From: Glaucostegus cemiculus
Lineage: Eukaryota
Reading direction: 5' to 3'
Length of the DNA: 64,000 nucleotides
NCBI GenBank assembly: GCA_976551045.1
Contig: CDPCPM010000367.1
Span: 4,712,001-4,776,000 of the forward strand
A program made the position numbers and the translations under genes. Below the pieces are notes generated by a model that saw nothing but the letters and a program-made list of their open reading frames with translations, searched no databases and was not told the origin of the DNA. Of this stretch, positions 1 to 64,000 are shown piece by piece (the first letter of the stretch is position 1; every line of letters begins with the position of its first letter).

Positions 1-285
1 TCCTCTCAGATTCCATTTTCAGCTCTTTGTTACTTCCACTCATCATCTCCCGGCTTCTGGTGCTATTTCCACTCTCCACTCCTACATCTGCCTATCACCC
101 TTGCTCATTTGGTCTACCTGTCGCCTGCTAACTCCTGCCCCATCCCTTCCCACCACCCTTTTATACTGGCTACCTCTCCTCTATTTGTCCAGATGAAGGG
201 TCTTGACCTGAAACATAGCTGTCCATTTCCCTCCAAATATGCTGCCTGACCCCCTGAGTTTCTCTAGCTTTCTCTGTGTTGTTTA
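1..285 (+). mobile_element. Penelope-like 3' terminal fragment
   Basis: Pyrimidine-rich UTR, hammerhead-like motif at 187-221, and GCTGCCTGACCCCCTGAGTT terminal repeat; reverse-complement similarity to 2062-2330. Confidence 0.65.
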
Positions 286-2053
286 AAAAGCACATGTACA
301 TGGTACAGAAAGACAGAATTACATTTGTGTATAAAGGCCAAGTTTTCTAGAATAAAAATGTTGGACTAAGTTGAAATATTGTATTAGTTTCTGGGCATTG
401 TAGTTTAGGAAGGATGTCTTGGAGAGAATTTGGATGAGATTTACTAAAATGATACTCAATAAGCAGCATCAGTCATGTGAAGGTACAAACAAATCTGTTT
501 CTCTATTAAAGCAGATGGAGCAAAGCAAATATTTAATGGAGGTGTTCATTCTGATGAGGCTGGCTAGAATAATTCAGGAGAAACTTTAAAAAAAAAATTA
601 GCAGATGAATCAGTAACAAAAGGATATTGTTTTAAATTACAAAGCTTGAAGGAAGAGAGATGAGTAATTTTTAAGCTGCCAGTTGTAATGGTCTGGATGC
701 ATCACAAAAATAATTCAAGGAGGTTTCATGGTAATTAAAGGGGAATTGGATATCATTGAAAAAGGAGACTTGAGAGCTATAAGGGAAGAGCAGAGCTTGG
801 TGTTCAGTTGAAGACTTGACACAAATGTGGAAAAATGGCTCTTGTATACTGTTTGATTTTTATAATATTCATACATTAGGCTGTATGAATAGCTGGTGTT
901 ATTTCTGCATTTTATCTACTTATGACTGTGAAAGGATGGATCTTGAAGTTGGAGGTGAAAAACTAACAGGGTAAAGTAATATTTGCTCTGAAATAAGTAG
1001 CTCCTAGTCAGTAAAGCAATGGAAAGTTGTTTCATTCGTAGCAGTGAAATCTTTAACTAAAGAAGGACCTGCATTTCTGGTATCCAAGCTGATTGCTGTG
1101 CAGTTCTCATTTAATTTGTAGTACAGTTTGTATTAAAATATTCTTTAAGGCATTTTCAGACACTTTGCCCAGCTGCATCTCATTGCTTTAGTTTAGATGC
1201 ATTTTTGTACATCTGACCAGAAATGTTAAAATATTTAACTGTACTTGTGGGATTCAAGGCACATTTTCCAGTTATTAATTTGCAGCTGTGGATCATTGGT
1301 GCAAAACCTAATTTTATGCAAAACCTAACCTTATCTAATTTTAGTTATAAGTACTTCTAACAGGTAGGAATTTACAGTACATAAGAGGAAATAAAACATG
1401 ATTTGTGCACCTTAAGTGTCTGTTTTATATTCGCTGCTAAGAATCTTCTGCAGACTGTAACTTTGTTGTGTTGGAAAGTAGTTCTTTTATGTGTTTCTGC
1501 ATCTCTTTTGGCTTTTACTCTTTTCCATGAAGTCTTCCTTTTCTTCTCGCCTACTAAACTCCAGTTGTACTTTGGTTTATTTCAAGATTTTTTTTTAAAA
1601 AGTGCAAGTGGACTTGCTAAATGGGTTCAGATAACATTTATTTTAATCAGATTTCAGTGGGGCCTCCGATGCAGTAAATTAAGGGAGCAGGAGGTCAGAA
1701 AGCAACCTCTGGATGTAGCTTATAATGTCTAAACCAGGATTGAAAGGAAATCTACAGATGATTCAAAATGGCTGTGACGAAAGGAGTTTTTTTTTTGACT
1801 TAAAAAAATGAGGGGAGACAAAAGGAGTAGCAGTTTGGAGTGTTCACAGCTGTTAGAGAATTCTATTATATGTGCCTGTTTGAATGTGGCACTGAACAAA
1901 AAGGATGGGAGATATTGGGCCAAATGGTGTCAAGTATTAGGCAGCAGTTCTACAGTGAACCACCAAGTTAACATGGTTTCATGAAAAGTAAATCATGTTT
2001 GACAAATTTTCTTGAGTTTTTCTGAGGGTGTGATAGAGTAGATAAAAAGGAGC

Positions 2054-3500
2054 AAAAAACAAACTGCTATAAGCATTCAGTAGGTCAAGCAGCATCTGTG
2101 GAGGGAAATGGGCAGGCAATGTTTTGGGTGGAGATCCTTAATCTGGACTGGAAGGTGGGGGGAGAGGGCCAGTATAAAGAGGTGAGTGAAAGGTGTGGAG
2201 CAGGAGCTGGCAAGTGGTAGGTGGATCCAGGTGAGAAGAAGTGATAGGCAGATGGAGGAGGGAAGAGTGGAAATAACAGAGGCTGGGAGGTGATAGGTGG
2301 AGCAACAAAGGTCTGCAGGTGATAGAATCTCATAGGAAAGGAAGGTGGAGCATGAAACTGAATAAGAGAGGTGGGGGGGGGTGGGCAAATGGGAACAGTG
2401 GGGGACCCAGTGGGAAGTGTATGTGGGTGATGGCCAGATGGAGTGGGTGGAGGAGGGGAAAGAAATAGGGGGTGGGGTGGATGTAGGGAGAACTAGGTAC
2501 GTCAGGAGGAGAATAAAAGAAAGGACATAAGTGGAGCAGTTTACCCAAAACTGGAGAATTCCATGTTCATGCCCTTGGGTTGTAGGCTGCTTTGGTGGAA
2601 TATGAGGTGCTGTTCCTTTAGTTTACATTTAGCCTCACCCTGGCAGTAGAGGAGGCCAAGGACACAGGTTGGTGGGGGAATTGGGAGGTGAATTAAAATG
2701 GCTAGGAACTGGGAGTTCCAGATGTCCATGTCGGATGGAATGCTGGTGCCTAGCAAAGCGGCAGTCTAGTCTGCGCTTGGCCTCCCTGACATAGAGGAGG
2801 CCACATCAAGAGCACTAAATTCAATAAACAATAGGTTGGAGGAGGTGTATGTGAATCTCTACCTCACCTGCCAGGGCTGTTTAGGGCCCTGGATGGTGGT
2901 GAGGGAGGAGATGTAGGAACATGTGTTACACATTCTACCTTGTGCAACCTTGCACCTTATTGCACTGCACTTTCTCTGTAGCTGTGACACTTTATTCTAT
3001 ACTATTACTATTTTTACTGTACTACAGTGCACTTTGTACTAACTATGTAACTGCACTGTGTAATGAATTGACCTGTACGATCAGTTTGTAAGACGAGCTT
3101 TTCACTGTACCTCAGTACAAGTGACAATAATAAACCAATACCAATACACCATCTCCTACAGTTGCAGTGGAAAGTGCCTGGGGAGGGATGAGCAAACCAG
3201 GGAGCCATGGAGAGAGTGGTCTCTGGAAAGCAGGGGGTGGGGAGGGGAAGATATGGCTGGTAGTGGGATTACGTTGTAGCTGGCAGAAGTCCCAAAGAAT
3301 GATGTGCTGGATGTATAGGCTGGTAGGGTGAAAGGTAAGAACCAAAGGAATTCTATCCCTGTTCTGTCTGGGGGGGAAGTGGGGAGATAGCAGAAATGCA
3401 GGAAATAGATGCAGGTGAGGGCTCCATCAACCACAGTGGTGGAGAAGTAGTCTCCTGAAAAAGGACATATCAGATGTCCTGGCGTGGAAGGCCTCAATCT
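2054..3500 (-). mobile_element. Penelope-like element remnant (GIY-YIG C-terminus + pLTR)
   Basis: Decayed VLGLLYCQGEAKCKLKEQHLIF..LQPKGMNMEFS (GIY-YIG end), purine-rich UTR, hammerhead-like motif at 2113-2150 and a GATGCTGCTTGACCTACTGA-type terminal repeat. Confidence 0.75.
2935..3147 (+). mobile_element. ~215-bp retroposon (LINE 3'-end/SINE-like, (CCAATA)n tail), copy A
   Basis: Reverse-complement match to 54978-55193; interrupts the Penelope-like remnant; ends AATAATAAACCAATACCAATAC. Confidence 0.75.
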
Positions 3501-3504
3501 CGAG

Positions 3505-4650
3505 AACAGATAGAAGGGAGCCTGTAGATGTGGTGTATTTGGAGATCCCAAAAGGCATTTGACAAGGTGCCACATAAGAGGCTGGTGCACGTTGAGAGCT
3601 CTTGGTATTGGAGGAAGTTTGCTGGCATGGTTAAAAACTGGTTGTCATAGAAAACAGTTGGAATAAATGGGCTATTTTTGGATGGGAAGGATGTAGCCTC
3701 AGGCATCAGTTCTTGGCCTTTAATTGTGCACTGTTTATATTAGTGATTTGGAGAAGGGGGCAGAATGTAATACATCCAAATTTGCTGCTGACACAAAAAT
3801 GAATGGGAGAGCATGTTGTGATGGGGTTTTTGCGACTTGACTTGATCTATATCAGATTAAGTGAAAGCTTCGCAAATGATGCTTAACGTGGGAAAGTGTG
3901 AGGTCGTGTATTTCGGTAAGAGGAGTCAAAAGGCAGATTATTACCTAAGTGGAAAGAGTGAAGGACAGAGGGATCTAGGTGTTCTTGTGCATGGAATCAC
4001 AAAATGTGCACACAGGTGCAGCAAGTAGTTAAGACAAATGGTACATTGGCCCTTATTGCAAAGGGGTGGGAGTTTAGAAATGGGAAAATTTTTGCCCCAT
4101 TGTATAAGGTGTTGATGAGGTTCCATCTAGAGGTACTGTGCATGGTTTTGATCCTCTTGCCTAAGAAAAGATGGCACAATTGGTGGCAGTCCAAAGGAGA
4201 TTCATCAAGCTTAATTCCTGGGATAAGAGGAGTGTCCAATTAAGAGACACTAAGCAAGTTGTGTTCTTTGGTGTGTAATAGAATGAGGAATGATCTCTTT
4301 GAAATATAAGATCCCCAGGTGGAATGACAGCATAGATACAGATGTCTTCACTAGCGGAAGAGTCTCAAGCAAGGGGCCATATCTTGAAGATAAGAGGTTG
4401 GTCATGTAAATCAGAGGTATGTAAAAATTCCATCTTGCAGAGACTAAAAATATCTCTGAAATTCTGTACCTCCAGCAGGTTGTGGAGAGTAGATCATTAG
4501 AAGTATTTAAAGTGGAAAGGGGTAAATGTTGAGAGCTATATCTGACACAAAGGAGTTCAGGTCTGGGGTACATCAACCATGTCAAATTGAATGATGGGGC
4601 AGGCTTGAAGGGCCAAGTGGCCTACTCGTGCTCCTGTTTCTTGTTCTTGT
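3505..4650 (+). mobile_element. CR1 LINE 3' fragment (upstream piece at ~1975-2053)
   Basis: Decayed RT motifs (GATGTGGTGTATTTG..AAGGCATTTGACAAGGTGCCACAT = DVVYL.KAFDKVPH; TCCAAATTTGCTGCTGACACAAAA = SKFAADTK) and a CR1 3' end (GGCCAAGTGGCCTACTCGTGCTCCTG). Confidence 0.75.
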
Positions 4651-5841
4651 GTAGTTGTCAGTTGCAGGTCAGCTTGTTCCTCATTCCATTGTCTGCACGT
4701 TGCACTGCAGAAGTCAGTAACAAGCTGGTAGTTGGATGCTAGTGCAACTGACTTCTCCTGTTGCCACTGGACTTGTCCAGAGCATGCATGTCCTGAGCTG
4801 AGGTGCTAGATGGACTTTGCATCTAGCCCCCTGGTTTTGCCATGCTTTGGGTAGCATACCCCATTTGTTTGAAAGAGCTTATTAACCTTGAGCGAAGAGG
4901 TAAGTGTAGGTAAGTTTTCTATTTATTTTGCTTGATCCTGATGACTTTAATTGTTTCCTGTCATTTAAGCATGTTATTAAGTAAACTTAATATTTAAATT
5001 ACTTAAAACCTTTGGAACTATTTTTAAATAACTCTAATCATTAAACTTCTATAAAAGCAAATTTAAAACCTTTGACACTGAGCTATTAAAGAGATATTGG
5101 AGCAGTTACCTCAAGATCTGCTGCCTGAGGCAGTCATTGTGCATGAAAAGCTCCGTTTTGCATGATTTCTATGACAGTGAGATCTGGAGCTTGAGTAGGG
5201 TAGTAAAATGCAAGTGTGGCCAGGGGAACAGTGCAGGTGATGGGTCCAATAGAGAAAGTAGGGCCCATTCTGATTTAACTGAGAAAAGCAACTTATAGTG
5301 CAAAGTTTTTACTAATTTTAAACCTTAATACCATTTGTGTTGCTGGTGTATATTTCAGTACATTTAAAAGCATAAAATTGATCTTCCTGTGTTGTATATG
5401 CCATTCATATCTGCTTCTCCAGTGTAATGTTGCTTGGGTTAAATAAGCTAGTACCCAAGTTATCCTTCAAGGTAGAAGATCATTTTTCTAAGAAGTGATT
5501 GGAAATTATTTAGCCAGTCTGTATATTGCTTTTAACTGTTGAGCATTTTTACAATGATCAATCTTATATGAAATCCTGAGCATGTAGGACAATTGAGGAA
5601 AGACTTGGCACTGTGTGTTGAGTTCCCTTGTGGATGCATAATCTGGCAGGTTATTAGTTAATGAACGTTTTGATTTTGGGATTATTTTGGAACATTAATG
5701 TTCCATTTTGTTTGGATCTTATCACTGTTGTAGCTACAGAAGTGGTTGAAAAGATTTATTGAATATTGTTGGGTTATTGTTTGACAGTTGCACAAGCCAT
5801 ATAAAATTTAAGAATCTAATTCATGTTGCTTAAAATACCAG

Positions 5842-5991
5842 CATTCCTTCGGATCAATGGATTATGAAAGTCTCCAGAAAGAGCTTGCACTTAATGGGAC
5901 TCTATGGAAAAAAGTATCAACTGAACCAAATGAGGAGGACTCTTCCACTACCATTGTATATAGAATGCAAGGTCCTGCTGTAAGAAACTAA
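5842..5991 (+). CDS. GLS: Glutaminase, GAC-isoform-specific terminal exon (human exon 15 equivalent), coding part
   Basis: After AG at 5840-5841 it reads phase 0 HSFGSMDYESLQKELALNGTLWKKVSTEPNEEDSSTTIVYRMQGPAVRN*, matching the human GAC tail HSFGPLDYESLQQELALKETVWKKVSPESNEDISTTVVYRMESLGEKS. Too short for the ORF track. Confidence 0.95.
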   Translation, partial: HSFGSMDYESLQKELALNGTLWKKVSTEPNEEDSSTTIVYRMQGPAVRN

Positions 5992-8900
5992 AGCAGTTGG
6001 ACTTGATTCATGTTTTTGCTGCTCTTGAAGATTTATGGTTGATTCTGATGTGATTGTTTGTATGCACAAATTTATCATATTAGCACTTTTGAGAAAGCTA
6101 ATATATATTTTGCTTTTATTGTTTCTTGTAAAGAGGAATAAATAAGTTTGCTCTTATGTTATGAGCTTTCAAGGCATCACTCCCAAACATTATTTTGCAT
6201 GCAAGTCCTTTATTAAATACTACAGTGCACCATTTTCTGCTCTTACTGCATTGTCTAGCTTGGGATTGCTCTCACATATAATTGGCATTTGATGATCTAG
6301 TTATGATAAGAAGCTCATGGAGTTGGGCCCTTCAGCTCACTGTGTTTATGCTGGCTATCGAGTACCTGTCTATACTAATCCTATCTTCTATCACTGAGCC
6401 TGTAATCTTCTATGGCGTGTGTCAAGTGCTCGTCTAATACTCAAATGTTGTGAGAATATCTGTCTCCATGATCCCTGTGATGGTCTCCTTCACAGCCCTA
6501 CTCAGTTACTCTGAAGTTCTTAGGATTTGGTCTTGATTACTTGATTCCTCCTTTACTTACTGTCCTGTAGCCAAATCATCCAAATACATAATGTTTTTGA
6601 AAATTTGTTCTCTCACACCATTACTACCTTTTAATTCCTCTGCTAGATTTAAATGTATATTTCTGTAAACCAAAATTCCACTAATTAGGTACTTTGAAAA
6701 GCAAAGTCTTTGCTATCACCTTTAGAATTTGCTTCATGACCACTGACTCCATCCTCCCTGCTGTTACCTTGAGCTGAAACAGATTACTCAGCTCTTGCTG
6801 TCTAATATTGACTCTGTGCCAACTTACAATTGATATTCACCTCTTCCATGACATCATGCAGATCTATCTTAGCCTTGGTTTTGCTGCTGAAAACTTCCTG
6901 TTAATCTCAGGCTTGACAATTTCAATAAGTTCTTCCTTGGCATCCCAACTCCAATCCATTATAGACATGATCCCATCAGAATTTTACTGCCCATGTTATA
7001 ACAGCAAAGCTTGCTGGCCCATCACCTCTATACTCAGTAACTACATTGGTTCTGAGTTCTTCAACACCACATCATGGTCTTGCCCCCTTACTCTCTGCTT
7101 ACTGTTGACAATCCTGAATTTGCTGCACTGAATTCTTAAGCACTTACCATCCTCTGGTACATTGTATGCACCTGATTGGACTTTGAGTACACCAGTTCTT
7201 CCCCCTAACCTTCTGCTTTTTCCATTCTCTTCTTTTTAGATCCTCTGGTTCTAATTTTGGACTTCAGTCATCCATTCTAAAATCTCATTCCTTTGCTTAG
7301 TGTTCTTGTCTGTTTATGCTGCTTTACTTTGCCTTGGGATATATCCCTGTATTAGTGTGGAGAAAAATGCTTGATACTTTTGGCTTATTGGCACACTTGT
7401 CTGTAAAGGTGTGTTATGGCAGGGAGAGGGAAGGCAAAAATTTGAGGGGGGCTTCACAATTGATCTTTCTTTTAGGTGGATATTTTTTTCCTTCAATCAA
7501 CCTTCCTTTCCTAGCCTACCTAGAATGTTAATTTTGACTGTTTCCTCCTGTAACTGGAAAAATGAGTTGGGGCCATCCTTGTTTCAATAGTGTAAGGGAA
7601 AGACCCAAGTGGGAATGGATTCTGCTTAGAGCAACATTCCATGATTGAGCAAATAGAGCTTTGTGGTAGTAGTGGTGGGCATTGTTGCATTTGTATTTCA
7701 CACTTATCCTTGCCTGTAAAGACAACTGAATAGGTTACAGGGGGAGAGTTGACTTTGATATGTCTAATCTTTGCAGGCTGGATATCATTTTGTTAGAGAT
7801 AAGTTTGGCTTGAAGCTATTGCGATAATATTGGAAACGGACATTGGTGAATACTGAACTCTAGAGTTTTAATGTACAGTTTAATCAACAAATGGCACAAA
7901 TTCCTGTGGCTAAAATTTAAGACTTATTGGGAACAGTGGATAGTGTTACATTTAAGTGTTACTAAGATGTTTTCAGTCAAGCTACAAAATTAAAATTATC
8001 AGGAAGTATTTATTATGAAAAGATTTGCTACTAGCTCTAATGAGGCTGTCATCACTGCTGCTTGTCCTCTGGATTTTTACTTCTGTGGCTGGCAGATGCT
8101 CTGAATTAAATCAGTTGTATTATACTTATGAGTATTGTCTACACTTGTCATATTACTAGGTGTTGTCATATTACTAGCCGTGTTTGGCTGCGCAAGAACA
8201 AAAATTAAGGAAATCAGCAAATGACTTCACAACTTAAGATTTTTTGATGGAAGTTAACATATTATAGTGGCAGTAATTGCAAATTGGCATGAAATATTTG
8301 ATTAGTCCAGATGGATAAAATTCACTGGAGCTCCGATTTTAGAATTAACTGAACTAGTAAATCTTAGAATTTTTAGAGCTGCCTTTTTTTATAGATGGGC
8401 GTTTTGGATGAAATGTTGGTAATGGACTGTTGCACATTTTATGCTTCAGCGATCTGGGATTGAATTATTTACAGTAGAATTTCCAAGCAGTCATGATGTA
8501 ATAAATAGTGGAACAGGCTTCAGGGCTGGATAACACAATTCTGCTTCTTTAATTTTGTTTATCTTTTGGTGCTTAGATCAAGGTTGATTTCAGTTTGATC
8601 AAATAGTGTTGTGCTCAATATTGTCACCTTGGGGAGTACACCAAAAAGTAGTATTATAGTTGCCTTTTTCTGATTTTTTTTCAAATTGGAAAAATGTGTA
8701 CTTTTCTGTTTTTTTTTATTGTTAAGGACTTGATATAAATAATGAGTAATCAAAGCATTACTCTCTGGGTTAGGATAGAAAATTAATAGAATTTCTGCTT
8801 TCTTGAAGTTTTCACAAATTTGCTGTCTGATTTGCTAGTACCTAAATGTCAGTATTCTGTTTCTGAAATTGATAAAAATGTTGCTTTATATACACAATGT

Positions 8901-9803
8901 CTATGTTTGCAGTATAGTCTAGTATACCAAAGACTACAAATTTCCCATATATTTTGAGCATGTGTAATTGAATTAAAACTTTAAGCTCATCACCTTGTAT
9001 GAAAGCATCCCAGTACAGATTTTAGGATGTCAGGCTACAAGTCTAGGAAATTAACATCTAGATTTATTAGGAGAAAGGAAGAAATTGGAATACTAATAGT
9101 ACATAAATTGTTTGACATTTATTATCTCACTGGAAGACTTCATGTTTTAAGGTGTTGAATTGCAGCTTGATTGGCTTAAGTAGGCAATGCATCAGATTTA
9201 TTTGCAAGAGGAAATGTGTGCAATTTATCTTATTCCATAATTGCATATTCCAGAAAAAGTGTATGGTGTAAAGCCTCAACTGTGGTGTAGTTCATCACGT
9301 ATGCTATTATTCTTTTGTTCCAGTTTAAACCATGTTGCTTGCAAATCTTGAGTTTGTTATCAATTTTTACATTGGCGTTGTGAATGTGGAACACTGAATG
9401 TTTATTCATCAGTTTTTTCATGTTATCTGAATGGTTGCACTTTCAGCACAAGTACTTGCTAATATTTGTAACATCAAAATGCACTGCTACTGTTGTGCTG
9501 CAAAACAGGTGATGCAGTGGCAGTATTACATTGCTAATATCTTCATAGTCAATTTAAATGGCTCTTTAAAGATTTGGATCCTGTTAGATGTAGGGTAGAA
9601 ATAGAGGCTGTAGTTACAGAAAGTGTTAAAAGAATTAAAATATGTAAAATTTTAAAATGTCAATTTTGTATCATGTTAGGCTCTTAATGTTTTATACTTG
9701 TTGCATTTCTAGTATCATTGCCTTTTTTGTATTTTACTTGGCAGCAGTAACCAACTTTTGTTTTACACTTTGCTTCATAATACTTTGCATTTATTTTGTA
9801 TTT

Positions 9804-9809
9804 AATAAA
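9804..9809 (+). terminator. GLS: Candidate distal poly(A) signal of the GAC isoform
   Basis: AATAAA preceded by several TGTA (CFIm-type) motifs and a U-rich tract, and followed by GU-rich 'tttgttgttgtgtat'. Alternative AATAAA hexamers lie at 6137 and 8500. Confidence 0.5.
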
Positions 9810-12800
9810 ACTGTTTTATCACACATTTGTTGTTGTGTATATATTTGCAGACAAATTGATTAAAATGGTTAATTGTAGGCTAATACTAACTAGTTTGCAT
9901 ATAAATTTTTAACATGGCTAAATGTATCTAAGCACATTGTGAAAATTGCCATTGTGCACTGGTAGAGTTACAAATGACCATCTTGGTGAATGGAATTGCC
10001 TTGGAGACTTTGGAGGAGAAGACATGGGAAGTCAGACTTTGCAAGTGAAATTCTGTGCTGCTAAAATGGCTAAAGGCTTTGCCATAAAGATAAAATTCTG
10101 CAAAGGCCTGAAATGAAATTTTGAAGAGGGCTCCCCCACTAAATATTTAAATATATGTAGTGCAGTCATAACTCATTTAATGTTGAACTGTCATTAACAA
10201 GGTTTCAAAACACTTATTGCAAATGCTTGTGCAGCAAGATGATTAAAATTGATGATTAAGAGCTTGGGTTACAATTCCAAAAACAAAATGTCATTTGCAC
10301 ATTGTGAATCATGCTTTCAAGTGCCTTTAAATTCATTTCTAGTGCAGTGTCATCATTTTTGATGAGATTTTCATGCTAACCAGTACTATTTTTCTTGCAT
10401 CAAGCATGCCCGAATGAGGAGTAAATTGTAGAACAACACCAAAAGCCATTATTGTTGATATTTTCCCCTTGTCTGAGAAACCATAGTTTCTGTATACTCA
10501 GAAGAACCAGCTTTGAATGTTGAAGATGAAGTATATTAGCGTCATTCACACTAAACCTGCATTCACAGCCAAACTGCTACATTTCACTCTGCATACTCAC
10601 ATCATTTTGTAATGCTTGCATGAAGACTTGACCCTTCCTTGCATCATCAAACTTTTTGCTGTTGCCAAGGCTGATTTACAATACCTTTTTATGTCGATCT
10701 AACACTTTATTTTTGTGGATAACATGAGTGTGCAAAGATGCCTCTCAGTCTCTCACAAAGACCTTGTACAAGGGTTCATCGTCCAATACCTTACTATCTA
10801 TACTCTTTTGCTACACTCTGAGGAGCAGTGCCTTCAGGCTTTACTTTTACAAGTCTGAGACATAGCAAAGCCTTAACATCCTCGAGTGATTACACTACTC
10901 TCGGGCACAACTGCTCTTAACTTTCTAGCCTCTGGATCACTGCAAGGCATAGCTGCTAATAAGTGCTACATATCACAGTTTGCTGCGCACTGCCGCATCA
11001 AGGAGGGCATGGAATTCTCTCCCCTCCACAAACCCAGACTTCCTCAAGTCCATCGGTGTGCAAGAGCAAGAAAGACCTAGCATTTGTACTTGTTGTTATT
11101 GTAGACATTCCTCCATTTGCTGCATTTGTGTTCATTACTGCTCCTATTCAGGAAGTGTATTCTCTCAAAATGGACTTAACTAATGGTTGACCATTCTAAC
11201 TAATTTTGGGTTAACTGGTAGCTTGCTTTACTCGTTAGTCAAGGCTGAATATCATCTTCAGGGAGCTGCACTGGCTGATGGATGGATCTCCTGTTCATGG
11301 CTGATCACTCTGCTGCAAAACCATGAGATGGGCGATACTTCTAGCAGGAGCTTGATGGAACAATGATACTTAACATGATTTTGTTGTTTGTGGTCCACAT
11401 TTTTAAGCAGCCAGGGTACCTGTCTGTACTTGTCTGCTGTGCAATGCATAATTTGGCCAGCAGCCATTCCCTGCTAAGTTGAGCAAGGTGAGAGCTAGGA
11501 GAGACAGGGCACCAAGGAAGGAGGGAAAGGTTTCAACTGTATGGCTAAATCTGGTAGATGTGAGAAATGATCTACAGCTCTGCCATTTCATCTGAGACAC
11601 ATGAGAGTCCAATAACTGCTTTTTTTTTTAAACTGCACTATATAATGTCCAAGATTTCCAAAACCATATTAAGGAGACATGGTTAAATGTTTTAATACTG
11701 TGCTGAGGAATTCCTAGCCCAAATTGACCAGACTATGGAACAGTCTTTTCATAGTGCTTGTTCCTTGTGCTCTGCCTAATTCAATGAGCTATAAAGGAAC
11801 CTTTATTGCATTGCTTCATCAGATACAGTATTGCAGAGAAAAGATCTTTGGGTCATATAAGACTAAACAATATAAAACTTGCTTATCTGAGCTCTTGGTT
11901 CTGCCAAACTCCACAGTGCAAAATTCATTCATTGATTATTGAGTGAAATTTATTTTTGCTGCTCTTACGCTTCAATGGGACTTGAAAACAAATACAAACT
12001 GAAATTGTGGGATGAAATTCCTGGATTCAAGGGTAAAGGATAAAGTGCATTTAGCCAATTTAACCCCGCTTAGAGAAGGCCATTTCTTGATTATTTTACT
12101 TGTGGAAGGAAAAGGTTGTTCAAAGTCCATGTGGAAACAATTCAGTTTAGAGGGAAGTAAAATTATTCTAAACCTGAGTGCAGAATAATGTACATTGTGA
12201 ATCATTGCTTGCATCAAACATTGTGCAGTACTTGCTCCAGTTTCTTGATCACATCTTATCCTAGATTTTTTTTCTGTAAAGTTATGAAGCCAATGTTGAA
12301 CAATTCTTTGGATGAATGGTTTCATGATAACTCTTGCACTTAGTCATGGATAGACACAAACCAGTTTGTTTGTATTTGGATGCCTTTAGAGCTTTACTGA
12401 ATTTTCTTATGAACTATGTGATGTGATTTGCCAAATAATGTGAGCAGTGCTCTAGATAGAAGTTTCCTGGATTTAGTTTCTAAACATGCAGTAAACTTGT
12501 TCAAATAAAGTGAAGCAGCTGCTACAGATGTGGGAAAAATCTCAAGTTTGTGGTTTTAAAATTCCACTGTTGAAAGGGATAACTGCAAGCCTGAAAGAAT
12601 TGTTAATGGGAAACGTAATGAATTGGGAGGTTTTATAAAAGTTGTAGATGGAAATACCAGAATCATTGCCAGCAGGTGCGGCCCTGTGGCTATCACCTAA
12701 AATTATTGAACTGTTTTTGCCAGAAAGCCATAAATTGAAGAAGAAAAGTAGTATTCCTCAAATCTGAGCTTTGTTGAAAGAAATAGGAAGGTGAGGCCAG

Positions 12801-14354
12801 AGAATGGGCTGGGGAATTGATTTTTTTGTTTTGTTATAACTTTAGATAATATTTCCACAAATGTAAAAAGGAGAAAATGCATCTTTTGATTTGGGGATTT
12901 GCTTTCTAGTGGGGACACATTAGTTGAAAGCAAGTTCTTTTGTTTTTCATCCAGGCATTTTGTTAAGCTAATGTTATGTTAGACCTATTGATGTAAACCA
13001 GTCAATGGGAAATAATTAGTCCAGTGACACTTCTGCATGTGGTGAAATAAAACTTGTCCATAGAGCTGCTTATGGGATTCTTTGCATAGCATTAACAAGG
13101 AGATTCATTAGTACTGTGTAAACTTCTTGCAACACAAGTTCATTTATTTAAAGCACTTAAAATCCTTATCTGTTTGATAGATCTTTTTCAGAATTCTCTC
13201 TGTAACTCAGCAGTCCAAGTTTAAATGATTGCTATAAACCATTAATTTTTCTATTTGAATAAAAGTACATATCCAGCTTTTTTCAAGATTCTCATCAGCT
13301 AAATGTTCATTAATCAGTTTTGCACTATGACTAATATTTACACAAAAAACAGCCAAATAAATCAAGTAAATAAAACGTGAAACATTGCCGTAGTCTAAAC
13401 TCTAGATAATTATAATAATGTAAATTGAGGTTGTGTGAGCTTAAAATAGTTGCCTTGGGGAATGCAGTGAATTGATGCAGTAAAATTCAATGTGGATTTG
13501 TGACCTTGATTCTCTCTATGTAAGAGATTAAGGGTGGGATAACACAGGCCAGAAAAGCCAGAATTGTTTCATGCTCCACTGGACTTTTAATGACTACCTC
13601 ATGAATAGGATTAACAGAAGCTTGGGGGCAAGTCTTTGCCCAATTTCAAACAAATAGTGAGATTTATGTAAATCTAAAATGTCTGGTATTATTTTGGGTA
13701 ACAATGTTTTTTTTAAATAGAATTCCATTTTTAGTAATTTGGCTGCCTAAGCACTCAAAAATTAAGTGATATAATTAGATGGGAATGTGATGGGATATGT
13801 GGCTGCAGTGTGTAATCTTTATAAAATTGTATTACTTGGACAGCAGCACATCAAACATGTGTCCTCTTCCACAGAGAAGGATAAAAGCAATGGGTGAATG
13901 GGAGCACTCTCACCTATTGGAACTCTTTGATCGTGTACATCCTCATTTGGGGGGAAAAAATTGCAAATCCTTCGTAGTCAATGGGGTTTAAATCCTGGAA
14001 CTTCCTATCCACCAGCACTATGGGAATGCCTCCATTAGAAGACCGCAGTAATTCAAGGTGGTTTTGCATTTTCTCAAGAATATTTGGGGACAGGCAATAA
14101 ATACAAGCCTTGTTAATGTTTCCCTTTCCTGTAAAGTGAATTAAAATGTGTTTTGAAGGATTTTCTGAGCTGATATGTTGAATGAATCTTAAGATCTTTG
14201 GAAATAAAACATTGATTTTTAAAATAACCTGCAGATGATAATTTCCCAAAATGATTTTGTTTATAGGCAGGGAATAGGAAATGTTCCTGTTTCTTTAGAT
14301 AATTTGTGTTTTGGGATTAATGCTGCAATAAGTTTTGCATTGGAGTGACAAAGT

Positions 14355-14462
14355 CTGCTGGAAGAACTCAGCGGGTCAAGCATCATCTATGGGAGGGAAG
14401 GAATTGTCGATGCTTCCTTTCCTCTCACAGATGCTGCTTGACCTGCTGAGTTCTTACAGCAG
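14355..14462. repeat. Fold-back palindrome of two Penelope-type termini
   Basis: CTGCTGGAAGAACTCAGCGGGTCAAGCATCATCTATGGGAGGGAAGGAA pairs with TTCCTTTCCTCTCACAGATGCTGCTTGACCTGCTGAGTTCTTACAGCAG across a ~10-nt loop. Confidence 0.8.
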
Positions 14463-17267
14463 ATTGTTGTTGGAATATGGAGCATCTGCTGTCTCTTGTG
14501 TCCCCAAGTTTTGCATTGGAGCAGTTTGGTAAAAACCCTAATTTGCTTGGCCATTTCAGAGGGCAGTTGATCATCAATCGGTCCAGAACCGTTCTTTGCC
14601 CAAACCGAGTAAAGACTGCAGATGTCCTCCTGCAAATGGACGCTATTGCAACAAGTGCAGGATATGCATTACCCTCTTTTATGGGATTTGATTACATGTT
14701 CAATTCTTTATTCTGAGCTTCTAGATTGCTAGTCTGGTTTTTCCACTGTTAGAATTCAGCACTGCCTTCACAGAAAGGATGGGCAATACATGTTACCAGC
14801 AAAGCACATTGTCTGAGAGAATAAGACTAAATTGGTATTGCAGATGATAGGTAAATGATATTTTCTTAGATTGGATTTTGATTTTTTAAAAAGTCTGTAT
14901 TGAGATGAAGGACAAGAAGGCTTGAGCCATTTGATGGGTTGCAATACATTCCTCATGTTGTAAAGGAGTGGGAGGACTATGTTAGAGAATGTGGGAAATG
15001 AATAGAAGATACTACTAAAATCATAAAAACCTTATTAATCCCAAAATGGTGAGGTGGGGGGAGAAAACTTTGGAGTTTTGTGTGCAGAGGCCTTTTCATG
15101 TGATGACCCAATATGCAAGATTCAACAATAAGGGAGAGCTTAGTGGCTGATACTGGAAAGCGGTGATTTGATTTTTTTCTCTATTAGTCTCAAAGTAACA
15201 GTTTGAGTTGGGTGGTAGGGTTTTGTGATGGTGGGAGCTGTGGAAGGTAAATGAGGAAAAATTATTCAGTGCCACAAAGATGGAATGATAAGGAGGGGTA
15301 TTTTAGGGATTAATATTGAAAGTTGAGTAAAATATTTTCCATGTAAGCAGGATTGTGCTGAAATTGGTGGGATTGATAAATGGAGATGAGGATGAAGTAG
15401 AAACTATGGGACCTGGGCTTTGCAAAATATTTAGTGACATAATTCAGAGGAATGTTATTCAAGAAAACCATGAGAAATACCTTTTGTAAATATTTTAAAA
15501 ATCCTAAAATTCTCTATAGGCCCCAATAATTAATCCAAAGAAAACTAAAGATGTACATTAAACCATTGGGATGAGCAGGGACTGAAACAGAAGGGATCCT
15601 GAATAGATATTTTCCTTCCATTTTCACTGAAAATGTTGACAAAGAGAATGTGACAATAGTAGGAACTTGTGTACTGCAGCATGTGGAAAGAAATATGTTG
15701 CTAACCAAACTTTGGAATAAAACCCAGTACTAAAAATTTCTTATATCTGGGGATTTTTGAACAGTAGTGGTATCATACCCTTGTATTTTTCTTTTTAAAG
15801 GAAAAAAGCCAGATTATGGAGCTGGCAAACAAAATAATTCCAGTCTTCAAAATGCTAGTGGAACTAACACTGCAGAATTGGATAACAAGTTAGCCTAACA
15901 TTGGTAGGAAATATCTGAGCATCTTTAAATTAAGGTACTAAAACATTTTAGTGTAGAAAAGAGTAATGCAATGGAATTCCATGAACTATCAGAAGGAGTT
16001 TTGCAACAACCACAAAACTGCTAAGAAAAATCATGTCAATTGGTGCATAGAAAAAAAAAGTTAGCTATAAAACAAAAATAAACTGAGTTGAGGAAGCTCC
16101 CAAGGCTAGCATGGAATTTGGTGTTCTTGCTGTTCACCAAATATGTAAATGATTTAGTTTCAGAAATGTGAAATATATAACAAATAGTGCTAAATTTTGG
16201 GAAGGGGGCAAGGGGTAAAGTGTAAAAAGGGTTTATGAATCGGACAATGCAGTCAGCAGGAAAAATGGAAATTCAATCTAGAATGAAGAGATGACCTGAG
16301 GAATGAATGTGATTGATTGGGAGGATGTGGATCCAACAAGGAACATAAAATACCTACCAATAGGTCAAAGAAAGAATTTAGGAGAAATTTGATTGAAAGG
16401 GATATAAAAACCCCTCCTACATGGAATTCTTAAAGCATAATACAAACATGTATGAGGGAAGAGTGAATGCACAAAAGATAAAAAAATAGAATAAAAGGAC
16501 TTTTAGCTAGTGAGCAAAGGTCATTTTAGTGATAGGCTTGCAAATTACAGATGAACATCAACCCGTTGAGCCATATTAGGGACCAAACAGTGCTAGTGTT
16601 TTGTGCTGTGAAACTCTGAATTCTGAGATTTACAGGTCTTGCCCTTTTGAATTGCCAATTTGATGTGTCTTGTGGGCCCCACTGATTTCCTGTGCAGATT
16701 ATAGCACAACAATTTAGTAGACAAAAGGGAAGGTAAGTTGTTTTCTAATTTATTTTGCTTTGGTTTAATTATTTCTTGGTACCTACATTTATGTTAAAAC
16801 TGTCAAACTTTGGTCACTTTTACTTTAATTCTTCTACACCTATTTCATTGGAGATATGTTAAACTAATCAATGTCAACTTTCACAGCTGTCAAAGTCCTG
16901 TTTCTGACTGTCATGTTGTTCTTCAGGCTAGGGCCTTCCTATTTTTGAAAATTAGATGCTGTAAATCTGGAATTAAAAACAGAAAAAATGGAAATGCTTG
17001 GTAGGTGAGGCAGCAGCTCTGGAAAAAGAAACAGTTAAAGTTCTCGCACAGGATCTCTAACCTGAAAAGTTAACTCTGTTTCTCTTTCCATAGATGCTAA
17101 GTCAATTGCTGAGTGTTTCCAGTATTGTTTTTTTTCAGCCTTCCTGCTTTTGATTTTGAAGGGAGTGACGACATGGGAGGAGGCCAATATAATCAGTCCA
17201 GGTTTTTTTCTGCTGTGAACTTATTTCTGTGGGTATTGCATGCTTTGTTTTGAGATATACAGAAAAA

Positions 17268-17510
17268 GTGTCAGAGGAACTCAGCAAGTCACGCAGCATT
17301 CATGGAGGGAAGTAAACAGTTGATGTTTCGGGCCTAGACCCTTCACCAGGACTGGAAAGAAAAAGGGCAGAAGCCAGAATAAGGTGGTGGGAGAAGGAGG
17401 AGGAGTACATACAGGCAGGGCATAGGTGAGCCCAGGTGAGAGGGGGGAAGCTTGTAGGTGGGGGAGGGTCCAGATTCCAGCATCTGCAGAATTTCTTTTG
17501 TCTCTGTCTT
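17268..17510 (-). mobile_element. Penelope-like pLTR fragment with inverted tail
   Basis: Same terminal repeat; best-preserved hammerhead-like motif at 17317-17354; inverted CCAGATTCCAGCATCTGCAG at the other end. Confidence 0.7.
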
Positions 17511-18756
17511 TGCTTTGAGCTGTTTGAATTGCTTTCATTTTAGTAGGAAAGCTATCCTAAGTATTCATAAATCTTGTCTAAATCCTGTTCTTGTTTTTAC
17601 TTTACAGTAAATTGACCATCCATTATAGCATAAAGCAGGCTTTCAGCCCATTTTGTCTGTACTTTTCCTTTGAAAGACCTATCCAAATTGTACTTTTCTC
17701 TTGATATTTTTTCTCCATTGCACTGCATTGCCCTTCAGAGTGTATAATAATTCCTATTTGAAATGAAATTGTCTTCCTCGTTATAAAGCCAGGTACATTT
17801 GAAATTATGCCTCTGTATTTGTGAAAGACTTGACATTCATGAGAGTTGGTCTGTCTGCTCTTACTTAACTGTAAAGCTCCTTATGCTATTTGTAACTGCC
17901 ATGTTAAAGTGTGTACCATCATTTTAACAAAAGGGTCATAATGAGTTGTGCTAAGATTTGTCATTGATGCCTCTCTCAATTTAGTGTTTGCAAAAAAAGC
18001 TATTTCTCTACACTTCCCCACAGGTTGGCCTTTTTAGATTTTGTCTTTAAACTGGTGTGAATAATATGCATTTCATAAATAAAGTAGATGCTTTAGTTGG
18101 TATGAAAGAGTCTGTTTCTGTGATGTATGATTCTGTGATTCTTTTCAGAAGCTCAGGAAAGCATGGATATTTGCACTGTTAAAAGACAGGAAAGTTAGAA
18201 TGGAAAGTATTCAAAAATAAATGTCATGCTAAAGTATCTGGAAGGGAATTTGAGAGGAATGAATAGGTTGGCTACACAAATGTTTGAGGCTCGTTAAAAG
18301 TGGGTATAATTGAGTCAGTTTTGTCTATCTACATGTAGGAAATCACTACAATTACATTCTTTACGTACATGACTTCCACAGCTTTCTTTGACATTCTAGG
18401 CCAGATGGGCTAAAGCATCAGCGAAAATGCTTAGTAAAGGAAAACAAAACCTTTTTTCATCTGCTGAATAATCTGACAGTCAAACTGATTCTTATTGTTT
18501 TCACCCCTGGTTTATCACACTTGACATAATGTGCTAGTGAAACAGATGGCTGAAAAACATTTGTAGCACTTAAGGGGGGAAAAAAAACACTTTAAAAATT
18601 TGCCATGTGTAAACGTCCATGAGTGATGAATTGGAAATTGTTCTTGTTAAAATGTAGCTTTAACACTATTTAGTTCCTGCATGGAATTTGGAATTAATGG
18701 TTATTAAGCCAAATGTGATGTAACTTCATTCCCTTTTAAAAAAAAACTGCATCTGT

Positions 18757-21590
18757 TCAGAATCAGAATCAGTTTTATTGTCACAACCATATACATACAT
18801 AGTATGCATAGGAGTGAGATACCGTCCTCCTCAGGTGTTCGTCCCATTAAGTAACAAACAGCAGAGACACACAGACACACTGAACAAAAAAAACATTAAA
18901 AACTACGGAAGTTTGAATTAAATTAAATACGGCAGGTTAAATTAAATACGGCAGGTAATTAAATAAATAGTTATTAAAGTGAACGAGCTGGTGGCGGGCA
19001 TTTAAAGTGCTGGTGCATTTCTGCGCAACTAGCATCCCTTAGTGTTAACAAGGAAGATGGAGGAATGAGAGAGTTCGCAGTTCTGATGGCTTGCAGAAAG
19101 AAGCTATTGCTCAGCCTGGTCGTTCTCGCCCTGATACATTTGAGCCTCCTTCCAGATGGCAAAATTGTAAAGAGATGATGGGAGGGGTGAGAAGGATCCG
19201 CCATTATATTTTTGGTCTTCCTAAAACAACGGTCCTTGTATATGTCTGCGATGGATGGGAGAGAGACACCTATGATCCTCTCCGCAGCCCTAACTATCCT
19301 CTGGAGGGACTTCCGCCCAGCAGCTGAGCAGCTTCCAAACCAAACAGTGCTACATTGGGTTAAGATGCTCTCAATGTTCCCTCTATAGAAAGTTTTCATA
19401 ACTGAGGGATGAGAGTTCGCTTTCCTCAGTCTCCGCAAGAAGTAGAGGCATTTCTGGGCTTTCTTCGTGAGGGCTGTGATGTTGGTGGACCAGGTCAGGT
19501 CATTGGTGATGTGCACCCCCAGGAACTTGGTGCTGCTTACTTGTTCCACAGCAGACCCGTTGATGGTCAGCGGGGCGTGCACATGGTGACCCCTCCTAAA
19601 ATCCACTATCATCTCCTTGGTTTTTTCCACATTCAAGGAGAGGTTGTTGTCACTGCACCACATAGCTAGTTGTTTCACCTCCTCTCTGACTCATCGTCAT
19701 CCGTGACAAGACCCACCACTGTCGTGTCATCGGCGAATTTGACAATGCGGTTGGAGCTGGATCTGACCTCAGTCGTGAGTCAACAAGGTGAACTGGAGTG
19801 GACTGAGCACACAAGCCTGTGGGGAGCCAGTGCTTAGTGTGATGGTGCTCGAGGTGTTTTCACCAATTCTGACTGACTGCGGCCTGCAAGTGAGAAAGTC
19901 CAGTATCCAGTTGCAAAGAGGAGTGTTAATGCCCAGTGCACTCAACTTCCTGATTAGCTGTAGTGGGATGATGGTATTGAAAGCGGAGCTGAAGTCCATG
20001 AATAGCAGCCTGACATACGAATCCTTCTTTTCTAAGTGATATAGTGCAGAGTGCAGGGCAGAGGAAACTGCATCATCGGTGGACCTGTTTGCCCAATATG
20101 CATACTGATGAGGATCCAAGGATGGGGGGAGGATAGATCTGACGTGGTTCATAACTAGCCTCTCAAAGCATTTCATGACAATCTGTGTTAGAGCTATGGG
20201 ATGGTAGTCATTCAGACACCTTGCAGGTGACTTCTTAGGAACAGGTATGATAGTGGCAGATTTTAGGCACTTAGGAACAACAGCCTGCTGTAGGGAGATG
20301 TTGAAGATGTCAGCAAGTACTACTTTTAGCTGGTCCGCACAGTCCCTAAGTATCCGCCCCGGTATGTTATCCGGTCCCGCAGCCTTCTGAGGGTTAACCT
20401 GTAAAAGGGCTTTTCCCACGCTGGCTGGGGTGAGTCTCAGAGCCTGTTCTTCGGGCAAAGGCAGGGCTTTCGAGGCAGGTGTATTGTTCATGGCCTCAAA
20501 CCTTGTGTAAAATTCATTCAACTGGTCTGGTAGGGAGGAGTCACCATCACAAACCTGAGGTGGAGCTTTGTAGTCTGTGATGACCTGGATTCCCTTCCAC
20601 AGGCACCTCGCATCCCTGTCGTTGGTGAAATTACTATCTATCTTCTGTGCATATTGTCGTTTTGCTTTTTTAATGCCCCGAGATAGATCTTTCCTTGCAG
20701 ACCTCAGAGCTACCTCATCCCTCGCCCTGAAAGCTGCATCTCTGGTACGTAGCAAACAGCGAACCTCCCCAGTCATCCAGGGTTTCTGATTTGCCCGCAC
20801 TGTGATCACTTTGTTCACAGTTACATCTTCAGTGCACTTTCTGATGTAGCATAGCACAGAGTCTGTGTACTCTTGTAAGTCAATGTGGTTGTCCTGAGTG
20901 GCTGCCTCTTTGAAGGTGTTTCAGTCCGTAGTTTGCAGGCAGTCCTGCAGGGCTGAGGCGCTTCCTTCAGGCCACACCCGAATCAGTCTCTTGGCTGGTT
21001 TGTCCAGTTTCACCCGAGGTCTATATGCAGGCGTTAGCATAATTGAGACGTGATCCGAGGAGCCCAGGTGAGGGAGGGGGGATGCTCTGTATGCCTCCTT
21101 CACACTGGTATAAGCTTTATCCAGTGTATTATTCTCCCTGATCGCAAAGTTTATGTGTTGATGAAACTTAGGCAAGACTGTCTTTAGATTTGCACGGTTG
21201 AAATCACCCAATACGATGAAGAATGCATCGGGATGTGTGGTCTGCTGTTTGCTGATGGCATCATATAGTTTGTTCAGTGCCTCTTTAGCATTAGCACTAG
21301 GAGGGATGTACACCACCCCCATTATAATACTTGTGAAGTTCCTTGGCAGATAGTATGGCCGACACCTTAAAAACAGAAACTCCACTATTGCTGAGCAATG
21401 CTTATAGATAACCACAGCGTCCTGGCACCATGTCTTGTTGATGTATACACAGAGACCGTCCCCTCGCGTTTTGCCAGAAAGTGATTCTATTCTGTCAGCT
21501 CTGTGAAGGGAGAGGTCGTCCAACTGTATGGCTGTGTCCGTATGTTCCCATTCAGCCACGTCTCTGTAAAAACCAGGTTATTGCAGATTA
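18757..21590 (-). mobile_element. Rex1/Babar non-LTR retrotransposon copy 1 (5'-truncated; APE endonuclease + RT, disrupted)
   Basis: ORF pieces 20921-21559 (APE: VYIPP, GDFN, TLD, SDH), 19769-20857 and 18974-19678 (RT: [27 protein letters not shown]). Lesions: TGG>TGA stop, a 2-nt and a 7-nt deletion. The 3' end has AATAAA plus an (ATTCTG)n tail. Confidence 0.92.
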
Positions 21591-22570
21591 TGCAGGTCTT
21601 GGAAATTAAATGCAAGAGGATAATCTTTTCTTTTAGACCCATTGCAAATAATTTCAAAAAAATGGATTTAGTTTATTCTGAGGCAACATTGTACTATTAT
21701 TCACACAAATTTTGACTTGAAATACTCTCATTTTTATTTAAGATATCTTGCCCTGCCCATTTTCAGTCCATTCAGTGTCTCCTGCCAAATCATCTCTTAG
21801 ACATTTGGATATGTTATTGTAAATAATGAGATTTAGATGAAAGAGTTGCTGAGCCTTGATTATTTTAATCATTTATAAGAATGATTATTTTATCTCATTG
21901 TTGTGAGGGGAATTAAACTCTAATTCCTTGTGCTCAAGCCTTGCCCAACAGCAAACCCACTGAGTAAAGTTTAATGGCATTGACTCCACAGACTGACTAT
22001 ATAAAAGAAACAGATTTTAAAGTAGCACTCCTAAGGCATAGGTGTTATTTGAATGTTTGTGCTGTTGCAAGTGGTGCATTTCCAAGCCAGTTCTAAAATT
22101 ACCCTTTTCTTGTTTGATAAACTAATCCCTCACTCCTCCCCCCACAGATCCACTCTCCCACATTGAAAGCATTGCTTATTTAAAAAGTTATCTTTGTTTA
22201 ACTCCTCAAATGACAAACAAGGGCAGCAAACTAAAGACCCAGAGTAATCCACAGCCAGGCCAGTGTGTGGCAGCTGGTGAAGTTAGAGGTGCTGTTTGTA
22301 GCAACAGTATGATGTCCATACAATGAATAGTGCAGTATAAGGCTAGGGATTACTGGTCAGACTGTTAATGATTCATCTATGCTCTGGAGTAGAATTTGCT
22401 CCCTCCTAGGTCAGGGGTCCATTCATTGCTTGTAGTTCCTGCAGTTGTCAAATTCACCAACTTGAAATTACACAAATTGGTGGGATGATTGTGACTTGCA
22501 GATCTTTGTGCAGAAGTGTCTTAAAGAAGCATTGTTATTTGTAACTGGAAATCCCGAAAGCAAGAACTGT

Positions 22571-22590
22571 GGGGGGGGGGGGGGGGGGGG
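22571..22590 (+). repeat. Poly-G tract (G20)
   Basis: Seen directly; a second G17 lies at 28436-28452. Confidence 0.9.
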
Positions 22591-23732
22591 TGGAGAAAGG
22601 GGGAGTGCGAGAGTGAGACGCAGTTGACAATGGGGAATCAATGAAGAAAACCTAATTTAATTGGGCCAGAGTTTGAAGAGGATTTGAAACTCAATTAGAA
22701 GAACAAGAAATGTTGGAATCAATATAGTACTTCTACTATGAGCAGAATGTTTTAGCTTCATTGTTCGGTATTTTATTTACATTTGTGAATATTTGGGCTA
22801 ATTGATAAGAAAATGGTGTTGAAATATTGGAATTTGGGTGTTGTAGAGAGAAATGGTAAAGTACTTAAGTGTATTCACTTAAATTGTCTCATTCACTTAT
22901 TTCAAATAATGGCTCTTTTTTTAAAATACACTCAGTCCTTGTCCAATGATTTGCAATCTGCGAACTCTCTACGTTAGCACCAGATCACATCTTGATAATT
23001 TTATTTTTGAACAAATATATCTATGCACATGCATGTCACTGTCTCTATAAGTGTGATTATTTTCCAGGCCACTTGGGTCAAAGCCTCCCTGCTGTGCACT
23101 GCTCTAATAGAAAGTTATGCAGCTGCACCTAATGATTTCAGAGTCCCTGATCATTGTAGATGTAATTAGATTAAATGCAAATAGGTTGTTAATTAATATA
23201 ATTTCTTGTGTTATTAAATATTTTAATGTGCTTATTGACATGTTGTTACTTTTGAAAATACTTGTTTATTTGGGTAAGAGGTGTGGAGACATAGGAAAAG
23301 AACCTTGTAGTTGGGTGTCTGGGAAGTTTGTGCCTTTACCACTCACCGGTAATAGGGACTTTGTTCCCTTCAAGGCAGTTTCCACTGTTATGTAAATTAA
23401 AAATATGCATGTTGCTCTTCTTGCTTGGATTATTCTGAGTCGATGAATATTCTGGTAACATTAGCTATGGCATGTCCACTATTTCAAACATAAGGCAACT
23501 AGTGAGATCACTGGAATGACCTAAAGAGAAGCTTGCACCAGTGAAGACCTTCCAAAAAATGATGCAGGGTCACATGGAATGCTGTTGAAGGGTTTATTTG
23601 GACTTGTTTATAGACATGTACTGTAGATGTAACTATAAATATAAATTTATTCCATATGACCTTCATGTCAACACAGATATATAGATCACACACCAATTTC
23701 TACAATTGATTGTTATTATGCCCCAAAGCCCC

Positions 23733-25645
23733 AGACCTGTCTTGGGGTATTAAAAAGGCAAAACGACTATACGCAGAAAAGATAAACAATAATTTCACCA
23801 ATGACAAGGATGCGAGACGTCTGTGGAAGGGAATCCAGGTCATCACTGACTACAAAGCTCCACCCCAGGTTTGTGATGGTGACTCATCACTACCAGACCA
23901 GTTGAACGAATTTTATGCAAGGTTTGAGGCCATGAACCATACACCTGCCTCGAAAGCCCGGCCTTCGCCAGAAGAACAGGCTTTGAGACTTACCCCAGCC
24001 AGTGTGGGGAAAGCCCTTTCACAGGTTAACCCTCGGAAGGCTGCGGGACCGGACAGCATACCAGGGCGGATACTCAGGGACTGTGCGGACCAGCTTAAAG
24101 ATGTACTGGCTGACATCTTCAACATCTCCCTACAGCAGGCTGTTGTTCCTAAGTGCCTAAAATCTGCCACCATCATACCTGTTCCCAAGAAGTCTCCTCC
24201 AAAGTGTCTGAATGACTACCGTCCTATAGCCCTAACACCGATTGTCATGAAATGCTTTGAGAGGCTAGTTATGAAGCACATTAGAGCCTCCCTCCCCCCA
24301 TCCTTGGATCCTCATCGGTATGCTTATCGGGCAAACAGGTCCACCGATGATGCAGTCTCCTCTGCCATGCACTCTGCACTACATCACTTAGAGAAGGAGG
24401 ACTCATACTGCCGGCTGCTATTCATTGACTTCAGCTCCGCTTTCAATACCATCATCCCACAACAGCTTATCAGGAAGTTGAGCGCTCTGGGCATCAACAC
24501 TCCTCTCTGCAACTGGATACTGGATTTTCTAACTGGCAGGCCGCAGTCAGTCAAAATTGGTGAAAACACCTCAAGCACCATCACACTGAGCACTGGCTCC
24601 CCTCAGGGTTGTGTGCTCAGTCCGCTCCTGTTCACCTTGTTGACCCACGACTGTGAGGCCAGATCCAGCTCCAACCGCATTGTTAAATTTGCCGATGACA
24701 CGACAGTGGTGGGTCTTGTTACGAATGACGATGAGTCGGACTATAGAGAGGAGGTGAACCAACTAGCCGTGTGGTGCCATGACAACAACCTCTCCTTGAA
24801 TGTGGATAAAACCAAGGAGATGATAGTGGATTTTAGGAGGGGTCATCGTGTGCACGCTCCGCTGACCATCAATGGGTCTGCTGTGGAACAAGTACGCAGC
24901 ACCAAGTTCCTGGGGGTGCACATCACCGACGACCTGACCTGGTCCACTAACATTACGGCCCTCACGAAGAAGGCTCAGAAACGCCTCTACTTCCTGCGGA
25001 GACTGAGGAAAGCGTACCCACACCCCTCAGTCATGAAATCCTTCTACGAGGGACCATTGAGAGCATCCTAACTCAATGTATCACTGTTTGGTTTGGAAGC
25101 TGCTCAGCTGCTGGGCGGAAGTCCCTCCAGAAGATAGTTAAGGCTGCGGAGTGGATCATAGGTGTCTCGCTTCCATCCCTCGCAGACATATACAAAGACC
25201 GTTGTGTGAGGAAGACAAAAAGCATAATGGCCGACCCCTCTCACCCCTCCCACCACCTCTTCACAATTTTGCCATCAGGGAGGAGGCTTAAATGTATCAG
25301 GGCAAGAACGTCCAGGCTGAGCAATAGCTTCTTTCCGCAAGCCATAAGAACTGCAAACTCTCTCATCCCTCCATCTTCCTTTGTTAACACTAAGAGATGC
25401 TAGGTGCACAGAAATGCACCAGCACTTTAAATGCCCGACACCAGCCCGTTCACTTTAAGATCTATTTATGTAAGAACTAATGGGTAATGTTTTGTACTGT
25501 GTATTCTGCCAAGTGTGTATGTGTCTCTCTGTTGGTTGTTATGTTATTCTTTTCTATGAGACGTGTTCCTGTGGAGGACGGTATCTCGCTCCTATGCGTA
25601 CCATGTATGTATATGGTTGTGACAATAAACTGATTCTGATTCTGA
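23733..25645 (+). mobile_element. Rex1/Babar LINE copy 2 (5'-truncated, RT only)
   Basis: 453-aa ORF with [22 protein letters not shown] and KFADDTT; frameshift near 25047; AATAAA at 25624 followed by TGATTCTGATTCTG. Confidence 0.93.
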
Positions 25646-25890
25646 AAAAAAATCAATGTTCAAGGTGCATTCCTAGCATTCTTCAAAGAGGTCTCAGCTG
25701 AAATAATTTTTCTGTTTTGCTAAAGCTCTTATCTTTGCTTCATGTTGCTTATTTTTATTGCGTCAAATATGTTCTACACAATATGGGCAATCAGTGAGAA
25801 GATAGGAGGGGTAAACCTACACTCTCAAAGTGAGAAATAAACCAGTATAACAGAAGGGCAAGCTGGGACATACCTGTAGATCTCTGTGAA

Positions 25891-28182
25891 GCCATGCATA
25901 TAGACCTCGGGTGAAAATGGACAAACCAGTCAAGAGACTGACTCTGGTTTGGCCTGAAGGAAAAGTCTTAGCCCTGCAGGACTGCCTGGAAACTACGGAC
26001 TGGAACACCTTCAAAGAGGCAGCCACTCAGGACAACCACATTGATATCCAAGAGTATACAGACTCTGTGCTATGCTACATCAGAAAGTGCACTGAGGATG
26101 TAACTGGACAGAATGATTACAGTGAGGGCAAATCAGAAGCCCTGGATGACTGGGGAGGATCACTGTCTGCTACGTACCAGAGATGCAGCTTTCAGGGCGA
26201 GGGATGAGGGAGCTCTGAAGTCTGCAAGGAAAGATCTGTCTCGGGGTATTAAAAAGGCAAAACGACAATACGCAGAAAAGATAAATAATAATTTCACCAA
26301 CGACAGGGATGCGAGGCACCAGTGGAAGGGAATCCAGGTCATCACAGACTACAAAGCTCCACCCCAGGTTTGTGATGGTGACTCATCCCTACCAGACCAG
26401 TTAAATGAATTTTATGCAAGGTTTGAGGCCATGAACAATAACACCTGCCTCGAACGCCCGGCCTTTGCCAGAAGAACAGGCTTTGAGACTCACCCCAGCC
26501 AGTGTGGGGAAAGCCCTTTTACAGGTTAACCCTCGGAAGGCTGCAGGACCGGATAATATACCGGGGCGGATACTTAGGGACTGTGTGGACCAGCTTAAAG
26601 ATGTACTGGCTGACATCTTCAACATCTCCCTACAGCAGGCTGTTGTTCCTAAGTGCCTAAAATCTGCCACCATCATACCAGTTCCTAAGAAGTCTCCTCC
26701 AATGTGTCTGAATGCCTACCGTCCCATAGCTCCAACACCGATTGTCATGAAATGCTTTGAGAGGCTAGTTATGAAGCACATTAGAGCCATCCTTCCCCCA
26801 TCCTTGGATCCTCATCAGTATGCTTATCGGGCAAACAGGTCCACCGATGATGCAGTCTCCTCTGCCATGTACTCTGCACTATATCACTTAGAGAAGAAGG
26901 ATTCATACTGCCGACTGCTATTCCACGACTTCAGCTCCGCTTTCAATACCATCATCCCACAACAGCTAATCAGGAAGTTGAGCGCTCTGGGCATTAACTC
27001 TCCTCTCTGCAACTGGATACTGGATTTTCTAACTTGCAGGCCGCAGTCAGTCAAAATTGGTGAAAGCACCTCAAGCACCATCACACTGAGCACTGGCTCC
27101 CCACAGGGTTGTGTGCTCAGTCTGCTCCTGTTCACCTTGTTGACTCACGACTGTGAGGCCAGATCCAGCTCCAACCGCATTGTTAAATTTGCCGATGACA
27201 CGACATTGGTGGGTCTTGTCACGAATGACGATGAGTCGGACTACAGAGAGGAGGTGAAACAACTAGCCGTGTGGTGCTATGACAACAACCTCTCCTTGAA
27301 TGTGGATAAAACCAAGGAGATGATAGTGGATTTTAGGAGGGGTCACCGTTTGCACGCCCCACTGACCATCAATGGGTCTGCTGTGGAACAAGTACGCAGC
27401 ACCAAGTTCCTGGGGGTGCACATCACCGACGACCTGACCTGGTCCACTAACATTACGGCCCTCACGAAGAAAGCTCAGAAACGCCTCTACTTCCTGTGGA
27501 GACTGAGGAAAGCGTACCCCCATCCCTCTGTCATGAAAACCTTCCATAGGGGGACCATTGAGAGCATCCTAACTCAATGTATCACTGTTTGGTTTGGAAG
27601 CTGCTCAGCTGCTGGGCGGAAGTCCCTCCAGAAGATAGTTAGGGCTGCGGAGTGGATCATAAGTGTCTCGCTTCCATCCCTCGCAGACATATACAAAGAC
27701 CGTTGTGTGAGGAAGACCAAAAGCATAATGGCCGACCCTTCTCACCCCTCCCACCACCTCTTCACAATTTTGCCATCGGAGGAGGCTTAAATGTATCAGG
27801 GCAAGAACGACCAGGCTGAACAATAGCTTCTTTCTGCAAGCCATCAGAACTGCAAACTCTCTCATCCCTCCATCTTCCTTTGTTAACACTAAGAGATGCT
27901 AGGTGCACAGAAACGCACCAGCACTTTAAATGCCCGACACCAGCCCGTTCACTTTAATAACTATTTATTTATTTACTGGCCATTTTTAATTTAATCTGTG
28001 TACTAATTTAATTTTAACTTTCGTAGCTTTTAATGTTTTTTAATGTTTATTCTGTCAAGTGTGTATGTGTGTCTCTGTTGGTTGTTATGTTATTTTATGG
28101 GACGAGCACCTGAGGAGGACGGTATCTCGCTCCGATGCATATTATGTATGTATATGGTTGTGACAATAAAACTGATTCTGAT
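25891..28182 (+). mobile_element. Rex1/Babar LINE copy 3 (5'-truncated, frameshifted)
   Basis: ORF pieces 25911-26207, 26113-26529 and 26465-27790 are colinear with copies 1 and 2; AATAAA at 28165 plus a CTGATTCTGAT tail. Confidence 0.93.
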
Positions 28183-28933
28183 GTGACATAAGACAAATGA
28201 AATACAGGCATACATTCAAGTTTGATCGATTTGACATGACAATACTGGGAAGCAAAAAGCAGCAGTACTAATAATAAGTGCAACAGAAGGGGTTTCAATA
28301 AGAGTAAAGGGCAGTGGAAGTGGTCAGGGCAGAATATTATGAATGCATTCAGAATAGTTGTCTACACTTATCCCAAATGCCATAATTGTGGGGAGAGCTG
28401 GAAAGAAGCCTAAATATGAAGATCAGGGAAGCATTGGGGGGGGGGGGGGGGGAAACATTGTTTTCTTGCAAAATTTAAATGTTTACAGACAGAGAAGCAT
28501 AAAACTTCAACTACTAAATACAAATAATTTCTAACTGGTCTTGGAAACAATAGAGGAATGAGTCATTTGGGATTTGTGAAGGGTAACAAACCAGTGTCAG
28601 TCAACAGGAAAGCATCTTTCCAATAGCTAGAATATGAGTGAGTTTGATATAAGGTTTGCACTGGAGAAGAAGGGCGAGTTACAAACCAAAGTTTTAGAGG
28701 CACATTTGGAAGGGATGGGATATGAATTTACAGCAATAAATGGCATTGTTCTTGAGGGGCTGAATGACCTGTTGCAGTTCCTTGTATTTTTAGATCCTGG
28801 TTTAAAAATGTGTGGAACAAGCTGATTGGGATTTCTAATGACTTCATTGTTGTTAAATATTTCATACTTGTGGAAGCAACTATAAATCTGACACAAATTT
28901 GAAAATAATTTTTATTTTGCTAAACCCTTTTAG

Positions 28934-28995
28934 GTGAAGTCTGTAATCAATCTTCTCTTTGCTGCATATACTGGAGATGTTTCTGCACTCAGAAG
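28934..28995 (+). CDS. GLS: Glutaminase KGA exon (exon 16 equivalent)
   Basis: ttttag|GTG...AGAAG|gtaag; VKSVINLLFAAYTGDVSALRR, first ankyrin repeat, matching human KGA as recalled. Confidence 0.96.
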
Positions 28996-30004
28996 GTAAG
29001 ATTTTTCAAAGGCCATGTCAGGTCACAGTTGGGTTTGTGTGTTCATCTAATTGGAGCTGGCACATGGATTTGCGTTTGCAAACATTTTTATTGAATGCTC
29101 TAGGGTTTGGTGTGTAGGATGCAGGCAAAATGTCCAGATTATTTCACTTGTAATTATAGGTGAAAATTGGGGGAAGTGTATTAGTATTGAGAAATGCAGG
29201 AATTCAAAGAAATTATATTTTACTTATTGTTATTATCACTCCAAGCACATTAAAGTTTTAGTTATTAAAAAGCAATATCATTTTATGACCTTCTTTGTAC
29301 AACCAGATGACTTTGCCACTAAGTGGGTAAACTGGAACTGCATTAAGTACTTGGACCACTGATTTTAAGGGATTTCAGAAGAATTGAAATAGACAGTAGT
29401 GGTTTAATTTGCCACTACAATAAATGGCTGCAGTGTTGAGGCAGTCGTACAAACATTGTGAAAGGTTTTCCTAAGCAACTTAAGAGAATACCTTTTGGGT
29501 TTAATGAGCAGCTGATACCCTAAGCCACTTTAAACTTTGCCATCTGCAAGGTTTTTTCTCCCCCACGGTAACTGTTACTTGACAGTCATTGATTTATTGG
29601 AGTATCCAGTTTACATAAAGTCAGAAATGAAAAAGCTTATGTGGCTGCAAATAATAGTGTCAGCAAATAATTTTCTGTACCCATTTATCATGCTGTATGT
29701 GCAGTATTTACAAAAGCTGCTGATGCTGACAATAACAGGAAGAGTCCCTCTGAAATTTTGTGCATATTATGTAAATAGGTATTTTTGGTGACTACTTCGG
29801 CTTTCTTTTAAACTTATTTGACTTGCAATTACATGAAAAATAAGCCACCAAGGAAATAAATTGCATGAATTCATCAGCCAGAAATATAATTCTAGTTGTC
29901 ATGGTACTAATTTTTTTACGTGGAGAAACTGACTAATCCTGTATAAATCTAATTCTGATATGAGAGACATTGCCATATCCTTTGCCATTCATGTTACTAA
30001 TAAC

Positions 30005-31255
30005 AAAATAAACAAATTGCTGAAAATACTCAGCAGGTCAGGAAGCGGGAACTCAAATAGGATTAATGTTTGAGGTTGAAGACCCTTCATCAGAACTAGG
30101 AAGGCGACAAATAGAAGCGTGTTAAGTTGCAGGGAGGGTGGGGAAGAAGGGATGTCACTGATGGGGTAAAACTAGAGACACCATGGGGGTAAACTGTAAA
30201 CAAAGTTATCTGGTCAGGGAGTGAATGGGAGCAGTTAAAGAATAAGAGCATAAACAAAAGAACCTAGGCAAAAGAATGTGGGAGTTACAAGATGCAGAGC
30301 AGGTAGACATGCCCAGGAGGTTGCGTTGGGCATGTCCTCCATTCCAGGGGGAAAAAAAGAGGGGAAGAGAAACAAGCTGAGCTAATATTACAGATGGATA
30401 ACTGACGCAGATAGAGAAATCAAGTTACCCGAAGTTGTAGAATTTGGTGTTTGGTCCAAGAGGCTGCAACGTGCTCAGATGGAAGATGAGTTGCTGTTCC
30501 TCGAGCTGACTTTGGCCTTGTTGTAGTAGTACAGGAGGCCACAGATTATTGGGTCAGAGTGAGAGTGGGATAGGGTATTAAAGTGGCAGGCAACAGGAAG
30601 TTTAGTGTGACTCCTGCAGACTGAATAAAGGTGACCTGCATTTGGTTTCTCTGCAAACCTGGTCACCTGATCCACAGTACACTAGATTGGAAGAAGTGCA
30701 AGTGAATCGCTGCTTCACCTGGAAAGACTGCTGGGTGAGGGGAGGGGAAGAAGTGAAAGGACTAGTGTTTCATTGACTGTGTTTATATAGGAAAGTGCCA
30801 TGAGAAAGGGAGTGGTTGTTTGCAATGGAAGAGTGGACTAGGGAGTAGCAAAGGATTTCAATGAGATGCTGAACGGAGAAGAGGGGCTACATGTGTCAAG
30901 TGGTGGAATGTCTTTGGTGGTGGGAATTGTGGAGAGTGATTTGTTGAATGTAGAGGCAAGTGGGGTGGAAGCTGATGATGAGGGGAACTCTATCCTTGTT
31001 CTGTCCTAGAGGAGAGTGGGTGAGAGCTGAGGTGTGGGAAATGGATGAGATGCTGTCAAGGGCCTTGTTAACCATGGGAGAAGGGAAGCCAGGGTTCAGG
31101 AAGAACTGATATGGTCAATGGAGATACGAGATTCTGCACATGCTGGAATCTGGAGTCGCACACAAAATGCTGGTGGAACTCAGCAGGTCAGGCAGCATCT
31201 ATGGAGGGAAATAACCAGTTGAGGTTTTGGGTTAAGACCCTTCAACAGGACTCAA
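30005..31255 (-). mobile_element. Penelope-like element remnant with a second partial pLTR at its 5' side
   Basis: ORF 30475-30675 RFAE...LPVACHFNTLSHSHSD..GLLY (GIY-YIG); terminal repeats at 30005-30100 and 31125-31255. Confidence 0.72.
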
Positions 31256-31916
31256 TGGATAATTGTCTATTTCAAAGCTTTTTCAACATGGGCATTCTTT
31301 GCAGTTTTATTCCATTATATTCCTAAAAATTATTAAACAGATTAAAATGGTTGAACAGCTTGAACTCTTGTAGTTAATTTGACAAAAATGAGAGACACAA
31401 TATCATCAGATCAATGCTGAATGTGGTGTTGTAAACATTGCTAGTTAAAATTCAGCCAGAGCATCTGTAGCACAACTGCTCATTTGTGTCATTGTCTTGC
31501 ATATTTTAGTGGTATGCATTATATATTTCCTCTTTTTTTAAAAAAAAAAGCTTTTTTTAAATTAAGCTATCTTTGACCAACACCATGAACTTAAACTGTT
31601 AAAGTTCTGTCAGCAAAAAAAGTCTGTGAATGTCCATCTCACAGGACTCTTATTAATTCAGCATTATTAGCTATTTCACACCCGAGAACTTAAAGCAATT
31701 ATAATTGTACAGTTGCAAATCATATGAAAAAGAGAAACACTGGATGGAATTTTCATCTTGTTTATTTTAATATCATGCATTTTTGTATAAGGTTACACTT
31801 TTTAAAAGAAGTGTTACATTTAAAATTTAAAGTAGATTATTTTATCTGTATGTAATAGAATAAAAAGACTTGTAAAGATACTTTAAGATTTCTTAAACAG
31901 TTACCTTTTGCTCTAG

Positions 31917-31993
31917 GTTTGCTTTGTCTGCTATGGATATGGAGCAGAGGGACTATGACTCACGAACAGCACTGCACGTAGCAGCTGCTGAAG
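31917..31993 (+). CDS. GLS: Glutaminase KGA exon (exon 17 equivalent)
   Basis: ctctag|G...GAAG|gtacg; [25 protein letters not shown](G); phases fit the neighbouring exons. Confidence 0.96.
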
Positions 31994-32088
31994 GTACGAT
32001 TTGATTTCTAGAAATAGCATAACACTTATACCATGGTAAGGAAGCCAATTAATAATTCAGAGTTTCACAGATTTACTTTCATTTATAG

Positions 32089-32152
32089 GCCATGTGGAGG
32101 TGGTTCGCTTTCTGTTAGAAGCTTGCAAAGTAAATCCGTTCCCTAAAGATAG
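32089..32152 (+). CDS. GLS: Glutaminase KGA exon (exon 18 equivalent)
   Basis: ttatag|GC...GATAG|gtaag; [22 protein letters not shown]. Confidence 0.96.
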
Positions 32153-32688
32153 GTAAGTTGATAATTATTTAACTTAAGCAACCTGCCTAGTCCCATGTAT
32201 TTTGCACCAGAATGAATAAAAGAAATTCTATAAGTATTGGCCTGTAGATTGTCTTGCTCACTTTTTAATAATTGTGATGAAACACTTGTGGCAATTTCTT
32301 GATTAATTCTGTAGTTACCTCCTATAAGTAAAGTATTTATTCAAAGGGGTCATCTGTTAAGCTTATTTTCCTTTAAACTATTTTCCAAATGTATATAAAA
32401 TTTTCTTAATAGAAAACCTTGAGAGAGCAATCCAAGCAATTCTTAAAACAATCTTTGGGATGAGCAGCTCAAAACTAAATACTAAATATGATAATAAACT
32501 GTTCTTCCTCTGTCACATTTTATAAGTAGATTTTTAGTAGATGATTTTGAGGACAACTTTGTTCTTTGGAGGTAAATCCTCCTGAAAAATGAACTTAATG
32601 TTTATAATGCCATTTACAATTTCTTTCAGGCTGTTTAGCAGGAATGTATTGTTTAAGTTGCTTTGTCATTTTTTAAATATAATTTTAG

Positions 32689-32842
32689 GTGGGGCAACAC
32701 ACCAGTGGATGAGGCAATTCACTTTGGCCACCATGATATTGTTACAATCCTTCAAGATTATCAAAACCAGTATATACCTTCAGAAGACTCAAACAATGGG
32801 AAAGAAAAACACTCCAAGGAGAACATAGACAGCATGGTATAG
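32689..32842 (+). CDS. GLS: Glutaminase KGA terminal exon (exon 19 equivalent), coding part
   Basis: ttttag|G TGG...GTA TAG; WGNTPVDEAIHFGHHDIVTILQDYQNQYIPSEDSNNGKEKHSKENIDSMV*. Confidence 0.95.
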
Positions 32843-33149
32843 TTCTTCAATTTCCAACAGTAATTTCATCCTGAATTACCAAAATCAAACTGATATTTGA
32901 GTGATGTTTGTAAAATAGTGTTGTATTTTTGGCAAGTAATTGCTCTGGTGTTTTAGACTTGAAATTTTTTTGATGTAATCTAGAGAAACAATAGGCCTGG
33001 GCAAAATTAAGTAAAAAATCTAGTGCTCAGTTTGAGCAGTGACTCTGGGACTTGAAATAATGCACTAAGTTCTATGTGTGTTTTGGAAAAAAAAAATAGG
33101 ATAATCTCAGCACAATTTAAGACTTGTAGGAAGCTATTGGCTTACAGTC

Positions 33150-33325
33150 AATGTGAAATTGCCATGGAGTTCTGAATGATGTGAATAGTTGAAAGTGATT
33201 AAATCACTCTCATCTCCTGGCCTATAAATGCTGGAAAATATCTAGTTTTAGAAAAATGTTATAAAGAAATTATTATTGTTGTGGTTCGTAACTAACTTGT
33301 TGGCAACATTTCTGTAAAATGTGAA
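33150..33325 (+). promoter_or_regulatory. Cluster of miR-23 seed matches in the KGA 3'UTR
   Basis: AATGTGAA (8mer) at 33150-33157 and 33318-33325; ATGTGAA (7mer-A1) at 33179-33185. The miR-23a/b seed is UCACAUU. Confidence 0.55.
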
Positions 33326-33472
33326 TGAACATTATCGTGTCTAGTAGAAATTGTCAGAATGTTTTATCAGTAGAGGCAATTTTACCTGCACAAATCTTTG
33401 AATAATCAGTTGTTCCAAATGTGTAAAGGCAGAGCATTGAACTGACTAGTAAGTATTGACTTTTGTTTATCT

Positions 33473-33478
33473 AATAAA
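33473..33478 (+). terminator. GLS: Candidate proximal poly(A) signal of the KGA 3'UTR
   Basis: AATAAA about 630 nt after the KGA stop. Confidence 0.4.
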
Positions 33479-35162
33479 CCTTGTCTAATTTTAGTTTCCC
33501 GATTGGCTACCAAAAGACCAGACTCAAGATGAGGGTTATATAAACTGTTGTCTTAGATGTGTTTGCTTGGGATTTGTTACTTGACATTTTCCCTTTTTAT
33601 TTAGTTTGCTGTTTCATTCAGTACTGACTTGCGTTTTTTTCCCCACATTCTTAAGGGCCACTAAACAGAAGAGACTTCATGTTTCATTACTGTAAATTTT
33701 GTAAGTAAATGTCTCCGAGGAATGCAAATGATTTACTGACAAAAATATTATCATTTATCAAGTTCTCACAATTTTTCAAAAATGAACTTTTCCAACATTT
33801 TGCCTGATTTATTGATGTTCGGAATGAAGGTCATCAGGAAACTGCTCTAGCTTTAATTAGAAATCTGTTATGTTTTAAATCAAAATCTTGTTCACTTATA
33901 ATTGAAATTTTGGTTGTGGAAAATTTAGGGGATAATTTGTCAGTGGCATTTTGAATATTTAAGCAAGTGTAAGATTTTGTTTTTGTGTTGGAGTTGGTCC
34001 AATAGTTTGTAGTAATTAATTGAAAATAGACTGACAACTAGCATTGTACTTCAGCATCAAAACCAGTTAAAATATACAAAACTGTCCTGTGGTATTGCTG
34101 CCACATTCTGTATGTAGCTTGCTTTGGAAAATGTTCATTGTTCTCTGTAATTTGTAAGCATGACATTATACAAGGCTACATAGTTCATGCCTTTATTGAG
34201 ATTTTTAACGTATTTGTTACGTGGATTGTAAATTTGTGTTCTGCAGAAGTCTGCATTATTTAGTGCTTTAAACATTAAGCAAAGAGTGGGAAAAGGCACT
34301 TCTATCCCATTATGCCATATGTGGTCTAAAGCATTGGGCATACCTATCTTCTAGATTTGAACCAAATTTTCTAAAACACCATCCTAATGTCCAAAGATCA
34401 GTGAACAATACTAGAATGTTTTCCATTCTTATTTTTTTGAGGGAACTTGGCTTGTTTTTTTTTCATTTTTGCTAATGAATCTTGACTAAGTGCACAGTTT
34501 CTAAGACAAGGTGCCATACCATGTCTTGGAATTTTCAATGTAAGAGTGCGCCTGAAATAGTTCTGATTTGCTGATCTAGTTGCATTAAAGAAAACTTTCT
34601 GGTGCTGCATTGTGCATGAATCATTTGCATTCCTGTAGGATACCAATCTTTAATAATTGCATTTGAAGCATAATTTGTGTGCTTAGAGGCTTAACTGCCA
34701 AAGCTTGCTTGATGCTTTTATCTGTGTATGTGCTTGCTTGGGATCTTTAATGAGATTCTAGCATTGCAGCATAATTTTGTTCTTTGTATTTGTTTTAAAG
34801 TGTATTTCTATCCATTGCTCTTATTTCAGTGTAGGACTTGATGCTCTAGCTGTTAAATTTTCAATAACTGTATGTGTCACTAGTACAGTTGTCAAGACAA
34901 CTCGCTCATTTTTAGTTTTGCTCAGTGTGTGATAGTATTGGCCTCTGCTTGTACTTAAACCAAGGGATGGTTTGTGGCTGTAATTGTTTTTCAATATTGT
35001 GATGTATGTATTTCTGGGTATTTTGGTGTTGAATGTATTTGCTAACAGCAATCTGTTTTTCATTGTTGCTCCATATTTTCAATCTGTAATGTTGAAGTGT
35101 TGCTGGCAATGCAAGCTATTTATCTAAAAAGATATAGGCAAATCAGGGTGTGTTAAATACAG

Positions 35163-35168
35163 AATAAA
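35163..35168 (+). terminator. GLS: Candidate distal poly(A) signal of the KGA 3'UTR
   Basis: AATAAA at the end of a ~2.3 kb U-rich UTR-like tract with no recognisable repeats, followed by U/GU-rich sequence. Confidence 0.45.
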
Positions 35169-36659
35169 TAAGATGCAGAAAAGTTTTGGATTCCTTATTT
35201 TGTGCGTAAAGTGTAGTGCCGGTTTACAAACGTGGAAATGCTGCATTGATTAGGAAAATTAACTTCTAAAATGGCTACTTTCATTTTTAATAATCATTTG
35301 TTTGCCAGTTGTTGTAAACTCCTTTCTCATTAGTTCTGTTAGTTATAAACTTTTTAAATGGGATATGTAAACAAAATGCATGACTCATATCCTCAGGTTC
35401 TCCTCAAGGGAGTGACTCAGTCTGGGAGACAGTTCACTGACTTGCATAAATGATCAGTTATTATTAAAGAAAAGGTGTGCCAGGACCTTGAGAGCACGTT
35501 ATCTTCTGTGGATCATGATCACAGTTGGAAAGGCCTGGTAAATTTCCTCCTCCTCATTCTCCAAGATGAAATGAAATGACATCTTTTAATTATGGCTAAT
35601 TTCCATCTAATTCATCTGGGTAGAATTAAATTTATATCAGTTATGGTGTATATGTTTTAAGAAGGAGCACATTTAATCAATAAACTAACGAGCCTTTGTT
35701 AAGCAAACTAAGCAAGTTAAGCAAACGGTCAATATATTGAATGTAAAGTTCATTTAGGGAATGTAGGAAACAGAAATTATCGCAACTTCTCTCAGTAAAG
35801 CAGTGTAATGTTTTCAGAACAATGCTATGAATGGGGGATAACTGCATATAACCTATGAGCACAATGTCAATCTCATATGTTATTATTAGCAGAATGGACA
35901 CCATGTTTGAGTGACAAATAAATTACCCGGTCATTTGTATTACACCTAGAAAGAATATGAGATGTATGTTTAGGCCATTTGGCTGATCGAAACTGCTCAG
36001 CCATTCATTGAGATAATAGTTGATCTTCTACCTCAATGTCTTTTGCCTGTATTATCCCTGTGTCCCTTGTTTCTCTTAATACTGAAATCTAGTGATCTCT
36101 GTTCTAAAATGAATTCACAATTTCCTGGAGTACAGAATTCCAAAGATCCACCATTCTCTGCATGAATAAATTTCTCTTCATCTTGGGTTGAAATCACCTA
36201 CCCTTTATTCTGAGACTGTTGTCACTATATGTAGACAACAGATAGAAAGAAAAAAACTCCTGGAAACCCTTAATGCAATCAGTCAGCATAGATTTCAAGT
36301 CTTCCTTGATGCAACCTTATTGAATTCTGGAGAGGTAGCAGAGAAAGAAGGCAAAGTTTATGCTGGAGATGTTATTTACATAGCCTTCTAAAAGGTCTTT
36401 GTTTAGGTGATGGAAAAATCAAGGTCACTGTGCAGTTGGTAAATAATTAATGGAATAGAAAGTTGGAATAACTAGTTAATAATGGAATAAGTAGTTTCAA
36501 TATAGAAAGCAGATTAGCAATAAAGGGTAGTTTACTAGTACAGGTAAAAGGTCCCACAAGAAATGGTGCTGAGATCTTTGTTTACAGTTTTATTTCCTGA
36601 TGTCAAAAAGTAATTTTTAAATATGCAAATGTTACTAGATTTGGATTGCCAGTAGAGGA

Positions 36660-37340
36660 CTGCAGCTAACTGACTGTATTGATGCAGCTTCCTCCACTCA
36701 AATTTCAGTACTTTTGCTGCCAAGTTGCACCCTGCTCTTGCATTCACTTGGCCCAGGACTCCTCCCTTTCTTGACATCTTCAACTCCATCTCAGATGATA
36801 TGTTGGCTACTAATAATAATTTTCAGCCCACTGAGTCATACAACCTATCGTGCTTCCTGTAACCATTCCATTCTCCCGGTTTCTCCATGGCCATCATTTC
36901 TTCTCTGATGATGAGACTTTGCACACTGGTGCCTTTTTGTCTTCCTCCTTCCTTAATCATGGCTTTCCCTCTACCATGGTCGACGGGGCTATCAGTCGTA
37001 CTGCCTCGTTTCCAGTATTTCTCACCGTCTCTCCTCAACCAGAACTAGGAAAGACCTTGTCCTCTCCTTCCTGCCCAGCAGCCTCCACATTCAATGGCTT
37101 ATCTTTTGTAATTTTTGCCACCTCCCAAGAGGATATCACCACCAGACATCATCTTGCCATCCCCTCACTCTGCCCACCATTCAGCATTCTGAGGGCCCCC
37201 TTTCAATCCAGTGTACTGCATACAGTGCTCATGATATGATCTCTACACTGGAGAAATAAAATGCATCTACTATTTCTCTCTCCACTGATGCTGCCTGATC
37301 TGCTGAGTGCTTCCAGCATTTTCTGCTTTTTTTAAATGGA
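36660..37340 (+). mobile_element. Penelope-like element remnant (RT C-terminus/linker + terminal repeat)
   Basis: PFLDI...FSDDETLH..SSSFLNHGFPSTMVDGAISR-like translation; GATGCTGCCTGATCTGCTGAG repeat at ~37287. Confidence 0.65.
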
Positions 37341-38122
37341 TTTCCAGAGGTGCAATTTTTCACTCTAAGTAATAAATGTGTACTATGCACCTAAGTAATA
37401 TATAATTATGCACAAGGCCTTGAGAGTGTCTGCTTTCAGCAGCACTGTGAGTTACAAAACTGAAACTCTTAAGATACAGGTAAGTTCAAGTGATTCTTAA
37501 TGTTCATGGGCATTACCTTTTGTTTTTACAAAGGGGGTTGGATATGATGATCCATATAATCTTGATAGAATTCTAGCACAGCAAACCTGGTGATCATCAA
37601 CTTACTATATATATAGCTGCTGGCAATCTCATGGTGAATGTGATCTCTCCCAGCTGCTTCATTTGGTATAGTGCCAAGTTACATACATTTGCATTGCTAA
37701 ATCTTTATGGCTAATTTGCCATTTAATGCAAAATCATTTGGAAGAACAGTAGTTCTTCATTCTGCACTCGCACGGCCACCCTTCAAAATAGAGTTTGGGT
37801 CAATTCTAACATAATTCTGTGTTGATTAAAAATGCCATTGGTGGTTTTGGATTGCTGGTGATGCATGTCCTTGCACTCTGTGAAGGTCGAAGGCTGTGTC
37901 AGTGTACTAGCTCATTTTCCCCAGCTAAAAATTCATTGACTTATTGCGTTTGATCTTCAGTTTCAAACCTGTCAAGAATATCAGACCATCATTTACTCAT
38001 GAGCCTTGGTTTTTATTACTATTTCATGCTGCCCATGAATATATTAATATAGAGTGATAATTTAAAGGAATACTTGGAATAATTTGGTCCTGCTGTTGGA
38101 TTGAAAATGAAAAACCCACAAA

Positions 38123-38154
38123 TTTATTAAGTATGCTTTATTAACTGGTTTATT
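38123..38154 (-). terminator. STAT1: Cluster of three AATAAA on the - strand, candidate STAT1 distal 3' end
   Basis: TTTATT at ~38123, ~38137 and 38149 on the + strand, at the low-coordinate edge of an A-rich tract that looks like an antisense UTR. Confidence 0.3.
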
Positions 38155-39469
38155 GAATATATGACTTTCAAAGAGTTTAAAGATGCTGCCTTTTGGACAA
38201 AGCATTGTTTCACATTCAAATCAGTGATGACAACATCTGATTTTCAGCTACTCTCGCCTATTGGAGGCACAAGCAAGTCCTTCCATTGTGTGGGTGACTC
38301 ATCAAAAATAACTTGCATTTTGAATCCATTATTATTGCTAGTTAGCACTCAAGCATCCAGTCGGTACTTTGAGAAAGTCACCTGATCCTGGAAGTTCTGC
38401 CAGAGCCACAGGCCTTCGGAAGGTATGACCTATTAAATCACCTTGGGAACATTGGGCAATTAATTTCATTAATTTGCAACAAAAGTTGCAAAATCAAGTT
38501 TTGCACATAAAGGCATGCTTATGCTGCTTCAAAACACTCAAAGAAATATTTACAATGAAGAGGAGCTTTCAGGTTATTTGTTGTGGGGGGGGGGGAAGAA
38601 TTAGAAATCAGTGATATGCACAGCAAGTTGTTTCACAATAATTTAATACCAACTTGTATGTGGTGAAAGGGATCAGTATAGCTGGTCCTATACTTTGTCA
38701 AAAAGTAAAGTTTTAACAAGACTCTTGAGAGAGGTTTGAGAAGGAGATTAATTTCTTTGGAGTTAGATGGCTGAAGGCACAGCTGCAAAGTAAAATGGTG
38801 CATATTCAGATTTGTGGGAATCAATTTTTGCAGTGTTGTTGAGGTTTAGAGAGAGAGGTATGAAGTATCTGAAGGCCCCTGGAGCTTCTCTGCCATTCTA
38901 TATTAGATTGTGCCTCATTAAGTCCAATTTCTTATCTGATCCCCTTATCCTTTGAGGGTCATAAAATCATTTATTCTCCATTTTGAATACATTTAATGAC
39001 TGATTATCCACTGCTTTCTCTTACATTCCTGTAAAGAAATGCATCTCCATCTCTGTTCAATGTGGACTTGTCCTGAGACTGGACCCTCTTTTAGCCTGTG
39101 GAAAAGTGGCCTCTCACCACATTCCTGGTCAGTCCATTTCTGACTCTCATATGTTTCAACAAGTTCCAAACCACTAGTCCCTGGAAATCAACATTATGAA
39201 TCCCTGCACGAGAAGCTGGAAGATTACTGCTATTTGATGGGCAATGAGCTTAGTGCCAGAATTGACTCTTCTAACACTTTTGTTCATCAGGTGGTCAAAG
39301 GCTGTGCTAGTGCACTGGTGATGGTGGTAGATTCAAGTCAAATGTTTGTCCTTAGAGTGAGGTGGCTGCTGGGATGTGACAGCTGATCCATATTGTTCTA
39401 GATCATGATTGTCAAGGAGTGGCATTGCGCAGATGAGACAGGTTTTGTTTTCCCACATGTTTGGTATAA

Positions 39470-39721
39470 TTTTTTAAATATTTTATTTACAGCTTGGTAA
39501 CAGGCCCTTTCGGCCCTCCGAGTCCATACCGCCCATTTTAAACCCCCCAAATTAACCTACCTGTATGTCTTTCAGAATGTGGGAGGAAACTGGGGCACCT
39601 GGAGGAAACCCACACAGACACGGGAGAACGTACAAACTCCTTACAGACAGCAATGGGAATTGAACCCTGATCGCTGGCGCTGTAACAGCATCGCGTTAAC
39701 CGCTACGCTATCGTGCCGCCC
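39470..39721 (-). mobile_element. tRNA-derived V-SINE (HE1-like), relatively young
   Basis: The - strand begins GGGCGGCACGATAGCGTAGCGG (A box)...GGTTCAATTCC (B box), then the V-domain GGAGTTTGTACGTTCTCCCGTGTCTGTGTGGGTTTCCTCC..TTTCCTCCCACATTC, a CR1-like 3' end and an AT-rich tail; CpGs are retained. Confidence 0.85.
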
Positions 39722-40928
39722 AATGCATAATTACCTTGTATCATTCAATAATGGTTTAGAGATTAACCATTCACAGTATTTAAAAGAGATGCAATGAAAG
39801 TAAAAGCAAAAAAAACAAGATTCTAGAAATACATAGCAGGTCAAGCAGCAACTGCCTGACATTATTTCTAGACATTTTGTTTCAGTTGGATTAATTGTCT
39901 TGTTTTGTACTCCAAGCCCTTTGCAACAAAAGGTTTTTTTTGCCTTCCTGATCTTTCACAAGTCTGGAAACAGCAAGGATTTTAAAATATTGAGGGACCG
40001 GCGAAGACACTGGCATTGAACTCCACACAAACATGCATCTTGTCTCTAGTTTGGACTAACACACACCCCCATTGTTTGAGCCAGGGAAGTGATCTTGTGA
40101 GGTGGAACAGAGGAAACTGGAGGTAGAGAGGAAAAAGGCAATGAACCTGAGCCATCTTCAAAAGGAGGGCTTATGTTGAGACCATGGAAGAGATTCACAT
40201 CTGCTTCATTTAGCTGTTCATATACATCTAACATGAATCATGTTGTCCAGGAATGTAACTAAAACATTACAAACAGGTTTATAGTAACTTTATGCTGAAA
40301 AAGTGCCACTATTTACATTGCAATAAGAGTTTTGCTTGTGTAGCAAGTGCCAAATCATGTCACAACTGTAGATCCATGGGAGTGAAGAGTTCTCTTTGCT
40401 AACTTGGGTAGGCTGTACACAACTGTTCAAAAGAAAAGTGGATACTCATTCAGTAACATTCATAAAACAGCTTTTTAACAAGTTTAAACAGTCAAAATTA
40501 AAACAAATCTACTTGCAGCTAACATTTCCTATTTACTTATCAAGTTTGGCTCTGCTATATGGACTTAGTAGGCAGGCTTTCCAGTCTGAGCACTAGGAAG
40601 CTCGAAGATCACACTGCCCTGTGAAGTCTGAAGTTGTCCACTGGAGTCAGGCAGCAGAACCTGACACCAGCAATGGAAACTACACTGAACCAGTCCTAAT
40701 GAAAGGCAAGTCCTTGTATTCCTATACAATGTGCTATTGATTAATGTTGTTGACTCTTATTGAGAATATCCTTTTCCCTAATAAGCACAAAATCACCAGG
40801 AATTTCAACTGAAAATGGAAGGATTTGTAAGAGGTGTTCCCAGACTAATTTATTTGCATAGGTTTGCATTTGAACTGGATAGTCAATGGAATGATGTATT
40901 TTACTGAAGCTACTTAAAACACTAGGCT

Positions 40929-40973
40929 TTAACAAGTTAAATTATTTTGATGTAAAAGCTGATGATACCATAT
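40929..40973 (-). CDS. STAT1: Candidate STAT1 terminal exon, coding part (uncertain)
   Basis: Strong acceptor tgcttgttttccttcag followed by UTR-like sequence. Phase 0 gives IWYHQLLHQNNLTC*; the +2 frame gives MVSSAFTSK*. Confidence 0.35.
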   Translation of the reverse strand: MWYHQLLHQNNLTC

Positions 40974-41717
40974 CTGAAGGAAAACAAGCAGCAATTCTGG
41001 ACGTTGCTCTATTTGTATTATGGTAATGTCTAGTTTATGTTCCTACTGAATAGTTCACATATACAGAACAAAATGGGCAAAATTTAAACAGGCAAATAAA
41101 TGGCAGGTGAGTTCAGTACTGCACAAAGCAAGAAAGTGAGAGATTACTAGCACCTCATGAATAGTGCTGAAAGAAATCCAAGACTTAAATTTTGATATAC
41201 TCAATGCTTATCCAAGCAACATAGAAATTTACTGGACAGAGAACCTCAATGTACCGTGTCTACACCAGCCAAATAAGGACTATCCAACTTGATCACTTTC
41301 CAACTTTGTTAATCACTGGATGTGGTTGTCTTTTGCAAGGAAAGCAATAAAATGGCCTTAACTTGAGCAAGCAGATCATTTCCAAAAGGCAGTTTGAAAG
41401 TCAAACTACCCTGCCCAGATTAGGATGGCAGATTTATTTTCATGTAGGTCATTAGGGAACTAGATTTTCATTTTACAATTTGGTTTCTGAATTTCAATTA
41501 AATTTCATTTTAGTCTTGATTAATTGAATAATTTCTGCAATTGCTATACTAAGATTTGAATGTGTCCAGATAATTATTCCAGTCCTCTGAATTACTAGTT
41601 CAATTACATAACCTCTTTACTAGCACCCCCCTTGGCATTTTTAGCTTGTGACATTTCAAGGGCAAGTACTTTAAAACAGGTTTTGCTTCCATCAGGCTTT
41701 GGATACAGTATTTGAGA

Positions 41718-42070
41718 TGGGACAACAGTGGCATATCTAGTACTGCTGCCTCAGTGCCAAGGACCCAGGTTCAATCCTGACCTCTAATGCAGTCTATGTA
41801 GAGTTTATACTTTCTCCCTGTGACTGTGATTTTCCCCTAGGTGCTGTGGTTTCCTCCCACATTCTAAAGACTAAGTTTGACATGTTAATTGGCTGCAAAT
41901 ATTTCCATAGTGTGCAAGTGAACAGCAGAACTGGTTGGGGCGGGGGGGGCATGTGGGGTGGAGGGAGTTGTTGAGTATGTGGGGAGAATTAAAAAATGGA
42001 ATTAAATGTGCATTTGGTGTAAATGGGCAGTTGATGTGGTGTTGGTGGGCTTAAGGGCATGCTGTAGGAC
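41718..42070 (+). mobile_element. tRNA-derived V-SINE (older)
   Basis: B box GGTTCAATCC; decayed V-domain ..GGTTTCCTCCCACATTCTAAAGAC; CR1-like 3' end. Confidence 0.75.
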
Positions 42071-42384
42071 TGTTTTAGCATCCACTATTCCAAACTTTCC
42101 ACTAATCCTTTTCACCAGTTATTAAATCTATGCTGTTGGTTTCTCCAAGATTAGAAAAAAAAAACCTTCCCATCCATTGTCTAGGCTTTTGTTAACATTA
42201 GAAACATTTTCCATTCCCAAGAAAGCAGCTTTCCTATCCAATAGCTAGTATTTTCTAAAACTGAAAATCCTTAAATATTTTCTGCAACTCTTGTGATATC
42301 ATATCTTTCCTGTAATATGGGGATCAGAACTATACAATTCTGTAGTTATGTACACTTTTAGTAGTCCATCTTTGTTCTTGCATT

Positions 42385-43430
42385 CTACTAGAGAGGAAAA
42401 CAAAACAATAATCCAAAAAAAGTTACGGAGAAGGATACAGCCAGTTCGCAGGTTAAGGTCCTGAACTGGGGCAAAGCAGATTTTGGAGCCATTAGGTAGG
42501 ATCCTGCAGTGGTTGATTGGGTGAGATTGTTTGCAGGAAGAGAAGCATCTGCCAAATGGGAGGACTTTTTTTTAAAAAGTGTGATGTCAAGGGCCTGCAT
42601 GTTCCTGTTAGGGTGAAGGGAAAGGCTGGCAGGTTTAGGGAACCCTAGTTGATGAAAGATAGACATATTAAAAAAAGCGAGGCATACACTGTGCAGAAGC
42701 AATTACAAACTATTGAATCTCTTGATGACAAGTAGTGTAGGAGTATACTTGAGAGAAGTTAAGAGGGCAAAAAGATGATGCCGAGAAGGATCTGGCAGGC
42801 AAGGTGAAACAAAATCCCAAAGAGATTCTAAAGGAATATGAAGAGTAAAAGGGTGGGTAGGGAGAGAATGGATCCCCTTAAAGATCAGCAATGGCTGTCT
42901 GTGTGTGGAACCAAAGGAAATGGCTGAGATTTCTAATGAATATTTCTGTTCAGGGGATTTTACCAGGGAAGATTTACTAGGATGTTGCCTGGACTTACAA
43001 GGAGAGGTTGTGCAAACTAGGATTTTATTCCCTAGAATGTAGGAGACTGAAGGGTGACCTGATAGGAGGTATACAAGACCCTGAAGGGCATAGACAGGGT
43101 GAAAAGACCAGTCTTTTCTCTCTCCCCCCCCCCCCCCCCCCAGTGGGGGGCAGGGGCCAAAAGTAAGAGTTTAATAGGTTTAAGATTAGAGGTAAGAGAT
43201 TAAAAAGGGACATCAGCTTCATGTAAAGGGTGGTGCACATTTGGAACAAACTGCCAGAAAGTGGTTGAAGCAGGCACATTAGCAATGTTTATAAGCCATC
43301 TAGGTAAGTACATGGATAGGAGATTTAGAGGGCTACAGGCCAAATATGGGCAGATGGGACTAGCTCATTGGGCAACACAGCTGGCAGGGATGAGTGGGCT
43401 GAAGGGCCCGTTTCCATGTTGTATGACTGA
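42385..43430 (+). mobile_element. CR1 LINE remnant (internally deleted)
   Basis: ORF2-like 5' segment joined to TTTACTAGGATGTTGCCTGGA...AGGAGACTGAAGGGTGACCTGATAG and a 3' end GGGCTGAAGGGCCCGTTTCC. Confidence 0.65.
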
Positions 43431-44009
43431 CTTGATGAAGCCTTGATCTAACAGCCTCTCTAATGCACATACTCCAAATGTGGCTCAAGATTTATACCAT
43501 TCACCTCTCCCATCTGTGCACTCCCCAGCCACATTTGCCTCAAATGCATTACCCTGTGCTGCGCCAGACTGAATTTCATTTGCAACTTTGCTGTCTACCT
43601 AACTACTCTATGCTATGTTCCCAAGACTTAGCTTTCTTTCCACACACCCCCCAAACTGCTAATTTTTGCACCATTTGTAAACTTTAGACTTAAATGTAGG
43701 TACTGTGATCAGTCATTAATTGCTAAATCTTTCCATTGAAAGATATTTGTAATTAATCTTTAAATACCAGTCACAAAGATGCCCAATGACTATCCTTTGC
43801 TTTCTGGCACAGCCACACTTTGGATCACATTAGCTACTTGCATCTATTGCTCTGGCGGACCTTGTCTAAACTGATACAAATTACATCCAATCTGCCACCT
43901 CTGAACCTGGATTTACAAACTTAACCAGACAACCTCCCTTTAACTATGATTAATCAACTAGTGCCTTTCTAAATGATAACCATAATCCTAAAACTTTTGT
44001 TATATATCA

Positions 44010-45130
44010 CTGAGGTCAGTTGTTGGCACTGCACTCATCCAAGTATGTGAAGAGTATTCCACCATGCTCTTGACTGATACCTTTATAGATGGTGGACATA
44101 CATTGGGATGGGTCACTTACTACAATGTACCCAGTCTCAGACCTGGTCTTGTAGCATGGCATTTTAGTGGCTGGTCTAGTTGAGTTTGAGTTACTGTCCA
44201 TTGGTGATGACACCTCCCCAATGATATTTGAGGCAAGGGACTTAGTAATATTCTTGAATGTCAAGGGTTGATGGTTAGATTCTATAGGAAGGTGGCCATT
44301 GCCTGGCCTGTGTAGCACAAATGCTATTTGTCACTTGACACCCCATTTCTGGATGTTGTCTTGGTCTTTTGTATGCAGTCATGGACTGCTTCAGTTGCTG
44401 AAGAGTGGGAAATGGAATTGAACATTGCAAACATGCCCTATTCTGGTCTTATGCCTAGTGATGCAACAGCTGAAAATGGTTGAGACCAGGACCCTGTCCT
44501 AAGGAACTCCTTCACAGATGTTCTGGCCCTGGGGTGATTGGCCTCAAATAACCAAACATCTGTTTTGGGGAAGGTACATCTCTAACTACCTGTATTTTTA
44601 ACCACTATGCCATAAGCCAGCATTTGACTGAGTAATGTTAAAAGCAGCCACTTTCACCTCACTAGAATTCAGCTCTTTGATTCATATTTAGACCAAGGCT
44701 ATGATGAGTTCTGGAGCAGAGTGATTCAGTTAGAACCCATTCTGGCTATCAATGATGAAATGCCTTTTGACAGCAGTGGCAAATGACTTTACTAGTGTCT
44801 GAAAACAGAATGATAGTCCTGGAGTAGAAGTCACATATCTGGGCAACTTTCCAAATGGTTGGGTAGATGCTAGTCTTGTAACTGTATTGGAACAGCTTGG
44901 CTAGAAGGCACAACTAGATTTAGAGTGTAGATCATTGGTGCTACAACTGGGATATTGAACAGTTCTGTTACCTTCACTTTATCCAGTAGTCTCAGGAGGA
45001 AGACAAGATTGAGTATATGATACTTGTCTGAATAAGTGCTCAGCACTTGAGCCTAGCACCACATTTGTGCCTATGCTGCTCTCCCCATGCCCTTCTGCAC
45101 TTACTGAATCAGGGTTGAATCCCTGGCTTG
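44010..45130 (-). mobile_element. Old non-LTR retrotransposon RT fragment (clade not assigned)
   Basis: Decayed ESNHQPLTFKNIT...MSTIYK translation typical of a LINE RT C-terminus. Confidence 0.5.
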
Positions 45131-45244
45131 ACAGTAATGCAATTAGTTAATTCAAATTTCACAAGTTGAACTATATATATAGCTATAAAATAAGAGGCAA
45201 GGAGTAGTGGTCAAACTTGAGTGCACAGGTCAGACTATATACCT

Positions 45245-45470
45245 TAGAACAGATACCTACAGCACAATTCAGGCCCTTTGGCCCACAAAGCTGTGCCAAA
45301 CATGTCCCCACACTATTAGGCTTACCCAAAACCTTCTATCTTAGTTACCTCAATGCACCTATCCAACAGTCTCTTGAAAGACCCTAACATATCCACCTCC
45401 ACCATCTCTGGCAGCCCATTCCATGCACTCACCACTGAGTAAAAAACTTACCCCTAACATCACCCCTTGA
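45245..45470 (-). mobile_element. CR1 3'-end fragment, same subfamily as 58948-59920
   Basis: CCTACAGCACAATTCAGGC..GCCCACAAAG.TGTGCC.AACATGTCCC is present in both copies. Confidence 0.7.
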
Positions 45471-46041
45471 TTATCTACTTCTCCTTAAAAGTGAAGATGT
45501 ACTTACTCCAGTGGGCGAATAAGGAGGGATAATTAAAGTCAGTTTTTAAAAAAATATTGAAGGAAATTTCAGTTATGCTACAAAAAAGTGATCTTAAAGT
45601 AACAAGTAAAAGGAATTATTGCATTGCAGGTAGAATATGGGGCAAAGGTTATTTCTCAAAGGATCAGGAAATTCTTAAATCAATTTGTTATGTGACAAAT
45701 TCTAGAATTGTGAAGTGCTGAATTTCACAATAGGTATCTTTCAGTTTGAATGAATACAAGTAAGGACATTTGGCAAACAAAACTCTATGATAGAGATGTA
45801 GTTATTCAATGCATCATCCTGCATCAGCTTTATTTGTTAAAGCAGGAATTAAGACCAGAGCAAAAGCTGAAGGCTTATTTTTATATTAGGCATCTACATA
45901 TTACACTGAGGCAAGTTATACTCTGGCAAATGTTTACTGGACAAGGACATTAATGTTTACACTATACAATAATGGAGTACACCAGATCAACAAATGAATG
46001 CAGTTTACAAGAACTGCAGCCACTTAGATTCCAAAACCTAC

Positions 46042-46144
46042 CACTGTATCAATATCTGAAGAACTTAAGTGTCGTGTCAATTCACCAAAATCCTCCACGG
46101 ACATGGGTAGAAGATGTTCTGTTGTCTGCAGTCTGGAAGGATGA
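46042..46144 (-). CDS. STAT1: STAT1 exon 24 equivalent (transactivation domain)
   Basis: HPSRLQTTEHLLPMSVEDFGELTRHLSSSDIDTV; 103 nt, tttctag| and |gtaggt flanks. Confidence 0.93.
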
Positions 46145-47818
46145 CTAGAAAGTATTTTTAAAACAAAAAAAAAATACAGTTTCACTTGTCTTGGTGGTTA
46201 TGGGTGCCAATACAAATCTCAAAACAAGCATACAGCCAATATAGTACTTGATAGAAGTGTAGTTACTGCTAGAAGGAAACACATGCTGTTTGTGGAACTT
46301 GCTGTGTGCAACAAGTTAAAATGACAATCTGTTACAATGATGTAATTCCCAAGTATAGTCAGCCATGAAACCAGCAAGAAGTTCCCTGCCATGGGCCCTT
46401 CCTGATTTATCAATGAAAAAACTATCAAGGCTGGTTTGGTTATGGGGCTTTCCTCTTGACCAAAATCTAATACATTCAGCTGAAAACTAAGTATTAAAAA
46501 TCATTTAAGTTACCCAATGTTTTATTACAATTTAGTTGTAAATACTGTCAAATTAGTTCAATTCTGGGCTGTAAGTTTAAAAAGGTAAGCAATACCATTA
46601 AAAACCATTAATAGTATAAACTTGTGGATTGGTAAACAGACAAGCAATTGATTTAACTATCAAACAGTCCTTACATATCCCAATATGAAAGATTTTTTAA
46701 AAATTAAATCAATCCCACAGTTTCCAATCCAATTACTCCTGCATTATTGTGTAAAGTTTTGGAGCCAGCTTTCATTCCAATGTTTCTTTGGAGAAGTTAT
46801 TCTTCCCACTAGCCAGAAGTATGCCATGACCTAGTCTGGTTGCAAACACAGACACCTCAAACAAAAACCCCTTAAAGTTTCCTTTGAGTTATTACCTACC
46901 TAATTCATCCCAAATAAATTGTAGGCATCACAGCTCAAAATGGTGTACTAGAAATTGCGGTGAGCACTTTCGTCTAGAGGGGTTAAGATTTAAACTTCCA
47001 AAAACAAGTTAAATAAGCTGCAGGCAAATCCCCTGAATGTGATGGACTCATGAGATTTTAAACACGTAGTTATAGAAAGTGGCTCCATTGGCTTTAATCT
47101 TCCAGAGTTGTCCACATTCTAGAATTACCCTATTAGTTGTTTCAATGGCTAAAACGAGCTTTTTTTTGCTTTAGACCATAATTCCTTCTGCCATTTAAAG
47201 TCTCTATCTTTTTATCAGCACTAGCTGCCTTCCTCTTGGTCCTTGGCATACTATTTCCCATTCTGACAATGGTCACTGACTGGTTTTGTTCTCCATAGAC
47301 ATTAATTCCTTTTCTCCACTCTCTTCAGTGATCAAAATAAAGTTAGTTACAATGTTGAATGCAAATCCTGAATAAATACAGCAGCAACATTTGCAGTGCT
47401 GAGCTTATCTTGGGTATATTTAACCTTCTGTATTATTGAGTCAATATTAAGTTATTGGAACACAATATATCAAATACCCACAACCTAAAGTTATTTTCAC
47501 AACTTCCAGATATCTACTTCAAGTGACCATCTTTGGTGTAAAACAAAGAGCTTTATAGTCTCATTGTAGAATGTTACATTTTTCTTGTGTCTATAATAGT
47601 AGCAAGATCAGTTACATTTATTTATAAACTTACTGTATTAAATTACAGATAAAGAGCAAGCTTAAAACTTCAACAATCACCAGCCAATTACTAAAGAGGT
47701 GTTCTTTTTCCAGTATCTTGCATTTAGAACTTGTACTATTTGGCTACAATTATGAACACCGTATACATAATCTGCATTTAAACAAGGAAAAAAAAGCAGA
47801 GTTAACAAGGTTACTCAC

Positions 47819-47894
47819 ACTTCAGAAACAGAAATTAGTTCAGTCTTTATGTATCCACTTGTCTTGGCATCATCCACGTCCATAGGCTCTGAAG
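47819..47894 (-). CDS. STAT1: STAT1 exon 23 equivalent (Y701 phospho-site)
   Basis: SEPMDVDDAKTSGYIKTELISVSE(V). GYIKTELISV identifies STAT1 rather than STAT4, and the SUMO motif IKTE is intact. Confidence 0.96.
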
Positions 47895-49117
47895 CTAAGA
47901 AAGAAGTGAAACAAAGGATTTGTGTATGATTAATGAGAATTTCCAATTTAACTGGTATAGCACTTGAGGTACAGGTTCAACCTACTGCTTCTAGTACATG
48001 ATTATTCATCCATCTTGCTGTTGAGTAAATAGCATGTTTAAGTATAATAGTACTTATTGCAAGTGACTAGCCAGACCTAAAGCCTGCCTGCAGCTTTAAA
48101 GTAGTCTATTGTAACTGCAGTGGATATGGTGTTATTCTGCAGTTCAGTGACGCAACAAACACTGACACGGGAGATGGCAGTGGACAATCTACTGTGCATA
48201 GTCAGCCCAAAGGAGTAGGCAAACTCTTCAAATGCAGTGGGAGCAAATATGCCTGGTGATTTATATAGGACTTTAGCCCCTGAAGACTTTTATGCTGCAA
48301 TATGTTCAGAAATGATCATGGCTGAATGGATCCTCACCAAGTGCAATAAGAAATTCTGCAACTGTTCAATGCATCACATCTCCATTGCATCACCTACTGA
48401 CAATTAATTAGTACTCCCGAAATTCATGGGCTCACCTCCACCTTGCTTAGCAGTGCCATAAACCTCATCTGCCAGCTTGCTTACAGTGGCAGCCATTCAA
48501 ACTGGACAGCCACATCAAAAAGCACTACTCAGACAGGATCAAACCAGCACTAGTCAAGTTTAAGGAGTTTAATGTCAGGAGGAATGTGTGGGATGGGATT
48601 TCCAATAAGCATCATGGAGGAAAGTACATCTGAATCATTTTACAGGGACAAGAACAATTTTAGTGCATGATCAGTGGGAAGAAGGAGAAGAATGGTGCTT
48701 TCCCCTGAAAATATGCCAAGATGTTCAATAATTTAAAAAAAATCCAAAATGGAAAAGCTAGGGAATACAAGTGCCACATGAAGATATTCTTGGTCTAAAA
48801 TCTTATGCTCAGTCATGACATGAGTACTTTTTGCTTTGTGGAGATTTTTTTTTAGCACAAATCCAGAAGTAAAATTTTATAACAAATTCTTTGATCCACA
48901 ATTGGTAATGGTTGATTTTTCAGTGAGACTTTTTACATCCAATACAACACAGGAGTTAGTGTTGGTCAATTCCCATTAATGTTGTTCTATACAGAAACTA
49001 ATGTTATATAATATTTAGTTCTGATTCTCAGTCCAATGTCATTAAATACAAATACATTTGTGTTAAAGTTTACAAAAAGAGAAATTGGTCTCAAGATGTG
49101 GATTTATTTATACTTAC

Positions 49118-49306
49118 GATCTTTTGGCCTGGAGTAATACTTCCCAAATGCTTGATCTTTGGGGATCTCAGGATACAAATACTTCAATGGATTTTCTGGA
49201 ATATTCTCAGCTGCCATTACTTTGTAATTGCGAATGATATCTGGGAAGGTGACAGCCGACAGTTGATGCTTGGTGTATGGTTCTACAGAGTGAAACTGAG
49301 CCTCAG
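49118..49306 (-). CDS. STAT1: STAT1 exon 22 equivalent (SH2 C-half)
   Basis: [62 protein letters not shown]; 189 nt. Confidence 0.96.
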
Positions 49307-51254
49307 CTGGGGAGAGAAATAATAAAATAAATCAGATGGCAGCAAATTTATACAAAAAAGGCAGATATCCAATAGGTAAACAATGGGCCAGTATGAAGCC
49401 AGTAGGATTTCAGTGCATGAGTATTTTTAAATAAAATTCCTTAAAAGTATTCTCCAAATTCAAAAATCCTCAAAACTCATACATTGAACATTGATAATTC
49501 AATCCCTATTTTTAAAGTCACTGTACCTCTGAACTCAACTATAGCTTTTCCTTTCCCCAAATATAGGTTCTTGAATAATTCAGTATCATTTTGATTTAAT
49601 TTTTTTTTAACTATCTAGAACCAACTGAATACAACAAGGGAAAAAGCTGGTGTTCAAATTGGAGTGTAGTTGCCTTTGTGTATGAGGTCCTCAGTTCTTA
49701 AGATTTAAGAATACAATCATTCAGTATCATTTGGATTTTTTAAAAATCCAATGCAAATCTGGAAGTAATTATAAATTTTCTCTTCTGCTTTGTAATATAG
49801 CCCTCATAAATGTTGCCCATTTTTCTTGTGGTAAAGGATGCAATCTGCACCTGGAGAAGCCCATTCTCACTAAAGCCGGGACTGGCAGGTATATCCAAAT
49901 GCTGATCGTGGTGTTCCTCCACTCTTACATTCATGGGATAAAGGGTCAAGGTCAAAAGTCAAAGTTGAGTTTATTATTATTATATGCACAAGTGCAATGA
50001 AAAAAACCTTACCAGCAGTAGTATTACAGGTACCATTTTCTGCAACCTTTTACAAAGCTCAGTGAAAATCCAGTAGTTTATAATCAGTGTCCCAGCCCAA
50101 TATGCAACCTTTCAAGTGCATCACAAGGAAAGCAACTGCATAGGTGATAAATGGACTCTAACAAGCAGTAAATGGTAAATAAAAAGGAACTTGGGTCTTT
50201 AATTATTTTCATAGGTTTTATTTCAACTCCAGGATCATTTTTTACTGCTTCTCTATATGCCCTAGTCCTCACTTAGTGTTCAAAACAAGATTTATTTTGT
50301 GGAAACCAGTCGAGAAAATTCTCCACAGTAATAGGACCTTTCATCACTAAAAGGATTAAAAATATTTACTCAGTCATGTCCCCAGACAGCTGAAACCATC
50401 AGTATCTTTTCTCCCCCTTGAAAAAATACAACTACATTTATGCAAAGCTACTGAACACATTACACACTTCAAAAATGTAATAAGTCAATCAAGTAGTTAA
50501 AACAAAACAGAGTACTATTTTATTTTTCTTCACCCATAAGATAATGGATCTATGGAGTTTTCTACCCAAGGAGGGCTGTGGAGGCCCAAGCATGGAATAT
50601 ATTCAACACAGGAATGATTTGGATACAGAGGTGGGGTGGGGGTGGAAATATCAAAGAACATGTCATTAGTGTTGGAAAGTGGTGTTGACACAAGATCTTT
50701 AACTTTACTGAATGGTGGAGCAGAGGAGGAGGACCAAAATCACCCTGTCCTACCTCAAGGTTTGTTTTTACATTCTTAATCTAATAACCCATTTAAAAAA
50801 AAGTTAAAATTACAAAATTCTATCCAGAAGCTGTCAGTTGAATCTATTGGAACTTCAGCATTCCCATCTACCCACAGTAACCTTTCTGCCCATTTTACTG
50901 TCTGGTTTAATATTAAAGACTCTTCCTCAAAAAGGTGGTAGAAACAGAGTTCCAAAGACTCATGCCAGTCATAGCAATAGAAAAAATTAATAGAAACTCA
51001 CCTCTGTCCTAAATGGCAAACACTTAATTTTTTTTGGAAATGCAACCCCATATTCTGTCCCAAGGAGGAAACATCATCATGTCTACATGTCAAAAACCTG
51101 AGGATCTTTTCTTTAAATCAAATCTCCTCACTCTTGTAACTAGATTGCCCATCTTTCCCTGGAAGACAGCCTTCCTATTCCAGATAGGAGTCTAGTAAAC
51201 CTTCACTGAAGTACAGCCAATGGATGAATATTCTCCATTAAATAAGGAGACCAA

Positions 51255-51769
51255 TGACTAAAGGAGATCTCTGATACCTTTGAGGGTGGCAGATACTTCA
51301 GAACAAAGCAGTGGAGCTCAGTTTGTTGCTGACCTGTAGAAGGAGACAAGTATTTGTGTGGACAGCCATGATTCGAGCACCTTTCGGGGTGAGCAGGATA
51401 CAGTGGAGTAGTCACTGATGAGTAGATGCTGAGGTGTCGTTTGGGTTCCAAAGTGGAACATATGGATTTCATAATTACTCTCTATGTTCTCTCTACATCT
51501 ATATTTTGTCTTCAGTCAATGGTTGTTGAAGAAGCCTTGGATCACATTTCACCTTATGGCTTGCCAAACTGAATTTCGAGGATTATTCCTGGACTTGGAG
51601 TTTGGGAGTTTACCACACACGAGTTTAGTTTTTGGGGCTAATGTTTAAAATTCTTACTTCTAACATTCTTACTTTTATTTTTCTTATTGTTAATAACTAC
51701 TTATGATAAAGCAGTCTTTAAACACTGATACATGACTCAGAGTGTTTCTTTTACTGCTGGTTCATAACA
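51255..51769 (+). mobile_element. Possible solo LTR inserted in an antisense CR1 remnant
   Basis: Distinct composition, a GATAAA-like signal near the 3' end, and a terminus CTGCTGGTTCATAACA typical of LTR ends (..CA). The TSD is not clear. Confidence 0.35.
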
Positions 51770-51953
51770 CAATAAACAATACTGCTGTTAGCTTTCCTAA
51801 ATACTGTTCATACCTGCATACTAACCCTTTTAAATCATGCATTTGGATATCCATATCTCAAGTTGAAAGTAGTTTAGGAACCTTTGCTCAATCCCATATT
51901 GGGCTAACTCAATAAATCCACTTAATTATACACTGGAGTATTAAGTATTATTA

Positions 51954-52268
<315 letters not shown>

Positions 52269-52296
52269 TTATGATGTTCAGTGCTGTTATTCTTAC

Positions 52297-52391
52297 CCAT
52301 CATTCCAAAGAGGCAGAAGATGCTTTTTGATTAACTCCAAAATCCCTTCAATCCAGAGCCAGAATGAGAAAGGTTTTTCATTCATATTCTC
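52297..52391 (-). CDS. STAT1: STAT1 exon 20 equivalent
   Basis: [31 protein letters not shown](G); 95 nt; uses an AAG acceptor. Confidence 0.95.
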
Positions 52392-52480
52392 CTTAAGTAA
52401 TAATAGAATACAAATAAAAATACAAGAAATGCAAAATTGAGATTCCATGTTACTAACTTTAAGAGGTGTTAACTGGTTAC

Positions 52481-52533
52481 CTTGCAGAATCTTGACCATG
52501 GAATTGAATTCTCATTGAAACAATTATTTGGAC
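52481..52533 (-). CDS. STAT1: STAT1 exon 19 equivalent
   Basis: [17 protein letters not shown]; 53 nt. Confidence 0.92.
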
Positions 52534-53371
52534 CTAAAGACAGAGACAAATTTGAGGTTTAACCATTTTCCCTCTAAAGCTTAAAGAGGAATATGCTTGA
52601 AAAGTTCTTGCATTCTATGATTTACAGTCCTAATTGTATACTTAAAAGATGCATTAATGATTTTTTTTTTAGATCCATTTAAAACACTTTGAAATTTAAA
52701 GAATACACAGCTGCAAGTTGACATAAGACAGGAGGGGAAGAATAATAAATATTAAGTGCAGCAACACAACATGCTGGAGAAACTCAGCAGGTCAGGCAAC
52801 ATCTATGGGAGGTAAATTAAATATTAATTCACCCAACTGAATATTTCAGTGTTGATCATTAACATTAAATCAGCACAAGCACAATATTCATGATCATGCA
52901 CAAAGATGTAGGCAATGCACAATTACTAATGTTTTCAGTATTTATGATGAAGATGTGGTAGCCCATCTTTTCTAAGCTTGTACATCAATTACAAAATGGA
53001 GTGTTTAAATATCTTTGAATACAAGAGGAAGTGTTGTTAGAGTTCTTCAAATATGCATCCTTTGTGAATGCCAAACAACTGTAGTGAAATGACATGTCTA
53101 ACTGGAGTTGGAGTCTTAATATCTTCAAATGTTTTGGTTCAGTTATCCCAAAGAACAAATGCACCTCCACAATACAATACATTTGGAATCTATATGGAAG
53201 AGGAATCCCTTCAAATCAATGGCTATCACATCTCCAAGAGTAATTCAGAGGAATGGTGGATGATTTCATTCCTCCATCAGGTCATATGAATTACAGACCA
53301 TCTCAACAAAAAACAATGCTTTTTCCCCCCCCCACTCCTATACCTTTAATTGTCGAATCTCAAGATCTTAC

Positions 53372-53507
53372 CTAACAACTTTTCTCCAAGCATGTTGAGT
53401 TGTTCATTGTTCAGCCCTCGCTTGGTGACAGAGGAGAACTGCCAACTCAATACCTCAGAGAGCTGATTCCATGTGGCAGCTGGGGGGTTGGAGAAAAAAC
53501 CCAAGGT
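53372..53507 (-). CDS. STAT1: STAT1 exon 18 equivalent (linker domain)
   Basis: [45 protein letters not shown](G); 136 nt. Confidence 0.96.
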
Positions 53508-54025
53508 CTGAGGAAGAAACAAAAATTGAAGTCGATAACATACTTTATGATGACTGTTTAAATTTGACCATTTAAAAAAATGTTACACAATTTCTAGTTT
53601 ATCACTGATATTAATATTCCTTAAGCCAAACGGCTATTATTTCAACCATATTTAAAAATGTACATCAGAGTTTTAAAAAATACCCAGTTAAAGGCATTAC
53701 AGAGGAAGATTTACTGGATGGCAGTGAGGAGGGACATGGGTTCCTGATTTAATAGTGTATATTGAAACAAAAGCACAAATCAGATTATAAAACAGCCAAT
53801 ATTCAAATTTCCATCAACTTCACATTAAAAGGTGTCTAGAATAAAATATTGACTTAACCTCAAATTTATTTATTTTTCTATTGAGTTGGTGCACCTCACC
53901 TATTGACCAAATATTATACTTTGGATATACAAGCGTTTCAAATTTCTTGTCCACTACTAAAGGACAAAGCTCCACATTGCCAATACAAAGACAGATAGGT
54001 TTACCCATCACTTAAATTCAACCTA

Positions 54026-54211
<186 letters not shown>

Positions 54212-54899
54212 TTAATCCTAGACTACGAGTTACGCAGTTACACTCAAAGTGAAGAGGTAATGCAACAAAAAGGCAGCCATGTGACCACAATACAGAGTAC
54301 AAATCCCATTTTTCAGCTCTTGCATTCTTTCCAAGTCTCTATTTGCAAATGCTTTAATCTTATGCTCCAAAACAAATTTATAGCAAAATACTTAATAATA
54401 AATGCACTTCTCTACATCACAGCCACAGCATATTGGTGGTAATGAGAATGAATGGAGGGTGGTGAATGAGGTGCCAATCAAGTGGGATACATTATCCCAG
54501 ATAGCATCAGGCTTCTGAGTGTTGTTTGAGCTAAACTCATCCAGGAAAGAGGATTAAATTCTCTGTCCCAGTAAAAGCTGAAAAGCCTTTTCAATAAAAA
54601 TATAACCTCCTGTTTTTAAGGTTCTTTATTTTTAAGCCCATGTCAATGACCTGAAAAAAATCCCAATTTAGTTTCACAGCTCTGATTTTATATTCATCGT
54701 TTCCATATACAAAAAGAAGCCAAAAAGGATTCCAATTTAACATCTTTTAAACCAGTGACCAACTTCCATGGATGTAAACCTAACATCCCTTGGTTTCTCC
54801 ATTCTATTAAAAATGCTGGCATTTAGAGTAGAATTTCCTTCACAATGAACTACATCGTAGAACAGAGGGAAAACAGAGGGAATAGGAGTACAAGCATAT

Positions 54900-55795
54900 T
54901 GTTCCCTGAAAGTGGCATCACAGGAAGACAGGGTAGTGAAGGTAGCTTTTGGCATGCTGGTCTTCATCAATCAAGTTAGTATTGGTATATCACTGTCACT
55001 TGTACCAAGGTACAGTGAAAAGTTTGTCTTACAAACAGACCGTACAGGTCAATTCATTACACAGTGCAGTTACATTGAGTCAGTACAGAGTGCATTGATG
55101 TAGTACAGGTAAAAAACAATAACAGTACAGAGTAAAGTGTCACAGCTACAGAGAAAGTGCAGTGCAATAAGGTGCAAGGTCACAGCAAGGTAGGATATTA
55201 TGCTGTAGTTGTACAAGATATTGTTGAGACAGCATTTGGAATACATTGTTCAATTTTATTCACCCTGCTATTGGAAAGATGCCATTAAGCTGGGAAGAAT
55301 GCACAGGAGATTTAGAAGGATGTTGCCAGGACTTGAGGGACTGAGTTATGGAGAGGAGTTGAGTAGGTTGGAACTTTCTTTAGAGTGTTGGAAAATGAGG
55401 GTTGATGTTATAGAGGTGTATAAAAATCACAAGGTCATAGATAGGGTCAATGAGCACAGCTTACCCCCACCTCCCCCCCCCCCCACAAGAGTTTTGGAAA
55501 TCAAGAACTAGAGGGCATATGTTGAAGGTGAGCGAGGAGGGATTTAATAGGAACTAGAGGGCCAAGCTTGTCATCCGGAGAATGGTCAGTATACAGAATG
55601 AGCTGCTAGAAGTGGTTGAGGCAGTTACACTAACATTTGAGAAAGGTACCTGGACAGGTAAATGGATAGGGAAAAAAAAACTTAGAGGGATATGGACCAA
55701 ACTTGGGCAAATGTGACTAGCTTAGATAGGAATCTTGGTCAGCATGGACTAGTTGGGGTGAAGGATCTGCTTCCATGCTGTATGGGTCTATTGGT
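54900..55795 (+). mobile_element. CR1 LINE 3' fragment
   Basis: ORF 55209 YKILLRQHLEYIVQFYSPCYWKD...RMLPGLEGLSYGEELSRL is the CR1 ORF2 C-terminus. Confidence 0.8.
54978..55193 (-). mobile_element. ~215-bp retroposon, copy B
   Basis: Shares the antisense pseudo-ORF RYSEK.VLQTDRTGQFITQCSYI with copy A; interrupts a CR1 fragment. Confidence 0.75.
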
Positions 55796-56099
55796 TTACT
55801 CCACTACTCCAGCTCTTGCACATTCCCCCCTTACATATCAACTCTCATGCCCTTGTCAAAATATAAATGTTCCCTACCTTTAGATACTTTCTAGGACTTC
55901 CTTTCCCATATGGGAAAGATTTAGACAATGCTAAAAACCATGCACAAGATTCTGCTTTATCCAACTCAGGAGGACCACAATCCATCACCTTGCAACACAT
56001 TGTACAGTGAAAGTCCACATTTCCAGAATCTACTGCAATCGTTCATGACATATCTTTGAAGTCAACATACAAGAGTGCACCCGTGTACATGCTCCTTAC

Positions 56100-56183
56100 C
56101 TCTAGATCAATTGGCACATTCTGGTGACAGAACTGGGTCTCAAAGCTGATGGAATGAAGTTCCTCAGTTACAATGAGAGGTCC
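56100..56183 (-). CDS. STAT1: STAT1 exon 16 equivalent
   Basis: [28 protein letters not shown]; 84 nt. Confidence 0.96.
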
Positions 56184-56469
56184 CTGGTTGAACATGTACA
56201 GAAAAAAGTTTAGCTGATGATTTAAACACAATATCAATCTTTACCTGAAGTAATATTGACATGATGATTTTGATTTCAATACACTGGGGTCTAAAACCTC
56301 TCCCCCAACCCGCAAAAATCAACAGGGAACTGAAAGATATGCAGTTATAAAATAAGAAAGATATTCTGGAACAGAGGGCAAGGAGTGTCCATGTGTCGAA
56401 TTAGTTTTGAAGTCTGAGGTTATACCAGCTGAAGTTATGTTGAGAGGCACTCCACAATCTGACACTTAC

Positions 56470-56511
56470 TTCTGTTGTTCTGCTTCCTGTATTTTTCTGT
56501 TCCTTCAGTTG
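56470..56511 (-). CDS. STAT1: STAT1 exon 15 equivalent
   Basis: QLKEQKNTGSRTTE; 42 nt; keeps the K410/K413 equivalents. Confidence 0.93.
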
Positions 56512-56544
56512 CTGCAATATAAAAAAAACACCATATTGGATTCA

Positions 56545-56835
<291 letters not shown>

Positions 56836-56848
56836 TTATACTACTTAC

Positions 56849-56878
56849 CCTTTTACAGAACTCTTTTCAGTGACATCT
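56849..56878 (-). CDS. STAT1: STAT1 exon 13 equivalent (30-nt exon)
   Basis: DVTEKSSVK(G); AG/GT flanks, phase 2-2. Confidence 0.9.
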
Positions 56879-58620
56879 CTGAAAAAGAACACAATAGTAT
56901 AATTTAAGAGATAAAAGCAGGAATAGAGAGTTTGGCTCTTTGTGACTAATTTCACCATTCAATTATCTCAGCAACAGCTTACTGAACAAACCACACATCT
57001 TTCAGTTCCCTAATACCTTAGTCTCTAATCTTATTCAAGACAAACTGATTAGATGCTGAGGCTCTACAGCCCTCATGGATAGAGAAGTCCAAAAAATCGT
57101 CAGCCCTCTTTGCAAAGAAGATTTCTTAGCTAGACTCCAAAATGGCTGGTCCCTTATTTTAGACCCTGGTTCTAAACACCCGAGCCAGGAGAAACATTAT
57201 CCCAGTGCTCTTCTAATCTTCGATAGCCCAGACTACTTAAGTGTCTCCTCAAACAATAAATCCACCCCAGAAATCCCACTGGCAAAATTAACTGAGGTCC
57301 CTCTTACCACAAGTATCTCCTTCCTTAGGTGGAGCAAACAGATCTGCACAAAATATTCTAGCTACAGGTATCAAAGCCTTAATTGGACCAAGACAGATTC
57401 TTCACATGAAGGGTCTCGACCAAAAAAAAAAGTCAATGGTTTGCTTCCCTCAATAGATGCTGCCTAACCTGCTGAGTTCCTTCAGTGTTTTGTGTGGTTG
57501 TGACAATTGGACCAAGTAGCCTTCTATTTTTTCCATTTAGGTTCTCTTGCAATAAAAGGGAAGTGTACTATACGCCTTCCTAGTTATTAATATTCAGGTA
57601 TTACAAGCAATCAGATGTGTACAAAGGGCAGCCAAATCCCTCTAAACACCAACACTGTCTCCATTTAAAATACTTCTCTTACTGAAGTAGATGACCTCCC
57701 ATTTTGCACATGTACTCCATCTGCCCTGCCCTCACTCTACATTCCCCTGAAGGCTCCAAATTCTTTTGACAACCTATATACCCATTCAAGTTTTGCATCT
57801 CAGTTTAATGATGCATTAAACTCAAGATCCTCAAAAATTGACAGCCCCAACACCAATCTCTGTGGTACTCCACTGGTCACAGTCCCAACCCAAACAGGAC
57901 CCATTTATTCCTCCTCTCCATTACCCAATCCTCAATATAAATCAAGGTCCCACATTCCCCTAATCCTGTGAGCTCTAGTTTTGTTTAATTTTTTTTTTAA
58001 AAAAAGAAACACCTTATCAAAACATTCCAAAACTTCAGATAGATATCAAATGGTTTCTACTTCCTCATTCTGCTAGTTATGATCTTGAAAAACAAAAGTT
58101 GGTCAGTATGTGGAACTCACTGCCAGCAGAGGTTGAGAGGTTGGTGGAAGGAGATAAAATTAGGGACATTTGAGAGACTTAGCAACATGAACGATAGAGA
58201 AATGGGAGGGAAGGGTTAACATTTGGGAGGGAAAGGTTAATTAGATATTACAGCAGGATAAGATGTCAGCACAACATTGTGGGCCAAAGGACCTGTGCAT
58301 GTAGTAATGTTCTATAAATGTTATTTTCAGAAATCCCTTTTAGTTCAGCCCAATCCTACTATTTTCCAGTACTCCATTACTATTAAAATGTGAAGTGTTA
58401 ACTTAACAGATTTAATATGGGCAGAATACACCAAAACTCTCATCCTCATCACCTGGTCAAATTTTGAAACTAATACACAATTTTACTAACATTGCTGAAA
58501 CATGGTATGTACCACACAATTAAAATAACTGGTCATAGTAATTTTAACACATTATCTTCAACTAAGATAACTTCTATAAATTTGTCATGAAACACATGGA
58601 AATAACATACATCTACTTAC

Positions 58621-58680
58621 TTGTCAAAGGATGCTTTTACACGCAGCTGGTAGTTTAATTCTGGCAGTCTTACCAATAGC
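58621..58680 (-). CDS. STAT1: STAT1 exon 12 equivalent
   Basis: LLVRLPELNYQLRVKASFD(K); 60 nt. Confidence 0.95.
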
Positions 58681-58947
58681 CTGTAATGAAATAACAAGAG
58701 ATGCAAAATAACACGTTTTATGGTAGACTGAAAAAGGAATCAGGTCTACATGAATAATTTCATTATGTCACTCATTAGTAGCAGTTTTGATTCTTGCCAT
58801 TTGTCATTGCACAGGAATTCAAATTAAGCCATTTCATAATGAAACAGGGATTCTAGGACAATGTCTGGTCTCCACCAGATAATGCACCATGACAATGTAA
58901 AGCAAGCCTCCAAGTTCTCAGTTAAGAAAAAAGGCGCAGAAGCAGTT

Positions 58948-59920
58948 AAACATGGAAAACCTACAGCACAATTCAGGCTCTTCAGCCCACAAAGTTGTGC
59001 CGAACATGTCCCTACCTTAGAATTACTAGGCTTACCCACAGCCCTCTATTTTTCTAAGCTCCATGTACTTATCCAAAAGTCTCTTAAAAGACCCTGTTGT
59101 ATCTGCCTCCACCACTGTTGCCAGCAGTTCCATGCACTCACCACTGGGTCTAAAAAAACAACTTACCCCTGACATCTCCTCTGTACCTACTCCCCAGTAT
59201 CTTAAACCTGTGTTCTCTTGTGTCAACCATTTCAGCCCAGGGAAAAAGCCACCAACTATCCACATGATTAATGCCTCTCATCATCTTAAACACCTCTATC
59301 AAGTCACCTCTCAACCTTCGTCACACTAAGGAGAAAAGGCAGAGTTCACTCAAACTGTTTTCATAAGGCATGATCCCCAATCCAGGCAACATCCCTTTCT
59401 ATGGCTTCCACATGTTTCCTGTGGAGAGGTAACCAGAACTGAGCACAGTACTCCAAGTGGGGTCTGACCAGGGTCCTATATAGCTGCAACATTACCTCTC
59501 AGCTCCCAAGTTCAATTCCACAATTGATGAAGGACAATACACTGTATGCCTTCTTAACCAGAGTCAACCTGTGCAGCTGCTTTCAGCATCTTATGGACTC
59601 TGACCTCAAGATCCCTCTGATCCTCCACACTGCCAAAAGTCCTACCATTAATATGATATTCTTCCATCATATTTGAAATGAATCATTTCACACTTATTTG
59701 GGTTGAACACCACCTGCCATTTCTCAGCCCGGTTTTGCATCCTATCTATGTCCCGCTGTAACCTCCGACAGCCCGCCACATTATCCACACCTCCAACCTT
59801 TGTCATCAACAAACTTACTAACCCATCCCTCCATTTCCTCATCCAGGTCATATATCATGAAAAGCAAGTGTCCCAGAACAGATCCCTGAGGCACACCACT
59901 AGTTACTGACTTCCATGCAC
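58948..59920 (-). mobile_element. CR1 LINE 3' fragment
   Basis: ORF 59648-59851 TKVGGV...LQRDIDRMQNRAEKWQVVFNPNKCEMIHF; the 3' end is shared with 45245-45470. Confidence 0.8.
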
Positions 59921-61130
59921 AATTATTTTAAAAACATTCCTAAGTCACTGCTTCTTGCGCACCAAATCTCTTATGTCACATTAATAGTACATTCAAAATA
60001 TCAGAAAATGATCACAAGATCTTGTAAATTTTAAAGGTTCCTTTAAAGCCTATCATCTTCAACCAGTTCCATCTGGTCATTGCTTTCACCACTTGAATAC
60101 CTACCAAATGCTGTTTAATGATTGATAAATGTTAGAGCTAGTTCCTCAACTTGTATTCAATATAATCACATTTAACAGTATACTTCCCAAATTAATTCAA
60201 ACAGAGCACCAAGTCACTTTGACACTGGTGCAGATGACAAAAAAACTTGCCTCTTTGTCCAAGCTTAATGGTATAAAAAAAAGAGGAAAACATGGTACAA
60301 AAGCAGAACTCAAGAGGGAATTTCAAAGCTTTGGAGCCATCAGTATAGAACTTCTAAAGTCAATGAAGCATAAAACACCAGAACTGGAGATTAGCCAAGA
60401 TCGAAAAGAAAGTTAAGAGACGAGAGATGGGCAGGGCAAGGCCCTGGGATTTGAACACATGAAAATTTTAAAACCTGGAGGGAGAAGAGAGCAGAATTTG
60501 TTCAAATCGGAGCCAAATTAGGTCAGCTAGAATGAAGTGCAATACAAATACCAGACTTGCTCCAAGTTAGGACACAAGTAGTTGTCGAATGGATGACCCA
60601 AGGCCAGCTAACACACTTGAATAGTCAAATCTGAGGGGGTAACAGGCATGGGTGAAGGTTTCAGTCTGGTTTAGTCTCAGACAGTGGCCAGTAGGAGGGA
60701 TGGAGTCAGTAGCTAGGGAATAGTGTGTGGTGGAGGGAAGAAACCAAAGACAATGGCTTTAATAGGTAGGATGAGAAACAAGCAGTCTGACAGAAGATGG
60801 TGAGGCAGAGTTAGATGCTACCAGCATTCATAGATAAACATATACTGTGTTTGCAGATAACATCACTGAAATGCAGAATAAAGGGAAATAAGGGAAGAGC
60901 AAAGACATACATATATATTCTTCACCAGAGGTTAATTAAGAATAGACTAAGACAGTTTGACCAAATTACTAACAATGAAGAAAAAAAAGTTTCTCCCCAC
61001 CCCAAAGTTTTATGGCAAGTAATGCTAGTTTTAAATGTTAATAATAAAACACCACACCATCATCCTTCTGGGAAACTTAAGTAGTTTTCATAAGGTGAAT
61101 ATTATGAGAAAAAGGAACAAAAATAACTCA

Positions 61131-61256
<126 letters not shown>

Positions 61257-61714
61257 TCAAGTTTAAATGATGAGCATTCCAGAAATAAAGTAGTTTTAAA
61301 CAAAACTATGCAGGGATACAAGTTACGAGCATAAACTGGTAGTGTGCAACAGAGGTTATTGAATGGATGGCCTGAAAATAAATAGTAATAGTCAACAAAG
61401 AGAATCTGCATTGAATAAAGGGCCAAATTTCCAGGTAATAAAGAATGAACACTTGCCAAAACGTGTATCTACTGCCAACTCTTGGTCTAATGATGACTAT
61501 GTCTATAGTCAACAAGGGTAAAATTGTTCTCTGCCATAAGTGTAAAGTGACTCATAGGAAATGAGTAGTTTTGTTTTTTGGCTACACCATGCAAAATTTC
61601 CTTCTCAGTTTAGCCAACATCAGGACACAGAAATAAGTTTCATGTTTAATACTGAGAGAATTAAGATTAAAGTTTTCAGAGTCAGACTGTGGCAGGCTAT
61701 ACCTAGAATTGTTA

Positions 61715-61891
<177 letters not shown>

Positions 61892-62785
61892 TCACTAATT
61901 AAGGAGAGTCAAATTACCAATGGTCCTTGCTTAAACCCTTTTGTAGCAGTCATGGCAATCATGTCATGTGCTCAGATAGTGAGCAAATCACCAGAAATGC
62001 CGCCAACCAGAGTTTACAAACCTACTCTTTTTGTACCTCAGATGCTGTTGAGCTGCTAGCAGCCCAACTCCATCCACCCAACTCCAAAAATAAGCAACTG
62101 AAAAACTTGAAGGGAGGGGCAACCCTGGTCAATAGGGCATCAGTCCACCTCCAAATTGCCAGAAACCTCAGCCTAGAGCAGCTAACTTTCCTTATGGAGT
62201 CAAATACAGATGCAGCATAACATCCTTTATATTGTGCATACAAGAACCATTTGCAAAATACAGTTAAGTTTATAAGTTTCACTACCTGAAACAGACAAAA
62301 TATATTAAAGGGTTAATGAGAGATTAATGTATTGTTTTGGGGAGGAGGTTAGAAAAGGCCTCAAGTCATTTTCAAGCACTCACTACTTCCTGGAAAGGTG
62401 GAAATGGAGTACAGAAAGAGTAAGAGTTTTCAGGATATTCAATGTTAATTCAGGCTTTGTTAATTGTACTTTAATAATAAAAGCTGAAAGTGCTGGAAAT
62501 ACTCAACTGGTTAGACAGCATCTGTGGGAAGATAGGTTTTCTTACTGTATAATTGCTGCTTGAGCTGTTGAGCAGTTCCAGCATCTACAGAAATTTGTTT
62601 TAGATTAACCTTTGAATACACATGTTTTTTTTTTTTAAATTTCATAGTTACACAACCAAAATCTTGCTGGCATGTCTAGAAGCCCAACTAGTTGAATTCA
62701 GTTTCTGGTGTGCCCACAAAAGGTTGGGCATTTGCAGTGACAATCTGCATTCATTAAATTTGCGCAGCTGGTTGATGCAGCTCAC

Positions 62786-62937
62786 CACTGTTGTAGCTGG
62801 TCAAGACAGGTGTTAGGAGGTCCTCCAATGCATGCAATTTGTTGTCTCCGTTTCCATTCCACTAACTCTTCACTGATCAAGAGGCCTTCAATTTGTTCCA
62901 CTTCATTCAGTAGGCAGGCAGTTTCATTGATTACTTC
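62786..62937 (-). CDS. STAT1: STAT1 exon (human exon 9 equivalent, coiled-coil)
   Basis: [50 protein letters not shown](W); 152 nt, AG/GT flanks. Confidence 0.95.
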
Positions 62938-64000
62938 CTACAAAAAAGTCAGTGAAATGTAGCTTTTTAAAAGAAAGTGTGCAAGAGAACTATTTAAGTA
63001 CTTTGCTCCAAGAACAGGCATGCACATGGAAATTTAAAAAAAATGCATTGTCTAACATATTCTCCATTGATAGTCTTAGAAAACAATCAATAATGAGAGT
63101 CTCACAATACAAAAAAATTTAACTTGTTTTAAAAATTAACCGGAATGTTGAAAAAGCAGTTCTGAAATGATGGTAGCTCACTCTACAGATGCTGCCTAAA
63201 TAGCCTAGTATTTTCTTCCCTCCCTCTGCGCCCCCCCCCCCCGCCCATACACAAATAGATCTTCCAGAAATGTTACTGCTGATGATACAAGTTCCACACC
63301 CTCCCTCCCCACACCAACCACAACAAAAAATGTGGCGATTTTGAAAGAAACAAAAAAAAGGCACAGAGGTATTCACCATGTGGTAAAATGTTTTCTGTAC
63401 TATGGAAAGAATTTGATCAAAAACTCCAAATGCTATGTGACGAGATGGCTAACACAAAACAAATATTTTTAGCTTCTGCATTTATTGTTTCACTTCCCAG
63501 AAAAGTCTGGATATATATTGTGATCTCAGACATCATGCAACACACGTTTTAAATGTTATTTGTGCAAAGTTCATTAGCGCACACACAACTTATAAATTGT
63601 GCAGGCTACTCATAGGACAAGGCCATCATCACAAGTTTAAGGGAACCAATTTGCTTTGATCCTCCTACAGGTAGGTCCACTTGAACTGTACTATACCTTT
63701 CACTCCTGCCATCTCATTGCTGTCTGAATACATCTGAATCCCAGTGCTTAACCTGACCTTGGAAGCATCCGCACCCCACACCTTGAGCCCTCACCCAATC
63801 AGTGAAGTTTGGATTCCCTTTCTCCTCAAGGTCCCACCTAGTTTCTCGGCCTCTTTTCACCAACCTACTGCAGTCACTTAGAGTTCCTCTACTAACACAC
63901 TATAGTGTAAAGAATGCAAAGAAAGAAAGCTTTTGTGCATTTTTTTTCCAGTAAGTCTCAATATTAGGCATGATAGTTTGGCATTTTACATTCAGTAGAA

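Follow-up and report, generated by a model that had tools for sequence, protein, structure and literature searches.

The window (the whole 64,000-nucleotide stretch of Glaucostegus cemiculus DNA that we analyzed) contains STAT1 exons on the reverse strand and, tail to tail with them, the 3' exons of GLS on the forward strand (Table 1). The 17 STAT1 exons comprise 542 codons without an internal stop; all of the acceptors are AG and all of the donors are GT. Y701, the IKTE motif, and the SH2 sequence FLLRFSES (which includes the SH2 arginine) are intact, in agreement with the original prediction, which had described the rest of the gene as undamaged. The protein is 535/542 identical to the STAT1 of the sawfish Pristis pectinata, 92-97% identical to that of other batoids, and 89-92% identical to that of sharks, which places the animal among the batoids close to the sawfishes (Rhinopristiformes). 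Its residue numbering is the same as in human STAT1 (Y701, S727). All of its best matches are STAT1 proteins, and the branching of the tree agrees with the species groups. (Only STAT1 rows were included in the trees, without STAT2, STAT3, or STAT4 and without the window's own protein.) The full set of STAT domains was found on P0001, which is 98.7% identical to the window's protein. Together with the adjoining GLS, the domains and best matches confirm the initial identification of the gene as STAT1. We take GLS to be the usual neighbor of STAT1 in other vertebrates. The elements in the window are those of an ordinary, intact STAT1 that carries a valine at position 728.

Table 1. STAT1 and neighboring features in the window
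Feature	Position	Strand	Basis or remark
STAT1, 17 coding exons (residues 212-753) within the window; the 5' part is outside, past the window's end	40399..62937	-	All AG/GT, open frame; 535/542 residues identical to Pristis pectinata XP_051885779.1
Last coding exon (LCTAYPS-stop)	40399..40422	-	Exon model
S727 exon, 103 nt (exon 24 of the original prediction); STAT1 TAZ2-binding domain	46042..46144	-	AG/GT; PF12162, E 1e-09; predicted helix begins at Val728
Codon 728, GTG = Val replacing the Pro of the PMSP motif	46096..46098	-	Window sequence; aligned to the Pro of the human STAT1 TAD (PDB 2KA6 chain B) and of Heptranchias
Pro725-Met726-Ser727 (CCC ATG TCC)	46099..46107	-	Invariant in 19/19 Val-bearing species
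Y701/IKTE exon; donor read-through gives ...SEV-stop, a STAT1-beta-type end	47819..47894	-	Compare beta-type shark isoforms P0138 and P0139
GLS 3' exons, tail to tail with STAT1 (synteny marker)	5812..32839	+	GAC-type last exon within 5812-5988, KGA-type within 32657-32839; stop-to-stop frames

The 3' end of GLS (5812-5988 and 28934-32839, forward strand) includes last exons of both the GAC type and the KGA type, so this ray appears to have both splice forms. The last intron of STAT1 is filled with high-copy repeats (window ~41650-45700), and there are near-duplicate stretches at ~24 kb and ~26 kb (window ~23900-26700) that resemble the remains of mobile elements.

The ends of STAT1 vary among isoforms and relatives. 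Reading through the donor after the Y701 exon (47818-47814, reverse strand) gives Val and a stop, and the shark models P0138 and P0139 end likewise. From this shared beta-type end, the beta isoform appears to be as ancient as the jawed vertebrates. Reading through the donor of the S727 exon (46041-46024, reverse strand) gives VGFGI and a stop, which matches a Mobula isoform (P0010). In Narcine and in one Mobula (P0002, P0006, and P0011), the tail of STAT1 is 10 residues longer; the short form occurs in the other Mobula. The longer tail resembles what the last exon of the window (40422-40360, reverse strand) encodes in a shifted frame, which suggests a one-base frameshift in these lineages or in their assemblies.

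PMSP is regarded as a conserved feature of STAT1, STAT3, and STAT4 (as described in excerpts of PMC3580287 and PMC10556531). In the window, positions 46110-46090 of the reverse strand read CTA CCC ATG TCC GTG GAG GAT, or L-P-M-S-V-E-D, so the claim that this STAT1 has PMSV instead of PMSP is correct. The exon is in frame with the Y701 exon and with the last exon, and it matches the Pfam family STAT1_TAZ2bind; in the alignment to the human transactivation domain, a proline stands opposite the valine. Of the features of a PMSP site, the window retains the proline at -2, the methionine at -1, and the serine acceptor, and lacks the proline at +1. The main form of the window's STAT1 has no other S/T-P site after Y701.

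We compared STAT1 across sharks, rays, chimaera, and bony vertebrates, as the original prediction had proposed. Of the 200 proteins that we retrieved, 41 were assigned to the chondrichthyans from their source name or cluster (for the main shark cluster, 15 of 23 members were covered). PMSV is present in 35 of these 41 proteins and PMSP in 4; the remaining 2 are isoforms of the beta type, which stop short of the S727 exon. The other 159 proteins (the largest search covered 120 of 933 matches, mainly from turtles and birds with few teleosts) comprise 144 with PMSP, 7 with PLSP, and 8 without the region, so that the proline is present in all 151 that bear the motif. (Lepisosteus STAT1, P0025 and P0087, is PLSP and retains the proline at +1.) A search of 50% representatives gave five short matches, all with the proline.

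Besides the window, 19 further species of sharks and rays were sampled, and 18 of them have Val728. They comprise all nine batoids (Pristis, Narcine, Hypanus, Hemitrygon, two Mobula, Rhinoraja, Leucoraja, and Amblyraja) and all nine galeomorph sharks (Chiloscyllium, Hemiscyllium, Stegostoma, Rhincodon, Heterodontus, Carcharodon, Cetorhinus, Mustelus, and XP_038645062, which the tree places beside Mustelus). Pro728 was found in Heptranchias perlo (Squalomorphii), in the chimaera Callorhinchus milii, and in a second protein of the Callorhinchus cluster. Heptranchias, with a predicted protein, is the one squalomorph in the sample, and none of 20 matches to shorter proteins was recognizably from a shark. 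Group membership is from NCBI taxonomy for Heptranchias, Heterodontus francisci, and Pristis; the remaining elasmobranchs were placed by the tree or in the groups to which we take them to belong. Judged from these sequences, Val728 is an old trait that is common to nearly all of the elasmobranchs sampled, with Heptranchias as the exception, which the original prediction had missed.

Within the 19 Val-bearing species, V728 and the preceding P-M-S are invariant, as are L723, L724, M726, F731, L734, and L738; 13 of 34 columns vary (residues 713-746). The residue at +2 is always acidic (E or D), and at +3 there is an aspartate in 15 species, a glutamate in one, and a valine in three skates. Further along (739-744; 46063-46049, reverse strand), batoids other than skates have S-S-S-[D/E]-I-D and most sharks have S-P-S-E-I-D, so the second S-P is lost in these batoids; by eye, their acidic context at 739-744 fits CK2 better than S727 does. 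Residue 749 (40416-40414, reverse strand) is Thr in the batoids sampled and Ser in the sharks sampled. Human Thr749 is a site of IKK-beta (according to excerpts of PMC11046697), and its homology to residue 749 of the window is putative.

How many times the valine arose depends on the placement of Heptranchias. With position 728 masked (19 rows, LG+G4), Heptranchias joins the galeomorphs in the best tree (support 77/78) and two changes are needed. A tree constrained to unite all of the Val carriers is worse by 8.5 log-likelihood units, and a single origin is not rejected (p-AU 0.158); a 30-row mixture tree likewise left the fork between one and two origins unsettled. If sharks form one clade, as in NCBI taxonomy, the valine was either gained twice or it reverted in Heptranchias, with a two-base change each time. 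Protein data alone do not decide between two gains and one gain with a reversion.

To predict how kinases respond to the valine, we used the scaled specificity matrices of Johnson and colleagues (2023; PMC9876800, Supplementary Table 2) and scored 12 of the 303 kinases. The matrices describe human kinases acting on short peptides, and the raw scores are uncalibrated and not comparable across kinases. Changing Pro to Val at +1 lowers the score by 10.9-fold for CDK8, 12.8-fold for CDK19, 26-fold for p38a, 29-fold for CDK9, and 41-fold for ERK2. The original prediction held that this STAT1 is uncoupled from proline-directed kinases. The predicted drop of 11- to 41-fold supports that view in part, but "uncoupled" is too strong: for CDK8 and CDK19, Val is the best of the 19 non-proline residues at +1 (1.00 and 0.92, respectively), and the proline at -2, which both kinases favor (4.6 and 5.2), is kept. 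These are the only two of the ten proline-directed kinases examined for which Val ranks first. For CDK9, CDK17, CDK18, p38a, p38b, ERK2, ERK5, and ERK7, Val scores 0.22-0.43 and either Gly or Ala is higher. Given this tolerance of Val by CDK8 and CDK19, weak phosphorylation by these Mediator kinases may persist.

We lean, at somewhat better than even confidence, towards the explanation that this is a natural and partly S727A-like STAT1, in which Ser727 is predicted to be a much poorer target of CDK8/19 and of MAP kinases and whose effect would be a gene-selective retuning. The dimerization driven by Y701, DNA binding, and coactivator binding would be unchanged, because the six hydrophobic residues that are invariant (L723, L724, M726, F731, L734, and L738) are kept and a helix is predicted from 728. 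The response to IFN-gamma would then be retuned gene by gene and not lost. In mice, CDK8 is the kinase that phosphorylates S727 in response to IFN-gamma, acting on promoter-bound STAT1, and p38 is the kinase for LPS and stress; of 256 induced mouse genes, S727A lowered 61, raised 48, and left 147 unchanged (both from excerpts of PMC3580287). In keeping with the favored explanation, sites that depend on CDK8/19 are enriched for S/T-P (PMC10415139).

The serine itself would be retained at least in part as a helix cap. A single-sequence model of the exon's peptide, computed without a partner, has a helix at 728-740 with Ser727 immediately before it (mean pLDDT 74.6, pTM 0.33), so Ser727 may be kept as a cap. 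If so, its conservation is weaker proof of phosphorylation; the invariant Ser727 fits continued phosphorylation and helix capping equally well. On the other side, CDK8 meets STAT1 on promoters, and recruitment may outweigh the fit to the motif. CDK8 has non-proline substrates (cyclin H and histone H3, as given in excerpts of PMC3580287), and the log2 scores of the window's peptide for CDK8, CDK19, and p38a stay positive.

Several other readings of the valine deserve consideration. That it is an artefact of assembly, a pseudogene, or an unused exon is barely credible: Val728 is in 18 other species with separate assemblies, and the window's gene has an open frame, canonical splice sites, and GLS beside it. 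We therefore reject sequencing error and a pseudogene, given the valine across species and the intact 17-exon frame, and the original argument that a base-call error was unlikely is borne out by the 35 of 41 chondrichthyan proteins with Val. As to use of the exon, the Val-bearing proteins P0152 and P0153 of the skate cluster are full-length (750-752 amino acids) and come from contigs of only 2,440-3,260 nt, which can hold the frame only if it is spliced, so we infer that the S727 exon is present in skate mRNA. We also doubt very strongly that proline-directed control moved to another S-P of the same domain. S739-P740 is found in seven of nine galeomorph species and in three skates (which also have S719-P720), but it is ancestral, being present in chimaera, coelacanth, and turtle, so it is no gain, and it lacks a proline at -2. 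There is no S/T-P after Y701 in the window, Pristis, Hypanus, Hemitrygon, both Mobula, Chiloscyllium, or one further shark, and Narcine's lies only within its longer tail; for the window's lineage, relocation is rejected on this ground. A proline at +1 hinders CK2, and the original prediction suggested that S-V-E-D had become an acidophilic, CK2-like site. S-x-x-D in 15 and S-x-x-E in one of the 19 Val-bearing species would suit this idea, to which we nevertheless give very little credence. Val and Pro at +1 are alike for CK2A1 (0.25 and 0.23, versus 9.1 for Asp) and CK2A2 (0.27 for both), so the change is only 1.07-fold for CK2A1. At +3, where the window has D730, CK2 scores 2.8 for D versus 9.1 for E. 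The log2 score of CK2A1 is -0.71 for the window's peptide, below the +0.85 of the mammal-type Pro peptide, and -3.54 for the skate peptide. Moreover, the acid at +3 is ancestral, as it is already present in STAT1 with the proline (S-P-E-E or S-P-E-D), and three skate species have lost it. With no gain from the valine and an ancestral acid that skates lack, we reject the CK2 switch.

Two further readings keep Ser727 as a phosphorylation site. A switch to the CaMKII or IKK/TBK1 families, which disfavor proline at +1 and accept a hydrophobic residue there, is in our judgment decidedly unlikely. Pro to Val raises the score by 4.8- to 5.9-fold for CAMK2B/D and by 5.2- to 6.0-fold for IKKA, IKKB, IKKE, and TBK1, each of the 19 Val-bearing species retains the acid at +2 that CaMKII favors, and IKK-beta already targets STAT1 at Thr749 (again from excerpts of PMC11046697). 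However, the totals for the window's peptide are about neutral for CaMKII, IKK, and TBK1 (log2 scores of -1.3 to +0.5), the peptide lacks the arginine at -3 that would suit CaMKII, and TBK1 and IKKE prefer Leu (3.0-3.4) over Val (~1.0) at +1. Alternatively, Val728 might preserve phosphorylation by promoter-bound CDK8/19 and bar the MAP kinases, which would separate the inputs of interferon and of stress. This is conceivable but on balance improbable. In its favor are the ranking of Val at +1, seen for CDK8 and CDK19 only, the invariant Pro at -2 and Met at -1, and the scores for the window's peptide, for which CDK8 (log2 score 1.19) and CDK19 (1.06) are the two highest of the 12 kinases, on raw values that are uncalibrated across kinases. 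Against it, the predicted drop for CDK8/19 is still 11- to 13-fold, and the raw score of p38a is near that of CDK8 on the window's peptide (0.87 vs. 1.19) and above it on the skate peptide (1.67 vs. 1.34). The match was also spotted after the fact and is expected about 1 in 19 times by chance. If it held, which we think unlikely, most sharks and all rays would have a separation-of-function STAT1, with the CDK8/19 input kept and the p38/ERK input cut, arising by two origins (in batoids and galeomorphs) or by one reversion (in Hexanchiformes), with a two-base change each time; and P728V in a mammal would split the inputs to S727, which S727A cannot do.

The window's STAT1 can be set beside several known systems. 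Vertebrate STAT1-alpha (human transactivation domain, PDB 2KA6 chain B; full length, 8YYU) has the same domains, Y701, IKTE, number for S727, TAZ2-binding domain, and beta-type read-through end; the window differs in having Val728 for Pro and in lacking S/T-P after Y701 in the main form. RefSeq STAT1 from rays and galeomorphs (for example, Pristis pectinata XP_051885779.1 and Carcharodon carcharias XP_041057163.1) also has PMSV, and the site is identical. The orthologs from Heptranchias perlo (XP_067843854.1) and Callorhinchus milii (XP_042192024.1) keep PMSP; from -4 to +4 around Ser727, Heptranchias is the same as the window except at +1. The Stat1 S727A knock-in mouse (excerpts of PMC3580287 and PMC3748339) resembles the elasmobranch form in having an intact gene and, by prediction for the latter, lower phosphorylation of S727. 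In contrast, the mouse allele is engineered and removes the serine, whereas the elasmobranch form keeps it, so residual phosphorylation or phosphorylation by other kinases is possible.

In the literature that we searched, from which figures and most subscription journals lay outside the scope, we found no mention of an elasmobranch STAT1 without this proline, nor is there such a remark in the available parts of four papers on the evolution of STATs or the phosphorylation of STAT1 (PMC3670131, PMC10556531, PMC2855521, and PMC11046697). The valine is already visible in public RefSeq gene models from 18 species, and the variant affects one residue of a protein that is well known.

Heptranchias and Carcharodon offer a natural Pro/Val pair, as their peptides differ only at +1 across positions -5 to +4, and Heptranchias is a clean control species. 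If the predicted difference in selectivity is true, P728V would be a tool for splitting CDK8 from p38 signaling to STAT1. NK cells of mice become more cytotoxic when S727 phosphorylation is lost (excerpts of PMC3748339); any bearing of this effect on the immunity of sharks is speculation by analogy. STAT1 without the proline at +1 has been retained from the time when batoids and galeomorphs each arose, if not from earlier. Because elasmobranchs have kept such a STAT1, the canonical site would be either dispensable in these animals or wired differently.
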